A stretch of 62,795 nt of DNA, counting the filler, from Hausera hauseri (taxonomy: Eukaryota): the NCBI GenBank assembly GCA_046269625.1. It is 12 parts of 12 records of this genome, joined end to end, with 100 filler letters (N's around TTAATTAATTAA, not from the genome) between each part and the next. Parts side by side here need not be neighbours in the genome. Positions count along the whole stretch, not along the records: positions 36,701 to 42,997 come from JBJURY010116320.1; positions 43,098 to 48,258 come from JBJURY010318383.1; 10 more parts are not named here. One strand, given 5' to 3'. Position numbers and translations under genes: made by a program. The notes under the pieces were generated by a model, which worked only from the letters and a program-made list of their open reading frames with translations, was not told the origin of the DNA and ran no database searches. Positions 1 to 62,795 of this stretch are shown one piece after another (the stretch's first letter is position 1; each line of letters begins with the position of its first letter).

Positions 1-109
1 ACTTATAATAATATGTTCTCTAATAAGTCATAAATGCTTACGTCGAATTGTCGCATAATGTAGAAAAAATAATTTTCCCACGAATAAAAATATTACTATC
101 AACTAATTA

Positions 110-1265
110 AAGGGTTTAATTTAGTCCAGTTAAAATTTAATTTAATACGCTCACTTTAATTTTTTTGAAAACCCTATACATCAATTTTGTCGACAAAAAT
201 TTAGTGGTATTAAATTTTATAATATAGATTTATTTAAAAATTAAACTAATAAAAAAATAAAATCAGCAACAGTTTAATTAAAACTGTTTCTTTCTAATTC
301 CTTTAACAGAATTTTCACGAATATGTTGAAAGCACTTGCTTGATTTTATATTATCCTTCCATTTATGTTAACAATAACGGCAGCAATAAGACAAGCAAAT
401 AGACAATCATCTGACCAATTATCGATTGACCAAATAATCAACAATTACAACTTCTCTTGATTAAGAAATATTTATTTTTTCATTGTGACAATGATAAAGA
501 AATTATTCTTTCTGTATTACTTGTGTCAGCTTTGTTTCTTATTTATTGGAGTGTGAATAATTTTATGTAAAAAGTATAACCTTTTTATTATTCGCCGGAA
601 TATTCTATAACAGTAGATAGACTATATAAGCGTCTGATTTTCGTGGACGTACACACAACTCTTTCTATATATGACCATGATATTCTATGATAATTGTATC
701 TTTTTATTTTCTTTGGATAGACAATTTGATAATTTCCATAAATATTAAACCTTTATATTTTTGAATTTTTGCCTTGATTCATTAGTTAACTTTCGTACGT
801 AAATTTTATAAGTAAGTGTGATTAAGTAACCTTTATCTTAATAGCGTATAATTAAGAACCTTAAAGTTTCATTTTTCCCTTTTGGTATTCCGGTCATACA
901 AAACCAGAGGTATAAAATTCTTAAATAAGGGTAGCGACGTTAGTGTACTTCTTAATGATCACGACTTACTAAGGTCTACTAAGTACTACCAAGCAGACCC
1001 AGCAGGCTGCTTCAAGAATGAATAAAAGCTCCGAATCTAGAAGAAAAGAGAAACCTCAAATTCTAACTACGATTGAGTAAGAACATAAATTTGAGGTTGC
1101 GAAGCCCAAACTACTTTCGAACCTGTAAACTTATCATTTAGAATAAAATTTAAATATTGTTATAAAAACAAATTTTAGAATTAAAATTTAGAAAAGATAA
1201 AATGAGCGGATTAAATTAAATTTTAACTGAATTAAATTAATCTTTAACCGGACTAAATTAACCTG
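110..1265. mobile_element. Non-autonomous DNA transposon/MITE with imperfect ~50-bp terminal inverted repeats
   Basis: Left end AAGGGTTTAATTTAGTCCAGTTAAAATTTAATTTAATACGCTCA (from 110). Reverse complement of the right end is CAGGTTAATTTAGTCCGGTTAAAG...TTCAGTTAAAATTTAATTTAATCCGCTCA (from 1265). TA flanks both sides (108-109, 1266-1267). No transposase ORF inside. Confidence 0.6.
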
Positions 1266-1355
1266 TATGTACGAGCATATTAACGCAACCCATTAACCAA
1301 ATAAATGAAATAACAAAAAGCAAAAAATATATTGATTGCAAAAGAAAAATCAAAA

Positions 1356-4300
1356 TTATAATTGAGGATCATCAATGTAAAGACTCGTTGATGCAACAAC
1401 TCCTCTGAAAATACATTGTTCGGTTTCCTGGAACTTAGCTGCAAGTGTAAAGTCCGCCATAACTTTACATGCTGATTCACAATGCCTCAACATTTCACAG
1501 AGTCTCATGATAATTCGCACAATATCACCACACTGTACATCAGTCAACTTGACAATGTCTGAGAATTTGGCACCATTTGCCCACTGTCTGATTGGTTCAA
1601 CTAATGAGAAATCAAGTTCTATTTCATTTCCGATTATTTTATTTCCATCTTGAAATTTATTGATTGCGTCAGTAATTTTTATTAGTTCCGTTAGAATGCC
1701 CTGTATTGACACGAAAGCATCTTTCACATTAAATATTGAGTCATCAATCCTCTTTTTCTCAAATACGAGACATGACAGTGCTGCTGCAATATCAGACGGT
1801 GCTGCGTTAGTCAGAACACCAGATAGAATCAAATCCGTCACAACAACACTTTGTGACTCAATCTCGCATGCAATCCTTCCCCGCAATTCAATCGTGTCTT
1901 TGTCTGGATGAATGAAACCGAATGATTTCAGTAACATTACCTTGTTTCTATATTCAGGTAAGAAAGCTAAGTTTTCATCTGATAAATAGTTCGTCAGAGT
2001 GTTCAAGCGACTTGTTAGTTTATCGATTGTCGATATATACAACAGGTGTTCGGAGAGAAGTATGCAATTAATACAGTCATAGCTCAGCAAGATATTATCG
2101 GCTGCTTCGTAAGAATAATACGTTTGGATAATTACTTTCTGATACGGATCTTTGATATTCAATTCTTTTTCGTAATTTGCGAAATCGGTAAGTTTAAATT
2201 CTTCGCAAATGTGAGACAAGGTTCTTCGAAAATTATCCGAGCCTATGATCCAATCTGACCAAGATACTTTGCGGAAGTATCGAGACACCCAGTACTTTTC
2301 CAAATCTTTAAGATCAAATTTTACTTTCGTCTGTAAAACTTTGTTAATGCCGACAAGAGGTATGGTTATTATTTTGGGAATGCAATTTTCAATTTTTCTG
2401 TGTATTATTTCGTCCATAGTCGGTCTAATAGGAATTGTTTGAGGATTATGAGTATTTTTACTTCCTTCGTGATTTTCGACCACCTCAAACGTCAGAACTT
2501 TCAGTTTATACTTCTCCGCTCCACCATTTTGAGGAATTATTGAGAGAATAATACCTGGAACAATTTTCCTGCTATTTATACAAAATTCTGGTATCCAATA
2601 CGTATCCAAAAGGACAACTCTGCCACAGGTCAGGAAGTTATGGATTTCATTTTTAGATTCAATAATCGAACAGAGAATTTTCTTCGTTTCCACATAATCC
2701 TGGCATGCCTTTGAATAATCCGATACGTTATCCAGATGGCACATGTTATCTAAACAATTCAGTCCTTTTATATGAATGGTCTTAATTTGTTCTAAAACAT
2801 TTTCATATTCTTCACAGTGCTCATCGTACATTTTAAGTCGTCCGGCCTCTATGAAACTGTGTCGGATCATGTACTGCATATTGAACTGTCTATTTCTGTA
2901 GAGGGACAAAATCATGTTATACGTAATTTTGAACTTCGATTCCAATTCTGTAGCTGATCCGATCAGCGTTCTTTTCAAATCATCTTGAGAATAGATATCG
3001 GCTTGAGGTTTAATAAGAATAATTACGTTTCCGATTTTGTCGAGTCCTCTACGACCTGCACGACCTGCCATTTGTGTAAATTCACCCGGAAGTAAGAAAC
3101 GTTTTTTGTGTCCATCGTGTTTCTCAATGCTGTCGAATACAACTGATCGTGCAGGCATGTTAACTCCCACGGCAAATGTCTCGGTGGCGAACAGTACTTT
3201 GACATAACCCTGTGAGAACAAAATTTCAACGATCTCCTTTAAAATCGGTAACATTCCAGCATGGTGCATGGCAACACCTCTCTCGAGCATTTCCTTCACT
3301 TCGAGAACCTGTGGCAAATTTCGATCAGATGCATTTGTAAATTTCCGATTGATTATTTCGCGGAAATATCTTCTGGTATTGCCTTTCTCGACGTCATTAA
3401 GTAAATCTAACGATCGCAAATCAGCAACTGTTGTCTGAATACGTTTTCTCGAAAATAAGAAACAAATAACTGGCAAATTGTCTCGTTCCTTTAAAGTTTC
3501 AAACAAAGCCAACCATTGACTTTGATCTTTATTCGTGTTGTTATAATTCGAACTCGGTTTTTTCAGATCTGGATTTTCAAATTTGTTTTTCTTCTGATCG
3601 GATTTCTTTTCCAGTTTCTGCTTGTCATCTTTGTTATTGACTGTCGGCTGTTTCATGAACTTCTTCATGGCTTTCTCGGTCATACTTTTTTTCACTCCAA
3701 CAGCAGCCTGATATTCATGCTGTCCAAAATTCTTATTGGCATCCAATATTTTGTAAAATTCATTTCGTTTATTACGACCAGTCCCAACAAATAAGTAAAC
3801 GTCAAGAGGCACTGGTCGTTTGGTTGTACTCACGACCTGGATTTGGGTACTTTGAACACGGCCGAGCCATTCGGCGAATTGCATTATGTTCGGCACGGTA
3901 GCACTTAACATGACCAGTTGAACGTTTTTCGGTAAAAGAATCATAATTTGTTCCCAAATATGGCCACGAGATTCATCGTTGATGAAATGGACCTCATCCA
4001 TGATGACAACTTCCAAGTCACACAAAGTCGTGCAGCTATTCTTCAACATGTTGTGCAAAATTTCTGTCGTCATAACGAGAATATATCGATTGCTACCAGA
4101 TTTAATATCTCCCGTTAATAGACCAACATTTTCATTACCAAACGTTCTTTTGAATTCCCGATATTTTTGATTGGAAAGTGCCTTAATTGGACTCGTATAA
4201 ATTACTCGAGCGCCTCTTTGCTGGCACATTGCAATAGCATATTCGGCAACAACCGTTTTACCGGCGGACGTATGGGCTGCTACAAATACCGATTTGGAGT

Positions 4301-4568
4301 TTTCCAATGATACAATTGCCTTTTTTTGGAACGTGTCTAATTCAAATGGCCATTCCCATGCGGGGTTCGATATGAGTTCTTTTAGTGGCTTGCACGTTTC
4401 GTTAACATTTAATTGAATTGCAAAATTTTCGTCAACTTGCGACGTTTTCTTTCCGTCTTGCTTACTTGTAAAGAGTTTTTGAATTGTTAAGTGTCCGGTG
4501 CGCTCGGTCACTATGGGTAAATTACATTTTTCATCTGTACTTGATATCTCTGATTTTAAAAGGAACAC
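1356..4568 (-). CDS. SKI2: Ski2-like DExH RNA helicase (SKI complex helicase, SKIV2L); 5' end uncertain
   Basis: 1070-aa uninterrupted ORF with WPFELDTFQKKA (Q motif), AAHTSAGKT, YTSPIKALSNQKY, DEVH, LSAT, VLFATETFAVGVNMPA, QMAGRAGRRG, an arch insertion and a DSHCT-type C-terminus (RGVVASTSLY). The WPFELD context and the GEFTQMAGRAGRRGLD motif favour Ski2 over Mtr4. Confidence 0.92.
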   Translation of the reverse strand: MFLLKSEISSTDEKCNLPIVTERTGHLTIQKLFTSKQDGKKTSQVDENFAIQLNVNETCKPLKELISNPAWEWPFELDTFQKKAIVSLENSKSVFVAAHTSAGKTVVAEYAIAMCQQRGARVIYTSPIKALSNQKYREFKRTFGNENVGLLTGDIKSGSNRYILVMTTEILHNMLKNSCTTLCDLEVVIMDEVHFINDESRGHIWEQIMILLPKNVQLVMLSATVPNIMQFAEWLGRVQSTQIQVVSTTKRPVPLDVYLFVGTGRNKRNEFYKILDANKNFGQHEYQAAVGVKKSMTEKAMKKFMKQPTVNNKDDKQKLEKKSDQKKNKFENPDLKKPSSNYNNTNKDQSQWLALFETLKERDNLPVICFLFSRKRIQTTVADLRSLDLLNDVEKGNTRRYFREIINRKFTNASDRNLPQVLEVKEMLERGVAMHHAGMLPILKEIVEILFSQGYVKVLFATETFAVGVNMPARSVVFDSIEKHDGHKKRFLLPGEFTQMAGRAGRRGLDKIGNVIILIKPQADIYSQDDLKRTLIGSATELESKFKITYNMILSLYRNRQFNMQYMIRHSFIEAGRLKMYDEHCEEYENVLEQIKTIHIKGLNCLDNMCHLDNVSDYSKACQDYVETKKILCSIIESKNEIHNFLTCGRVVLLDTYWIPEFCINSRKIVPGIILSIIPQNGGAEKYKLKVLTFEVVENHEGSKNTHNPQTIPIRPTMDEIIHRKIENCIPKIITIPLVGINKVLQTKVKFDLKDLEKYWVSRYFRKVSWSDWIIGSDNFRRTLSHICEEFKLTDFANYEKELNIKDPYQKVIIQTYYSYEAADNILLSYDCINCILLSEHLLYISTIDKLTSRLNTLTNYLSDENLAFLPEYRNKVMLLKSFGFIHPDKDTIELRGRIACEIESQSVVVTDLILSGVLTNAAPSDIAAALSCLVFEKKRIDDSIFNVKDAFVSIQGILTELIKITDAINKFQDGNKIIGNEIELDFSLVEPIRQWANGAKFSDIVKLTDVQCGDIVRIIMRLCEMLRHCESACKVMADFTLAAKFQETEQCIFRGVVASTSLYIDDPQL

Positions 4569-4777
4569 ATCGGGTCTTGGAAATTGTATGCCATTTTAAA
4601 TAAAGATTGGTTTTTGACATAAGTCAACTTGGTGAATTAAATAATTAAATTAATTAATTAAATTTTTAAGGTAATATTGCAAATCTGATTTAAATTTGAT
4701 AAAATTTGTTTCAAAATAAATAATTTGGATTGCAATAAAAATTTTCTACTGGTGCTTACTTTTCAATGAGTAATCTC

Positions 4778-4877
4778 NNNNNNNNNNNNNNNNNNNNNNN
4801 NNNNNNNNNNNNNNNNNNNNNTTAATTAATTAANNNNNNNNNNNNNNNNNNNNNNNNNNNNNNNNNNNNNNNNNNNN
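4778..4877. other. Artificial contig-joining linker (first of 11)
   Basis: 44 N + TTAATTAATTAA (stops in all six frames) + 44 N. Identical linkers at 10899-10998, 15307-15406, 19475-19574, 26823-26922, 31617-31716, 36601-36700, 42998-43097, 48259-48358, 52334-52433 and 58453-58552. Confidence 0.98.
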
Positions 4878-5333
4878 TTCTTTAAAGTCTACATGATTGA
4901 AAACAATGCCATCATGTATAAAATAATCTTTATCATATCTAGAAACTTGAACAATTTTTCAAACAAAGAAGATATTTCACGGATCCTCTAATTTTCGTAT
5001 TTTAATAAAATTAATGGTTTAAACTATATTGATGATGATTTAAAATTTACTAAGACTCTTATTGTAATAATTAAGGAATTACTTTTCTGCGTTAAACTTT
5101 AATATCAAAAAATTATAAAGATACTACATGCCCCATTTATCCAACTTTAGTTTATTTTGATAAATTTTATTAAAAAACCCTACCATTTTAAACATGCTTT
5201 TGTTTTATAATTGCAATACTTCAAATTTTATAAAATGACAGTTTATTTTTAATTTATTTTTCATATATTGCTTTTTGATGTTTCATCCTTAAAAATACCA
5301 ATGTTTTAGATTAACTGAAATTTCATATGATAA

Positions 5334-8300
5334 ATGAAGAATTCGAAGAATATAGATAAAAGTTCAAAAAAAATTCGTAATTATTTCCAATTGAAATCAA
5401 AAGTCAGAAAGGGTAAATTGAAATTAAAACAGAGAATTTCCAGCAAATTTCTGGGTAAATATGCATGGATTTATTTTCAGAATGGATTTCTTTGTTGTTC
5501 GGTTTGCAAATCTGATGTTGTCAGTGCAGATGATCGACTTGTTGAAGAGTGTTTAACCGATCATAACGACAAATTTCATGCCGAGGAAAACGTTGTAAAG
5601 CGAAAAAGGAGAATTGGTTTGAATCACAGCGAAGAAACCGTTTCGAAAGACTTGACAAATCAAAATTTAAATGATGCTGATGAGCGATTAGAAAAATTGC
5701 GAGGAGGTACGGGTAAAAAGAGAAAATTAAGCTCCATTGGTGATGATTTAACAGGTAACGATAAAAGGGATGATATTTCAAGTGGTTGTGTCGAGGAAAA
5801 TGAAACTAAAAGTGATGAGTTACGTATAGAAATGTTGAAGAAATACTCATGGTTATACATTAAACAAGACAGTTATCGTTGTCGATTTTGTGAAATTGCT
5901 TATGAAATGAACAGTGATCGGATTATTCCAACGTATTGGTCATCGCCCGAAACAGAAACCGCTCCGTCTTTCGAAGAACCGCTAAGCGAATCATTTTTTA
6001 CTGAACATCAAAATTCTGATAATCACATTACTGCCAGTAGCCTTTTTAACGATAGAATTGAACCGGTCGTTGTAATGGAACAATTGGATTTACCAACAAC
6101 ACCGCAGTTGGTTAAAAGTCCACGTAAACCAGTATTTTCTAAACCGAACGTTACAACTCGCAGTTCGGCACTTTTAGCCAAAGAATCAGATATCACCATT
6201 GAATCGATAATTGAACCAATAGAACCAAAAGAAGAAGAAGTCGATACGCCGTATTTGCTATCACAGACAAACGAAGAATTGCCTGCTAATTCAACATCGG
6301 ATCGACTGTTGTCCGGTGCAAATGACGGCAAAGGAAAACGATCAGGAATTCAGAAAGTATTACACGGCAACCTCGAAATCGTTAATCTTAATGACACGTC
6401 AATTGATGGTAAAGAAATTGAGGAGTTGACGGAATACAGAGATGTAGATGAAGATCGACCAATAGTCATGAGAGCGAAACGTCGTGGTCGGCCATCGTGG
6501 AAATATCGGGAATCACTGTCAAATGCAACCGAGGAGAGGCGAGAAAGGTCAAAGACGGTTAGTGATACACATAAACTGCAGCAGACATCTGCAGTGACCA
6601 TTAATGTGAAACGTGGACGTGGTCGACCACCGAAAGTTTCCAAATTGACTGAAACACAGCCGATAATAATCAATTCATATGACGAAACCGATGACCACGA
6701 ATTGCAATTCTCGTCGTCCACAGTCGGTGGTATTGACGTAATTCGGGAAATTCGACATATGAAGACTCCGAATCGTCACATTCAGCCAGATTTTGTATCG
6801 GAATCGGAATGGAGTGAATTCAAAGAAACATTTCCGTGGCTGTACTTTAAAAATGGAGTTTACCATTGTTTCTATTGTGAAGAAGCATTTGTCCGATTCA
6901 GTGATAAACTACATGCCACTGTTTGGACATGTCCAGAATTGGCGGATGACACAAATTGGCGATCAGTGCCTCATGATCGGGCACGAGGACGAATGGCTCG
7001 TCATGAGAGTACTAAAAATCATTTGGGTGGAGTGGAGTTGCTTATGGCTGCCGACAAACCGGCTAGTAGACAGAAACCAGGGACTGCCAGTAGGCAATTA
7101 TCTGATTGGGATACGAAGATCGAGAGTACTGAGGAGCCGTATCCGCTGGATGTTGTCGCCATACCGGATTTCATGCCACTGAAGATCCATTCGGCAATTA
7201 CGCAGTTGTATCCATGGTTTCGCTGCAAAGATAAAACTCATTATGCCTGTGCTATTTGTTTGGAAGCCGGGAAAATTGGTTCGAAAATGTTGCTGGAGAC
7301 TCCTTTTACAAAGGGCTACATGGAATTTGATCCATCTGAGAGGTGTCCATCGTTTAAGAATCGACTCAGTCACCATGCGGAATCATCGAATCATTTAATT
7401 GCCATCAAAGTCTGTAATAAAGGGTCGCTGGCATCATCGCAGATGAAACAGAAGCTGCAGCAGCAACAACAGCTGCTGTCGACTGGTGAGGTTATCCATA
7501 CTAGACTGCAGAGTGGAGCGAGTAAAAAGATCGATTACAGACGTTTGTCAAAAGGCACCAAGCAGAAAAGATTCGATGAAAACCAGACGACATATAACGA
7601 ACTGGTGGATTTGTTCAAAGAGCCGTTGAGTATGCCGGTCGCTCGTAGGACGACACGACGAGAGAAATTCGATTTTCTGTGTCCGCAGTGCAAAACGATA
7701 CTGCCAACCGTGGAGAGTATGGTGCAACATATCAGCCAGTGTGACGAACCACATTCGACCGTTATCTGCTGCATCTGCAGTCCGGAATCGTGTCAGTTCG
7801 ACACAATCGGCAAAGTGGACCAGCACGCAATTCAGCAGCACAACAATCGACGTCTATTCCGTTGTCCCCAATGCGGCGATCGATATCTGCGGTTGACATC
7901 GGCGATGCGTCATTTCGTCAATTCGCATCATGTCTTCTGGAATCCGTTTGAAGATTACACGCCAGATAAAATGATAACGCCCGTCGATTGTCCGGTGTGT
8001 CATGATCAATTATTCGGTAGTCAATTAGCAGAACATTTCATGCAATCAAATTGTTCAGAGTTTGTCCAGCCGGCCGTTGATATTCAGCCGATCCCCGTAA
8101 CTGAACTGCAGGCTATTGCGGTAACACGAGAAAAGGAGCAGTTCCAACAAGAACCGGCGGTAGATGAGGATGAGGAGGAGGAGGAGGAAGATGATGCTGA
8201 TGAGATGATGAGGAAACTGCAACAGGCTACGGAAGCCGTTGAAATAATCGAAGAAAGGAAAGTTGTACCGAAACCCAGAGATTCTAAAACGATGAGTCTC

Positions 8301-10043
8301 GTGGAGCAGGTGGAGAAGTTCATTGCGGAACGTATGGATTTACTAAAGGGGAATTCTGGATCACCGTACAAACCGCCGAGAATGTCGGCTGGGGAAAGTA
8401 GCCAATTGCAGGATTATTCAATGGATGTCGTGGAAATGGCAGCGGATGTAGCAGCGATGGATGTACGGATAATCGAAGGTAGTCAACAACAACAGCAGCA
8501 GCAGCAGCAACAACAACATCCGGTGGAGCCTTGTCCGGAACCGTTTATGGGACGAAAACGAGCGAGAAAAAACAAATCAACTAAATCATTGATTCAGGCG
8601 CTCATTGTCAACAGTAAGAAGACACAAAACCGATTGGATGGTGCCGGTCCGAAGAAAATGAGAAAGAAGCAGATTTCATTTACAGAAAAGGACGAACATC
8701 TGGAAGGAATGGGCAGGAAGTTAACGGAATATAAACAGCGACCGACAGCCGGGAGGAAAAAGATGAAGATGCGATATATGACACCGGATGAACGTCATCA
8801 GACGACTGATTCGTTCAAGGATCTGGAACGTACAATAATCAGCGTTATTACTCAACGAAAACCGGAACAAATCAAAAATTATTATCAACCGAATTACCAT
8901 CAAAATCGCGTCAAATCCGAGTCCGAATTGAAGAGCGAACATTCGACGAGCAAGCGAACGAGTGCTTCCGTCGATTCAGTTCTTGAATCGGATGCAGCCA
9001 GTTCTCAGTTGTTGAGTCTGTTAAAGAAACCGCCGGTGTCCATTCAGTTCCAGACGACACCGCCAAAGAACCAGCAGAACAAGGCGGAAATGAGTCTCAT
9101 CAAACCGCTTTCGTTCATGGATCGAATGCGACACATTCGGGAATTGAAGAAAATTCGTGCCGAACGGCAGCGAGAGGAAATGATGGCCGTTGACAGGACA
9201 ATTGCCGAATTGAATGAGAAATACGAGGGTCAATCTATTCTGTCGAATAGTGCGGAAATCAAGAAATTGCTCAATTCTGATCAATATTCGATGGATGATT
9301 TGAAGAATATTCTGCATAAGAAAATATCACCGAATGTCTCACAGTCATCAATGGCCAGACGTCGATCATCATCACCGCAACCGCCACCGCCACCAGGGCC
9401 TCCACTGCAACCAGCTGCATCGGTACCAACGACAACTGTCATAAGAAATGAAACGGAAAATCCGACATCATCACCGATCAAAGATCCCCAAAATTGGTCG
9501 CAGACTCATCCAACGTCACCGCAAAGAGAACAGCAATTGGCGATGAGAAAAGATCAATTAATGAAATTCGCCTGTGGTGTATGTGACGAATCATTCAAAT
9601 CGCTACGTGGCCGTGACGAGCACATCCGACAGAATCACAAAGGCAAACGTCTGTTCAATTGCAAATCATGTTCGATGACGTTTTCTACGCACGCTCTGCT
9701 GCGTAAACATGCACAGAAAGCCCACATTGGCAACGTGTCGAAAGCGGTATTCGGTACGGAATCGAACACGGAGACGAAGTTCAGTTACCATTGCCAACAA
9801 TGTCCATTGATGTTCACGTCGAAATCCGGATTCAATCACCATATGACGAGTTGTCATCGACCAGGAATGGAAATGAAACAGAAACAATCGAATAATAAGA
9901 CGGATTCGTCACAAACGTCGTCATTTCCCGTTGATGAGTACGTTGCCAAATTGGTGGCATCCGATCCTAAACAAAGTATCCAATCGTGTTTTACCTGCCG
10001 AGAACAATTCGACAATGATTTCGAATTGACGATCCATTTGATT
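5334..10043 (+). CDS. Large nuclear zinc-finger protein, exon with four TTF/hAT-type W-L...CxxC...H fingers, AT-hooks and C2H2 fingers
   Basis: Long ORF. Repeats KYAWIYFQNGFLCCSVC, KYSWLYIKQDSYRCRFC, FPWLYFKNGVYHCFYC and YPWFRCKDKTHYACAIC, three followed by H-x-S-x-N-H-like ends. AT-hooks KRRGRPSW and KRGRGRPPK. Several C2H2 fingers (e.g. FACGVCDESFKSLRGRDEHIRQNH) and polyQ tracts. Splice donor ATT|GTACGT at 10044. Confidence 0.85.
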
Positions 10044-10485
10044 GTACGTTTTTTTTTTTATTTTAACATTTAGCCGATTATCGATTTCGAATTTCTGATT
10101 TTATATATTTCCTTATTTTTGTCTTTCGACACATTCGTAAAGGTCTATTAAGTTGTAAAAAGAAACTTTCGAGAATTTGTAAGTCGTCGTCCTCTCACCC
10201 CTCCCCCACCGCTCAAATGGTTTTTGCGAGGTTGGTCCCGAGGAAATGGAATTTGGCGAACTGCGTTATTTACTTAACCCTTTTGAGACCATCGCGCCTA
10301 AGTGAAGAAAAATTTTAATACAGATTTTACATATTACATCATTTCGCACTTCTTCAATTTCCCTCCTAACATGCTGATTGCTCGTGGGGGGGGGAGACTG
10401 AAGAAGTGCAAAATGCCGTTTGTTAAAATGCCAATTTACTACAAAACCGCAAAAACGATTGTTCCATAAAAATTGCCCATTTCAG

Positions 10486-10898
10486 GATCACCAACGAGAA
10501 CGATTTATTGCCGACAGTGATTCGGTCCAATTTGCCTGTCCGAAATGCTGTCGTTTGTTTTTCGGTAAAGACGGTAAATCGTATCTGAAAGACCATTACA
10601 ACATTGTCCATTTGGAAAAACCATCACCGTCTTGTGACGATTGCGGCATGAAATTTTCCAGCACTGTCTGTTTTGCCATGCACCGGAAATTCGTAAAGAA
10701 CTGTTCGAAAAAATCCGCCGACGAACTGAAACTCACCGATCCGTACGAACCGTTAAACGACGTTCGGAAATTGGCATTTGTCTGTAACAATTGCCAGATG
10801 TTGATGGCGGGTAACGATGCGGAATCACGGTTCCAAATCCATTTTAGCGAGTGTCACTTGGTGAATAATAACAACAATAACAATTATAGTAGTCGAAC
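10486..10898 (+). CDS. Next exon of the same zinc-finger gene (runs off the contig end)
   Basis: Acceptor TTTCAG|GAT at 10485/10486. A phase-0 splice of intron 10044-10485 completes the finger CFTCREQFDNDFELTIHLI-DH and continues into further fingers (FACPKCCRLF...HYNIVH, CDDCGMKF, CNNC...HFSECH). Confidence 0.8.
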
Positions 10899-10998
10899 NN
10901 NNNNNNNNNNNNNNNNNNNNNNNNNNNNNNNNNNNNNNNNNNTTAATTAATTAANNNNNNNNNNNNNNNNNNNNNNNNNNNNNNNNNNNNNNNNNNNN

Positions 10999-11330
10999 CA
11001 GGGTGAATGAGTTAGGAGTGTGTGTTGTGTCGAAATGTTTGAATCACTTTGTGTGGGTAGGTAAGTGATAGAGATCTGTGGTTTGATGGGTTTGTCCATG
11101 GTATCAGTTGTGGGTTATGAATCCATGCCAACACGGATACGGAAGTGAATGTGAAAATAGACATAAGTCGAATAAGGTTGGAGGAATCCAGCAATTGTGT
11201 GTGAGGTATAAGTCAGAGGAGTGGAGTAAGGTAGAGATGAAGTTGTGAATAGCCGCAATGTGTGAGTGTAATGCTGTATATGTGTGAATATATTTGTTAT
11301 TTAAAAAAAGAAAGATGGAATAGGAAGAGG
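10999..11330 (-). mobile_element. 5' fragment of a CsRn1-like Gypsy element (ubiquitin-like leader of Gag), decayed
   Basis: IFLFLNNKYIHTY...LLHSSDLYLTH...IHFRIRVGMD aligns with the leaders at 38928-39140 (-) and 59790-60010 (+). Confidence 0.55.
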
Positions 11331-11749
11331 TGATATGTCCGGGTGCATGTTTTTGGGCGTCAACGAAAAGTGTCGTCCGACCCAATGGTACAGGGTGGGC
11401 GGCCGGGACCTCAGCTTCTCCGCGGAGGCTCCCAAATTTCGGGGTAACCGAATTCGCTGCTTGCAGTATGATGAAATGCACCGGTGATGGAGTAACAAGT
11501 GGAGATGAATCACATTCTATATTCAGCATTTTGTCTTCCTGCACTTTGCCGTTCCGTTGGATACCGGTTTTCATTTCGACGAAGAGACTCGGGTCGACTT
11601 TCCATTTGTATAGTAGTCAATGTCCTCGGCTTTTCAGATGCATTTATTGCGTGGAGATCGTTGAATATGCAACTCCAGAGTTTACAGAAAATTTGAATTA
11701 TTTTCCCATTTTCGTTCTTTGTAGTTTCGATACATGAATTGGCACAACA
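11331..11749 (+). repeat. LTR of a different LTR retrotransposon
   Basis: Starts TGATATGTCC and ends GGCACAACA (imperfect TG...CA inverted termini). A PBS follows 2 nt downstream. Confidence 0.55.
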
Positions 11750-11751
11750 AT

Positions 11752-11769
11752 TGGTGTCAGAAATGGGAT
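11752..11769 (+). promoter_or_regulatory. Primer-binding site complementary to tRNA-Leu 3' end
   Basis: TGGTGTCAGAAATGGGAT, one mismatch from the common Gypsy tRNA-Leu PBS TGGTGTCAGAAGTGGGAT, directly after an LTR-like ...CA end. Confidence 0.7.
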
Positions 11770-12407
11770 TATATTTATTTAAAAGTACGAATTCTTTCCC
11801 ACCGGACCTTTGAAAGGAATAATAAAATTTACAAACTCAGTATTTTTAACCAAATTTTGTTGGTGCACTAAAATGTACTTTAACCATTCTTCATCACCAA
11901 CAACATTCGATTATTTTCTTGTGAAGTACCGTTTTTGTAATATGTTATAATTAACAACAGATAATTTTCTCCACCTGCCTCGGAAATATCTCCAAAAGAA
12001 TAACTCGTATTTAGCTTCAAAAATGTATTTTTTAACGTTCAAAAAGAGCATACACTTTTTATTTGAAACTATCATGTGTTTTAAACAACATATCTCACAA
12101 CACAAAATCACAGAATATTAAATCCGGCCTTTGTCTATGAACTCCTGTCTCTACAGCTGTTTCATGTCTCAATTTCCATCTTAATAATCAGAATTACTAA
12201 ATCTAAAATTTACATGGACTATGTACATATAAGCATAATGTTGGGAGAGCATTGCCATAAAATACAACATGTGAAACTCTAACATTTGTTACAACCAAAA
12301 AAATGTATATATATAGAACAACTACCAACCCTCTATCTTAAAAAACTTTCACAAAATACAATATTTCACAAAATTCTCTACATGAACTTAAAAGGTGGTG
12401 GCACTAC

Positions 12408-14040
12408 AATACCCCCCAGTGACTGAGTTTAGAAGCTTTAGAAAAAGGCTAAAAGAAAATTGTAGTATCAGGAGAACAGACAAATGATTTACCTAACAAG
12501 TTTTTGTGCGTACAAGACGTTGTACTCCATCGATGTTTACTTGTCTGCTATAGTTACTGAAAATAACGGATTTGTGACGTACTTTCAATGTAGTGTCTGA
12601 CTGTTAGTGGGATTTGTCGATAGAAATATTAGTTTTAGTGTGATTAGATGTTGTTGCTGTGGAAGGTAATACAAAGGGTGAAGGAGAGACGAGTGTAGGT
12701 AGATTATACCCGTTTTTTGCGGTAGTTTGAGCAGGTGACGAGTTCGGAGGTGGTGTAGAAATAGGCGAAGGTATAGAAGTTAAGTGTAGATCAGAAATAG
12801 TAGTAAAAGCAGGAGTAGATGGAAATGTCGAGAAGAAGGCAGGAATGGAATTGGTAGGTGACAATGTAGGCACAGAGATGAGAGCAGCGGAATGATGTGT
12901 GGTAGACTGGGAATCGAAGTCGAGCTAGAGGTGGTTATAGGTTTGGGGAATGAGGTTGATGTTTTCGTTGGAGAGGTATCGTCGACGTAAAAGGCTGGTT
13001 TTACTTTAGTAATATGCACTACAACTTCTTTTCCGTCTTTGAAGATAACAGCATTGTGTGAATGTAGTTGTATTAATTTATGTGGTCCTAAGTATTGTGG
13101 CTGGAACCCGCAAAGTGTCTGGATTTTTAGCCATACAAACTTTGCTGAGTATAAGTCTTCGGGTATGTAAGATTTGTCATTGTGTAAGAGCCTGCAAAAC
13201 AAATCTTTGCTGATTGTAACGAAATGATCTTGTGTTGCTCGTATTCTTTCGTCTGTAGGTGTTTTTTCAAGAGCCGTTAGTACAAACAGTGACCGTAAAG
13301 GGATTCCGAATAATGCTTTCGTTGGTGAACATCCTGTGGACGTGGACGGAGTGTTTCGCCAGCCCAGCAGGACGAACGGTAGAAGTGTAATCCAGTTGGT
13401 GTTTGACTGTGCAACGATTCGAAGTTATGTTTTCAAGGTTCGGTGGAAACGTTCGAGGAGGCCATTTGACTGGGGATGATAAGGTGTTGTATGAATGTGA
13501 CTTACACCCAATCGGTTTACTAGAGATTTGGACAGATTTGACTCGAATTGTGAACCTTGGTCTGAGATGATATAACGAGGAGATCCGAACCTACTAATCC
13601 ACGTACGGATGAAAGTATAGGTTATTGTGTCAGTGTTTGTACTACGCAGTGGAATGGCTTCCGGCCATCCCGAGGCACGGTCCATCATAGTCAGAATAAG
13701 TTGGTGGCCGTTGTCTATTGGAAGTGGACCAACCATATCAACATGTATAGTTTCAAAAAGTGATGTGCATGAAAAGTGGTATAATGGAAGTTTCAGATGT
13801 TTTATTGTTTTATATTTCTGACAAGACACACACTCTTTAACTCATGCTTGCACATCGGAGCGCATGGATGGCCACACTACTTGGCGTTGGAGTAAGCGAA
13901 AAGTTGCTTTGGCACCAGGATGATGTAACGAATGTACATTATAAAATGTTTATTTGTGTAAAGATGGAGAAAGAATTATTTTGTATTGTCCTGGTTTCGA
14001 AGTATCTAAGGCCACGCCGTCGATTATCGGGTGAGATTTA
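12408..14040 (-). mobile_element. Ty3/Gypsy (CsRn1-like) integrase, 3' region, PPT and start of 3' LTR; decayed
   Basis: HHCC motif (HSLHHPG...WPSMRSDV..*VKECVSCQ), core IHVDMVGPLP, IISDQGSQF and TTPYHPQSNGLLERFHRTLK, GPY/F-like YLGPHKL. Polypurine tract CTGGGGGGTAT (12419-12409) is followed by TGTAGTG at 12408. Contains in-frame stops. Confidence 0.85.
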
Positions 14041-15974
14041 AACGATTTGAGAATATCTTGCGATGGCTGATTTTCTTGGAGCTTTGTGTTGGTGGTACAG
14101 GGGTTAGTATCATTAATAACCTTAAATGGTACCTAACATATAAATCCATATGAGTTCATGTCTACCCGTAATTTTATTGTCCATGTTCCTTCATTTGTAA
14201 ATGTCGTTCTCGAGCGTCTCTGATAACTGAAGGTTTCCGTGAGTTGATGGTAGACAGGTGTTTCTCCTTAGAATAATCTCATATCCGAAGGTATGTGTGT
14301 GAGTTAGAACTCGATACAAATGTTCAGCATTTTTAGGTGTTTGCGGTATGTCCACACATCTATAATTTACCCTATTATTTTCATCCATCCCTATATAGTC
14401 TTATTAGAGTTGGATATTCCTTGCATATTCTCAACATTTATATAAATGTTTAAGTGTCTGTTTATTTCATGACAATGTTTCTTCCAATGTTTATTCTTCT
14501 CTTCATTTTATCGTATATACGTGAATATACGCGTACTTATCTTTTGGTTAATGTGTTCGATCCCTTTTATAATATTATTTATCCTGGACTGTATTACCAT
14601 GGTATGCTTCCACCATCTGTATAATGATGGCTGTCACTCATATCGACTCTTCAGCACACTGTTATTCACATTCAACGATCATCTATAAATTCTTCGCGAC
14701 CATAGTAACTTCAGTAGAATAGTCTCTGTCATGAGGTTAAAAGTCCATTCACCCTTTTTGAACCCGTTGCAGGTTTGAATATCTCGTAGACATAACGCTT
14801 TCAAAAAACTGCTATCATTCCCATTTTGTTCTCACAACTCAATTTCGCAGCAATTATCCACCACCGAAATATCGCAATATTAACGTCCAATCCCAAACCC
14901 AAATATGAAATGTTTACGGATTACGGTTAGTACGGGACTATATTAATTTGACCAACGATACAAACAATCAATCCAAAATCATGACTAGATTAAGTTCAAA
15001 CTTATAATTTTTTGTCTTCAATACAGTTCCTATACCACAACTCCACGGCAGTAGTACCATAACTCCCACCAAAACCCAAAGGATGCTACACTCCTACAGA
15101 GCCGCAATTATAGACCGATATTCATCATTAGTCGAAAGGGAATCACAGTTGAATAATAGGAATTAAATTAAATACCATGATTCATACACATTACACATAA
15201 AGTTTAGTCAACAGGTACAGGTAATCTCCCTTACTAATTAAAAATGTATCATTTAAAACTACGCGCAATATCACATACTCAAAACTCAGTTGGGGTAAGG
15301 TCATCTNNNNNNNNNNNNNNNNNNNNNNNNNNNNNNNNNNNNNNNNNNNNTTAATTAATTAANNNNNNNNNNNNNNNNNNNNNNNNNNNNNNNNNNNNNN
15401 NNNNNNTCATATGCCATTCGACGCAGATTTAAATTCTGCACAAGATGAAACTTTCAAAAATAATTTATCTGTTAAGGAAAAAATTTTTTCAATAACAAAA
15501 TATTTTCCCACGGTCCAGAATATTTTTTCACGCTCAATATTTTCTTCCCTTGGAAAGGGGTTGGGCCAGTGCGCTCACATCTTACTACTGAAAGCCATTC
15601 GACCAATATAAATTCTAACTGCACCCATGTGCTAATCATCAATATTTAAAATATCGGAAATCCGATATTATTGGTTTTTTCACACTTGCACATGTGAAGT
15701 GCACCTGCACTATGTACCAATCGATGTGCATTAATGTACACTACGATCAGCACTTTGTCCAATTGCATTCGAATAATTGTGCAATATCAAGCTATAGATT
15801 TGTGAAATGTGCAAAAATGTGCATAGCAACGGTGCATAACAGCACCGTCGCCTAGCACATTACCGATAAATAGTGCTCCATGTGCACTATCGTTTCGTAC
15901 ATGTGCAATTTGATTTATCGATTCGCACACCATGCTTCGGGGAAGGGGATGGGGTTGTGCAGAGTTCTCATTTT

Positions 15975-18900
15975 CTACCTACTAATTAGCATCTTTGTCC
16001 GCATCAACTCACACACCAACTCGATAATAATCCTGTTGAGGATGTTCTCCATCGTCTTGCCAAAAACGCTATTGTTATACAGCTTAAATTGATCCTTTTC
16101 GAAGTCGTTCTTGGCATTGGCCCGCAGCTTCGTATTGAGGTTTATGTACGGCTGCAGCCAGATGGACTGGCTGAACTGCAGGGTCCGATGGATCTTTGTG
16201 ATGCGGAGTCCATTTCTAGTAGCCTGCTGGAGATTGATATAGTAAACGACATACCTCTCCATGTTATTCATATGGCAGAGCAGCTTTCTATGTTTACCAT
16301 TAAGCAACTGCTTGCACTCAAAGAGAAAATGCAGCTGTTCATGCTTTGTGTGGATGCTATGTGAATATTTAACATCCATTTCCAGTATGTAGCCCGTATC
16401 TCCATTGGGATCTACATCTGCAACAGGGACGACTTCCGAGTGATCCACCAATTTAAAGTCATCATAAGGCAATGGGGTGTATTGCACATCCATATAAGTC
16501 GTTGGCATCCAGGTAGATGATGCATCAAGATACCTAGGATGGATCATACTGGGCCATATACTTGTTCTTGGCCTCTCTATACCGGTGAATGGCCCGGAAT
16601 ATTTCGCCTCTAATGCTTAGCTCGACAATGAGGATCATGTCATAATCCTTTATGATCTGCAGACTAATACCAGTATATCGCAGCTTTGCTGTCCAACTCA
16701 TTTCTAAAACGGTAGAGAAATGAGCCGGATCCATCTTATGGCTCTTCAGCATGACATCTCGGAAGCTTTCAGAAATATCCGCCAGCAGCAGCACATGCGT
16801 ACGGAGATATATGTCACTGTATGCTACTAATGTTCTACATTTCAATGACTCTCAGATCTTTTGTGCGTCGTAGTAATCCGCATCGCTGATATGGCTGTGT
16901 GAAAGATGACTGTAATAGTTCTTCTTGGTCGGGAATGCATTTCATCCAATGATCCCCATGATGTGATATAATCATAGAGAAACACTCATTTCCTCTTTAT
17001 TAAACCAAATGTATTAGGAATGAAGCGCTTAATCTCCCTAAGTTCTTCTGCTGGGAGTTTTTCCATTAAGCTATCAGTTGAAGAGGACATGAAGCACAAT
17101 ATATCTACAAAGCGAAGTCGGACTATTCCGACATACCTCATAAAGGTGACATATATCTCCTCACTATTATGAATCAGATCAATGTTCACCCCCATGTTGC
17201 CTAGTTCTCTCACTATGAAGTGGGAATAATATACACGCAGGTTGTGAAATACCACAGGCACATATGTGCATATTTTGCAGCGCAGACCGCAACTGCTGCA
17301 TGCTGCGCCTCTTATGTGCCTGTAAAATGGCAGTGATCCCTCAATTTGTGATTCGCCGCTGTAAAAGATTAATTGCACAAGTAGCAATTTACTGCCTTGT
17401 GGCATTCTTCTTGTTTTTTCGACATGCTCATTGCATTCTTATGTTGCTGCAATATGCCTTTAATCCTATGAGCAATGTCTTCCAATTGCTTAATGAAATG
17501 TGCTGCTGCACTGGGGTCCTGAATAAAAATCGTTTATTGTCCAGTACTTTTTCATATATGCAATATGACAAAAGTTCGTGATGTTGGTATGCCGTTGTGC
17601 TGCTGTGTTGCAAATTGGGGTTGCAACTGTAAAATGGACGAAAAATTGCACCAAAGTCGCAATAGATGATTATTGACACCTGGATCATCTTTTCGAACTC
17701 CTTAAATTCGACATAGTCCTTCTTAAAAATTCTGGCCTGATGCACCGGTTAATGTTGCAGTATATATTTTGCTCTTCAAGCTTCAATACTGCTATATTGC
17801 CGCCGAAATGGGTGAAGCATCTTTTATGTATTTTGATTTGTCCGTGATGTTTCGCAATTTTGGATCTAACTAGACCCTCAAAGTCTTTGATCCATACATA
17901 ATGCTTCTTTTCTCCAACATCTAGCAAGAGTACATTCCTGTGATCTTTTAATTCCACATCGCATATTTTCAGCGGATAGAATTTATCATCCTTGTCCAAT
18001 CCAAAGATGTTGACAGACATGTTGTTCATTTGTCCAAATTTTTTGAATCCATCTAACGATGGTGACAATATGATACATTGGAAGTCATCGTTATGCCCTA
18101 CATCCATATATAGCCAAACTCTATCTGTTACATGTTTTTGATCCCGTACGATTTTACATATAATGGTATGCATGAAGCACTTGTTGTCATTATTATGTAC
18201 ATTGGTGCATGCCTTTTTAATAGCTATCCATTCAGGGAGCTGAATATAGGAACTGCCCCGCATTGTGAAGTACTTGTGTATATGTACATGCAATCTCTTG
18301 ATGAATTTCAGGGTACAGCTGTTCTTCTTATCCTGGCTCTCCTCAGCCTCATGGATCAGCTTCGCCCACTCCTCATGCAGCTATTCTGAAATATGGCTTG
18401 TTTTTAATATGGGCCTATTTTGGTCTTGAAGGCCATTTTGGATTCTTTGCCATCAACGTTGGTAAATGTGGCTTCCAACTTCAAGTTTATTTTAATGGCC
18501 TTGAGCTCCACAGTATTGTTGTGGAGAAACCCTATTGTTTCATCATGTGTATATTCAAGAAATTCATTCAGGGTTCTTTGATTTGTTGCACAAATAACAT
18601 ATCTGCGGCCTTTTCGCTTCAGTACTGCAGTATCAACTGGTTGCTGTCTTTGACTTTTAGATGGGGCATCTTGAATATCTGCTTCTGCTGCTGCTACACG
18701 TTTTAATCCTGAATTTGGAACTGGCTTTGCTTCTGCTGCATCTCTAACTGGCTGTGCTGCTACAGCTGGCTAATAGTGCTTATTAAGGATGGCCTTCTTA
18801 GACTTTGATGTGAAATCTGCCGAATTAGCATTATGATATTCATGAAATATCATGTAATCTCCATCACATGCAGCCTCGCATTCTGGACAAATTTTATACT

Positions 18901-18980
18901 GGATCTTATTGAATTTGTTTTCATAGTAGAGTTTTCGTGGTATAATGGCAGTTTTGAGGTTTGTGTATAGCACATGTACA
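15975..18980 (-). pseudogene. Polinton/Maverick (adintovirus-type) protein-primed family B DNA polymerase, fragmented and C-terminally truncated
   Basis: Collinear pieces: GSSYIQLPEWIAIKKACTNVHNNDNKCF; IIYCDF (Exo I); DHCHFTG...RGAA..C; VPVVFHNL (Exo II); LRFVD..CFMSSS; YLRTHVLLLAD..ESFR (Exo III); DPAHF; YLDA; GYILEMDVKY; KLYNNSVFGKTMEN (motif B). Many frameshifts and stops. Confidence 0.88.
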
Positions 18981-19576
18981 ATACACGTATGAACTGCATC
19001 TTTGAATTTTCTTAGGCATGGAAGTCATTATTGGCATATTAGGACTGAATATTTGTATTTTTGAGTTGGTAAAGGAAATCAAGTGTTGTTTATGGACATT
19101 GTAAAAGTCCTCATAATTGGTTCAGCACATTACCTCATATTTGGGGCATATATAATATTCATTCCTGTTGTAAAGGTGACTGGAATACTTTTTCATCACA
19201 GTATGGCAATTTTCAGGCTCATGGATCTGAGCCATGCATTCTTTGTATAGTTTGCAAATCTAAAAAATAAATCAATTATTTGAGGAGCACAAATAAAATA
19301 CTCACCATTCTTGGAAGTGATTTTGGAAATAATGAAAAATATAGCCATGTCAACGCACACTGCCTCATTTATAGATTTTTTAAATTCGAATTTTGATTTT
19401 ATTAATTATTTTAAATTTGAATTCTCCTTAATTTTCAAACATTCTAGAACAATTTGTTTTAATGCATCAAATAANNNNNNNNNNNNNNNNNNNNNNNNNN
19501 NNNNNNNNNNNNNNNNNNTTAATTAATTAANNNNNNNNNNNNNNNNNNNNNNNNNNNNNNNNNNNNNNNNNNNNAT

Positions 19577-19690
19577 TCCTGAACTTAAGGTTAACGTTAT
19601 CCCCTATCCATCCACTACGCCTTGGGTACAGATCCTTAAAGCCAGGGGTAACGTGAGCCCCTAGTCAGGCACTACGCCTTGGGTACAGAT
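19577..19690. repeat. Two imperfect tandem ~57-bp units flanking the hAT left end
   Basis: CACTACGCCTTGGGTACAGAT occurs twice, each preceded by a similar GG.TAACGT...CCCCTA stretch. Confidence 0.7.
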
Positions 19691-21425
19691 TAGAGATGGG
19701 AAAAATCACTCAATTTTAAGATTTGAGATTGGTGACCCATTTGACCCTAATGACAAACTAATTCCAATCAGTCATTCATTCATTGATGACGTCACTCCCC
19801 TATTCGTTATTGAGATTACCGGTATCGTTTGTAATTGAAATAATCGTTTTTCGCGTAGACAACCATAGCAGTATCGAGCGCTGATATATTTACGATATTT
19901 ATAACGGGTCACTAATCTTGGCTCTTTGCAATCAGCCAATCATAAATCTCGAGTCCAGGAAATAGAAATAAAATATCGAAAGTATTAGGGGGTATTCATT
20001 TTCAAATATGAATGGGGGTAAAAAGTTTTGGTCAAGTTCTATTTTTAGACAAGACCTGCGCTCGGCGATTTTTCTTTGTTTTAACTAAAGCGGCCATTAT
20101 GAGCAGGTGAGTTAAAATATTACTCAAATATATAGATCTAGATCTAAGTAGCTATTTTATATAATTAACTAAACGTATGCACACATCAAATTGCAAATAA
20201 CTTCTTTCTTTCTTATCACTGGTCCAATAAGACTACTAGATTTTGATCTACTATAGCTCTATATTCAATGATCAGGCTAAATTTCTCTAGTCTTTATCCC
20301 GAGGGAAAAAAATAACTTCTGCTCACGGCAGGTAGACTACTAATCTATATCTAAAAAATGACTTTCTAAGCCTAAAAAGGTCGTAATGGTCACTTGGTCT
20401 TGTTCATTGCCTGAATAAAGTATTTCTATTTTAATGTCCTTTCCACATCATTATTCGTCCAAATTACTTTAGATATTTATGTCAAATCACATGTATCTCA
20501 TTTATTTAAAGTATTTGGTTAGAGATGATTTAATGAACTTAAATTTGTTTAAACAGAAATAACTTTTTTACTTCATTTCTTTCAGGTTTATGTCAATTCC
20601 ACGCTTTGTATAGCAGGACCAGTTCTCAGTAACATGTAAGTATTAAATAGTTAATCATGATCATTTCAGTCAATAGTTGTCAAATTACTTGAAAAAAATT
20701 TCATGTCTAGCCCATCTGAATCAATTCATTCTTTTGTAGTCATTGCAATAAAGTGTACAATTATGCTTTAGGCTATCTAAATATAGCCTATGATACAATG
20801 AATTCACATGGCACCAAGAATGGCATTGGTAACTTCTTAAAGGGATTGGTAAAGCCTGGAACTATGGAATCCAGTTGGAAAAATCAACCACCTCTGTCTG
20901 GCGCTCATACTATCAACCTAATCTATGCTTTCTCTGTTAAGTTTTCAGTGATTATACTTTTTACAGCAGTTGCAAAAGTAAGACTCTCAAAATAAGATAT
21001 GATAAGACCTTTACTTTTACACTGGAAATTTATTTAAAATCTCTTTAACTATATATACCAACTATATCAGCTGAGCTACTTGACCAGCTTTAAGGCATGA
21101 TTACATTTGTAAATGTCTGCTATGAGTAAAAGGTCTTTAGATAAAGAGATCTAATTTTTTTGTTCTTTCAGCCAATCCACCTACATAGACTGTAACTTCA
21201 CCTTGCCCAAAACTGTCCCCTAAAAGAATACAAAGAAAATTAGGTAAATAACTATTGTACTGACTAATGTGCATTTTTTTTTCAAATACATTTTTTTTTT
21301 TATTATATTCTTCATAAATATTTATTCATTAAATATGCTAATCATTTTTTTTTATTTAAAAAAAAAATAATGTTGGTTTAATCCTGCTATTTCCATTTCA
21401 GGTAATACTTTTTTAAGAGATAGTA

Positions 21426-23234
21426 ATGGAAAGCAAGAGAAAAAGAAGTAAAGTCTGGGACATATTCACATCTACTGAGGCAAACAAAAAAGCTAAATGT
21501 GGGTTGTGCAGCAGTATTATATCAACACCAGCAGCCTCTACAAGCAACCTAAGTAGACATCTAAAATTAAAGCACCCTTTTGTGTCATTAGAGCGCCAGC
21601 CAGAAGAACAACATACAGCTGATTTAATTGAAATTGACATCAACACGCCTACAACAAGCACAAAGAATGCTGAAGCCGTTCAGACAAAGATGTCCAGTTT
21701 TGTTAAAAGACCCATGTCTGCACATGTAAACAAAGCACTGGATGATCAGGTGTTAGTTATGTTAATTAAGGATTTTCAGCCATTTTCAGTGGTTGAAAGT
21801 CAAGAATTTAAAAAACTTGTACATATGTTAAATCCAAATTACAGTTTACCATCTAGAAAGACTGTTTCCACTGTATTATTACCTAAGTTATATTTAGAAA
21901 CAAAAGAAATTGTTAAAAAATATGTTATGGCAGCTGACTCTGTTTCTTTGACAACAGACAGCTGGACTTCCATTTCTAATGAAAATTTTCTAGCAATTAC
22001 AGCTCACTTTCTTAGTGAAAAAACTGAGATTAAATCATTTTTGTTAGACTGCTTCCAATTTAATGAAAGGCATACTGCAGAAAATTTATCTAGTGAGCTT
22101 TTAAGAATTGTAAATGAATGGAATATAAAAGATAAAGTCAGTGTTGTTGTAACTGATAATGCAGCAAATATTACAGCTGCAGTCAGGTTATGTAAATATA
22201 ATCATTTATCATGTTTTGCCCATACTCTAAATTTAATAGTACAAGCAGGGTTAAAAGAAATCAACACTATTCACAAAACAGTTAAAAGTATTGTAGAGTA
22301 TTTTAAAAGGTCTCCACAAGCTGCTCAGAAGTTACGTGTTACACAAAATCAGATGGGTCTAAATGAAATTAAGTTGAAACAAGATGTCTCAACCCGATGG
22401 AATTCCTCTTATGATATGTTTACACGGATATTAGAGCAGAAGGATCCTGTTGTCTCAACTCTTGCAATTGTAAATCCAGTTTTAAATAAACTATCTGAAA
22501 ATGACTGGTGTGTTCTTGAAAAAGCTTGTCAAATTTTATCAGTTTTTAAGGAAGTTACAGAGGAAATGAGCAGTGAAAAAAATGTCTCTGTATCCAAAAT
22601 TTTAGCTGTCATTGCAGGGTTAGAGACACATATTGATAAAGTTTTTAAAATTCCCAATCTTCCTCTTGAAATTTTTAGCATGGCAAATGTAATAAAACAA
22701 GATTTATCAAAAAGATTTAGTAATTCAGAAAAAAACTTAATCTTAGCTGAAGCCACTGCTCTAGATCCCAGGTTTAAAAAATATGGTTTTAGAAATAGTT
22801 TAAATTTTCAAAATTGTTGTACAAATATTGAAAAACAAATCTCCTCATTGCAGCCAGAAGTACAAGCAGTTACTGAATTACAGTCATATGCACCAACTCA
22901 AACTTCTACTCTTTGGGCTGAATTTGATAACCAAATGATTAATGTTATCAGTTCAGCTCATTCTACAGCCACAAATGCAGTAGAATTTGAAAGTTTTTTG
23001 CATGAACAAAATATTTTAAGACAGCAGGACCCTTTAAAATGGTGGGAAGAAAGAAAAAACCTTTATCCCAATGTGTATAAAATCATGAAAACTAGGTTAA
23101 ACATTCCTGCAACATCTGTGCCTTGTGAGAGGATATTTTCCAAGGGTGGGCAGGTACTAACCGAGCGAAGGAGTAGATTATCAGCTGATAAGTTATCACA
23201 GATCCTATTCTTAAATTATAATTATAAAAAGTAA
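21426..23234 (+). CDS. hAT transposase with BED zinc finger (ZBED1/ZBED4-like), 602 aa, intact
   Basis: BED finger SKVWDIF...AKCGLC...TSNLSRHLKLKH. Catalytic LTTDSWTS and VTDNAAN, CFAH (CxxH), TRWNS, LDPRFK. Dimerisation domain with PLKWW and PATSVPCERIFS. Confidence 0.95.
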   Translation: MESKRKRSKVWDIFTSTEANKKAKCGLCSSIISTPAASTSNLSRHLKLKHPFVSLERQPEEQHTADLIEIDINTPTTSTKNAEAVQTKMSSFVKRPMSAHVNKALDDQVLVMLIKDFQPFSVVESQEFKKLVHMLNPNYSLPSRKTVSTVLLPKLYLETKEIVKKYVMAADSVSLTTDSWTSISNENFLAITAHFLSEKTEIKSFLLDCFQFNERHTAENLSSELLRIVNEWNIKDKVSVVVTDNAANITAAVRLCKYNHLSCFAHTLNLIVQAGLKEINTIHKTVKSIVEYFKRSPQAAQKLRVTQNQMGLNEIKLKQDVSTRWNSSYDMFTRILEQKDPVVSTLAIVNPVLNKLSENDWCVLEKACQILSVFKEVTEEMSSEKNVSVSKILAVIAGLETHIDKVFKIPNLPLEIFSMANVIKQDLSKRFSNSEKNLILAEATALDPRFKKYGFRNSLNFQNCCTNIEKQISSLQPEVQAVTELQSYAPTQTSTLWAEFDNQMINVISSAHSTATNAVEFESFLHEQNILRQQDPLKWWEERKNLYPNVYKIMKTRLNIPATSVPCERIFSKGGQVLTERRSRLSADKLSQILFLNYNYKK

Positions 23235-23439
23235 TTTTTTTCTCCATAAAGTAAAAGCCAGTTTGTATTTTTACATGTTTATTTTGTGTAATATGGATAT
23301 TACAAGGAATAATTAATGTATTTTGTGAATTGAAATGTTTAATTTTTACAGTTTTCATTAATACCCTCATGTAACCGATTCTGTATTGTAAAAAACCTAA
23401 CTTGATTTCGTTACTTCACATTAATTATCTCACAAGCCA

Positions 23440-23900
23440 GGTTTTTTCAGTTTTCACTATTTATGCAAAATGTATGAATTCAGATAAAAATGTTTATGTA
23501 AAATGTAGGCCTATGTTAAATGGAAACAGTCTTTTTATTTATTTATTTCTTTTTTAGTGTTATGCAAAATGTATTAACTGGAAGCAGTTTTTTTTTCAGT
23601 GTACAATGTTTATGTAAAATTTATATTCTTGGAAGCAGATTTTTTTTAGTTTACAATGCTTATGTAAAATGTACGTTAACTGGAAGCAATTTTTTTTCAG
23701 TTAACAATGTTTATGTAAAATGTATGTTAATTGGAAGCTGTATATTTTTCAGTTAAAAATGTTTATGTAAAGTGTATGTTAATTAAAAGCATTTTTTTCA
23801 GTTAGCAATGTTTATGTAAAATGAACATTAACATGTATTTTTTAAGTTAACAATGTTTATGTAAAATGTGTGTAATTGGAAGCAGTTTTTTTTACAGCTT
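23440..23900. repeat. Tandem ~55-60-bp minisatellite inside the hAT element
   Basis: About 8 imperfect copies of TTTTTTCAGTTAACAATGTTTATGTAAAATGTATGTTAAYTGGAAGCA. Confidence 0.85.
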
Positions 23901-26550
23901 TTGATGCTTATTCAAAAGATTTGTGTACTAGCTTCCATAGGTATATCTTTGAATGAGAGTACTGAGGCAGCAGCAAACATGGAAAGGTGGATAGAATTAG
24001 CCACCCTATGTACGCTAGGCGTGGGTTGGAATAACAATAAGATATTTATTGCAAATGTAAGATGTTTTTCTTCAAAGCTAGCAGTAATATTTAAATAATG
24101 GCATTGTTTCATTTAATATTATGCATTTATCTTTTTTAGGCTTCAAAATAAAAATCATTATTTTATTTAAAAAAATATGCTTTATTGTTTTCTTTTTGTT
24201 TAACACATGTTGATGATGACCACTTAATCACTTAAGAACAATCACTTGGTGTACAGGTGGCTATGGAGAACTGTCTGCAGAATTTAACATATCTTCATTT
24301 TACAAGTTTTTTTTTTTACTGCCTTTATCATTTAAGTTATCAATTGAGCAGATTTTGTTTGCTGAAGTAAGAAAAGGATTTTTTTTAATACTCATGATAA
24401 AGGTTAAGAATTCTCTAAACATTCTTAGAAACTGTTTAAACTCTAGAAGTTACCTAATACTTAACCAAAATTCTTTGAGGTAACTCAGTAGCGCTCTGAT
24501 TTGTCGTTCACTTACAATAATTACTGATACAAAACTTAAATTTTCAAGACTGACAGTTTGTTGTACATGAAGATTATATTTATATTTTTTTTTTAAAACA
24601 TGTAGAAGTTCAATACAAAAAAATGATAGAACAAAATATTCTAAAATTATTTAGCTCTATCAAAATAATTTTCATAAAAAATAAAGCTGATTTTATTAAA
24701 ATATTTATCTTAAAGCAAATTTTCAATTTAACTCAGTGAAAATTTGAAAATGAAGATGGACTGTAGTAGTAGATTACATATGTAGACAATTTACATAGTA
24801 AATAGTACAAGTTGTACTATCAGAAGTCAAAGTCTTAAATAATAATAAATAATTACTATATGGGCCTCATCTATTTCAATAAAAAAAAAACATTATAAAA
24901 TGAGCCCATGCTTTGAGACTAAAAAATATAACTCCTCGGCTTCTATATGACCATTATTATGAGGTGGGAATGAGAATAAGAGGGCTGAGGAGGTAGGGGA
25001 TAATTAATAATTGGAATCTTAAAATAATCTCTGTTCAATATAGATCTAGGACTTCATTAGACATATGATAACAGGAGCATGCTACTTAGATATATATATT
25101 TTTAATTTCTTTAAGTACCTAGCTTCTACGACAAGTTTTAGAGAAGCAAGACTAATAAATAATTGGAAAGCAAGCTTGACTTAGATCTACTTTGATCTAC
25201 ATTCTAGATCTAGATCTATAGGCTATATTTTCCTAAATTTTTTCAAATATTTAAATTAAATCAATAGAGTGGAGTGAGATTATTTTTTTTCAAACTCCCT
25301 AAAATATGCGTAGCATGGTAATTAAATAATTCTATATTATTGCTATATGAATGGGTTGTGTTATTAAAACTATAATTCAATGGAATCTCTGCGTCATCAT
25401 GATGATACTAGATGATAGGCTACTAGATGATAGATCTATAAATTTATGAGTGAGACTCATGGTGTGATAATTGTTTAAATTAATTTGTTTCGAGTTAAGC
25501 GACCGTCTGTTAAAGCCACAACGATTTCAATAGAAAAAAAAAGTGTGTTAACAATTTTTTGATAAAGAATATGTTAAAGTTGTAAAGGTGTGTGTGTGTG
25601 TGTGTGGGGGGGTGATAATATGATATAATTATTATGTTGTTTTTTTTTACGATCGCGTAGTTTAGCTTCCCTGGAAATGACCATGACCTTTCTAAATATT
25701 TCGTAGGTCACGATCTGACCCGGAAACTATTAATAATTTCCAAACAATTTTAAGTAATTATTTGCTTTAAAATAAAGTGCTAGATCTACAGATATTTTAA
25801 GTTTTTAAATTTTTATATTTTTTTTTAGGAAATATTTTATGAAATTAAGTTTATCTCCTCAAATTTATTAAGAACTATTTTTGATAGCGCAACGATACAA
25901 TTTAAACAAACTATATTTAATTTTTTTGCATAAATAACTTTTAAAATATTACTTTCTGGTTTAGTCCCTCAATTTTTTTAAAAAATTAAATAAGCTATTT
26001 AGATAAACTTTATAATTAAGTTTAAAACTGATTTTATTCTGTATTTTTCTAATGTTTAAGTTAATACATCTATGATGTTTAATTTTCGAATTATTGTGCA
26101 CTGACATATATTCTCAAAGGGAAAATTGGGGGAAGTTGGACTTGTCCTTGCGATTATATGTATCGTTCAAACTAAGAGTAATTGTAGAATGTATAACTTT
26201 TAATGAAAGTATCGTTTCAGGACATATTTGCAACAATTTTCGGATCACCTATCTAATCATTCCCAAAATCAGTCATTCATTCACAAAATCACTTGTCACG
26301 AGTGACTATTCATTGATCAGTGCTAAGAAGCTATTTTTTTCTAACACATTCAGTCATAAGATGATAAAGAAAATAAAAAGAAAATAAAATTCTGTTTCGA
26401 GGTTTGTTTTTTTTTTTTTCGTAATTACTTTTATAATTTTAGTGATTTGTTCTAAAGATTGGGATTTAATTCTAGTGATTGACTGAATATTTTTTTTAAG
26501 CCTAGGACTCGGTAATATCTTGTCACTCACTCAATCTTGACCCATCTCTA

Positions 26551-26589
26551 GTAGGGGGTCCTTGTCTCAAAAAAGTTTGAGAACCTCTG
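26551..26589 (-). mobile_element. Terminus of a second hAT (Buster/Charlie-type) element
   Basis: The reverse complement reads CAGAGGTTCTCAAACTTTTTT, resembling Buster/Charlie TIRs (CAGNGGTTCTCAA). It starts immediately after the Ac-type right TIR. Confidence 0.5.
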
Positions 26590-26922
26590 AAATAAACCAT
26601 ACAATAATGGTTATTATTTCAGGATGAATATTTATCTTTGTCTTTTGAATAACATCTGAGCACATCCTAACCTATATTTTATTATTATTATTATTATTAT
26701 TATTTTACAATTATGTCGGCATTTTGCTGCGGGCCCCCTAAAATTGTTCCAATGACTCTAATGGGTCCACTGGCCCAGGGACATGGACTCCAATTTGTGC
26801 AAAACTTTTAATGAATTTTTCGNNNNNNNNNNNNNNNNNNNNNNNNNNNNNNNNNNNNNNNNNNNNTTAATTAATTAANNNNNNNNNNNNNNNNNNNNNN
26901 NNNNNNNNNNNNNNNNNNNNNN

Positions 26923-29900
26923 TTTAGATAATTTAAATCATAAGGTCTTTATTGTCCGGGCTATATTATATATTAGTCTTTCTTTCTCGGTTAATATGTA
27001 GCCCTGGAGTCCGGTATAATTGATTGTCCTAATTATGTCTTTCATTAACTCAATTAGTTCTTCGTTATCTAAACTCGGGGTTGGTACTGATAGTTGTCTC
27101 AACTCCCTAATCAGGTCTGAATTATAATTGATTTCTTTTATCCTTTTTTGGTCTTCCGAACGGTCATTTCGGTTTCATTGGTGGTAAGGTTTCACTTAGA
27201 AAGACTACGTTTTTATTGTGTTACGGGTTGTCATTATCAGTCTGTAAGTATTCGAAATACATTGCGGCATCTTGAATCCCCATGATTCTTCCAACGCAGT
27301 GCTCTGTATGCGCCCTTCTCATGGCTTTGTCTTTGGTCTACGCACTAACGATTATTGCTATTATTCGGTTTTCTTTGTGGGGTATAATCCCTACGTCTAT
27401 TAAGGATTATAGCTCGTCTAGTATCATGCCCTGAAATGAAGTTGGTAATTAACTTCTTTCCTACTATCCTTATCCATTATCCGTTGTTTTATAGCCCCAA
27501 CGGTGGTATAGGTAGTACATTCAAATTCCTCGTCGCCCATTCCTTTGGGTGATACCTGCACTTTAATTTCCGCTTCCGATTTATTTCTCAATAGTTTAGC
27601 GTATTCTCATATTAGAAGTTTGGGTACGGCGCTGTATGCGGTATTTTCACTGGATAGCTTAGTCAAAGTTGGAATCAATTTCCTTAACTTATCTTCACTT
27701 ATGTTTATTTTCAATACACCGCTCAATTCCTTTTCATCTAGCACAGGATCAAGTAGCATTTGCACTTCAAATTTCGTCTTCTTGGCACCAGGAGGTGACT
27801 CATAAATTTGTACTGGGGTTCGTTGACTTTACTCGGTTAACCCTTGGAGATATTCATCCCACTCGGCATCATTATCTGCATCAGGTAACTCGTAGGTCAT
27901 TAGTGCCGCATGTCCAACCTGGACTCTTTCGCGTAGTTATTTTATCTGCGGTGGTAATGTTTTCATTACGGATACCCTAAATCCGTCTCCGTTTCCGCAT
28001 ACTTATTGTATCAATGTTATTAATCGGCACATTTCTTCTGGTTGTATCAGAGCTTTCTCTTGATAGCTAGTTATTTCTGCGATTCTGTCTCTTTGCCATC
28101 TCTATGAATTCCATTTTGTCATTCATTTCGGATTCCATAAGAGAGTATTTGTTTTTATAGACTTCTGTTTCCCTCAATAATTCATTTAGTTCGCGCTGTC
28201 TTTTCTCGGAGTGTAACCGGGTTTCTTTTATCAGACGTATTCGATTTAGTAGTCGTTTCGCTACTACTTCGTCAACTTCTGCCATTTCTGTTAATAATAG
28301 AAATAATTTATGCGTCCGATTTAATACTTCGGCGTCCGGGTCTATTGCGTCCTTTAGCCTGCTTATAAACTTGGCTTCATCGCTCGTCAACTGAGGATCA
28401 TTTCTAATTTCTTTTAGTTCGGTATGGCAATGTAGGTCAAAACCTGGTGTCCATTTGCTGGATTCTGTAAATATTGTAGTTTTTACGCCAGGGCAATCCG
28501 GTGACCGTTACGTACTTCCAATGTTTCTACCTCTTCTGCTGAGATTTCCTTCAACGGTTTCTGTATTAGGTTCCCTTCCCAACGGATGTTCGCTAAACTT
28601 CGCTGAAGATTACTTAGCTTGTTTCTTTTTCTGTAAAATTCCTTCTCCTCTATCATACTGTATATTTCTGTTAACGTTGTCAGATCTTGATTCTGGCTCA
28701 TAAACTTCAATTATCGGAATGATTCGAATTTAGTTCGCAATTTCGCTTTGTCTTCCATTGTACCAATATCCAGTAACATTTCCTCCAATTGGTGTCTCAT
28801 TATAGGCTCAGCCACAGCGAATTCTCTTAGTCTTTCATTTATTATCCCGGCTATGGAAGGTAACAAGTCTATCCACTTCCTTAATTGTTCCGATATTGCC
28901 GGTTTAGCATAGATTATTTCGTTTAACGTCTCGAGAGCTTCTTTTAGTTTGTGATCTGGTCCTCGTACTAATTCTATGATTTGTTTTATATAGTTGAATT
29001 CGTCTTTATATTCATCTAATTCGAGAAGGCAAGCGCGTATTATTCTCTGCTTCTACCTTTTTAGAGTGAACTACATCGATCCTTAAGTCGTTGATTTTGG
29101 TTCGTTTTTCATTTTCTCTTTTAATGCGTATTTCCAAATCTAGATATTATCGAGGGCTATCCTTTATCAGGCTGCACATTGCTATTAAAGAGGGAATATC
29201 AGCTGGGTCTATACCCAATATTTCTATATCAGCATTAGTCAATTCATATACTGGCTTTTTGTGAATGTGAGAAGTTATTGCGTCTTTGATCTCATGTATC
29301 AATCCCTCTAAATTACGTCTTACGCGTTTCAGTTTTGTGTTGCCCTTTAGTATGTTCAATAGTCCTTGCGCTTGATTAACCTGATCGAAGAACGGTTCAT
29401 TTTTATTCCACCATACTTTCGTAAAATCGATCCCACTCCTTGTCCACAGTTCCAATTTATTTTGCCAGCTTTCTATCAAGTCTTGCGGCCTCCTGGAGTT
29501 CGCGAAGTGTGTTTTCCTCTTTTGTAAGGCCGGTTTTAAGCTTTTTATATAGCTTTTCTATGAATTGCTGTTCTTTTCCGGAGATATCCAACTGCTTGCT
29601 CATTTGTTGGAGTTTTTGCATGCTCTCATGTAGCCTTCCAGGATCATTCGGTGTGTCTCTTATTTTATTTAGTTCATTTGCATTTTTCCAGGATTTTCTA
29701 ATCTTCCCAAATTTAATAGATGTTTCCTCTTCTGGTTCCTCTTCACTAGGTGGTAACGGACATATTTCATTAATTTCGTCGATATTCGAAGTACTTGCCA
29801 TTTCCGGAACGCCTCGGTTTATCACAGGAGTATTTAATTCCGAAGTCTTCTTTTTCTAATTCCTTTTTAATAAGGGATCGTGAACGACTTCCCGACATTC

Positions 29901-31616
29901 TCCTAAGAGAAGGGCTTCTACCTCTATTTTTGGTTATTTTAAGTATTAATGGACCAATAAATTCGCTCTCAACCTCGTCTGTTGTTTTGTCCTTATTCTG
30001 AGACGCGACCTCAGTGTCTGCGTCCAAGTGTACACTTGAAGGCGTAGTCTGCTTTTCTTCTTTCTCCTCTTTCGTTGCTTGATTTAGGTTTTTCTTTCTG
30101 GCCATGTTATTATTCCTAGGTGCTATAGCATTCTCGTATTCCGTTTTTGGTTCTCTCAATCCATGATAAACTTCCATTAGTTGCAATTTTTCTTCGTACT
30201 CCTTTCTAGCCTTGATTACCTGTGGATTATTGCATTCGCTCATATTTCTTATATACCTTCGTAGGTCTTGCATCTCGATAATCATGCTTATGTCACTTCG
30301 TTTCCCATATATTCCTTCTAAATTATCCTTTATCGTGCTAGCCTTAGTGGTTTTTGAAAATAATACACTCCGTGGGTTAGGGCACGATCTAGCTATATGT
30401 CCTTCCTTATCGTATGAGTAATAAATCAGATTCCCGTCTCGACCAATCCTTTGTCGTCCGTCTTCATTTAATGGTGATTTGGGTCTACCCGTTATTTTGT
30501 TTTTAGTTGGTTGAGCTTGCTTATCGATTCCGTTATTTCTATTTTCGAAATTTTGATTATCTATATATCGATTCTTATTACTTCGGTCATTATTTTGGTT
30601 CCTATCGGAAATATAACCTGTTTTATTATACGGATTATATGTGTTCCGATTATCACTAAAGTTTCTATTGTCATATCTCAATGCGGTTAATAGCATTTTG
30701 AGCTCTATTCTCATAGCCTCGGTCTTTATTATTGTCATTAAATCTTCTATTGTTTCGGTTTCTATCCTGATTTTTGCGATCGTTATTTCGGTCATATCTA
30801 TCACTCTTTAGCGTATCTATCTAGTGCCATTTCTAGGTTCTGTGCTAACTGTGGTGCAGTCTCGAAATTATCTGGTCGAGCTAAAATCAATTGATTAACT
30901 GAGTCTCTGGACCATATACCGTTATCAATTGCGTTGTCATCATGACATCTAAATTTGGTGGGCTGGCTTTTTCTGCCGCTTCGCGTTCCGCTTCTATTTT
31001 TGTCTTCGCCGCATTGGCTATCCTTAATATACTCACGTAACTATTAGTAAGCTTCTTTAGTGCGAACGCAAATNNNNNNNNNNTGGTGTCACCGTCGGCA
31101 ATAGTTTACGATTCAGGGCTCCTACTACAGAGGACCACGATTCCTTTTCGTCATTAGTAAGTTCGCTATAAGCATCGTTTAATCATAACCTCGGGCGCAA
31201 GGCTGGCACCTTCCGCGTGCAATTTGTATGTTCTTAAAAAGTCATTTAAACCGTCTGGATCTTTATAATATTACGGTAAGTTCAACCAATCGAACTTATA
31301 AATATCAAGTTTCTGTGCTATAGCTGGATTATCAGCTGCCATCTTTATTTTATTCGGTTTATCTACTTTATCAATTCTATGAGGAGCTTTAAATTCTTTC
31401 GCGAGAGTTAGTTCATTGTCGGATAAACCGTGTTTGTCTATTACTTTGTCGTCAATATAGAGTTTATTCCGTGTTTCTCTTTTATTAAGTTTCTCTGTAC
31501 CGTTTACTAATAAGTTTTGACACGAGTTGAATCTATCAATGTGTGCTCTCTAATTAGTTTTTACTTAATTCCATTTCTAACCACTTATAATCCCAAGTTT
31601 AAACTCTTTACTCGAA
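26923..31616 (-). mobile_element. Env-in-polyprotein retroelement, copy 1 (most divergent): Gag start through UBL/AT-hook; decayed
   Basis: MAADNPAIAQKLDIYKFDWLNLP*YYKDPDGLNDFLRTYKLHAEGASLAPEVMIKR (ATG at 31342), N/R/D-rich tract, degenerate knuckle YYSYDKEGHIARSC, LILKITKNRGRSP, EILGIDP, DAIDPD and DAAMYFEYLQTD. All are collinear with the other three copies. Confidence 0.85.
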
Positions 31617-31716
31617 NNNNNNNNNNNNNNNNNNNNNNNNNNNNNNNNNNNNNNNNNNNNTTAATTAATTAANNNNNNNNNNNNNNNNNNNNNNNNNNNN
31701 NNNNNNNNNNNNNNNN

Positions 31717-34700
31717 CATACGATGGTGATCCGGACGGGTTAAATTAATTATTGAGAACTTATAAATTGCACGCAGAAGGTGACAGTCTTACTTTCGAAA
31801 TGACGATTAAACGTTTGACGTTATATTTGAAGAATTTAGCCGCTGATGCTTATAGCGAGCTCACTAATGATGAGAAGAAATCTTGGTCCTTCCCGGTAGG
31901 AGCATTAAACCGTAAATTATTGCCGACAGTAACGCCATAACAGAAGCTTATGGCATTTCAAAATAGAATGCAACAGAAGGGTAAATCGGTAACCCACTTT
32001 ACATTTGCATTGAAGAAACTCGCCAATAGTTACGTAAGTACCTTGAAAATAGTTAATGTAGCAAAAGCTAAAACAGACGCAGAACGAGATGCTGCGGAAA
32101 AAGCAACCCCGCCAGATTTGGACGTCATGATGACAACTCAATTAATTAATGGTATTTGGTCCCAAGACTTAATTAAACAGTTGACTTTGGCCAGACCGGA
32201 GAATTTCGAGAAAACTCTGCAATTGGCGCAAGACTTAGAAATGGCACTTGATAAATATGCCAGACACAACGATAGAAATGATCAAAATAATGATCGAAAT
32301 GACCGTAATGATAGAAATCGGAATGACAATCGTGGAATAGATGATAGACGATTTAATGGAAATAGAAATTATGAAAACAGAAATAATAATAATGACTACA
32401 GGAATAGTCGAAACAACAGTTATGCTAATTGCCGAAATATGAATAATTCAAATTCGAATAGAATCCGAGGAAACTACAAAAGTTCTAACTATCTAAATCA
32501 TGATGATAATAATCGAAATAATGATAGTCGAAGAAATGTAGATAGTATATAAAGTTTGCCGAATCAGTACAATAGAAGTATAAATAGGTCCAAGTCACCT
32601 GTGAAAGAAGACGGTCGACAAAGAGACGGCAGAAATGGAAATTTAATTTGTTTTACTTGCAATAAAGAAAGGCATGTTGCAAGGTCATGTCCCAATCCGC
32701 GTATCGTTTCATTTACTCAGCCTAATAAGACTAGTATGATTAAAGTTAATGAAAACTTAGAAGCAAAGTATGGTGTTCGTGGAGATACAGGTACTATTAT
32801 CGACATACAAGACTTGCGAAAATTTCTAGATGCTCAAGCTGAAACTAATCCACAAATTTTGATGGCTAAAAAAGATATGGAGATAAGCTAAGACTATAAG
32901 AAGTGTATCATGGTTTGGCAGAACCAGAAACTGAATATGAGTATGCGATGGCACCCAAGCGAATTGATATGATACGAAAAAAGTGTTCCGACGAGTAATA
33001 AAACAGCATATAAACAAGGAACTTTGAAAGAAGTCGACTTAGATGCAGACCCCGAGTTCACAGTTGAAAAGGTAGATAAGATTACCGAAGACGATATAGC
33101 TGAAAAAGAATTCATGGAGCCATTAATACTTAAAATTACGAAAAATAGAGGCCGCAGCCCCTTATTGGAAACGAAACGTAGAAGTCGTTCACGTTTGCAA
33201 GTAACTAGAGAGAAAATAAAAGAAACGAAAAATACGAACATCGCTGTAGAGAGCGACGTAGAGCCTAGCTTAAATAATCCAGAAATTGGTCCATTCACAC
33301 CTATCGAGGTAAAAGAATCTTTAGAATCAATTAACAAAATTAACAAGATTTGCCCACTTCCCATTAGTGAGGAAGAAACGGGAAATGGTCATGATTTTGA
33401 TCCAAGAAAGTGGAAAGTCCGACGTTGGTGGAAAAACGCCGATGAATTAAAGAAAATGAGAATTAGATGCCACGATCTAGAAATATTACAACGGAATTTA
33501 GAAAGGCTTAAGCAGATTAGCGAACAAGTAGATATATCTGGTAAAGAGCAACAATTTGCTGAGAGGTTATATAAAAGTTTAAAATTATGTAGTAAAGGAA
33601 AGCTCGATGAAGCAATCGACTTAGGACAACCTGAAGATGTACCACCTGAAACGTTGCTAAAATGGAAGCGTGAATTAGAATCATGGATTAAAAGTGGAGT
33701 CGAATTTTCGGAAGGATGGAGTAAAAATGAAGATAGTGTTGATGTAAAAGTCGCTAAAGTTCAGACGTTACTGTCTACTTTAGAAGCAAACCCAAAACTG
33801 AAGAGAGTAGCCCGTAATTTAGAGCGTATGATGGATGAAATTCGTTGTGCCATGATCAATCGGCTTAGAGAAAAACCGGTTAGCATTCGAAGTGATATCA
33901 ATTTAGAAATATTGGGTATAGACCCAGTAGATATTCCGCCCTTAATGGAGATGATACAAATCGCCTTTGCTGTACCCAAGCAATATACGAACTAAGAGAA
34001 TCGTATTAAATGGAAAATGAATGTGAACACAAATCTGCAGTTTGAGAAACCGAATTATGTTTTTAAATAACGAAGAAACCAAATACGTAATAAAAGCTTG
34101 TATCGTAGAATTTGATGAATATAAGCATGAGTTTAGTTATGTTGGCCGGATTATGAATTTCATAAAGGGTCCAGACGATGAATTAAAGGATGCATATAAA
34201 ATGCTAGATAAGGCCATATTGGCGAAGCTAATAATCGCCAATCAATTGTCGGAATGGTCCGAATTAGTAGTGAGATTATGAAAATTAGTGGAAGATCGTA
34301 GAAAAGAATTTCCAGAAAGCGAGCCTTCTATAAGGAAACAATTAGAAGAAAGTGCACGTAACTTAGATTCAATAAAAACGGAAATAGATATTTGCACTCA
34401 ATTCGAAGCATTACGACAATTAAATTTTATGAAGAAGAAGCAAGAAGTAATGATACTGGAAGAGATTTATAAAATGATGGAAGAAACAAACTTTACAGAG
34501 AAGCGAAATGACTTTCAATTTCTACCCAAGATTAAGAAACGTCCGACTAAAAGGAGTCCAACATTTAACAGATAAACTTATCGACGAAATTTCGATCCAA
34601 GATATCGAAACCTTAGATATTTGTCCAGAAAATAGAACAGTTTTAGAGGAAGGAATAAAATTTTTGCATGAACCACAAGAATGGATGGCCGGAACAGATC

Positions 34701-36600
34701 AGAATTGCTATACCGAGTTGACGAAAATAAGAAACGACCAACATCTTAGTTTTGAAGAGTCTAAGTTCGTAAAGAAATTACTCGATGCTATAGATCCCGA
34801 CTCAAAGTTCACTAATGAGATGTACGAGTTAGCTTTTCTCTTAGTAGAAATGGCAGAAATTAATGATGAGATGAGACAATTGATGCCAAAATTACGATAA
34901 GTTGAAGAAACATGCATCAGGACTAAACAAAGAGCAACCAAGTTAGACGAACTAATGAAGGAGTTCGAAGTCTATGGGAACAAATATACTTTTACCGAGT
35001 CAGAAATCAAAAATAAACGTGAATTTGTACAAAGATGGCAAAGATATGTAACTATTGAACTAACTGATTATCACCAAAAAGGACTCATCAATTCTAATGT
35101 ATTAGGCGAATTAGTGAAAATGATTCAATATGCCTGTGGAAATGGAATAGGTATCCGAACTACGCAGATGAAAGAAATACAACCGACACTTAAAGAAATT
35201 CGAGAGAATGTACAAAGGGCGCATACAACGTTAGTAGACTATGGACTTCTAGACGTTGGAAATGAACCGGAATGGGATGCGTACTTAGATGCACTAACGA
35301 CTGAGAATCCTGTGACTCCAGTACAGCTAAATGAAATAGAAACGTGTCCGCAGAACAGGAGATTCAATGTGGAGATGCCCCTGGATTCAGCGCTAACTGA
35401 AAAAGATTTAATTGAATTAATTAACGTAAATATTACCGAAAGTAAGTCAAGACAACTTATTCCGACCTTGATTGAATTATCTATTGAGAACACTACAGCG
35501 CGGTGTCGAAACTTTTGATAAGGAAATATGCTAAAATCTTGAGGGCTAAACCTGAAGTAGCGATGAAGGTAATGGTATCATCCGAGTGGATGGATGAAAA
35601 AGAATGTGAGTCAACTACGTATTCTTATGTAAGGAACGTAAGAGAATGATTAATAAATAATGGTGGAACAAACGAGTTAAACTATAGATTCTACTTTAGA
35701 GGTAGAATACTGGACGAATTAGAACAGTTAATAGATGTTGGAATTATCCCCGGCGAAGCAAATCGAATAGTCGTGATAATAGCCAATGAACAGACTAAAG
35801 AAGAAGCCACGCGTAAGGCTAAGACAGACCAATGCGTAGGACAAATCATGGGAGTCCGAGACGCTGCAATGTATTTCGAGTATTTACAAACGGATGATGA
35901 TAAGGAACAATACGATAAGAATTGAGTGTAACTGAGTGAAACGATAACCAATGTCCCAAGGCCGAAACGCCCAGTCGGTAGGCCTAAGAAGACGCTAGAA
36001 GAAGCTGACTATAATGGTGAATTGATTAGAGAATTGAGACAGATGTCGATTCTTACCTTCACCACAGACAATGAAGAATTTAATACGAATCATAAATTAT
36101 TTAAGCCTTCGAGGTGACATATTGGATGATAAAGAGAAGGCGATATTCAATGCAGCTAGGATGATGAAAAGTTCACGTTTCAAACTATCAAAAGGTAACT
36201 TAACCGATGAATCGGTAATCGAAAAAATCATTGTGGAAAACACCACTGAAGAATTAAGAAAAATATTACTATACTTCGCTATCAAAATAAACCCTAATCG
36301 AGAGAATGAAATTAATAGAGCTACAAGCTTAGCACGAAGAGCGGCGAGAAAGCTACCCTGCGAGTTAAATTGGTCGAGATTATTCGACAAGGGAGAAGAC
36401 AAACGGTTCGGTAATAGTAATAGACTCGAAGATACGTTATATAATTTGACAACGACGGATAATAGAAATCGGAATAATGAATCAAATTGGTTAATCAACT
36501 TACTCACCTTGATGATGCTAATAAAGCAAATAGGTGCTGTTACCGTCTATGACTGCGATAAGTTTAAACTAGGACAGAAGTGCTCTCGAATGGATTTAGA
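31717..36600 (+). mobile_element. Env-in-polyprotein retroelement, copy 2: Gag, CCHC, helical region, UBL, AT-hook, signal peptide, glycoprotein start; decayed
   Basis: Retrotransposon Gag capsid (YDGDPDGL...LRTYK...LYLKNLAADAY...QQKGKSVTHFTFALKKL...QLINGI). Knuckle CFTCNKERHVARSC at 32649-32690. UBL FYFRGRILDELEQLIDVGI at ~35560-35790. KRPVGRPKK at ~35965-35991. Hydrophobic NWLINLLTLMMLIKQIGA followed by VTVYDC. Confidence 0.88.
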
Positions 36601-36700
36601 NNNNNNNNNNNNNNNNNNNNNNNNNNNNNNNNNNNNNNNNNNNNTTAATTAATTAANNNNNNNNNNNNNNNNNNNNNNNNNNNNNNNNNNNNNNNNNNNN

Positions 36701-39170
36701 GAAGCACTACGTAAACCAAATGGCATAAAGATATACTCATAAAGGCCAAATGGAGTAATAACAGCTGTTTTGGGACATCATCAGGTGCAACCGGAATTTG
36801 ATGATAAGCTTTATGCAAGTTAATTATGGAGTACGTGTTAGTGTTGGTATGACTGTGCAGGATGTCCTTTATGAGAGGTAAAGGGTAAGCATCCAGGGCT
36901 GTTAGTTTGTTTAACTGCCGATAGTAACCACATGGTCTGTAAGTGCCATCTTTCTTTGTCACTGCATGCAAAGGTGAACCCCATGGAGAGTTGTATCTTC
37001 GAATAAAGCCAGCCTTTTCGAGTTTACTGAACTCTGATTCAACGGCTTTTCGCCTACAATGTGACAGTGGTCTGACCTTTTGTCTGATAGGTCTTTGGTG
37101 TTCGGTGACTATATGGTTATAAGTTGTAGAATGCGGCTTAAAATTAACGTTTATCTTGAAAGTGCGGAAACAAGAAGTTTTGATGTAGGATTTAAGATTG
37201 AATTCCAACGATAAGAATGATGAGGGCATATTATTGGAAGAGTCAGTATCTGTAATTAATGTAGAATGATTGAACACTTCATTAAGGAAATTCGGTTCAA
37301 CCGACTGTTTCCAGATTGATTTGATCCCACTTAATGAAATTGGAAATATGGATGAATTATTAAGCGTATCGTTAGCAGCCGATGAACAGTATGTAAAATT
37401 GATAATTGAATGAACAGAGGAAAACAAGAAGGTGTACGACTTGTCGTCTGGTAAGCATTTGTTGGTATTTGCAACGTAGTTTCTGTGCAGGAGACATCTA
37501 TGTTTAGAGTCGACTAACAAATCGTATGCAGCCAGGAAATCGGAGCTTATTATTTGAGATCTTATACTGGCTATGTGAAATTTCCAATAGAATTTCCCTG
37601 TTAGGTTGGAGAATATGAAGGACTGTTTTGTGGTACCTACAATGTTCACGGGTTGACCACAGGCAGGGAAGAGTGGAGGAGAGAAAACTATGTTAGATAT
37701 AGGAGCAAAGTACAAAGGAAGAAGTGAAAAGGCAGCTCCTGAGTCGATAAGGATGTCTATGTGTGAGGTGTCTCCAAATAACAGTTCAGCTTTCAACAGA
37801 AAGACTGCAGAGGCTGTGTTGAAACGGCCAAAAGATTGAGCGATATTGCCTATACCAGAATGTGCCGTGGCATCTGGCGGCGTTACTAGTTTTTTGAGGC
37901 TTGTTGGGAAAAGAAGATGAACGATGAGTACGAGGAGGCGAAGAAGATGGGAAAAAACTAGAATTCTTTTTTATAATATTTGCATCCTGGCACATATGAC
38001 CTAGCCTGAGATTAGTATTTTGTGTGATAAATGCAGATTGGACTGTCTACTGCATAAAATGCGTCGTAAAATCTGCAGCCTAAAACAAATTTCCTTGCGT
38101 CTCTGCCGAATTTATTGTGATAAAACCGACTCATTCTTCCATCTTGAGATTTGGACCGGAAGCAGCGCCTGGAAAGGCTACGATTGCGCCAAACACGGTT
38201 TTCACTTCCTGTGGGCTGTAATCGCAGAAATTGCCTGTTTGAGTGTGTCGAACTGTTTCTGCATCATATGCAGTTGCTGTAAAAATAAAGTGTTATCTGC
38301 GTGTGGTGGCGTGTGAGCGGTTGCTGCAGCTACTGGTTATGAGTTATTTGATTGTAAGATGTCGAAATTTCTATCTGCCAACAATGCGAGTTTCTCGAGT
38401 GCCGTTGAATTGTCTACGACAGTAAGCAACGCTCTGATAGAGGTTGGTAGGGAAGAAAGAAAATACCGACAAAGAATATCGGCATTGTTTGTAGGAGTAA
38501 CACCTAAGGAGCTCAGTTGAAAGATTGCGGTTTTAAGGAAATCAGATGGCTTTTGATTTCCTATGGCATGTTCATTGAAGTATTTCTGTATTATTCTGTC
38601 AATGGAAGGATCGATAATAAGTAGGATTGATTCATACGTCATGTCATATGGATTTGAACATATGAGTATGTCGGCAAGATTACTGATTTGCTGTTTGATA
38701 TTTGCTGGAAGAAGCAGCAAGCTGTTCGCCCGCAAGAAAGAATCTGTAATGTGATTGGCTTTAAGCCATTGCAAATGGAATTGTAACCAGGTGCGACTCG
38801 AATTAGTTTTGTCAAGAAAAACATCTGTGCAAGGAAGATTTAGAGATGTGGTTGGTGTGGGGACAGCAGGACGATGACCAGATCTGGTCTTGGTGGAGTT
38901 TTCAGTATAAGAAGGATCGGGGTCCGATTCACCCTGTAGGCGGAAGTGGAGTCAGGTGGGTGGTTTGGGAGGAAAAGAAAGAAAATTGGTCATGGACGTT
39001 AAGTATAGAGCCATGATACGAGATAAAAGTCTGAGGAGTGGAGGAGGAAGGATAGATGTTTGTGAAGGCAATGTAAAGTATCTATGTGTGTCGAACTGAA
39101 GGTATAGAGGTGTATATTATTGAAAATAAATAAACAGGGATAAGGGATGCGGTGCAGTGGGCGCGGTCAC
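36701..39170 (-). mobile_element. CsRn1-like Ty3/Gypsy element: UBL leader, Gag with CHCC motif, protease, RT start; decayed
   Basis: Gag ITDSFLRANSLL...GNQKPSDFL...FLSSLP...LEKLALLAD. Degenerate C-x2-H-x9-C-x3-C motif near 37985-38035. Protease LIDSGAAFSLLP...IISSDFL. RT SPWGSPLHAVTKKDGTYRPCGYYRQLN...DAYPLP...AYHQIPVAPDDVPK. Confidence 0.88.
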
Positions 39171-39321
39171 GCTCGATGCCTTAACCAATTCATTCATTGG
39201 CTGCGCATTAAGGCCGGGGCCATCTCTCAATAATAAAAAAACAGCTCTATCCTGATCAGAATTATTACAGTTCTGAGATGATGTATAAGTTTGATGTAAA
39301 TTATAAACACTGTTCCACATG

Positions 39322-40212
39322 TTAGATGACAATATACTGATATATGAATATCTCACAACAACCTTGTAATGATAGGGACTCGGAATCCCGATCATCCACA
39401 TATTCATCGATTAGTATTGGCTTCGAAGAAATACTTTTTTGGAAATTGGCGTTGGCTCGGATAAGTTTACCAAGTGCAGGTTGATCATCAGCCTCGTCAA
39501 TCTTAGTGATTGTATTATCCCAATCACGATAATCGTTTCTTTTTTTTAAATAATTTATGGTATTCCTTGGGTCAAGATACGTTTCAACAACGATAGGCCA
39601 CATTTCATCTATGATGTCAAACTTCGATAAATGTTCAACCCTCACTGGAGATGTTCTTAAATTGTTTAGATGTTTAATAATTTTCCATAGTAGCCCATTA
39701 TAACCGGTACGCATGGTTGCACAATACCCGTCTGTCAAATTAATTGTATTAAGGAAAATATCGATTGGATGCACAATGGTAATTCGATTAGGGGATTTAA
39801 CTGAAATGTCGGAAAACATTGCATCGAGAATGTTCAAAAGACCGATAAGAAAAAGCGAGTTCCATGGATATTCGGTAATGCATTTCATTATAGACGATAA
39901 GAGTTTAGATTCGGCGAGTATTGTATCCAACTTGGTATTTTTCAGTTTAATTAAATACACCACCAAAAATCCAAATTCCAATCGAATAGGATCATATGGG
40001 ATAATTTTATCTATATTGACAATTCCGGTTGGAATACTTGAAAATATTGACCTGAACCATTTTGAAGATCGAACAAAGTTCCATAGCTTGTCCAATTGGT
40101 TTTCGTAAAGGCGGATTGTGGCTACTGTCATGAAAATATTCACTTGGCTCAACGTAGTGGACAGAGTGACATTTAGCGAAGGTATGGTGTCTACTGTATT
40201 GAATTCATCCAT
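39322..40212 (-). pseudogene. SAPS-domain (PPP6R/SIT4-associated protein) C-terminal fragment
   Basis: PYDPIRLEFGFLVVYLI...SIMKCITEYPWNSLFL, RTGYNGLLWKII and WPIVVETYLDPRN match SAPS motifs (PLG..RL...L...F..Y.WNNFLH; R.GYMGHL..IAN; W..F....L...N). The N-terminal SAPS half is not present. Confidence 0.65.
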
Positions 40213-40289
40213 CGTAAACAGCCCAAGTCGAAATTGGTAAACACACCATTCAAGGGAATTTCCAGTCGAAAACACGATTTGTCATAACG

Positions 40290-42420
40290 ATTAATACACC
40301 AGGCCAATGGACCATTGGCTGAAACTAAATAATAGAAACCGCACGGTCCCAAAGCCTTCCACTTTATTTCGTCATTTGGAAACCAGGCATCATATTGATT
40401 TACATTTTTTACTATGGTCATGTCCATTTCAGAATATTCAGTAACGTGCTGAGCATATATTCGCTACTGCGCCCGGCTACTGGTGTCTTTTTATCATGTC
40501 GTATAAGTTGTAGCTTCTTTTCGGTAGTAAAGGTGCCATATTGAGCATAAGTACATTTGCCCAATATGCCATTAAACTCCTCTTAGAACACATAATCCGT
40601 TGAAATCGAGGAAGTTGACTCCATAGTGTAGACCTTGATTGAGGCAATGGTAACTCAATCTTCGTCGTATCGGTGAGAAAGACTTCCTTATGCAAAACAA
40701 ACAAGATCTCTGATCGTCTTAACCGGCTTCTTCTCAATTTTACTTATCAGTCCCATGTTTAACAAAGACTCCAGTAAATCGTTTATTTTACGGATATTTT
40801 TCCCCTGGATAAGATTCAGTAAAAGCGGTTCATTAAACGTGTTCAGATGTTCCAACGTTATCCATCTCAGAGAGTCGTTGGTCAAATAATCATGGAGACT
40901 ACACAAATAATTCCGTGGACCGAAAATCAAACAAAAAATCAACGAGGGCATTTTAAAAAGAATGCCATTGGCAGTAAATTCTCCCGATTCACACTTCATC
41001 CATAGGTGAAATGTATCTTTTCCACATATGGTCGTTAACGTACACATTAAAAACGAAGCTGTCCATCTTCAATTCGTCAGACAATTGAATTTCGGAATAA
41101 ATTCCATAGCAAATGTACTAAATGAATTCGTGAAGTAACTTCCGTTTCAACATTATTGGGAGATATGGTAGTTTAAAATCAGGAATAATTTGCGAATCAG
41201 AATGATTTGGTACTGGAAATCTTGATTTGACCAATATGTTTAAAACCGGACAAATTTTCTTTTTCTTCGATCTACCACTGAAGTGCGTCTCGATTCTGAA
41301 CTTACAAATGTTGCCATTATTGGCCTTAGCGAACATCAGTTGGCTATCGAATTTTTCCCTAAATAACTTATCCTCCTTTGTTATCCCCGAAAAAACAATC
41401 CATTTACACGACACGGTTTTCAACCCAGTATCGATATCAACGTTTATCATTTCCACTTGTTTCGCATAAACTGCATCTACCAAAATCCGACTGATACACT
41501 TTCTGTCCATAATTGCTTCCAAATTTCGACTTGCTTCCCAATCACGAATGAGTTTGATTGCCAACGGTGCTCCTTAAATAATCCACATTGATTTGATAAG
41601 TTCGATGAAATAATTATGTCGCTCTTGACGCTTACTGATGGGCATTTCAATATTGCCCATTTTCAATTGGTCATTGGTTGACAATTTTGATGAATTCAAA
41701 CCTTCAACATTCTTTTGACAGATTGCATAAAATGCCAGTGTTCGTTTTTTGATCGACTTTATACTACGCAACATTTGTTTATTTGAATCATTTTATCTAA
41801 AATACGTGATAAGTATCGTTTGGACATTTTGAATGCCAATCGGATTTCATTGAAACTTAGAGGTTGTTTAGCCAATAGTTCTACAATTTGCACTTCTATC
41901 GGTTTGTAATTGATCAATGGGACATGATCATTTGCTAAAGCAATATCCGGCAGTGGATCAGAGTCACTTTCTCGTGTGAGTATCAAATCTTCTGTATGCT
42001 GATGTAACTCTTCTAACGCTAATTTTACATCCTCTTGGGCTTTAATAAAACAAGCAGGTTTGTCAACATCGGCCTTATCATCATCGATACAAAAGTCCTT
42101 TTTATACTCTGCCAACCATTCTTCATTCGATCGACCTTCGTCCATATCACAGGAAACAACATGTTTATATGTAGCTGTGACTTTATCTAACCAATTTAAA
42201 TGCACTGCTCGTTTTAGAAATTTGTCATTCAGTTCAAGGATGTTATTAAAGGTTGACTTTAAAACACATTATGAAGTTCTCAGACGAATAAAGAAATTTT
42301 TGAAGGGATTGTTCAAAAACACTGTAAAATGGATGATAGAATTGTGATGTATGCTTTGGCGTATTGTGAAATATTTTCTGACACCAATCTGCTTCCGACG
42401 ATGATAAATCCATGAGCAGG
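40290..42420 (-). pseudogene. GTF3C1: Fragmented homolog of TFIIIC largest subunit (GTF3C1/TFIIIC220), central winged-helix region
   Basis: Collinear motifs: winged helix LSFNEIRLAFKMSKRYLSRILDKM; KRQERHNYFIELIK...MDRKCISRIL; LPYLPIMLKRKLLHEFI*YICYG (cf. GFLPKMPRL...H.FLWYLIYG); ILFKMPSLIF...YLTND...LESLLNMGLI; VFLTDTT...YWANV...PL; ALGPCGF. Contains in-frame stops and frameshifts. Confidence 0.65.
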
Positions 42421-43699
42421 TTCAGAAATTCCAGATCACAAAGAACGAAAATCCAGATAAGACGGATTGACAATACTTTATTTAGTTTCAAAATTCTTCA
42501 ACTCAATTAATCAATTTTTTACAATTATACATATATACATATATTTACAAAGGCCAAAACGTTCACGATAATCAGACTAAAACACCGCACTGTGATATCA
42601 CAAAATCCTTCTGCATGTTAGTTGGGAAAATTGTAGAAGTGTGAACTGAAGTAACAATCTCACATTCTCGTTGACAATCGATAATCCATAGGCGATTTAG
42701 GTCGTTGTTCGTACAAATTGGACGCTCCAATGTCACGAAAACTTTAATTTTTCTGACATGATTTTTTGTTTTCTTATTATTTGAATGCATGTCGTTGCGC
42801 GGATTTGTTTTGAGACACTTGTTTTTCTTTAGTGATAGAATTATTCGACTCAGTTAAATTGGAATCAAATTTTCTCAATGAGTCAGTCAAATAGCTGGCC
42901 GAATGATTGGAATCGGATGATAACGGTTATTGTTTTGATAATTTAAACTTTCCTAATCTGAATCGTAAATGTTAATTGACGTTACTTCAATTCGTGCNNN
43001 NNNNNNNNNNNNNNNNNNNNNNNNNNNNNNNNNNNNNNNNNTTAATTAATTAANNNNNNNNNNNNNNNNNNNNNNNNNNNNNNNNNNNNNNNNNNNNGTA
43101 GCAGAAGTATAATCTTTCTTCTGCTGTTTTTTCTTATTATTCGACTTCGAGGCATCTCCTCTACGTAATCTACATGATTTAGCTATATGCCCATATTTAT
43201 TACAATTAAAGCATTTTAGTCTCCCTTCGGAGTCTATATTAGGTAAGGATCTTCCATCCTTTTTAGTTCTCTTTTTATAACTTACTTTTTCTCCATCATT
43301 CCGTAGATTGAATCTAACTTTCTTTTCTCCGTCTGACTCGGCTTCTGTAGCTGACGTCTGGGAAGGACTTCTATTTCTGTCGTAACGCTGATACTTTTGG
43401 GTACTATTGTTTCGTCTTTTATCGTAGCTATTATTATTGCTTTTAGATCTGTTCCACCTATATAGTTCCGCGTCTCGTTCAGCTTTCCGTGCCTTTCTTA
43501 TTGCTTCTTGGAACGTCGGTGGGTCTGCTTGAGAAATTATCGTTCTTAATCTTTCTTCTAATCCGTATTGGAACTGGGATGTTTTCGTCTACGGGTATCC
43601 ATACTTCTCCAAATTTTCTATCCTTAGCATTTTTCACGCCTTTATTCGGTCTGATTTCTAGTAACTTCCCTGTTTGTAAATCGATTGCTATATTTGGTA

Positions 43700-43990
43700 A
43701 TCTTTTCAGTAGATCACATCCTAGAACTACGTAATCGGTTAATTGCTCCATAACTGCAACTTCATGATGGAAAAACTGTCCAACTATTTGAACTTCTGGG
43801 TTCCATTTAAACATTGGTTTCGACATTTGGCCAAAAGCTCCTGTACTTCCTGGATCTTTCGTAGACGGTGGATATAACTGTCCTCTCAGCGTTTGAGATA
43901 TTGAATCATTTTTGATGTAAGACATCTCAGAGCCCCTATCAATTAATGTATAAACCTCCCAATCTTCAATAATAATCTTAGCGAAAGGTC
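43700..43990 (-). pseudogene. Retropepsin-type aspartic protease
   Basis: RPFAKIIIEDWEVYTLIDRGSEMSYI...GAFG...VVLGCDLL. The catalytic DTG/DSG reads DRG here; AGG is one change from ACG. Confidence 0.8.
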
Positions 43991-44689
43991 GTCCTTCGAT
44001 TACTGTTCGGAAACAATTTGACGCTACGCTTGGACGTTTGATCACCGATATTTTATGTCCATTGATTCGGATTTCTGGGGAGGATACTATGTTCTCCGAT
44101 ATCTGTCTTAACTCTTCGCTTGGATATAATTCGTTGTTTTCGATGTTTAATTCCGCCGTTTCGTGAGTACTAATTAACGATTCTCGATTGTTAGTGTGTA
44201 GCTCGGTATGTTGGAAGGTTTTTAACCTCGGTTTATCCCAAACCATCGATCTAGTTTCTATATTTTTAGGTTCTCTTGGTGAGTATAACATCTTGGAATC
44301 ATCGGTGGTTTGTCGATAGCACATTCTTCGTAAAATCCCGTATCGTTTGGTTCATTCATAAGGGTCTTCTACGTTGATTGTTCTTTTATAGATTTTCGTC
44401 TGATATGAGCTCATTGAACGTTTATCACAATCTTTATAGAATGGGGCGGAAGGAGGTAGCATAGGCAACGGCGCTTTAATGACAGAGTAAGTCTTATGTC
44501 GGTTTATTCCTGAAAGCGCTTCTCCTCCCTTAGGTTCGTCATCATCTGAATCATTTCTTCGCGAATTATGTTTTGTAAATTTCCGCTTTCGCAAGAATAT
44601 GGACCTTCCTCTTCGTTTATAACAATAGTAACTGACATGGCGTTCTACGTCCCATTTCCATCTATTCTCTTCGTATGCCTTTAAGAATT

Positions 44690-46449
44690 TTGCAAAAGGC
44701 GTTATAATTGCAGTCAATATCTTACATGAAAATCCAGTCAATGTAAATATTTCATAGCCATTTATTACTGCTTGGATGACTGCTTTAATTATGTGTATCA
44801 GAAAATAAATAGGTAAGAATCCGGATGCAGCTTGTCCGAATATCAGAAATCTTCCCCGTATTTTGTATAGTATCTCAGTTGTCACTCGCGGATAATGGTT
44901 TACGCCAAGTAAAGATTCCCATTTAGCCTGGTATCGTGTATCGTCCACTACAGAAGCCATAGCTCGATTTAACTCGTGTGTTCGCTGTCGTGGGAAGGCA
45001 AGGAATTGCTTAAAAGCCTCAATTTCCTTCGGTCTGTGTATGCCTTTCGATGAAGTGTCCTGAAATTTATCGTCTGTAATTCCTTTCGCGAGATTTAGTC
45101 ATGTTAATTTATTTGGAGCGGCAATAATACCTCCATTTGGCAAACTGACCCAATCTGTCTCATTACGTCTAAACATAGGTTCTCCTAAGCTTGCCTTACA
45201 ATTTTTAAGAATGGTCGGTTGGGTAGCGTTGTCCAATAACACTCGTCAGCGGTGTAGCTAATCTTGGAATATTTTGGTAAATAACAGGAAGTTCCTGAAT
45301 GCAACGTTTTTTCTAAGTTGATAGGTACATCTCTCTTTTCACATTCATAGGTTATCAATACTTCACTTGTAACTCAACCGAATATTCCTTCTCTCATAGG
45401 AATTATTGGAAAAGCCAGTTCTGAGTTTGCATATATCAGAGCCATTTTCGTTCTCATGATTTCCGTATCCAATTTGAAATCATTCATTATCATTTTATGA
45501 TATAATTCTGTTATTCCGACTTGTCCTTTGTAGTAAAAGTAATCGTCTCTATTCTTCAGGTAATCTTCGATGCGGACATCCTGCGTTTCTAATTTATAAG
45601 CTTTTGCATTTATTCCCGTTTCTGCGACGAAAAATGCCCCATAATTCGTAGCAAACATCACTACATCACAGCGAAAGATCACCTCTTTTTTAATAGATTT
45701 CAATCCATGTTGATTCGAGATTAATATAGTGGTTGTAGAGTGTTCTGATACATCCTCACGTGTCCTGGAGTTGGTTTCCGATTTGTCCACATATCGCTTT
45801 CCTGTAGTCTCATTAAACTTTAGTTCCTTAATTTTAATAAACTTGCAACATCTTTTAGAGAGGAGGCTCCCATATTATAACCGAACTTCTAAAAGTACAG
45901 GTTCTGTTTTGTAAATGACATTTTTGATTCTCGGTATATAGTTCGGTGACAATATGGAACATTACTTTCTGTGATCGCATTTCTGATTCGTAGAAATCCA
46001 CAACCACCACGTTTGCTTCTAATCCTTTTTCGGTGTCGTATTCTGCTCCATTACAATGTCCGCTATGCATATCCAATCTTCTGGCCACTATTTTGTATGC
46101 CCTGATTATTTTTCCTGGTTGCATCTCTAATTGCATACTATCCCATTGTACTCTTCCAGTTTCCTTGGCTTGTTTGCAGTGTTGGCGTTATAAGTACAGT
46201 GGAATTAGTGGAGTGGTTGGCTTGATTATGGATAAGTGTCCGTGTACCAACCCACAGTGAAAAATGCTGCGTGATCGTCTTAGCATAAATTCCATTCCAT
46301 TTAGCGATATCAGTTCTTGCTGCTGATACAGGAAGTAATTTTTCTATTTTGTATCCAACTTGTGTGGTCTGGCATCTTCGCATACTTCCAGATCCATTAG
46401 GGAATACTCTGTCCTCATTTAAACTTATTGCAGTCGTAAACGGTTACAG
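44690..46449 (-). pseudogene. Chuvirus-like (class III, herpesvirus gB-fold) envelope glycoprotein, frameshifted
   Basis: Starts VTVYDC after a signal peptide. Cys spacing C...C-x8-CG...C...GHCNG..Y...VVV...C-x5-C...IIWE; LYHKMIMND.KL..EIMRTKMAL..ANSELA; G..GRVT.EVL..YEC; LATPLTR; GI..PKEI..F..FLAFPRQR; FLIFGQAASG...IIKAVIQAVINGY...GFS.KILTAI. This follows the chuviral/Anakin-type glycoprotein pattern as recalled; no search was run. Confidence 0.75.
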
Positions 46450-48358
46450 CGCCTATATGCTTTACTAGCATCATCAAGGTGAGTAAGCTAATTAGCCAAT
46501 TTGATTTATTTTTCCGGCATCCAACGTCTGCCGTGGTCAAATTACGTAGCATATGGTCGAGTTTATTACTGTTTCGTCTGTCTTCTTTACTGTCAAATAG
46601 TCTTGACCAATTTACTTTATAGGGCAATCTTCTTGCTGCTTTTGGTGCTAGGCTTACAGCTCTATTGATTTCGTTCTCTCGATTAGGGTTTATTTTGACA
46701 GCCAAGTATAGTAGTACTTTTCGCAACTCCTCGTTGGTGTTTTCCACCATGATATTTTGATTACCGATTCGTCGGCTAAATTACTTTTCGATACCTTAAA
46801 ATGTGAACTTCACATCCTACTGGCTGCATCGAAAATTATTTTTTCTTTACCATCTAGTGTGTTAATCCGGAGACCCGAATAATTTACAATTCGTATTAAA
46901 TTCTTCATTAACTCATTTAATTATTCGTTACTTGTACTAAATGTCGGAATCGACATCTGTCTTAGTTCTTGAATCAATTTTCCGTTATAATCAAGTTCTT
47001 CTCGTGTCTTTTTAGGCCTGCCAAATGGGCGTTTAAGCTTTGGGCCTTTAGCGGTTAGTTCACTCCGTGGTACTAAATTTATATCGTATTGTTCCTTGTC
47101 TTCATCCGTTTGTAAATACTCTAAATACATTGCAGCATCTCGGACGCCCATAATTTGTCCTACGCATTGCTCTTCCTTAGCTTTGCGAGTAGCTTCTTTT
47201 TTGTCTGTTCGTTAGCCATCGTTACTACTATTCGGTTTCTTTCGCCGGGAGTAATCCCGATATCTATTAATTGTTCTAGGTCGTCGAGTATTTTGCCTCT
47301 AAAATAAATTCTATAATTTAGCTCATTTGTTCCGCCATTATGTAACAACCATTCTCTAACGTCCCTTACATAAGAGTAAGTGGTTAGCTCACATTTTTTT
47401 TTGTCCATCCACTTAGACGATACCATTACTTTTACCGTTACCTCGGGTTTTGCCTTCAAGATTTTAGCATGTTTCCTTATCAAAAGTTTCGGCACCGTGT
47501 TATAAATGGTATTCTCACTAGATAATTTAGTTAATGTAGGAATAAGTTGTCTTAACTTACTTTCAGTAATGTTTACATTAATTAATTAAATTAAATCTTT
47601 TTTAGTTAGCGCTGAATCCAGGAGCATCTCCACATTGAATTTCTTGTTCTGCGGACACGTTTCTATCTCATTTAGTTGCACTGGAGTCGTGGGTTTTTCG
47701 GCCGTTATTGTCTCTAAGTACGCATCCCATTCCTATTCATTTCTTATATACGGAAGTCCATAGTCTACTAAGGCTATATTCATTCGTTGCACATTTTCTC
47801 GGGTTTCTTTCAATCTCGGTTATATTTCTTTCATCTGCGTAGTTCGGAAGCCTATTCCGTTTCCACGGGCATACTGAATCATTTTCAATAATTCGCCTAA
47901 ATTATTGGAATTGATAAATCCCTTTTGGTGATAATTAGTTAGTTCAATAATTACATCCCTTTGCCATCTTTGTACAAATTCTCGCTTTTTTATTTCTAAT
48001 TTTGTAAAAGCATAACTGTTTTGATAGATTTTGAGTTCTTTTGCTAGTTCATGCAGTCTCGTTGCTCTTTGTTTTGTTTTGATACATGTTTCTTCTACTT
48101 GCTGTAATTTGGGCATCAGTTGCCACATCCTCTCATCATTAATCTCCTCCATTTCCACCAATAGGTAAGCTAGCCCATATATCTCGTTTATGACTTTTGA
48201 ATCTGGATCCATTGCATCCCGCAATTTCTTTACGAATTTAGCTTCCTGAAAACTGAGANNNNNNNNNNNNNNNNNNNNNNNNNNNNNNNNNNNNNNNNNN
48301 NNTTAATTAATTAANNNNNNNNNNNNNNNNNNNNNNNNNNNNNNNNNNNNNNNNNNNN

Positions 48359-48660
48359 GACATGAGAGAAGATGAAAAAAAATTATGGAAGGGGATTATG
48401 GGAGAAGATGAAGAGGGATTATGGGAGAAGATGAATGGAGATTATGGGAAAAGGTGAATGGGAAATATGGAAGAAGGTGAAGGGGGAATATGGGAGAGGA
48501 TGAAGGGGAATATAAAAGAAGATGAAGGGGATTATGAGAGACGATGAAATGGGGAATGAGAGAAGGTGAAGGGGGAATATGAGAGAAGATGAAGGGGGAT
48601 ATGAAAGAAAATGAAGGGGATTATGAGAGATGAAAGGGGATTGAGAGATGATTATGAGGA
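48359..48660. repeat. Purine-rich minisatellite (~22-nt unit)
   Basis: Repeated GAAGATGAAGGGG(G)ATTATG(G/A)GA-like units. The 48419-48739 minus-strand ORF is a by-product of the repeat. Confidence 0.85.
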
Positions 48661-49202
48661 ATTGAGTGATGTTATGTGCAAGAGCTGACATGGATATGCG
48701 CATTATTGTATCCAATAAAAACACTGTACGGAGAAACATTTAGAAGCCCATATTGCTAATTTTAACTTTGCATAATTTTTTTTCTATATGATTAATTAGA
48801 ATAAAATGTAGTTGTAAACTCTGACTAACAATATGGTGTTGTTCCATTTAAATAACGTAAGTTAAATCAATATTGAAATAATGTTGGTTTTTTGCAGCCT
48901 GTCACATTCACTCAATGGTCCACTGAATAGGCTACATACTATGGTACAGATGAACGGATGGGTTAAATGAGTATGACGTGTATTTGACAATACAATGCTA
49001 AATATCTGACTTTATTGTTTAATTATGCTTACATTATAAACATTTTAGTCATGGTCACCATAGCATTATATTCGTGAAAGTCTCCAATGTCATCAATTAC
49101 TCTTTTTACCATAAATTGATTCTTGAACACAAAGTGTCAATCGACTGAGCAGTAATTTACGTGACGACCCTCTCCAAAATTCTACCCAATACAAAATGTT
49201 AC

Positions 49203-49505
49203 CTGTGGCTGTTCGCTACAGAATTGTAAAATACTGCAAATTTTATCGACATCGAATTCGGACATTATAATGTTAAAAATGATAGTGAAATATTGATCCA
49301 CCAACTGTTGGCACTGAATAAATAAAAAATTTCTAACGACACGTTTGTCAAAAAGCATTACTTTTGCGGCTTCGGATCTGAAAAAAGAACAGATATCATT
49401 TTTAATGAAATTTTTCACAGCATCCTGGTGACTTTGATCGGTAATGAATTTTTTGATTTCCCCAAGAACAAGTTTACATGCTTCACATTCGATAGATTCC
49501 AATTT
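49203..49505 (-). CDS. Saposin B-type domain (prosaposin/saposin-like protein), two internal exons 49505-49362 and 49313-49203
   Basis: CEACKLVL...IC......CQQLVDQY...ICSILQFC has all six saposin cysteines once the 48-nt GTAATG...TTCAG intron (49361-49314) is removed. Flanked by acceptor CTCAG| and donor |GTAACA. Confidence 0.85.
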
Positions 49506-50989
49506 CTGAGTAGGCAATGAAACATCAAACAAGTATTCGAATTGGGATGGGCAAAATCAATGCCAGTTCCACCATCAATTCTCATAACCACCAATCAACA
49601 GAAAATAAGCACCAATAATTTTATTTCGATGAATGTATACAAGCAATATACTCGTCCTGTTTGTGTGATACTGTTGGCATCGAGTTCGGATATAATATTC
49701 ATTTAATAATTGTTGTTACTGAACAGAAAAAATGGACAAATTCTGTTGTTTAGAAAGTTTTTGATACTATCCTGATGGTCTAGAGAGAACAAGAATAATG
49801 AGGTTACGTGCCTCATATTCTAGTTTGCAAAACAATAATAGATGACAGAAAATAAAGTTCCGTCGATCAACATTTAATAAACGACAAATGAATTAACAGT
49901 TCTGTGTTATTGTATCTGCTATATTTTTCTCGAAGAATTGGACATACGTATATGTTTTTATGTGGGACTCGATCAAGAGACTTAATGATGGCATGCATAT
50001 TTGAACTGNNNNNNNNNNCAACACAGATTCTTCCGAGGGTGGGCCTGGGCTCGGGTCTTACATAAAAAAACAAAAACTGTTTTCCTGATCTGTTCAGACT
50101 GGGTTGGGCTAAAGCTAAACAAGTGCATCAAAGGCTTCTAAAAATTACTTCTGCGACTAACATGGGTACGAAACAGCGACGACATACTAGCGGAGAAAAA
50201 AATCGATGGATGTGCGTGTAACATGGCCAATCCGTCATTCCAGATAGATATATGAACTACCTCGATAAGCAAGCTACTTCATAATATCAAATCAGTTGAA
50301 TTATAAAGCGAGGGACACCCAGAAACCATCCGTGTATTCTATTAGGCCAAACAATCACCAGAAATCATTCAGCAAACTGCGATACCTGTGACGGTGATGG
50401 AGATGATGATGTTGATTGTGGACACATGTGTATAAGTGCACAAACTTGATCCGCATTAAACTCCTCAATAATGGCATTAATCACAGCACTAAAGTACTGA
50501 TCAACAAATATTTGGCACTGAAACAATCAATCGTAATGCCAGTGAGTTCTACTTATTACTTGAGTAACTTGCAATTGGAACAATGGGCAAATTTGAGTTT
50601 TTATGAAGTTTTGAATTTGAAATTGGAAATTCGGATCAGTTATGGTATGAATTACTTGGTTCATAACGGCTTTACATTGATCACATTGAGGTGTACTGGA
50701 TTTCTGACAATCAGATCATTATTAGCATTTAAAAATACTGAAGACATTTTATAAGCGTGTATTTCCAAAATTCAGGGTGTTCTAAATTCTGTTTCCAGAA
50801 ATTCCCAAATATTCAAACAAATTTTCATGCACATTAATTTTTGCTTATTTTATTAAACTTTAAAATACATCACGCTTTCGTTGAATCAATAAATAAAACT
50901 TTAAATCTTGCATAATTTAGTGTTTATCAAATTTTTCTCAAAATTCATCATCACTTCCCTCTCACTGAAAAGTCTTTAAACATTCAGTA

Positions 50990-51500
50990 TTCCGTATCAT
51001 CTCTTAACTTCGATTAAAAATTTTTTGACTATCATTCCTGGACCTTCGTACTTGATATCTCTTTTACCACGTACTTTCTGTGTCTGTTTCTGATATTTTC
51101 AATAACTCTCATTTCATTTTCATCATACCTGTTTCGTTTTTCTGTAAGCTATAGTTTTAATGTTTTACCCTAAAACAACTTCCACTGGATCGCAAGTTAG
51201 TGTCGTTTTGAGGAAAAATCCAATTTCTGGCAATAAATCTGATCGAAATTTTCCTTCTTTTATGCAAGCCCAAAGTAAATCCCTAATCGTTCTAAACTGC
51301 CTTTCAATCATGCCATTTGCGCATTGGTGATAAGGACTAGAATGAGATATTTAAAATCCATGTTTCTTTGCACATTCCTTGAACAAGTTTAATTCAAACG
51401 TTTTTCCTATATCGCAACATATTTTCTCGGCAGCTCCAACATTTAAAATCCATTGATTTGTAAATGTATATAATTATAAGATACATACACCCATTCTTTG
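50990..51500 (-). mobile_element. Decayed Gypsy integrase fragment
   Basis: WILNVGAAEKICCDIGKTF, SSPYHQCANGMIERQFRTIRD and YEGPG, interrupted by stops. Confidence 0.65.
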
Positions 51501-52433
51501 AACTTCTATTATCATCGTTTCTCACATTTCCCCAGAATATCCTTCATGGAGGTCAGTTCATTTAACATGATGATTTCCTAATGACAGTTTCTAATTCCAT
51601 CAAGTTGAAATATGAAGTATCCTGGTAATGTACCGAATAGGTATTGCACGATCGTTTAATTACATCAGGGGCATGAGTTTAGGAGCAGTCAGCGGTCGTC
51701 TAGGCTAACATGGTTACATCAAGGGCTACGTTGTGCAAAGGACACAGCGCATGTTGATGACCTGGTCCTCAACCTGGTCCTGGGCGGACGAAAGAGAGAC
51801 AAACTGGCCAACACCGCAGTTGTGGAGGGCCAACTGATCGTCGAGTCGAAGTCGCAAATGCCATCAAATAGTGAGGTCAGTAGGCCGTCATCAATGAAAG
51901 TAACGAAACAACAGCCCTGTGATAGATGAGAAGTGTTCGCGTATAGCAACGGGCTGCAAGTTATAAAAGAACGCGCAAGAGAAGGATCGTGAACCAACAC
52001 CGAACAGGAGTTGTGTGAACCAATGTACGCTTAAGAGATTCTTAGCGGTTGATTAGAGCACCAAAGGGTCTGCCGTGATTACAGCCACGATAATCTTTGT
52101 TGTAACGTATAACTGTCGCATATGCTGTTTTGTTGATCAGTCTTATACACTTTCAAACCTATGATTGTATTTGCTTATTGAAAACATGTCTTGGCAGTCA
52201 ATACACGCGCGCACCCACCCACACTCACACACGCACACGCATCCACAACAACATGCGTACGAACGCACACCCACCCACAAACACACGCATACTTCACAAA
52301 TGCGTTCGCCATCAGATAACACACATTCGTTTANNNNNNNNNNNNNNNNNNNNNNNNNNNNNNNNNNNNNNNNNNNNTTAATTAATTAANNNNNNNNNNN
52401 NNNNNNNNNNNNNNNNNNNNNNNNNNNNNNNNN

Positions 52434-55400
52434 TGATGGTGATCCGGACGGGTTAAATGAATTCTTGAGAACTTATAAATTGCACGCAGGTGCTAGTCTT
52501 ACTCCGGAAGTGATGATTAAACGTTTCTCGTTATATGTGAAGAATTTATCCCCCGATGCTTATAGCGAGCTCACTAATGATGAGAAGAAATCTTGGTCCT
52601 TCCTGGGAGGAGCATTGAACCGAAAATTATTGTCGACAGTATCGCCGGAACAGAAGCTTATGGCATTTCATAATAGAGTGCAACAGAAGGGTGAATCGTT
52701 AACCCAGTTTGCATTTTCATTAAAGAAACTTGCTAATAGTTATGTAAGTACTTTGAGAATAGCTAATGTAGCAAAAGCTAAATCAGACTCAGAACGTGAT
52801 GCTGCAGAGAAGGTAACCTCGCCAGATCTAGACGTCATGATGACGACTCAGTTAATTAATGGTATTTGGTCCCGAGATTTAGTTAAACAGTTGATTTTGG
52901 CCAGATCTGAGAATTTTGACAGAACTCTGCAATTGGCCAAAGACTTAGAGATGGCACTCGATAGATATGCCAGACACAATGATAGAAATGATAGAAATAA
53001 TAACCGGAATAATCATAGCGATCGAAATCGGAGTAATAACCGTTGAAGAGATGATGGACGATTTAATGGTAATAGAAATTATGAGAATAGAAATAGTAAT
53101 AATGACTACTGGAATAGTCGAAACAATAATTATGCTAATGGCCGAAATATGAACAAGTCGAATTCCAATTCGGATAGAAATCGAGGAAACTACAAAAGTT
53201 CTAACTATTCAAATCGTTATGTTGATAATCGAAATAATGATAGTCGACGAAATGCTGATAGTATACAAGGGTTGTCGAACCAGTATATTAGAGATACAAT
53301 TAGATCTAAATCACCCGTAAATGAAGACGTCGACAAAGAGTTGGCAAGAATGGAAATTTAGTTTGTTTTACCTGCAGTAAAGAAGGACATATTGCCAGGA
53401 CATGTCCAAATCCACGCAGCGTTTCATTTACTGAGCCTAATAAGACCAGCATGATTAAAGTTAATGAAAACTTAGAAGCAAAGTATGGTGTTCGTGGAGA
53501 TACAGGTACAGTTATCGACATACAAGACTTGCGAAAATTTCTAGATGCTCAACCTGAAAATACTATTCCACAAATTTTTATGGTCAGAAAAGTATACGGA
53601 GATAAGCTAAGACTATTAAAAGTGTATCACGGTTTAGCAGAACCAGAAACTGAATATGAGCAAGCGATAGCACCTAAGCGAATTTATATGATACAAAAAA
53701 GTGTTCCGATGAATAATAAAACAGCTGATAAACCAGGAACTTCGACCGAAGTCGACTTGGATGCAGAACCCGAGTTCACGGTTGTAAAAGTAGATAAGAT
53801 TGCCGAAGACGATATAGATGAAAAAGAATTCATGGAGTCATTAATACTTAAAATTACGAAAAATAGAGGCCGCAGCCCTTCACTGAAGAGGAAACGTAGA
53901 AGTCGAAAAATATGGTTGAAACGAAAAATTCGAACATCGCTGTAGAGAGCGACTTAGAGTCTAGCTTAAATACACCAGAAATTGGTCCATTCACACCTAT
54001 TGAGGTAAAGGAATCTGCAGAGTCAATTAACGAAATTAACGAGATTTTCCCACTTCCCACTAGTGAGGAAGAAACAGGAAATGTTGATGATTTTGATCCA
54101 AAAAAGTGGATAGTCCGACATTCGTGAAAAACGCCGATGAATTAAAGAAAATGAGAATTATATGTCACGATCCAGAAATATTACAACGGAATTTAGAAAG
54201 GCTTAAGCAGATTAGTAAACTAGTAGATATACCCGGTAAAGAGCAACAATTTGCTGAGAGGTTATATAAAAGTTTCAAATTATGTAGTGAAGGAAAGCTG
54301 GATAATTTAGGACAACCTGAAGAGGTATCACCTGAAACGTTGCTAAAATGGAAGCGTGAATTAGAATCATGGATTAAATGTAAAGTCGAATTTTCGGAAG
54401 GATGGAGCAAAAATGAAGATGGTGTTGATGTAATAGTCGCTAAAGCTCAGACGCTACTGTCTACCTTACAAGCAAACCCAAAACTAAAGAGAGTAGTCCG
54501 TAATTTAGAGAATATGATGGATGAAATTCGATGTGCAATGATTAATCGGCTTAGAGAAAAACCGGTTAACCATCGAAGTGACGTTGATTTAGAGATATTG
54601 AGTATAAACCCTGTAGATATTACTCTCTTAAGGAAGATGATAAAAATCGCTTTCGCTGTAACTAAACAACATACGAACCTAGAGAATCGAATCAAAATGG
54701 AAAATGAAAAGAGAACACAAATTTATAGTTTTAGAAACCGAATTGTCTCCAAACAACGAAGAAACCAAATACGTAGTAAAAGCTTGTATAATAGAGTCTG
54801 ATGAATATAAGGATGAATTTAGTTATGTCAGCCGGATCATGAATTTCATAAAAGGTCCAGATGATGAATTAAAGGATGCATATAAGATGCTAGACAAAAC
54901 TATATTGGCAAAGCCAGTAATCGCTAATCAATTGTAGGAATGGTCTGGATTAATAATGAGATTAAGCAAATTAGTAGAAGATCGTAAGAAAGAATTTCCC
55001 GAAAGCTAACCATCTATAAAAAGGCAACTAGAAGAAAATGCACGACATTTAGATACAATAAAGGCGGAAATAGATATCCGGACTCATTTCGAAGCATTAC
55101 GGCAAATAAATTTTATGAAGCAAGAAGTGACGATATTGGAAGAGATATATAAAATGATCGAAGAAACAAACATTACGGAAAAACGGAATGACTTGTAATT
55201 TTTACCCAAGATTAAGAAACGTCAGACTAGAAGAGTCCAACATTTAACAGCTAAACCTATCGACAAAATTTCAATCCTGGACATCGAAACCTTAGAGATT
55301 TGTCCAGAACATAGAACAGCTGTAGAAGAAGCAATGAGATGCATACACAAACCACAGGAATGTATGGCCAGAACAGATCAAATTTGCCATACCGAGTTGA

Positions 55401-58400
55401 CAAAAATGAGAAACGACCACCATATTAGCTTTGAAGAATCTAAGCTTATAAAGAAATTGCTCCATGCAATAAATCCCGATTCAAAAATCATTAATGAAAT
55501 GTACGAGTCAGCTTTTCTCTTAGTAGAAATGGCAGAGATTAGTGATAAGATAAGACAATTGATGCCTAAAATAAGACAGGTTGAAGAAACATGCATTAAA
55601 ATTAAACAAAGAGCAACCAGCATAGACGAACTAATGAAAAATCTCGAAGTCTATAGGAAAAAATATGCTCTTACCGAGTCAGAAATCAAAAATAAGCGAA
55701 AATTTGTGCAAAGATGGCAAAGGGATGTAATTATCGAACTAACTGATTATCACCAAGAGGAATTCATCCATTCTAATGAATTAGGCGAACTATTGAAAAT
55801 GATTCAATACTCCTGTGGAAACGGAATAGGTTTCCGAACTACGCAGATGAAAGATATACAACCGAGATTGAAAGAAATCCGAGAGAATGTACAAAGGATG
55901 AATACAGCACTAGTAGACTATGGACTTCCAGATGTTTGAAATGAGCCGGAATGGGATGCGCATTTAGATGCGATAACGGCCGAAAATCCTGTGACTCCAG
56001 TACAGCTAAATGAAATAGAAACGTGTCCGCAGAATAAGAGATTCAATTTGGAGATGCTCCTGGATTCAGCGCTACCTGAAAAAGATTTAATTGAACTAAT
56101 TAGCGAAACATTACTGAAAGTAAGTTAAGACAACTTATTCCGACTTTGACTAAATTATCTAGCGAGAACACAGTTTATAGCGCGGTGCCGAAACTTTTGA
56201 TAAGGAAATACGCTAAAATCTTGAGGGCTAAACCTGAAGTAACAATGAAAGCAAGCATATCATCCGAGTCTATGGATGAAAAAGAATGTGACTTAACTAC
56301 GTATTCCTATGTAAGGGACGTAAGAGAATGGTCAAAAAATAATGGTGGAACAAGCGAGTTAAACTATAAATTCTATTTTAGAGGTAGAATATTGGACGAT
56401 TTAAAACAGTTAATAGACGTCGGGATTATCCCCGACAAAATAAATGGAATAGTGGTGATACTAGCCAATGAACAGACTAAAGATGCCACGCGTAAGGCTA
56501 AGACAGAACAATGCGTAGGACAAATCATAGAAGTCCGAGACGTTGCAATGTATTTTGAGTTTTTACAAACGGATGAGGACAAGGAACAATACGACACGAA
56601 TTTAGTGCCACTAAGTGAAACGATAACATATGCTCCAAGACAGAAATGCCCAGTTGGTAGACCTAAGAAATTACGAGAAGAAGCTGACTATAATTGAGTA
56701 TTAATTAGAGAATTGACAGATGTCGATTCCTACCTTCAGCACAGACAATGAATAATTCAGCGAATTAATGAAGAATTTAATACGCATTGTAAAATATTCA
56801 AGCCTTCGAGGCGACACATTAGTCCATAAAGAGAGGGCGATATTCAATGCAGTTAAGATGAGAAGTTCACGTTTTAAATTATCAAAAAATAACTTAATCG
56901 ATGAATTGGTGATCGAAAAGATCATGGTGGAAAACACCGTTTAAGAATTAAGAAAAGTATTACTGTACTTAGCTATCAAAATAAACCCTAATCGAGAGAA
57001 TGGAATTAATAGAGCTACAAGCTTAGCATGAAAAGCGGCGAGAAAGCTACCCTGCGAAGTAAATTGGACGAGATTATTCAATAACGAAAAAGATAAACGG
57101 TTCGGTAATAGTAATAGACTCGAAGATATGTTACATAATTTGGCAACGACGGATAATAGAAATCGGGAAAACGAATCCAATTGGTTAACTAGCTTACTCA
57201 CCTTGATGATGCTAATAAAGCATATAGAGAAGGAATTCTCTAATGGATTTAGAAGTGTGTGAGGACGCCAGACCACATAAACGGGAAACAAGGGAGAAAA
57301 GTTACTTCCTATATCAACAGCAAGAATTAATATTGTTCAACGGAATGGAATGTATGTTGAGACGATCTCGTAGTACTTTTCACTATGGATNNNNNNNNNN
57401 TACTTCAATAATGAAACCAACAACTCCTCCAATCCCAATGAATTTGGAACGCCAGGATTGTAAGCAGGCCAAGGAAACCCGCGGATTAAAATGGGATAGT
57501 ATGGAACTAGAGATGCAACCGGAAAAGATAATTAGAGCATATAAAGTAGTGGTTGGAAGGCTAGATATGCATAATGGACATTGTAATGAAGCAGAGTATG
57601 ATACCGAAAATAGACTAGAAGCAAACGTAGTGGTCGTAAATTTCTATAAATCGGAGATGCGAGTAAAGAAAGTAATGGCCCATAGCGTCACCAAATTATA
57701 TACCGAGAATCAAAAATGCCATTTACAAGACGGAACCTGTGCCTTCACAAGTTATGTTATAATATAGAAAACTTCCTTTGGAAGAAACTGTAATTTTATC
57801 AAAATCAAGGAATTTAAATTTAACGAAACTACCGGAAAGCGATATGTAGATAAATCCGATACCACCTCAAGGACACGCGAGGATGTAGCAGAACACCCTA
57901 CACCTACTATATCGATCTCCGACCAGCATGGACTAAAATTTATTAAGAACGAAATGATCTCTTGTTGCTAAGTGGTCATGTTCGCCACTAATTGTGAAGC
58001 ATTTTTCGTCGCAGAAACGGAAATAAATGCGAAAACGTACAAGCTAGTAACGCAGGACATTCGGATTGAGGATTAACTGAAAAACCGAGATGATTACTTT
58101 TATTACAAAGGACAAGTTGGAATAACCGAATTATATCACAAAATGATAAAGAACGATTGTAATTGGATATGGAAATCATGAGGACAAAATTGGCTCTTAT
58201 TTATGCTAATCCTGAGTTAGCCTCTCTCATAATTCCTGAGAGAATGAATTTTCGATCGCGTTACCGTTGAAGTCCTATTGACTTATGAATGTGAGAAAAG
58301 AGACGTACCAATCAACATTGAAGAAAAACATTGCATACAAAAATTCCTCTTTTCTTTACCACAATACTCCAAGGTTAGCCACACCGTTTACTAGAGTGTT

Positions 58401-58452
58401 ACTAGACAATGCAACTGAACCAACAATCCTTAAAGATTGTAAAGCAAGTTTA
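52434..58452 (+). mobile_element. Env-in-polyprotein retroelement, copy 4: Gag through glycoprotein ectodomain; decayed
   Basis: Gag, intact knuckle CFTCSKEGHIARTC (53364-53405), UBL FYFRGRILDDLKQLIDVGI, PVGRPKK, signal peptide and glycoprotein (MDLEVCEDARP...GHCNEAEY...CHLQDGTC...LATPFTRVLLDN). All lie on one contig and strand, apart from a 10-N gap at 57391-57400. Confidence 0.88.
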
Positions 58453-59779
58453 NNNNNNNNNNNNNNNNNNNNNNNNNNNNNNNNNNNNNNNNNNNNTTAA
58501 TTAATTAANNNNNNNNNNNNNNNNNNNNNNNNNNNNNNNNNNNNNNNNNNNNTCGTCGTTGCATTCATTTTTCACCCCGATCCATTCGTCTGATCGTGAG
58601 GCGGCTATAATATGAAATGCTCAACTGCTGCCGGGCTACGTCCCCAACCCATTTCCATCACAGTCTGACTCGTGCCAGGGGAAATTTTACCCATTTGAAA
58701 TTTTCCCACTGATTTTTCCCCACGTTCCCATGGTCTGACCGAACTTGCAACAGTGTCCGTTGTAATCTCCAACATCGATTTACCCTTTGTACTTATTTTC
58801 CCGGCGCTAACGGCACGTATCTCGTTATGCGAGGCGCATTTCCTGTTTTGCTTCTACCTCTTCTACCGCCTCTCCCTTACATTTTTCACATACCCCACCG
58901 CTATTTACTTTTGCTCACCTCGTCATGGGCTATCGATATCACCTGGTCCGAACCTCTTTACTCGACATCATTTCCTGGGGGGAGAGTCATCCGAAATTTT
59001 TAGTGAAATGTTCAGAATAGCCCATCAGGTGGGGAAAACTGGTCGGCGGACCAATCAGAGATTGTTTTGATAAGTGGTTACGAGCTGACACTTCTACCTA
59101 CTGATCAATATCACTACAGAGAACGCCATCAGTGCATTGACAAAAATCTGTAAATATCGACCGGATTGTATACCGGATGGTGATCTGAATGGATTCCTCA
59201 GTAAATGGATCCTCGCCAATCTAGGAGGATGGGGAAGAAACATCAACATTCCATCCACTATATGGATACGCTTTGGAACTCATTCAGCATAGGTACATCA
59301 CTAAAATGTTAAATAAAGATTCGAAGTATTCAAATTTATCCGATAATACCCGTGCTCTCTATTAAGTAAAACAGGGGAAGTGAAACAGAAAAGTGAGTCA
59401 AAACCTCCGCTAGGTCACATACTATTTCATCATGAAACGCGGGAGAATATTATGTGTAAGAATCCAGACGAAAGAATCTTTCAAATATGGCAAAATCCGG
59501 CAGACGTTGCACTATCGCAGATGTTTACACGCAGGTTGGTGGAGTTTTTGTTGCTGATTGGCGCTCAGCAGTGCAACCATTTTTTACGAATATACAAATC
59601 TTTAATAGCTAACACCAATTTTAATTTTAAAAGGCTTTTAAGTTCAAAAACTTTGGATATTATTTGATCACAATTAATATTTGCCACTATTTTCTTGGCT
59701 GCACGCTCCAACCTCTTCATGGCCCAAAAGGAAACCGCCCAAGCCCCCATGCATATCAACGTTCTCCTGGCATTAATTC

Positions 59780-62700
59780 ACTGCAACTTTCCTTCCTGGT
59801 CTTCTGCAATAATCAGCATATAAAAACAATAAGAGCTCCACTCAACGACACGGCACAGTCTTTATACAACTTGTCCTCCTTATTCAACAATTCTGACTTC
59901 TACTTCACATATCAAGGTCTTACTATACACTCCTCCGACTCCCTCTCACTGTTCACAGGTCGCGAACATCCGATCATCCACCTCGCTCTCCATTTCCGCC
60001 TCTGGGTGGATCGGACCCAAATCCATCTTTCTCAGATGATAAATCTACATATATATGTAATATATATCGTTTATCAAACTTTCATCAATCACGAGCCTCG
60101 CCAAATCTACCTTGTGTGGATTTTTTTCTTGATAATAATAATTCCAGTAAACTAAGGCTCCAATTCAATCAACAATGGCTAAAATCCAACAATATCACTG
60201 ACTCTTTTGTGCGAGCTAACAGTCTTTTAATTATTCTGACTGCTAACATCAAGCCACAGATCAATAACATCTCCGAACTGTTCCAATCCTCGACACCTTA
60301 CGAAACACTCTTTGAAATCCTCCACACAAATAATTCTCTTACAATTGCGGCTGCAACTACACATACACCAAATATAGACACCATATTTTTCTCTCAACAA
60401 TTGCAAATGATGCAACAATAATTTGATACATTACAGTAGTCAGTTTCGGCCATTACCACCCAACTAAATAATCTTAATGGACCTTGGTGTAGTGAAACCA
60501 GGCCTTTAAGGGAGCGAAGTCTTTCAAGACACACTTCTCGATCCACATCCCCTGGGGGACATATGGCTTGCTTCTATCACACGCGGTTTCGAAAAGATGC
60601 AAGGACATGTTTCTTGGAATTCCGGTTCTAAGCGAACGATATGCTGGGGACAACCCTATTTGCATCTACCATAATAATTATCAGTCACAGGCCAGATCAT
60701 GTGTGCCTGGTTGCAGACATTACAAAATAAGTCTATTTATTTTTCTTCTTCTCTTTTCCCAAACCCTTCAAAAAAGTAATAACGCCGCCATATTCCAAGG
60801 CGCATTCTGGTATAGGCAATACATTACATTCTTCTGGCCGTCTTAATACCACCTCTGCAGTCTTTCTGTTGAAAGCTGCAATCTTCTCTGACGATTCATC
60901 AAATATAGACTTTTGCATCAATTCTGGAGCCACCTTTTTGCTTTTACCACTATCTTTCGCTCCAACGTCCAACAATTTTTCTTCTCAACTCTTCACAGCT
61001 AGTGGGCAGCCTTTGCCTTTGTTGGCACCACAAAGCTAAGTTTTACCTTCTACAATTTACCAGACAAGTTTTTGGAAACTTTTGATAGCTAACATAAAGT
61101 CATCAACAATCGGCTCAGATTTCCTGGCCGCACATGATCTGTTAGTTGATTGTAAATATGGCTGTCTGCTGCGAATGAATTCGACCGCAAATCCAATCAA
61201 ATGTCTCACAGGCAATCTAGCGAGCAATTCATTGCATTCATCTGTAAATATATTGAACACCTCGTCAACTATTGACAAAACTTTCAATAATATTAGTTTT
61301 CTTTCAATTATGAATGATAATCACAAATCTATTTTAAAACAAAAATCCAAGTTGAATGTTGACAGTGGCAATGTCGGTTGTTCTTCGTCAATTACTGCAA
61401 CTATTTCCTACGATAACATGTCTCAACCATTCTTGTCTCTAGATTCCGATCTTAAATCATACATCACAGCATCTTGCTTTCGTATAGTTAAAAGGGACAT
61501 CAATTTTAAGCCTCCATCCTCAATTTATAGTCAAATAGTAACAGAATATCAGAGGCCTATCAAACAAAAGGTCAGACTTTTCTCGCCACGCAGACGTAAA
61601 GCTGTGGAACAGGAATTCAATGCACTTGAAAAATCTGGTATCATTGGGAGATGAAATTCTCCTTGCGCTTCACCACTTCATGTAGTAGCAAAGAAAGATG
61701 GTACCTATAGGCCATAAGGCGATTATCGTCAAGTAAACAACCTGACTATCATAGATGCTTATCCACTACTCCTCATTAAGGACATCCTTCACATCCTCAA
61801 TAACACTAATACATATTCTACCACTGATCTGCATAAGGCCTATAATTAAATTCCTGTTTCACCTGATGGCATTCCAAAAACTGCTGTTATCACACCATTT
61901 GGCCTTTATGACTACATCGTCATGCCTTTTGGCCTACGTAGCGCATATCAGACCTTTGAATGTCACATTGATACCGTACTCTCAGGTCTTGAGTTTGCTC
62001 ATCCGTACACATGCGACATATTAGTTGCTTCCGCCTCGATCAAACAACATCATGAGCATCATCGAATTATTTTCCACAGATTGCATCAAAGCAACCTGGA
62101 AATTAATTTATCCAAATGTAATTTCTTTCAGAAACGCGTCAACTTCTTAGGCCACATAATTACTCCCGATGGTCATTCTCCCCAGCCTGACAGCTTAAAA
62201 CATTTAAAAAATGTCACATTACCAACGACTACCACGGACATAAGGAGTTTTCTAATGACACTACATTTCGTACACAAATACATGCCACACTGCTTTGAAC
62301 TAACGGCACCTTTCGCACACCTCTCTTCCGGGAAGAAAAGACAACTAATCCACTGGACTTCTGATCAAATAAACCAATTTGATTGCCTTCGTGAAGGCCT
62401 AAAAACCGTTGGAATCTTGGCTTTTCCAAAACCCAACGCGGAACTCATACTAATCACCTATGCCTAAACCACAGCCACTGATGCGATATAACACCAAATA
62501 TATAATGGTGTTGATGAGCCGTTAGAATTCTTTTCCCGAAAACTAACACAACCAAAAGTCGATACTCAACATTCTACCATGAGCTCCTAGCCATAGTTCT
62601 GGAGGTAAAGCATTTCAAGAATTTGCTTCTATCACATCAATTTGTCATTCAAACCGACCACAAGCCTGTGCTGCATGTCATGACGTAAAATCAGCCATCA

Positions 62701-62795
62701 TGCAGACAAGAACGACAAATATTTTATCTGCCGACATTTACCTCTTCTATGAAATATATTTCAGGCATCGAAAATTTGGTAGCAAATTTTCTGTC
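59780..62795 (+). mobile_element. CsRn1-like Ty3/Gypsy element: UBL leader, Gag (CHCC), protease, RT, RNase H; decayed, runs off window
   Basis: Gag ITDSFVRANSLL. CIYHNNYQSQARSCVPGC is the CHCC motif typical of the CsRn1 clade. Protease INSGA...IGSDFL. RT MPFGLRSAYQTF...Y.DDI-like...KCNFFQKRVNFLGH. RNase H PLEFFSRKL...HELLAI...TDHKP. Confidence 0.9.

Follow-up and report, generated by a model that had tools for sequence, protein, structure and literature searches.

Copies of the element and their surroundings

The window analysed here is a stretch of 62,795 nucleotides from Hausera hauseri, in which contigs are joined by 100-base linkers of the form N44-TTAATTAATTAA-N44; hence parts flanking a linker are not truly adjacent. 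Self-comparison revealed four decayed copies, named A to D, of one LTR retroelement on separate contigs of this concatenation. Judged from its domains, the element is a decayed envelope-bearing LTR retrotransposon. Copies C and D were missing from the list of the first-pass annotation.

31717-36600 (+): copy A (self-comparison)
43098-48258 (-): copy B (self-comparison)
52434-58452 (+): copy C (self-comparison)
26923-31616 (-): copy D, distant from A, B and C (self-comparison)
26923-31300 (-): copy D from gag to the start of the leader, a distant subfamily with 35-75% amino-acid identity
36601-36700 (no strand): assembly linker cutting off copy A, not biological

Identity amounted to 86% between A and C, to 77-78% between B and each of these two, and to about 65% for D. 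Every one of the four copies is broken by stops and frameshifts. The contigs bearing them are about 4.7-6 kb long, each copy is cut by a contig end or a breakpoint, and copy D ends upstream of the signal segment discussed below. The organization was pieced together from overlapping copies, A and C covering the part from gag to env and B the part from env to protease. By this comparison the order is gag, charged region, ubiquitin-like domain, helical leader, internal signal, chuvirus/gB-type glycoprotein, anchor, tail and protease. Neither an RT nor an LTR belonging to this element was found within the window.

A hint to the host came from a SKI2-like helicase (1356-4595, -), a single uninterrupted ORF of 1079 codons on another contig with its best match to a Schistosoma protein. 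In a quick tree of 19 rows, which used 18 of the 120 listed matches and was without any triclad, it grouped with Schistosoma and Spirometra (SH-aLRT 100). Since the helicase of the window, Schistosoma and Spirometra all form long branches in this tree, a flatworm host is likely rather than shown.

Further features of the window are as follows.

5334-10073 (+): ORF of 1579 codons, in which inspection by eye shows several C2H2-like zinc fingers as well as AT-hook-like motifs
15975-18380 (-): fragments similar by eye to the protein-primed DNA polymerase B known from Polinton-like elements
21417-23234 (+): ORF of 605 codons that resembles an intact hAT transposase bearing a BED finger (by eye)
36701-38951 (-) and 60103-61944: second, env-less gypsy-like family with gag, protease and RT (RVT_1 E 1.2e-05), represented by two copies at about 68% identity
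39322-42268 (-): interrupted ORFs that match winged-helix profiles weakly (eWH_GTF3C1 E 0.0012); this may be a gene for a TFIIIC subunit or a copy that has decayed
49182-49556 (-): saposin-like cysteine pattern (by eye), probably a host exon

Coding phase from gag to env

The regions upstream of the glycoprotein were delimited as listed.

31719-32849 (+): gag, copy A, broken by stops (zf-CCHC E 0.0075, below cut-off)
32649-32690 (+): CCHC zinc knuckle, copy A, the single knuckle in gag
53364-53405 (+): CCHC zinc knuckle, copy C, counterpart of the knuckle of copy A
32850-35589 (+): long charged region, copy A, broken, assigned by its position between gag and the ubiquitin-like domain
35590-35754 (+): ubiquitin-like domain, copy A, position taken from the alignment
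47408-47244 (-): ubiquitin-like domain, copy B (Pfam ubiquitin E 0.0018, 18.4 bits, cut-off 25.4)
36071-36484 (+): leader of about 138 residues, copy A, beginning with an ATG that every copy has

Between A and C, gag displayed a dN/dS of 0.28. The charged region, with values of 0.15-0.36 between copies, had no Pfam match at cut-off, and an Atlas search with its copy C piece gave no usable match. The ubiquitin-like domain is located about 100 residues upstream of the ATG at 36071, and 5 of the 8 weak PDB sequence matches of this piece (E 0.2-1.4) were ubiquitin-like. An AlphaFold model of the region reached a pLDDT of 33 and gave no Foldseek match under E 1. The leader begins at 36071 in A, 46908 in B, 56768 in C and 27045 in D. 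Its dN/dS of 0.15-0.49 between copies indicates purifying selection. A low-confidence AlphaFold model (pLDDT 39) suggests that the leader may be helical, and it is presumably cytosolic; Foldseek returned no match under E 1 for this model, which speaks neither for nor against a BCL2-like fold. Annexin matches to the leader (best E 0.014) were dismissed as chance helical similarity.

The first-pass annotation had stated that the helical domain ahead of the signal reads without a stop in two copies. An open run indeed precedes the signal, but its length is no more than about 138 codons in A and some 90 codons in B, short of the whole Gag-helical region. Copy A carries a 20-nt deletion just before 36071, and the leader of copy B contains one stop and one 1-nt frameshift. 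None of the four copies is open from Gag to Env. With stop-free runs of this length, we infer a Gag-Env fusion by comparing copies rather than reading it directly.

For this comparison each copy's own letters were read in one codon phase anchored on the ATG at 36071. A, B and C differ by 17 frame-changing indels, each of them private to one copy; 9 of these lie in the overlap covered by A and C only and were polarised using the tblastx frames of copy D. Likewise, 24 out of 25 stop positions were private to one copy (11 stops in 1612 codons of A, 6 in 612 of B, and 9 in 1590 of C). Third positions were most variable in all 12 windows that include B and in 11 out of 16 A/C windows. Over gag, middle region and leader dN/dS ranged from 0.15 to 0.49, selection was seen on both sides of the signal junction, and no in-phase stop common to B and C was found within env. 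The comparison of copies supports the gene order gag-env-protease and a single codon phase from gag to env. We lean towards the view that the active element made one uninterrupted ORF, and so a polyprotein, from gag to env. A leaky stop or a separate env ORF with a long leader, taken jointly, has an appreciable chance that falls short of even.

Several apparent irregularities were set aside. Two apparent frame changes in the four-copy phase scan were mis-polarised 1-nt indels and disappeared once two columns were taken as insertions in A, in agreement with the frames of copy D. A shared stop in one 14-codon env block and shared stops in two C/D tblastx segments lay in the wrong phase.

No intact relative turned up in database searches. 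In word-based searches of proteins up to 2000 residues, which places giant polyproteins outside their reach, none of 765 candidates matched the junction ORF and none of 1186 candidates matched the C-terminal part of env with X at the stop. A junction profile had no match among 1.84 billion representatives, and the phage collection gave no match.

The stop position that is not private (1 of 25) is a TAA four codons before the ATG of the leader.

46921-46923 (-): in-frame TAA, copy B, common to B and C; candidate ORF boundary or leaky stop
56753-56755 (+): in-frame TAA, copy C, aligned with the TAA of copy B

Owing to this codon, the fixed stoichiometry of Gag and Env proposed in the first-pass annotation, which a single polyprotein would set at 1:1, is not established. 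Copy A is unable to arbitrate, because its 20-nt deletion (between 36069 and 36070) covers the site; copy D is open at the aligned codon (27060-27058). Upstream of env, B and C display a dS of 0.8 and a dN/dS of 0.18, indicating purifying selection during their divergence. As they diverged as selected lineages, they are unlikely to have inherited the TAA from an ancestor that was already dead. A stop was shared anywhere in 25-32% of 20,000 permutations, and by B and C specifically in 7-9%. The share fell to 2-3% when a Met present in three copies also had to lie within six codons of the stop common to B and C, a requirement picked after the data were seen. If the element made a single polyprotein, the TAA codons of B and C would be two independent decay mutations.

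An unlikely alternative is that in the A/B/C group the Gag-side ORF ends at the TAA and is leaky, a minority of ribosomes continuing past it to translate leader, signal, env and protease. The long product would then still have the topology with an internal signal, and Env and protease would be made at less than 1:1 with Gag. The occurrence of the TAA in two lineages with purifying selection on both sides fits such a stop, and in B, C and D the codons from stop to ATG still follow a coding pattern. A gag-first element also needs an excess of Gag. Conversely, UAA is usually the least leaky stop, and copy D is open at the site. No conserved RNA structure was detected downstream of the TAA, the z-score being about -2.6 at best in C and +0.8 to -0.3 in B. 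Moreover, the related planarian element Burro is described as a single ORF (PMC6431247).

Quite unlikely is a fresh start at the ATG at 36071, either by reinitiation after the TAA or from a subgenomic RNA. Env would then carry about 140 cytosolic residues ahead of its signal in the manner of the foamy virus Env leader peptide, and Gag would be unfused to Env. The foamy virus Env leader is described as 120-130 residues long with a cytoplasmic N-terminus (PMC7828637), and accessory domains of Burro-like elements are reported inside the polyprotein or as separate ORFs (PMC6431247). The ATG occurs in all four copies, shortly after the TAA common to B and C, and the permutation P of 0.02-0.03 also speaks for a separate start. 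Against it, Met conservation is not rare, since A, B and C have 12 Met codons in common, no pyrimidine-rich common acceptor lies upstream, and copy D is fused here. The spacer of four codons from TAA to ATG seems to be translated, with a hydrophobic residue followed by E-L in B, C and D; hence coincidence or readthrough fits better than reinitiation.

Very improbable is expression of env by splicing or internal initiation from the MM codons within the signal. These codons are kept in A, B and C, and B and C carry an AG a few codons upstream. However, this AG is missing in A, and the last AG common to the three copies lies about 95 nt upstream with 3-6 pyrimidines in the 15 preceding bases. The first-pass annotation had raised a conserved splice acceptor just upstream as a sign of separately expressed env; no pyrimidine-rich one was found among the 30 common AGs from 35800 to the MM codons, the 15 bases before them never containing more than 9 pyrimidines. 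Furthermore, a start at MM would remove most of the hydrophobic core and leave 9 residues before the cleavage site, and the leader that it would bypass is under purifying selection. With no such acceptor and so short a remainder, the sequence gives no support for a spliced env.

Internal signal-like segment, glycoprotein and putative protease

The single polyprotein remains our preferred reading, and the following features determine how it would be arranged in the membrane.

36485-36538 (+): internal signal-like segment, copy A, ending in IGA (hydropathy scan); predicted cleavage after 36538
46448-46501 (-): internal signal-like segment, copy B (alignment and hydropathy scan)
57179-57226 (+): hydrophobic core, copy C; cleavage site and YDC gone in a 41-nt deletion
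36539-36600 (+): first 20 ectodomain residues, copy A, cut by the contig end
44855-46447 (-): chuvirus/gB-type (Monjiviricetes) ectodomain, copy B, broken (PF24664)
57237-58452 (+): ectodomain, copy C, broken and cut by the contig end (PF24664 38-207, E 6e-06)

As initially described, the ORF at 36071-36600 (+) runs open from its ATG through NWLINLLTLMMLIKQIGA|VTVYDC up to the contig end, and the motif recurs in copy B at 46780-46415 (-). Copy A is the sole copy open over the junction of signal and ectodomain into the part covered by B and C; copy B has a stop 10 codons past the proposed cleavage site. The best 11-residue Kyte-Doolittle mean of the core was 2.3-2.7 in all three copies that cover it (A, B, C), compared to at most 1.84 in nine scanned upstream fragments, of which one (C mid2) is partly off-frame. 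The signal segment is the strongest short (11-residue) hydrophobic stretch among the scanned fragments, and the A/B dN/dS across its region is 0.13 (28 codons). The signal-like stretch is real, beyond chance. The analysis supports an internal signal about 140 residues past the nearest possible start, continuing in frame into an ectodomain of class III (chuvirus/gB-type). The piece of signal plus YDC alone had no Pfam match. Signal peptidase sites follow the (-3,-1) rule, which IGA fits, and cleavage may well occur after these residues.

The glycoprotein itself is well recognizable. In copy B, pieces of PF24664 follow each other in profile order (108-208, 245-388, 432-601; best E 5e-18), and the best match of 64.9 bits clears the cut-off of 27. 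An Atlas search agreed, with PF24664 clusters as top matches (0.91-0.92). Between B and C, a dN/dS of 0.07 over 345 codons of env points to strong purifying selection. In copy C the first PF24664 match begins at profile position 38, about 16 residues past the proposed cleavage site, which would leave about 22 profile positions for the signal peptide in stand-alone members of the family. Synonymous sites of B and C differ more in env (45186-46400, -, versus 57240-58452, +; distance about 1.6) than upstream of it (0.8), which may come from noise due to saturation or from recombination close to the boundary of env.

As copy A stops 20 residues into the ectodomain, anchor and protease are known from copy B alone.

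44763-44852 (-): H1, C-terminal hydrophobic segment, candidate anchor (19-residue Kyte-Doolittle mean up to 2.04)
44685-44756 (-): H2, second, more amphipathic hydrophobic segment (maxima: Kyte-Doolittle mean 1.52, hydrophobic moment 1.4)
from 44618 (-): basic tail after H2 (sequence of copy B)
44352-44354 (-): TGA separating the env tail from a protease ORF in the same frame, copy B only
43698-43994 (-): retropepsin-like protease with non-canonical catalytic motif (RVP E 0.014, gag-asp_proteas E 0.054, both below cut-off)
43100-43588 (-): fragment of a different gag abutting the protease (zf-CCHC E 1.5e-05; CCHC 43213-43172)

On the basis of hydropathy and the known rules, the ribosome would make about 1,590 cytosolic residues before the internal signal directs it to the translocon of the ER. 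Signal peptidase would cut after IGA, and the Gag-side product would stay anchored through the signal helix until freed by the element's protease. The ectodomain would be luminal, and an odd number of C-terminal membrane passes would bring tail and protease back to the cytosol. In this respect the topology put forward in the first-pass annotation appears largely sound. Its cytosolic, membrane-tethered protease goes beyond what is established, because two hydrophobic segments lie at the C-terminus of env, the only copy covering the link to the protease contains a TGA within it, and the protease matches are below the Pfam cut-off. A search for PDB sequence support of the protease domain was negative.

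On which side the protease comes to lie depends on the number of times H1 and H2 cross the membrane. The two segments are only a few residues apart, and position-independent Hessa-scale sums failed to separate them; an H1-H2 hairpin would place the protease in the lumen. A differing arrangement, compatible with the other readings, in which H1 and H2 both cross, the protease is translated apart from Env, or the signal stays uncleaved as an anchor, would mean that the protease is not tethered at the cytosolic face. It would agree with the proximity of the two segments, with the TGA before the protease, and with some errantiviruses whose gB-type ectodomains are predicted between two transmembrane domains (PMC13524379). 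Nevertheless, we regard it as improbable: the protease is in the env frame, H2 is amphipathic and a strongly basic tail follows. By the positive-inside rule such a tail favours the cytosolic side, a retropepsin must reach cytosolic Gag, and the fit of IGA to a signal peptidase site speaks against an uncleaved anchor. Thus, the amphipathic H2 and the basic tail favour one pass and a cytosolic protease.

The gag fragment next to the protease comprises a capsid end and a zinc knuckle, and resembles the gags of A, C and D at the knuckle only. No RT was found after it. It probably represents another element or a breakpoint, for which a nested element, a deletion or a misassembly come into consideration.

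Relation to known elements and implications

In the core-E1 region of flaviviruses and hepaciviruses and in alphavirus structural polyproteins, a cytosolic capsid ends in the signal of the next glycoprotein, and signal peptidase cuts. Hydropathy and motif fit are compatible with a similar internal signal between a cytosolic capsid and a luminal glycoprotein in our element. This likeness is an analogy and no homology is claimed, since the element combines a class III-type fusogen with a zinc-knuckle Gag and a retropepsin.

The closest parallels were found among retroelements. In the planarian element Burro/GYPSM1 (Schmidtea, Dugesia), an env with homology to mononegavirus fusion proteins is reported in frame between gag and pol; it lies in an ORF of 4,873 aa downstream of a Ubi/SUMO-like motif and is called by its authors the first such case (PMC6431247). 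Our element shares with Burro a CCHC Gag and env before the protease, and probably a ubiquitin/SUMO-like motif, here in a probable flatworm host. It differs in that one CCHC knuckle was seen instead of two or three, and in that its span of about 1,600 codons from gag to env carries a candidate stop before the env leader in two copies. Burro exceeds 30 kb with LTRs of several kb; our copies lie on contigs of the few kb given above. MATH, BIR, ankyrin and BCL2 motifs had no Pfam match in the broken fragments, in which decay lowers sensitivity. As these extra motifs of Burro were not found and pol lies beyond the covered copies, the element is considered Burro-like and is not filed as Burro.

A broader class comprises the GAG-ENV-POL errantiviruses with an ENV of the HSV/gB type reported by Chary and Hayashi (PMC13524379) in Nematoda, Bryozoa and Platyhelminthes, 9 of them from flatworms. 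Their ectodomains are described as lying either between a signal and a membrane domain or between two membrane domains. In gene order and env class they agree with our element, and in an unscored comparison by eye, motifs and cysteines of the ectodomain appeared colinear with six Schmidtea C1a sequences of the supplement to that study. These errantiviruses have a Ty3/gypsy POL; none of our copies extends past the protease. By gene order and env class, the element is an additional decayed member of this class. Because gene order and in-frame env have already been published, the element itself is no surprise. The main text of PMC13524379 is silent on how env is translated.

There is also precedent in other families. 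Atlas virus, of the nematode Belpaoviridae, has its Env within one intron-free Gag-Pol-Env ORF of 2,828 residues, so that a retroelement env inside a polyprotein is not without example; there Env is C-terminal, of class II (phlebovirus-like) and without an enzyme after the anchor, whereas a putative protease follows in our element (PMC9094657). Anakin elements, which belong to the BEL/Pao group of mosquitoes, represent capture of a chuvirus glycoprotein by an LTR retrotransposon (PMC7642597), and share this type of glycoprotein with our element. In the text of the papers covered, no account was found of an internal-signal topology or of a stop ahead of env for such elements, nor anything on the membrane topology of chuvirus glycoproteins.

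The element provides a concrete signal sequence, a putative cleavage site and one candidate control codon. These are relevant to the question of how a glycoprotein in the middle of a polyprotein is translated and folded, and how a 1:1:1 ratio of Gag, Env and Pol is avoided. Should Pol have to pass the ER while linked to Env, expression of the envelope would be coupled to retrotransposition, unlike in retroviruses with spliced env. It is possible, and we suggest it tentatively, that the A/B/C subfamily evolved a programmed stop between the Gag-side ORF and the env leader while the sister subfamily D stayed fused. If so, readthrough or reinitiation placed upstream of env would adjust the amount of Gag relative to Env plus protease, and would supply a precursor of the form Env-protease(-Pol) that spans the membrane and has a cytosolic leader and an internal signal.

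Follow-up and report, generated by a model that had tools for sequence, protein, structure and literature searches.

A high-copy retroelement family with a gB-type glycoprotein between Gag and protease, probably of Burro type, in a flatworm-like host

Copies of the element and their order

The window, that is the whole stretch of DNA analysed (62,795 nucleotides), is made up of 12 contigs with spacer runs between them, and copies of one retroelement were located on four separate contigs:

26923..31616, minus strand: copy 1, with a likely Gag start (ATG 31342) and a degenerate knuckle (30382-30420), extending to the helical domain
31717..36600, plus strand: copy 2, with Gag, CCHC (32649-32690), helical region, ubiquitin-like domain (Ubl), GRPKK, helical domain, signal peptide and first glycoprotein residues
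43098..48258, minus strand: copy 3, whose features are given below
52434..58452, plus strand: copy 4, with Gag and CCHC (53364-53405), reaching mid-glycoprotein; the end of the signal peptide is deleted

In pairwise alignments the four copies were collinear and the longest indel was at most 49 nt, with copy 1 (approximately 63% identical) included. Identity was 87.5% over 4757 nt for copies 2 and 4, 80.0% over 1845 nt for copies 2 and 3 and 78.7% over 3004 nt for copies 3 and 4; copy 1 was 63.9% identical to copy 2 (4215 nt), 63.3% to copy 4 (4242 nt) and 61.3% to copy 3 (1440 nt). This collinearity bears out the proposal of the preliminary description that four copies of one family tile into a single order. 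The order, which is composite across the four copies, is Gag, CCHC, approximately 950 helical residues, a ubiquitin-like domain, an AT-hook motif, a helical domain, an internal signal peptide, a gB/chuvirus-type glycoprotein, a membrane segment, a tail and a retropepsin. Copies 2 and 4 had both been described as joining Gag to the glycoprotein on one contig. This holds for copy 4, in which the glycoprotein starts at 57243, ahead of a 10-N gap at 57391, whereas copy 2 reaches just the signal peptide and the first glycoprotein residues. A total of 15,505 contigs of run X1 mapped onto copy 3, indicating a high copy number.

Domains encoded by the element

Copy 3 is the only copy to extend beyond the glycoprotein, and its features, all on the minus strand except the junction, to which no strand is assigned, are as follows:

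47600..48258, minus strand: end of the long helical region (Smc-like position), collinear with copies 1, 2 and 4; rich in E/K/R/Q/L and poor in P/G
47205..47459, minus strand: ubiquitin-like domain (PF00240, E 0.0016, below the curated cut-off)
47008..47022, minus strand: AT-hook-like GRPKK motif, present in 4/4 copies
46577..46998, minus strand: helical domain at the place of Burro's BCL2-like domain, kept in four copies; stop and frameshift in copy 3
46439..46495, minus strand: internal signal-peptide-like hydrophobic segment (Kyte-Doolittle 1.92)
44823..46438, minus strand: glycoprotein ectodomain of gB/chuvirus type, spread over several frames (whole frame: PF24664, E 2.4e-28)
44694..44819, minus strand: membrane segment (44763-44819, Kyte-Doolittle 2.04) and a second, weaker hydrophobic segment (44694-44750, 1.52)
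44022..44693, minus strand: predicted cytoplasmic tail and linker, sharing the frame of the glycoprotein end and the protease; one stop at 44354
43698..44021, minus strand: retropepsin (PF00077 (RVP), E 0.0036, below the curated cut-off; PF13975, E 0.045)
43575..43575: probable junction to a different element; 41 run X1 contigs share a loose end and the frame changes
43098..43574, minus strand: Gag C-terminal helix, low-complexity tract and CCHC (43172-43213; PF00098, E 1.5e-5), probably of a different element

Sequence searches with the family's Gag returned no Pfam or PDB match. Its nearest Atlas clusters were Retrotrans_gag/Ty3_capsid at 0.93, which is a lead and not an identification, and a cluster in which 22% of the members carry DUF1759 ranked 18th in that list. 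The single CCHC knuckle of the family's Gag matched PF00098 (E 5e-5). The helical region that follows covers approximately 954 codons and has a helix-type composition, with coiled-coil families matched only below threshold in Pfam; for its end, one unnamed relative of approximately 150 residues (P0008, E 4.5e-16) was found among 1.84 billion representatives. A four-copy profile of the ubiquitin-like domain gave weak, concordant matches to ISG15 (E 0.011), ubiquilin-2 (E 0.078) and also ubiquitin. The GRPKK motif, which resembles an AT-hook, had no Pfam match. The helical domain was modelled with six predicted helices at low confidence (pLDDT 45), and searches of Pfam, PDB and Atlas gave it no match, nor did a fold search with that model; fold searches with two low-confidence models (pLDDT 45.1 and 45.5) returned nothing at E 0.001.

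The signal-peptide-like segment was also observed in copy 2 (Kyte-Doolittle 1.78 at 36491). Three single-frame pieces of the copy 3 ectodomain matched PF24664 in profile order at positions 35-208, 245-392 and 416-601 (E 1e-10, 2e-5 and 3e-18), and the in-frame pieces contained 13 cysteines. No relatives were found in viral contigs or metagenome contigs, nor was any relative present among 798 and 614 candidates of at most 2000 residues, a range that excludes a polyprotein of 4,900 residues; no relative of full length was recovered in these searches. The catalytic motif of the retropepsin is altered in copy 3 (43929-43946), and PDB sequence searches with the protease yielded no useful match. Pfam searches of the four copies found no RT, RNase H or integrase and no MATH, BIR or ankyrin match.

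A single ancestral reading frame

Stops and substitutions by codon position were counted in the best frame for copies 2, 3 and 4, with blocks shorter than 60 nt dropped and copy 1 left out. Between copies 2 and 4 there were 17 private stops and none shared (1518 codons), between copies 3 and 4, 16 private and one shared (944 codons), and between copies 2 and 3, nine private and none shared (601 codons), giving one shared stop in 3063 aligned codon pairs. At the position of the shared stop, 982 of 1009 run X1 depth units differed from the window. Substitutions at codon positions 1/2/3 numbered 171/109/324 for copies 3 and 4, 102/74/186 for copies 2 and 3 and 180/142/254 for copies 2 and 4; this bias is a purifying-selection pattern across the aligned span. 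From the end of the glycoprotein to the protease copy 3 maintains a single frame over 592 codons with three stops, which confirmed the link between these two parts that had been reported for this copy. Since the stops are nearly all private and third positions show an excess of substitutions, one long ancestral frame is likely, extending over approximately 7.7 kb up to the protease, in agreement with the continuous frame of roughly 8 kb proposed earlier. The sequence supports a retroelement that was enveloped and had gag, env and protease, in this order, within one ancestral frame.

Comparison with published elements

This order had been put forward as undescribed, and that view was not sustained: it is already published, as the available text of two papers makes clear. 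For Burro of planarians, PMC6431247 gives Gag-CCHC-Smc-Ubl-BCL2-Env-protease in one ORF, so that the comparison with Burro suggested in the preliminary description proved apt, and PMC13524379 lists GAG-ENV-POL elements with a gB-type env in flatworms, nematodes and bryozoans. Burro/GYPSM1 are described as giant gypsy-like LTR retrotransposons of dugesiid planarians, more than 30 kb in length with long LTRs, with dUTPase, RT, RNase H, integrase, BIR and ankyrin downstream of the protease and an env that has matches to mononegavirus-type fusion proteins (PMC6431247).

The present family resembles Burro in its N-terminal retrotrans_gag-like region (Gag by the Atlas lead) followed by CCHC, a long region of helix-type composition in the Smc-like position, the ubiquitin/SUMO-like domain upstream of env (weak matches), the helical domain just upstream of env, and the env lying in frame between gag and protease, the single frame being judged from private breaks. 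It is likewise present in high copy number, and its copies are decayed, as are those reported from Dugesia japonica (PMC6431247). Differences were also observed. The family's Gag has one CCHC, whereas Burro has two or three, a number that varies within the group; no MATH match was obtained in the present copies, a domain also missing from ORF1 in D. tigrina; the helical domain upstream of env is only a putative counterpart of BCL2; and the AT-hook-like motif is not mentioned in the available part of the Burro account (PMC6431247). The dUTPase, RT, RNase H, integrase, BIR, ankyrin and LTRs of Burro are absent from the window.

With the GAG-ENV-POL errantiviruses the family shares a gag-env-pol type of order and a gB-type ectodomain flanked by signal peptide and membrane segment. 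The published elements are, by the available text, intact and classified by RT, whereas the present copies are broken and have no RT in the window. In the first half of the ectodomain the cysteine spacing, the insert and the ATNY-type motif fitted six Schmidtea C1a rows better than 19 nematode rows, in an unscored comparison by eye with one of the 114 parts of the file (PMC13524379). Smed_errantivirus_1-6 span 14.5-18.0 kb, and those of 14.5-14.9 kb are, judging by length, presumably Burro, a name that the available text of PMC13524379 does not use. Anakin elements of mosquitoes (PMC7642597, in the part available) also carry a glycoprotein of the same broad class, that of chuviruses, inside an LTR retrotransposon. 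They have a BEL/Pao backbone and an insect host, whereas the present Gag looks gypsy-type (Atlas lead) and env precedes the protease; no BEL/Pao Pfam match was obtained in the present copies, and a BEL/Pao-type Gag backbone was not encountered.

The top match of the host Ski2 gene was Schistosoma, and the highest identities were with Schistosoma and Spirometra. In a quick tree with long branches and no planarian row it grouped with the same two genera (SH-aLRT 100). Ski2 thus points to a flatworm-like host.

Interpretation and alternatives

Our preferred reading, to which we give a probability of about 0.8, is that the four copies in the window, all decayed, belong to one high-copy retroelement, which is likely to be a flatworm's Ty3/gypsy LTR element of Burro type and in which Gag, the accessory domains, a gB-type env and the protease were likely once one polyprotein. 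The Burro-type placement is favoured by the shared domain order, the likeness of the env by eye and the flatworm-like Ski2. In such an element one long mRNA would be translated to one polyprotein, of which Gag, helical region, Ubl and the helical domain after it would remain in the cytosol while the internal signal peptide targeted the glycoprotein to the ER. Cleavage by host signal peptidase after the signal peptide would leave the upstream part anchored by that peptide, an arrangement in keeping with a tail-anchored Bcl-2-like domain, should that putative identity hold. Past the membrane segment the chain would be back in the cytosol, and there the retropepsin would release itself, pol and Gag. 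Budding particles would carry a class III fusogen and might be able to move from cell to cell. If Burro is a guide, other copies may have dUTPase, RT, RNase H and integrase after the protease; in copy 3 a Gag tail from another element has likely taken the place of the pol part at 43575, whether by deletion, recombination or misassembly.

The Gag-like helix and second CCHC had been taken as the last parts of the order. They are seen in copy 3 alone, the only one of the four copies to reach that far; the piece begins mid-capsid in another frame than the protease, shows no DNA match to the family's Gag and matches it as protein only at the knuckle, and among the matches listed a single long piece from X1 and one from X2, in addition to the 41 X1 contigs, depart from the window sequence at 43575. 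From this other frame, the single copy and the departure of contigs of two runs we infer that the piece is probably not part of the family architecture. The same observations weigh against a true family feature marking a pol-less, non-autonomous enveloped subfamily with a second nucleocapsid at its end and RT and integrase supplied by helpers. We consider that subfamily unlikely, even with 43098-43616 covered in X1 at 12,000-26,000, no less deeply than the rest, with no RT in the four copies, and with three X3 contigs that end loosely at 43625 and not at 43575. Its fuller form, a Burro derivative that spreads like a viral satellite and whose Bcl-2-like domain is held in the membrane by the signal peptide of env, is similarly doubtful.

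An independent GAG-ENV-POL lineage that merely looks like Burro, perhaps from a host that is not a dugesiid planarian, would accord with the available statement that such elements are not monophyletic (PMC13524379), with the single knuckle, the lack of a MATH match in Pfam and the only putative Bcl-2 identity, and with a host placed as flatworm-like and no closer; helical region, Ubl, helical domain, env and protease in Burro's order and an env nearest by eye to the Schmidtea rows make it quite improbable. Most improbable is a mosaic, in which a chuvirus-like glycoprotein gene or second element was inserted into an ordinary gypsy element and later copied. Loose contig ends at 44515-44562 in the tail, found in all three runs (X1, X2 and X3), would fit such an event, as would a glycoprotein-protease link that rests on one contig. 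Against it, Gag and env are linked in copies 2 and 4 and Ubl and env also in copy 3, the purifying-selection pattern spans the alignment, and the frame continues from env to protease. As to nested insertion, raised as a test in the preliminary description, no LTR-like repeat was found inside the four contigs (4.7-6.0 kb each), nor any large indel or repeat boundary.

A gag-env-pol polyprotein is unusual among retroelements yet has been published twice, and the present family would be a fairly diverged further example that has a single knuckle and a motif like an AT-hook. The family suggests a topology in which host signal peptidase splits the polyprotein. As every one of the four copies is broken, open questions are better pursued with the intact elements of Schmidtea. 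Contigs 8 and 12 of the window were considered as the missing pol and rejected: they have no likeness to the family, their RTs belong to another family, and they carry a gag-protease of their own.

Domain order in four overlapping copies

The window comprises 12 contigs, each of 4-7 kb, with spacers between them. Four copies of the enveloped retroelement family were compared:

26923-31616 (-), copy 1, carrying the putative Gag start (31342)
31717-36600 (+), copy 2, Gag to signal peptide and glycoprotein
43098-48258 (-), copy 3, helical region to past the protease
52434-58452 (+), copy 4, Gag to signal peptide and glycoprotein

These were mutually collinear end to end with no indel >49 nt and 61-88% identity; the single order proposed in the preliminary description was upheld as far as the protease, as was the Gag-to-glycoprotein link on copies 2 and 4. 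All four copies are broken, and the protease motif is altered in copy 3.

The glycoprotein assignment is firm: three pieces in profile order matched PF24664 (whole frame E 2.4e-28), and hydrophobic segments were present on both sides. The CCHC call gave E 5e-5; the calls for retropepsin (E 0.0036) and the Ubl domain (E 0.0016) lay under Pfam's cut-off, the Ubl being supported by PDB profile matches. Gag had no match in Pfam or PDB searches, and its closest Atlas clusters were retrotransposon Gag (0.93). For the helical domain that precedes the signal peptide, a Bcl-2 fold found no match in a PDB sequence search, in the Atlas (uninformative) or in a fold search with a low-confidence model (pLDDT 45). 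The end of the helical region had a sole match among 1.84 billion representatives, P0008, an unnamed 150-residue protein 38% identical to it.

Evidence for a probable single ancestral frame

Stops were compared in three copy pairs, copies 2-4 (1518 codons), 3-4 (944) and 2-3 (601); blocks <60 nt were discarded, the frame with fewest stops was taken per block, and copy 1 was excluded as too diverged. Private stops numbered 17, 16 and 9, respectively, against one shared stop in total, confirming that most stops differ between copies; other frames averaged 353, 186 and 136. The third codon position had the most changes in all three pairs. Contigs of three runs (X1-X3) were compared with copy 3; where the shared stop lies, the window disagrees with 982 of 1009 X1 depth units and copy 1 is open, so this stop is not the family's state. 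Copy 3 reads from the last glycoprotein part to past the protease in one frame (592 codons, 3 stops), bearing out the glycoprotein-protease link of the preliminary description. Together, the mostly private stops, third-position excess and copy 3 frame make a single ancestral ORF likely, as judged from copy pairs. The roughly 8 kb proposed earlier compares with 7,704 nt by summed overlaps from the ATG to 43575, downstream of retropepsin in copy 3.

Contigs falling on copy 3 in the three runs numbered 15,505, 1,103 and 138, covering 30/30, 30/30 and 27/30 bins; the family is abundant. Loose ends at 44515-44562, in the tail, occurred in all three runs, so the envelope-protease link is directly seen on one contig only; most simply, they would reflect a variable tail.

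The second Gag helix and CCHC (43098-43574, -), previously counted as part of the family, do not appear to belong to it. They lie in a different frame from the glycoprotein-protease and begin mid-capsid; their nucleotide sequence does not resemble the Gag of the family, and the protein match to it was confined to the knuckle. Among the loose ends listed, 43575 is common to 41 X1 contigs, and it is also the exact point at which one long X1 piece and one long X2 piece cease to fit. We read 43575 as the point where a different abundant element is joined on, via deletion, recombination or misassembly, although copy 3 is the sole copy extending past it and this reading draws on the pieces and loose ends listed, with a further 16,800 pieces and 1,372 loose-end rows beyond them.

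Proposed mechanism and related elements

The family probably works as a Burro-type enveloped gypsy element, Burro being giant gypsy-like LTR retrotransposons of dugesiid planarians (PMC6431247); no RT or LTRs of the family were found within the window. From the anatomy, one polyprotein would be made with Gag and accessory domains cytosolic. The class III fusogen would enter the ER by way of the internal signal peptide, behind which the host's signal peptidase would cleave, and the membrane segment would return tail and protease to the cytosol, where retropepsin could process the polyprotein; particles would be enveloped. If the helical domain that precedes this signal peptide were BCL2-like, the peptide might also serve as its membrane anchor.

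The gag-env-pro order, which the preliminary description did not know to be described, has published precedent: PMC13524379 describes flatworm, nematode and bryozoan GAG-ENV-POL elements whose env is gB-type, including six in Schmidtea (14.5-18.0 kb). A visual, unscored comparison of cysteine spacing, the insert and the end motif placed the window ectodomain nearer to the Schmidtea rows shown there than to the nematode rows of that page. For planarian Burro elements, PMC6431247 gives Gag-CCHC-Smc-Ubl-BCL2-Env-protease within a single ORF, the BCL2-like domain occupying the place of our helical domain; unlike Burro, which has two or three knuckles, the window family has one, an AT-hook-like motif (4/4 copies) and, in the part present, no MATH, BIR or ankyrin match. 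With Anakin, mosquito BEL/Pao elements, only the glycoprotein class is common, as far as the accessible part of PMC7642597 goes.

Host and other features of the window

Contig 1 carries a host gene, Ski2 helicase, whose protein search gave Schistosoma as best match; top identities among the 120 matches listed were Spirometra 52% and Schistosoma 50%, across roughly half its length. In a quick 18-row tree it fell, on a very long branch, with Schistosoma and Spirometra (SH-aLRT 100). By sequence the host is likely a flatworm, and plausibly a planarian. Other features were:

1356-4595 (-), the Ski2 frame used as host marker, 1079 codons, uninterrupted and intron-free
5334-10073 (+), uninterrupted 1579-codon C2H2 zinc-finger frame that also has AT-hook-like motifs, GC ~45%
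12780-13841 (-), integrase core (PF00665), with a degraded relative at 51150-51470 (-); no link of either to the enveloped family was shown
21417-23234 (+), intact hAT transposase, 605 codons, with BED finger and dimerisation domain
36701-38972 (-) and 59978-62795 (+), decayed copies, 68% identical, of an ordinary gag-protease-RT gypsy-like family, rejected as kin of the enveloped family
49182-49556 (-), Saposin-like domain (SapB_1 and SapB_2 matches)
23434-23917 and 48388-48662, degenerate tandem repeats

Follow-up and report, generated by a model that had tools for sequence, protein, structure and literature searches.

A decayed class III env gene between gag and protease in a high-copy, likely Ty3/Gypsy retrotransposon family of a probable flatworm

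The window, the whole stretch of 62,795 nucleotides analysed here, consists of 12 unrelated contigs of 4.0-7.2 kb each. Eleven identical artificial spacers of 100 bases (N44-TTAATTAATTAA-N44; 4778-4877 to 58453-58552) separate the contigs, and any synteny across the joins is false. Self-comparison of the window recovers four members of one repeat family, each on a separate contig (Table 1). The copies are not genome neighbours, as the separate contigs and the spacers between them show. The four family-bearing contigs are 4.7-6.0 kb long and every one ends within the element. Copies 2 and 4 are 85.9% identical over 4848 columns, copy 3 is 77-78% identical to both of them, and copy 1 is about 64-73% identical, in patches.

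Each of the four copies is a fragment of a single family, which encodes, in this order, a Gag, a zinc knuckle, a coiled region, a ubiquitin-like domain, a leader, an Env and a protease. The order Gag, CCHC knuckle, accessory region, leader and Env is seen in copies 2 and 4. The order accessory region, leader, Env, tail and protease is seen in copy 3. The Gag-Env and Env-protease linkages therefore come from different contigs, and the full order is pieced together from them.

Table 1. Members of the Env-bearing family in the window and features of copy 3.
Feature	Position	Strand	Evidence or remark
Copy 1	26923-31616	minus	more distant member; Gag to accessory region; stops short of env
Copy 2	31717-36600	plus	Gag to first env codons; VTVYDC at 36539
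Copy 3	43098-48258	minus	carries the env under study
Copy 4	52434-58452	plus	Gag capsid-like 52435-53046; CCHC 53361-53411; accessory region; partial env 57230-58452
Coiled/helical accessory part	47823..48257	minus	cut by contig end; weak coiled-coil Pfam matches; common to copies 1, 2 and 4
Ubiquitin-like domain, between Gag and Env	47244..47408	minus	Pfam ubiquitin E 0.0044, under cut-off
Helical stretch preceding leader	46500..46780	minus	relatives have a Bcl-2-like domain at the same position
Hydrophobic leader, likely internal signal sequence	46448..46498	minus	in frame with upstream ORF; hydropathy 1.8
gB-type (class III) env pseudogene, copy 3	44690..46447	minus	Pfam PF24664; tblastn with intact relatives; hydropathy; stop counts
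Env ectodomain, copy 3	about 46447-44850	minus
Hydrophobic anchor region, copy 3	44852-44694	minus	hydropathy
Charged tail/linker past anchor	44355..44689	minus	same frame as protease ORF; one stop (44352-44354) between
Retropepsin-like protease, start of pol	43659..43994	minus	catalytic motif degenerate; Pfam RVP E 0.014
C-terminal part of a different Gag with CCHC knuckle, behind protease	43098..43575	minus	zf-CCHC E 1.5e-5

The env of copy 3 is a pseudogene that is full length but dead. Its Cys-rich ectodomain opens with VTVYDC at 46447, directly behind the leader and two bases from the start first proposed (46449). Tblastn with intact relatives covers 46406-44676 in four frame segments, with combined E values down to 1e-60. 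Pfam PF24664 (Monjiviricetes_fusion) matches at 44352-45098 (E 5.8e-18; 64.6 bits against a cut-off of 27) and, in a second piece, at 45374-45874 (E 0.003). The tblastn result and the stronger Pfam match lie well above chance level. The C-terminal env frame contains the expected KGI, AFP, FLIFGQAASG, INGY and GFS motifs. Hydropathy peaks mark a signal sequence and a C-terminal anchor in copy 3, and 19-residue windows in the anchor region reach 2.04. The same type of leader precedes an xYDC motif in the relatives. The leader of copy 3 is thus a likely internal signal sequence, with cleavage inferred. The reading frame is interrupted by four frame switches, near 46410, 45865, 45310 and 45240, and by five in-frame stops. 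The description of this env as near complete is accurate for its length and not for its integrity.

The other copies hold remnants, as had been predicted. The env of copy 4 lacks the first ectodomain stretch with VYDC and is truncated by the contig end. It matches PF24664 at E 6e-6 and is 78.6% identical to that of copy 3 over 1267 nucleotide columns. Its long frame contains three stops and one N gap. Only the first ~20 env codons are present in copy 2.

Upstream of env, a capsid-like Gag frame opens copies 2 and 4 and matches the relative P0010 (E 4e-5). After it, both copies have a stretch rich in Asn and Arg and then a single CCHC knuckle; ~3.7 kb coding for the accessory region separates this knuckle from the leader and env. 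Within the accessory region, the evidence for a ubiquitin-like domain is weak but converging, and each score is under the curated cut-offs. With a four-row profile against PDB, all 60 rows among the matches listed have a ubiquitin fold; the best single-domain E value is 0.003, and the values for poly-ubiquitin are inflated by repeats. The piece is homologous to relative P0086, with a score of 89 against a peak of 58 in 500 shuffles. It gave only leads under 0.9 in the Atlas, and the frame had no match in a word-based protein search, which is weak evidence. A GRP(K/R)K motif, which we take to be AT-hook-like, recurs between the ubiquitin-like domain and env, at ~47030 (minus) as well as in copies 1 and 4 and in relatives P0004, P0007 and P0011.

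The helical stretch ahead of the leader occupies the position of a Bcl-2-like domain in the relatives. Pfam Bcl-2 is matched by P0003 (E 2.7e-5) and P0001 (E 0.0086), both below the cut-off. The stretch in the window aligns loosely to this domain and lacks the GGW motif of the relatives, and the one Bcl-2 match that involves it rests on the motif of the relatives. Taken alone, the window copies give no Bcl-2 sequence match (hhalign probability 0.9%). Pairwise scores do not stand out from the shuffles, of which 26, 29 and 184 in 500 are equally high. A model of the stretch (pLDDT 44) has no fold match, and the Atlas returned no usable match.

Downstream of env, the protease of copy 3 is matched by tblastn with P0007 (E 2e-7) and P0086 (E 1e-7). 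Behind it lies a piece of a different Gag, which the family's own Gag matches only in the knuckle and a low-complexity part. Forty-one contigs of public run X1 diverge from copy 3 at 43575, and the junction is therefore probably private to this copy or an assembly chimera. The foreign Gag piece is probably a nested insertion, a recombination product or an assembly chimera. No RT, RNase H, integrase or LTR belonging to the Env-bearing family is found on its four contigs. As candidates for its pol, two RT fragments (36701-37970 and 61040-62795) were rejected; they lie on other contigs, behind a different Gag and protease of their own. Two decayed copies of another Gypsy family, 68% alike and seemingly env-less, occupy 36701-38950 (minus) and 59600-62795 (plus) and have their own Gag, protease and RT. 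Integrase fragments are also present at 13308-13940 (minus) and 51255-51464 (minus).

The longest natural env frame is found in copy 4 (57237-58160; 308 residues). Of its cysteines, eight occupy alignment columns in which 31-34 of the 34 rows have Cys. A fold model was built on the frame of this sister copy with an alignment of 33 relatives (pLDDT 87 and pTM 0.74 for the ectodomain). Judged by its structural matches, the model fits the class III architecture, in which a PH-like domain holds an inserted beta-rich fusion domain and the long central helix comes next. In a Foldseek search of PDB with this model, herpesvirus gB is on top (E 3.8e-7) and baculovirus GP64 appears at rank 31. In VIA-align, herpesvirus gB takes ranks 1-5 (best Z 9.1, rmsd 6.6, 237 aligned), followed by Chandipura and rabies G (rhabdovirus) and Bourbon virus GP (thogotovirus). 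In BFVD, the glycoproteins of chu-like viruses and xinmoviruses lead (E 1e-15, TM 0.70). An env profile run against PDB sequences finds gB in 23 of 26 rows, yet at E values of 0.39-1.6. Because class III relatives supplied the guiding alignment, the model is not independent of the sequence match; it confirms the fold of the family and adds no independent proof for this copy. Together with PF24664, these models support a class III, gB/chuvirus-G-like fold for env, in agreement with the fold class and chuviral similarity that had been anticipated.

A HMMER search with env against 1.84 billion representatives returned 82 matches, 13 of them at E<=1e-10. The top matches (E 1e-22 to 1e-10) are polyproteins of Ty3/Gypsy-type elements, either Env-Pol or Gag-Env. 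The first stand-alone glycoprotein has E 2e-8; among named chuviruses, Lishi spider virus 1 (Chuviridae) scores best, with E 5.8e-7. A word-based search of longer proteins only with the C-terminal env frame gave no match, which is weak evidence. Domains were scanned in 28 of the 82 matches, including 11 longer proteins among the best 15. A retropepsin lies behind env in nine of these 11 top relatives. Three also contain RT/RNase H and two also integrase, and a Gag or CCHC knuckle stands in front of env in two. In the cluster mates P0083 and P0086, env, protease, RT, RNase H and integrase occupy a single ORF. The nearest env relatives show the PR-RT-RH-IN order, their domains including Integrase_H2C2 and RT_RNaseH. 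Neither the window frames nor the scanned relatives contain a Pao-specific Pfam domain. The likely Ty3/Gypsy membership of the family rests on these domains of its relatives.

Tandem retropepsin-like domains (at least two) follow env in P0083 (seven stretches), P0007, P0001, P0011 and P0014. In some relatives, C2H2 or ankyrin motifs lie between them. P0002 (2627 aa), an Env-PR-RT-RH-IN polyprotein, is labelled a hypothetical protein of a Flavobacteriaceae metagenome bin and is probably animal DNA inside a bacterial bin.

In summed tblastn on copy 3, 11 Gag-Env-Pol polyprotein rows score 177-296 bits and four named chuvirus proteins 0-95 bits. By this score, the polyproteins are 2-3 times closer to env than the named chuviruses. 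Identity to the copy-4 frame is 13-20% in the aligned chuvirus rows and 17-25% in the polyprotein rows. In the 36-row tree, the copy-4 frame branches among the polyproteins (SH-aLRT 99, stem 1.1). In the 27-row tree, all three pieces of copy 3 fall within the polyprotein clade (SH-aLRT 100); for this tree and the AU tests, 11 env rows were dropped because of long branches, near-duplicates and speed. The trees are quick and unrooted, have long branches and draw their taxa from matches to the env query, and they contain no Anakin, Burro, Schmidtea or nematode env. The AU test rejects trees that nest the copy-4 ectodomain with three Chuviridae (p-AU 0.0004) and does not reject a position of copy 4 outside the polyprotein clade (p-AU 0.089). 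The C-terminal piece of copy 3 alone is ambiguous. Its best tree places it between the groups and not in the polyprotein clade (support 94), and the AU test does not reject its nesting with three Chuviridae (p-AU 0.067).

Between the env sequences of copies 3 and 4, 115 of 305 third codon positions differ, against 50 of 305 first positions and 32 of 304 second positions (p 1e-16). This bias towards third positions shows past purifying selection: env served as a functional protein while the subfamilies split, and it decayed after insertion. The same third-position trend extends to Gag and to the coiled, ubiquitin-like and pre-env parts.

The family was found in three public runs. In run X1, which may be kin to the source and gives no independent support, 15,505 contigs align to copy 3 at >=85%, mostly with <95% identity, and their number is not a copy number. 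All 30 bins of copy 3, including the env-protease interval, have coverage in runs X1 and X2. Contig depth along copy 3 is uneven, and no contig of the public runs spans the whole stretch.

The host is a probable flatworm, judged from a Ski2 helicase gene on a different contig from env. This gene is one intronless open frame of 1079 codons (1356-4595, minus). Schistosoma mattheei gives its top match at 780 bits, with the runner-up at 699, and the highest identity is to a tapeworm row (52% across half the length). By this assignment, the host is probably no arthropod. Other contigs contain an uninterrupted hAT transposase frame with a BED finger and a dimerisation domain (21417-23234, plus) and a host gene with a 1579-codon frame, C2H2 fingers and two or three repeated Cys/His modules (5334-10073, plus). 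At 39322-42300 (minus), several short open stretches resemble host-gene exons and have no Pfam match of weight. Short diverged tandem arrays lie at 23479-23897 and 48388-48648.

These data make it highly probable that the locus carries a decayed class III env between gag and protease, in a high-copy and likely Ty3/Gypsy errantivirus of a probable flatworm, and that this env was likely inherited and not recently captured from a chuvirus. Weighing against this reading, Env and protease of copy 3 have a stop between them, and a foreign Gag piece lies behind the protease. Two origins had been proposed, capture from a negative-strand RNA virus lineage and inheritance from a gB-type retrotransposon env pool. 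Of the two, inheritance is the one supported, by the polyprotein scores and by the rejected nesting of copy 4 with three Chuviridae. The label of a captured chuvirus-like glycoprotein, as in the arthropod element Anakin, is not upheld. Most trees with chuvirus and polyprotein rows place env among the polyproteins, with the C-terminal piece of copy 3 as the ambiguous case. An Anakin-style, lineage-specific event, in which an env-less Gypsy element took its glycoprotein from a chuvirus or a related negative-strand RNA virus, is improbable. In its favour, the Pfam family is that of the Monjiviricetes fusion protein, chu-like G proteins are the nearest viral models, the C-terminal piece is not firmly placed, and a chuvirus with a platyhelminth host is listed in Table 1 of PMC10084718. 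Against these points, polyprotein env is far closer than any named chuvirus G, a long and well-supported branch separates the polyprotein and chuvirus groups, nesting of the copy 4 ectodomain with the three Chuviridae is rejected, and env has the same position in many divergent relatives. The trees favour inheritance within a retrotransposon env lineage and are silent on the first owner of the gene. It is still conceivable that the gene passed between such elements and negative-strand RNA viruses very long ago, whichever way it went.

Two other readings concern the element and not the source of its env. If the Env-protease link of copy 3 were an assembly chimera or a nested insertion, the family could be a non-autonomous Gag-Env element without pol. 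This is very improbable. The odd junction on the same contig, the uneven depth without a spanning contig and the absence of an RT of the family from the window would fit such an element. However, the Env tail and the protease ORF share a frame, the top relatives mostly have a protease behind env, and the interval between the two is covered in X1 and X2. It is scarcely credible that env is an endogenous viral glycoprotein outside any element, or a host gene domesticated as a fusogen or for antiviral defence. Solo chuvirus glycoproteins have been reported from mosquito genomes (PMC7642597), and the third-position bias indicates selection. The same bias in Gag and the accessory region, however, is expected if a whole active element was selected. 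All three env-bearing copies sit within the same Gag-containing element, copies 3 and 4 have stops and frame switches, and thousands of divergent contigs match. The inherited env of a gag- and protease-bearing family remains the preferred reading.

The closest published layout is that of the GAG-ENV-POL errantiviruses (Chary and Hayashi, eLife 2026; PMC13524379). There, the errantiviruses of Nematoda, Bryozoa and Platyhelminthes are described as carrying only gB-type env, in that gene order, and an ancient origin is argued for over recent viral capture. Nine flatworm elements are listed, with up to 215 copies in Schmidtea; the published elements are intact and 12-18 kb long. The family in the window is like them in its gB-type env between gag and pol, its hydrophobic leader and anchor, its multiple copies and its probable flatworm host. 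Unlike the intact published elements, the copies in the window are decayed fragments (PMC13524379). The cysteine pattern and motifs of domains I-II resemble those of six Schmidtea mediterranea rows (elements 1-6, PMC13524379), by eye and unscored. The main text of PMC13524379 does not contain the words 'ubiquitin', 'accessory', 'Burro' or 'polyprotein' and so leaves the accessory region undescribed, but its figure supplements may cover these domains.

Burro/GYPSM1, a giant Gypsy element of planarians, is described as having Gag-CCHC, Smc, ubiquitin/SUMO-like and BCL2 motifs, an in-frame env and a protease, with an internal region of up to 25 kb (PMC6431247). Its env matches 'gypsy Env' and the fusion proteins of arthropod and fish mononegaviruses, and its env class is ambiguous (PMC6431247). 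By description only, the family in the window is like Burro in part, in the order of a Gag with CCHC, a coiled region, a ubiquitin-like domain, env and a protease. Burro has two or three knuckles and the window family one seen. The Gag-to-Env span of the latter is about 4.8 kb, and its Bcl-2 domain is unproven, unlike the BCL2-like motif of Burro. MATH, BIR, ankyrin and AIR1, which are Burro motifs, have no Pfam match in the scanned window frames, which are broken and incomplete.

Other retroelement and viral glycoproteins are more distant. Anakin is a BEL/Pao element of mosquitoes with a chuvirus glycoprotein (PMC7642597), and the arthropod Jg-EVEs are separate events (PMC10084718). The window family is like both in having a glycoprotein of the same Pfam family and fold class within an LTR retroelement. 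Unlike Anakin, its relatives show Ty3/Gypsy-type domains, with env ahead of pol, and most trees keep its env out of the chuvirus and wasp group. The Chuviridae G proteins (Lishi spider virus 1, Hubei chuvirus-like virus 1, Yichun mivirus and Wufeng shrew chuvirus 2) are homologous to it, share its cysteines and are its nearest viral models. They are stand-alone proteins of about 650 aa and form a separate clade from the window env. The nematode non-canonical ERVs (Sacco et al. 2022, cited in PMC13524379) share the position of env before pol, have nematode hosts, and are credited in the title of that report with capture of an RNA-virus glycoprotein.

Judging from the intact relatives, active ancestors of the family would have made one Gag-accessory-Env-Pol polyprotein. 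Directed by the internal leader, the ectodomain would enter the ER lumen. The C-terminal anchor would then bring the chain back to the cytosolic side and keep protease, RT and integrase together with Gag, and the individual proteins would be cut free by signal peptidase and the retropepsin of the element. The ubiquitin-like and possible Bcl-2-derived domains may act as accessory host-interference modules, as proposed for Burro. Both gB and VSV G are trimeric membrane-fusing proteins. By analogy with them, Env trimers could mediate fusion of particles with further cells within one animal and provide a route to stem or germ cells. The broken copies in the window cannot carry out these steps. The cell-to-cell infectivity suggested for the element is thus excluded for these copies and may hold for ancestors or unseen intact copies.

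With the window, the known gB-type GAG-ENV-POL retrotransposons, whose layout is already published (PMC13524379), gain a large and decayed family. This family also joins the gB-type class to the Burro domain order of ubiquitin-like, possibly Bcl-2-like, env and protease. The link is absent from the main text of PMC13524379 and did not turn up in literature searches on Burro and flatworm env. In a broader reading, which is doubtful, flatworm Burro-like retroviruses would encode one polyprotein with ubiquitin-like and Bcl-2-derived modules ahead of a gB-type fusogen. The fusogen class would have been swapped if Burro env is F-type, and the long-diverged retrotransposon env clade could be the source of chuvirus G rather than its recipient. 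The broken copies make the questions raised by the family no more testable than the intact Schmidtea elements do. Those questions are how a polyprotein with a membrane-spanning fusogen in mid-chain is processed, and whether such elements may move from cell to cell in stem-cell-rich flatworms.

Follow-up and report, generated by a model that had tools for sequence, protein, structure and literature searches.

The window analysed here, a stretch of 62,795 nucleotides from the Hausera hauseri assembly GCA_046269625.1, is animal-like DNA in which 13 contigs are strung together with N linkers. It holds three copies of a CsRn1-like Gypsy retroelement, L, H and C, which carry a leader with a predicted ubiquitin-like fold (Table 1). 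Translation of the window recovered the three leaders where the original prediction had placed them, and they read as quoted there. The three copies are not adjacent but lie on separate contigs, L on the last contig (plus strand), H on the contig at 36701-42997 and C on that at 10999-15306 (both minus strand). Paired LTRs were looked for in the window and no pair was found. The window also contains a second element with a ubiquitin-like domain, which belongs to another family than L, H and C and has no Gly-Gly.

Table 1. Features of the three element copies in the window (positions along the whole stretch)
Feature	Position	Strand	Description
Copy L, N-terminal extension	59739..59792	+	conserved; ahead of the predicted ubiquitin fold; same frame as leader; tblastn with P0005 leader
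Copy L, ubiquitin-like leader	59793..60002	+	open to HFRL; fold from predictions; synonymous excess among run X1 copies
Copy L, Gly-Gly codons	60005..60010	+	in Gag frame; frameshift between leader and Gly-Gly
Copy L, decayed Gag	60011..60780	+	linker, capsid N-lobe, about 90 residues deleted, coiled coil, two CHCC knuckles
Copy L, decayed pol	60750..62795	+	protease region, reverse transcriptase, start of RNase H; reaches window end
Copy H, leader	38928..39197	-	ATG 21 codons ahead of first strand; three frame changes; one stop; tail HFRLQGE
Copy H, Gag and pol	36701..38927	-	Gag with one stop and decayed knuckles; pol with DSG protease and start of reverse transcriptase; contig ends
Copy C, extension and leader	11127..11412	-	one frame change; tail HFRIRVG
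Copy C, tRNA-Trp primer-site-like 12-mer	11439..11450	-	2 mismatches to the primer-site pattern; weak

In copy L, a single open frame runs from 59631 to 60002 and terminates in HFRL; from 59631 on, this frame contains no ATG. The residues Gly-Gly-Ser-Asp-Pro (60005 on) and the Gag share a frame that differs from that of the leader. Four contigs of one public run (run X1) differ in length from copy L at this break, so the break is not common to all copies. The first knuckle (60569-60610) has lost its last Cys, while the second (60661-60714) is complete (CX2HX9CX3C). The pol region gave Pfam matches to RVT_1 (E 6.8e-14) and RT_RNaseH_2 (E 0.008) and is 68% identical to copy H pol at the DNA level. 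Protease, reverse transcriptase and the start of RNase H are represented in L and H, and their contigs stop before the integrase.

The Gag of copy H is in frame after the HFRLQGE tail. Directly upstream of this copy lie host-like frames resembling SAPS (weak, E 0.07) and GTF3C1 (E 0.001). In copy C, tblastn with two Gag queries gave no match in the approximately 130 bases between the tail and the contig end (10999). The predicted position of the leader upstream of Gag could thus be confirmed for L and H, in which it occupies the same place in genomic DNA, but not for C. The leader frame of copy C stays open for 98 codons upstream, across the primer-site-like 12-mer (ORF 11104-11616), and its only ATGs (11574 and 11529) are both upstream of that 12-mer. 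The tRNA-Trp primer-like pattern matches the window six times against 1.8 expected, with one match 5' of C and none near L or H, and is a weak indication.

All three window copies are dead. As had been predicted, no single copy is intact, L, H and C each being broken. The accompanying statement that each copy is one change away from the consensus tail is too favourable, since beyond the tail change H carries three frame changes and a stop and C carries one frame change. The extent of the leader also needs amending: the unit of about 70 aa is present, but the conserved leader starts approximately 18–30 codons before the predicted ubiquitin fold, at 59739 in L and at 11412 in C. A tblastn search with the leader of the database relative P0005 matched copy L over 59739-60002 (46%), and a conserved extension ahead of the fold is found in L, C, P0005 and P0008.

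The leader DNA of the copies aligns better than shuffled sequence, with a score of 155 for L and H against a shuffle maximum of 112, and of 126 against 105 for L and C (300 shuffles each). Run X1 represents many diverged copies, with 8,039 contigs matching the contig of L and 167 matching the leader region. For a variant test, the 40 best-supported of 60 difference rows were taken, and the 39 inside the leader frame were used. Third codon positions account for 22 of the 38 variable places (p=0.0016), and 22 of the 39 variants are synonymous where 13.5 would be expected under the same mutation types (p=0.003). The other two reading frames of the leader showed no synonymous excess with these variants. 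Pairwise, the codon-position picture is mixed: mismatches between L and H are mostly at third positions (33/66 vs 24/67 and 18/68), while most of those between L and C are at first positions. Judged by the synonymous excess in its frame among the run X1 copies, the leader is coding, in agreement with the original prediction.

Intact relatives were found in protein databases. These relatives (P0005, P0006, P0008 and others) are predicted proteins, and all counts on them given below rest on gene models. With the H Gag as query among longer proteins, we obtained three relatives, P0005, P0006 and P0007, the last being a chimera without Gag start. The leader of P0005 is in frame and ends in HFRLRGG, that of P0006 ends in HFRLCGG, and a Gag with CX2HX9CX3C knuckles follows. 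An intact Gly-Gly in frame with Gag, as had been expected of the family, is thus present in the natural relatives P0005, P0006 and P0008 and not in the window copies. Two CX2HX9CX3C knuckles each were found in P0005 and P0008. The leader-bearing Gag measures about 440 residues and terminates after the knuckles, with the ubiquitin-like domain and its Gly-Gly at the N-terminus. Neither the H Gag at near length nor the leader region of P0005, searched against shorter proteins, yielded homologues, and a scan of metagenome contigs for relatives gave 593 pattern matches and 0 relatives.

The fold of the leader was approached by sequence and by structure. Pfam gave no ubiquitin match for the leaders of L and C or for whole P0005 and P0006, and phmmer found no match for the L leader in the PDB. 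In an Atlas feature search, unnamed clusters of 74–78 residues ranked top (0.93–0.94), and ubiquitin or Rad60-SLD clusters followed at 0.89–0.92. AlphaFold models of the L leader and P0005 have the order strand-strand-helix-strand-strand-strand, which is that of ubiquitin; the mean pLDDT for L is 60.7. The Foldseek rows listed were ubiquitin, ISG15, SUMO, NEDD8 and their kin (best E 0.006, none below 0.001), and most of the domains returned by VIA structure comparison of the leader were beta-grasps (best Z 5.4, rmsd 2.8, 64 aligned). When 23 relatives other than P0060 were combined into a profile, it aligned with ubiquitin over its full length, reaching E values of about 1e-9 against single-ubiquitin chains. 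Of 31 GG-bearing proteins, 11 gave a Pfam ubiquitin match, 3 of them above the curated cut-off, whereas none of 7 controls did. In the P0005 model, the ubiquitin-like domain (17–93) is followed by a low-confidence linker and then by a two-lobed capsid, which matches the capsids of MLV, PEG10, Arc and Ty3 (Z up to 10.0, rmsd 2.5, 81 aligned). These models and profile matches bear out the original claim as a prediction of middling model confidence: the leader is predicted to fold as a ubiquitin-family beta-grasp. A flexible linker is also predicted after the Gly-Gly, where 10–44 residues separate it from the capsid.

SDE2 was considered as a source of the leader, being the only PDB match of a 4-sequence leader profile (8ro1_X, E 0.068). 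This origin became less likely: the best 60 rows of the 23-sequence profile include ubiquitin and ISG15 but not SDE2, and there is no Sde2 family among the Pfam matches listed (25 of 28 families).

The distribution of the Gly-Gly was surveyed with a profile search of 1.84 billion representatives, which gave 2,213 matches. Of these, 150 were listed, and our tally comprises 151 proteins, namely 149 new listed matches plus P0005 and P0008. The filter for GG-bearing proteins, from which alignment A4 was chosen, asked for a Gly-Gly 8–60 residues ahead of the capsid and a hydrophobic P4, so that counts on P4 are circular. Among the 151 tallied proteins, 35 Gags have two knuckles; 29 of them carry the Gly-Gly and 6 are too short, so none with room lacks it (29/29). 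The 106 listed one-knuckle CHCC Gags comprise 84 short ones, 21 with room but no motif and a single one with the motif, which corresponds to 1 in 22 of those with 45 or more residues of room. This one, P0037, gives no sign of ubiquitin. P0127 is one of the 21 motif-less proteins, its Gly-Gly lying too near the capsid for the filter. Ten listed Gags have no knuckle, and the Gly-Gly is present in three of them.

In a tree of 140 unnamed Gags, built from the capsid and first knuckle only and with 11 truncated rows omitted, a single branch of 36 rows unites 32 GG-bearing rows and 4 too short to tell (SH-aLRT 95). A 29-row tree gave a support of 96/98 to a 13-row subset of this clade. The DUF7041 domain, which we take to be a marker of CsRn1-type Gags, was found in 20 of 23 clade members (Pfam, 25 of 28 families shown). 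By knuckle (CX2HX9CX3C) and capsid, the Gag is CsRn1-like, as the original prediction had it.

The CsRn1 clade of Ty3/Gypsy, with the members CsRn1, PwRn1 and AgCR1-14, is described as having a CX2HX9CX3C knuckle (PMC2582038). The elements studied here resemble it in this knuckle, in the DUF7041 capsid N-lobe, in the order of Gag followed by protease and reverse transcriptase and, possibly, in the weak primer-like site of copy C. They differ from it in their two tandem knuckles and in the ubiquitin-like leader; the word "ubiquitin" is absent from the main text of that article (PMC2582038). No description of a ubiquitin or Gly-Gly leader on Gag was found in the literature searched, the coverage of which ends short of Repbase, Dfam, most subscription journals and supplements. 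We conclude that the architecture is real, clade-wide and apparently undescribed, while the processing trick itself is known.

The leaders have diverged strongly, with a median identity of 19% among 28 leaders as opposed to 33% among their capsids. Nevertheless, 25 of 32 leaders carry Arg or Lys at the position equivalent to ubiquitin 72, and several members end in Arg-Leu-Arg-Gly-Gly, identical to the tail of ubiquitin. The remaining 7 leaders have a non-basic residue at this position, and some of these may be poor substrates or be cleaved by different enzymes. At core positions 43 and 50, Leu is found in 20 of 27 leaders each. Conversely, among the same number of leaders Ile44 of ubiquitin is kept in none, Val70 in 2, Arg42 in 3 and Lys48 in 9, in a numbering that is unreliable before about position 35. 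The last 72 residues contain no lysine in 6 of 28 leaders. The conserved tail and the loss of Ile44, Val70 and Arg42 argue that the fold and the tail read by deubiquitinases are retained and the conjugation surface is not.

One gene model, P0060, departs from this pattern. Its leader is identical to ubiquitin at 55 of 76 positions, with Arg42 and Ile44 kept, but it lacks Met1. It is only 15–22% identical to the leaders of five sisters, although the capsids share 60–70%; the leaders of two sister pairs share 34–36%. It is likely, from this single model, that a fresh ubiquitin replaced the old leader in the same register. Such a swap fits a role that any cleavable ubiquitin can fill.

The site at which translation begins appears to vary. 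A Met at about ubiquitin position 1 is found in 2 of 28 leaders. H, P0005, P0006, P0012 and P0040 have a Met 15–30 residues ahead of the fold, and 6 of 28 gene models lack a Met over the 140 residues up to the Gly-Gly end. Of 33 gene models scanned, 6 have host domains ahead of the leader (arginine methyltransferase; Rrp44 and CNOT1; histone H2A; SCC3; 5'-nucleotidase; RING), at joints that may be products of predicted splicing. A far-upstream start is either not general or not visible, given that H has its ATG no more than 21 codons ahead of the fold and that the frame of L contains none.

Retroelements ordinarily process Gag with their own protease. Retropepsins favour hydrophobic residues around the cut, and on this ground we rejected cutting by the element's own protease. 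When all readings that involve cleavage are taken together, a cut after the leader is very probable. The reading that we prefer, with a probability of roughly 0.55, is that the leader is a cut site for host deubiquitinases that would free Gag from whatever is translated upstream of it. Translation would then start upstream of the ubiquitin fold, at variable sites and at times in scraps of host genes in or near the LTR. A host enzyme of the USP type would read the Arg/Lys-Leu-x-Gly-Gly tail and cut behind it. This would release Gag with a constant N-terminus, for the most part a stabilising residue, and Gag could assemble normally, while the upstream piece would be discarded. As to its origin, the leader may have arisen from a host ubiquitin mRNA that was captured via template switching and fixed ahead of the old Gag start, and the old leader would have been replaced by fresh ubiquitin at least once.

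It had been suggested that the purpose of the cut is to generate the N-terminus of Gag. This proposal is weakened by the residues found after the Gly-Gly in 32 leaders (13 Ser, 4 Thr, 3 Met, 3 Gly, 3 Asn, 2 Ala, one each of Asp, Gln, Lys and Val, and no Pro). Ser, Thr, Met, Gly, Ala or Val, which together make up 26 of the 32, could also be obtained as first residues from an ordinary Met start; the likelier use is to sever Gag from an extension of variable sequence ahead of it.

Host deubiquitinases might also cut the leader for another benefit, as an aid to Gag folding or expression or as a delay of assembly until the cut is made, with translation from a fixed ATG nearby. Ubiquitin fusions have a chaperone effect, and fusions of ubiquitin to ribosomal proteins would be the parallel. 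The evidence from the tail is the same for this use as for the release of Gag from an upstream extension, and the Met shortly before the fold in the five sequences named above would suit a nearby start. We nevertheless consider it unlikely, since the six gene models that lack a Met over that distance do not offer such an ATG, copy C has no Met between its primer-site-like sequence and the leader, and the nearly authentic ubiquitin of P0060, having lost Met1, is consistent with translation that begins farther upstream.

The original prediction also offered a conjugatable decoy, in which the released unit would be attached to host proteins or would occupy E1, E2 or deubiquitinases and thereby blunt defence. 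Cleavage would indeed leave a free Gly-Gly end, in several members within the same final five residues as in ubiquitin, the lysine-free leaders would cap chains, and fast divergence would fit a conflict. The surfaces around Ile44, Val70 and Arg42 are necessary for E1, E2 and receptor binding, however, and the near-complete loss of these residues makes the decoy improbable. A unit with a long variable N-terminal extension would moreover make a poor modifier, and P0060, with plain ubiquitin in its stead, points to a special surface being unimportant.

We likewise doubt very much that the domain is left uncut and remains on Gag in the position of a matrix, where it would bind a host partner or target the particle. 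Its place before the capsid is that of retroviral matrix, and Burro elements have an internal Ubi2/SUMO-like domain (PMC6431247). Against this, the Gly-Gly is the best-kept part of the leader and the binding surface the least kept. Integral ubiquitin-like domains usually lose the Gly-Gly, as has the second ubiquitin-like element in the window. Finally, a neutral scrap of a host gene or an artefact of gene prediction, to which the host domains ahead of some modelled leaders might point, is largely refuted by the shared place of the leader in the genomic DNA of L and H, by the synonymous excess and by its retention through a clade whose capsids have diverged to the median identity given above.

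Extending the preferred reading, the release of Gag from upstream sequence by host deubiquitinases, we put forward more tentatively that invertebrate LTR retrotransposons have repeatedly set a host-cleavable ubiquitin before Gag, at the base of the two-knuckle CsRn1-like group, again in the refreshed leader of P0060 and separately in P0127. This ubiquitin would insulate Gag from changing host cargo, allow the element to begin translation within such cargo and tolerate it, and would make a deubiquitinase a required enzyme of capsid maturation.

N-terminal ubiquitin-fold units that end in Gly-Gly and are cut by a USP are known from FUBI-eS30 and ubiquitin-eS31/eL40. The 2A peptides of non-LTR elements are said to be a processing signal borrowed by retroelements; unlike these, the signal here would be a ubiquitin unit on Gag. 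The leader also resembles SDE2, which has an N-terminal ubiquitin-fold unit ending in Gly-Gly that is cut by a USP reading the tail; USP5 is described there as requiring the Gly-Gly and an Arg equivalent to Arg72 of ubiquitin, and as being aided by a Leu equivalent to Leu73 (PMC13572447). In contrast to SDE2, where the cut exposes a destabilising Lys (PMC13572447), Lys follows the Gly-Gly in only 1 of 32 leaders, and a capsid comes next where SDE2 has its own C-terminal domain.

A close parallel is found in cytopathogenic pestiviruses. In BVDV CP Rit, a ubiquitin without its own start lies behind other host sequence, and host hydrolases cut it to give the authentic start of NS3 (PMC8310069). 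Our elements would share with such insertions a captured ubiquitin that has no start of its own, is preceded by other host sequence and stands directly before a viral protein (PMC8310069). In the pestiviruses, however, recombination is sporadic, the ubiquitin is near-intact and cleavage is shown, whereas here the unit is fixed, old and strongly diverged, stands before a capsid and would be cut by inference from its tail. Among Gypsy elements, the planarian giant Burro/GYPSM1 has a ubiquitin/SUMO-like domain inside its polyprotein, between MATH and BCL-2 domains in a frame of 4,900 residues with env (PMC6431247). It is a precedent for the domain only: that domain is internal and GG-less (PMC6431247), unlike the N-terminal Gly-Gly leader on a Gag of about 440 residues described here. 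LTR-mediated retroposition offers a route for the in-frame capture of a ubiquitin mRNA, and no ubiquitin unit on Gag was found in the account of it (PMC5131818).

If this clade hands the first cut of Gag to the host ubiquitin system, deubiquitinases would be host factors, and possible control points, of its retrotransposition. The leader would be a fixed, long-lived counterpart of the accidental ubiquitin insertions in pestiviruses. It may also account for the ability of elements with host-gene scraps accumulating at their ends to go on producing proper capsids. With their low identity and one kept tail, the 32 leaders would also amount to a natural scan of what deubiquitinases require.

The tandem pair of CHCC knuckles accompanies the leader, a ubiquitin-like unit ending in Gly-Gly ahead of Gag, throughout its clade (29/29 Gags with room to tell, among the predicted proteins P0005-P0138). 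The predicted protein P0127 is a classical one-knuckle Gag with a ubiquitin-like unit at residues 453–520, whose tail reads RLRGG and is followed by Met. Its placement inside the two-knuckle clade was rejected by an AU test (p 0.0008); the group used in that test was defined once the first tree had been built. This unit would represent a separate gain, provided that the gene model is correct.

The window consists of 13 separate contigs joined by twelve N44-TTAATTAATTAA-N44 linkers. Upstream of the leader of copy C, at 12417–11439 (-), integrase is followed by a run of G and by TGTAG at 12408, and roughly 950 bases further on lies a primer-site-like sequence. This order likely marks one LTR-position segment between tandem elements. 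Upstream of copy H, host-like frames without introns (39322–42268 (-)), with weak matches to SAPS and GTF3C1, stop about 125 bases before the ATG, where the LTR would be expected. The stretch 58553–59120 is a very common repeat, since the depth of the public sequencing run X1 is 30,000–88,000 there versus 50–550 over 59121–60114. This repeat is perhaps the LTR head.

A second element in the window resembles Burro, the giant planarian Gypsy elements. Its ubiquitin-like domain is internal and lacks Gly-Gly (Pfam E 0.004), and it also encodes a Monjiviricetes-type fusion glycoprotein (E 6e-18).

Features in the window; identities marked "presumed" are read from the translations
Feature	Position (strand)
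Tandem CHCC knuckles, copy L	60569–60714
Second element, ubiquitin-like domain	47160–47585 (-), 56104–56697 (+), about 35494–36008 (+)
Second element, fusion glycoprotein	44355–46187 (-), 57228–57764 (+)
Ski2-like helicase frame, intron-free (presumed)	1356–4595 (-)
Polinton-like polymerase fragments (presumed)	15975–18769 (-)
hAT-like transposase frame (presumed)	21417–23234 (+)

In P0060, a single gene model, the leader (residues 177–252) is identical to ubiquitin at 55 of 76 positions and lacks Met1. This recent ubiquitin copy occupies the register held by diverged leaders in five sister Gags, which suggests that the old leader was replaced by fresh host ubiquitin mRNA.
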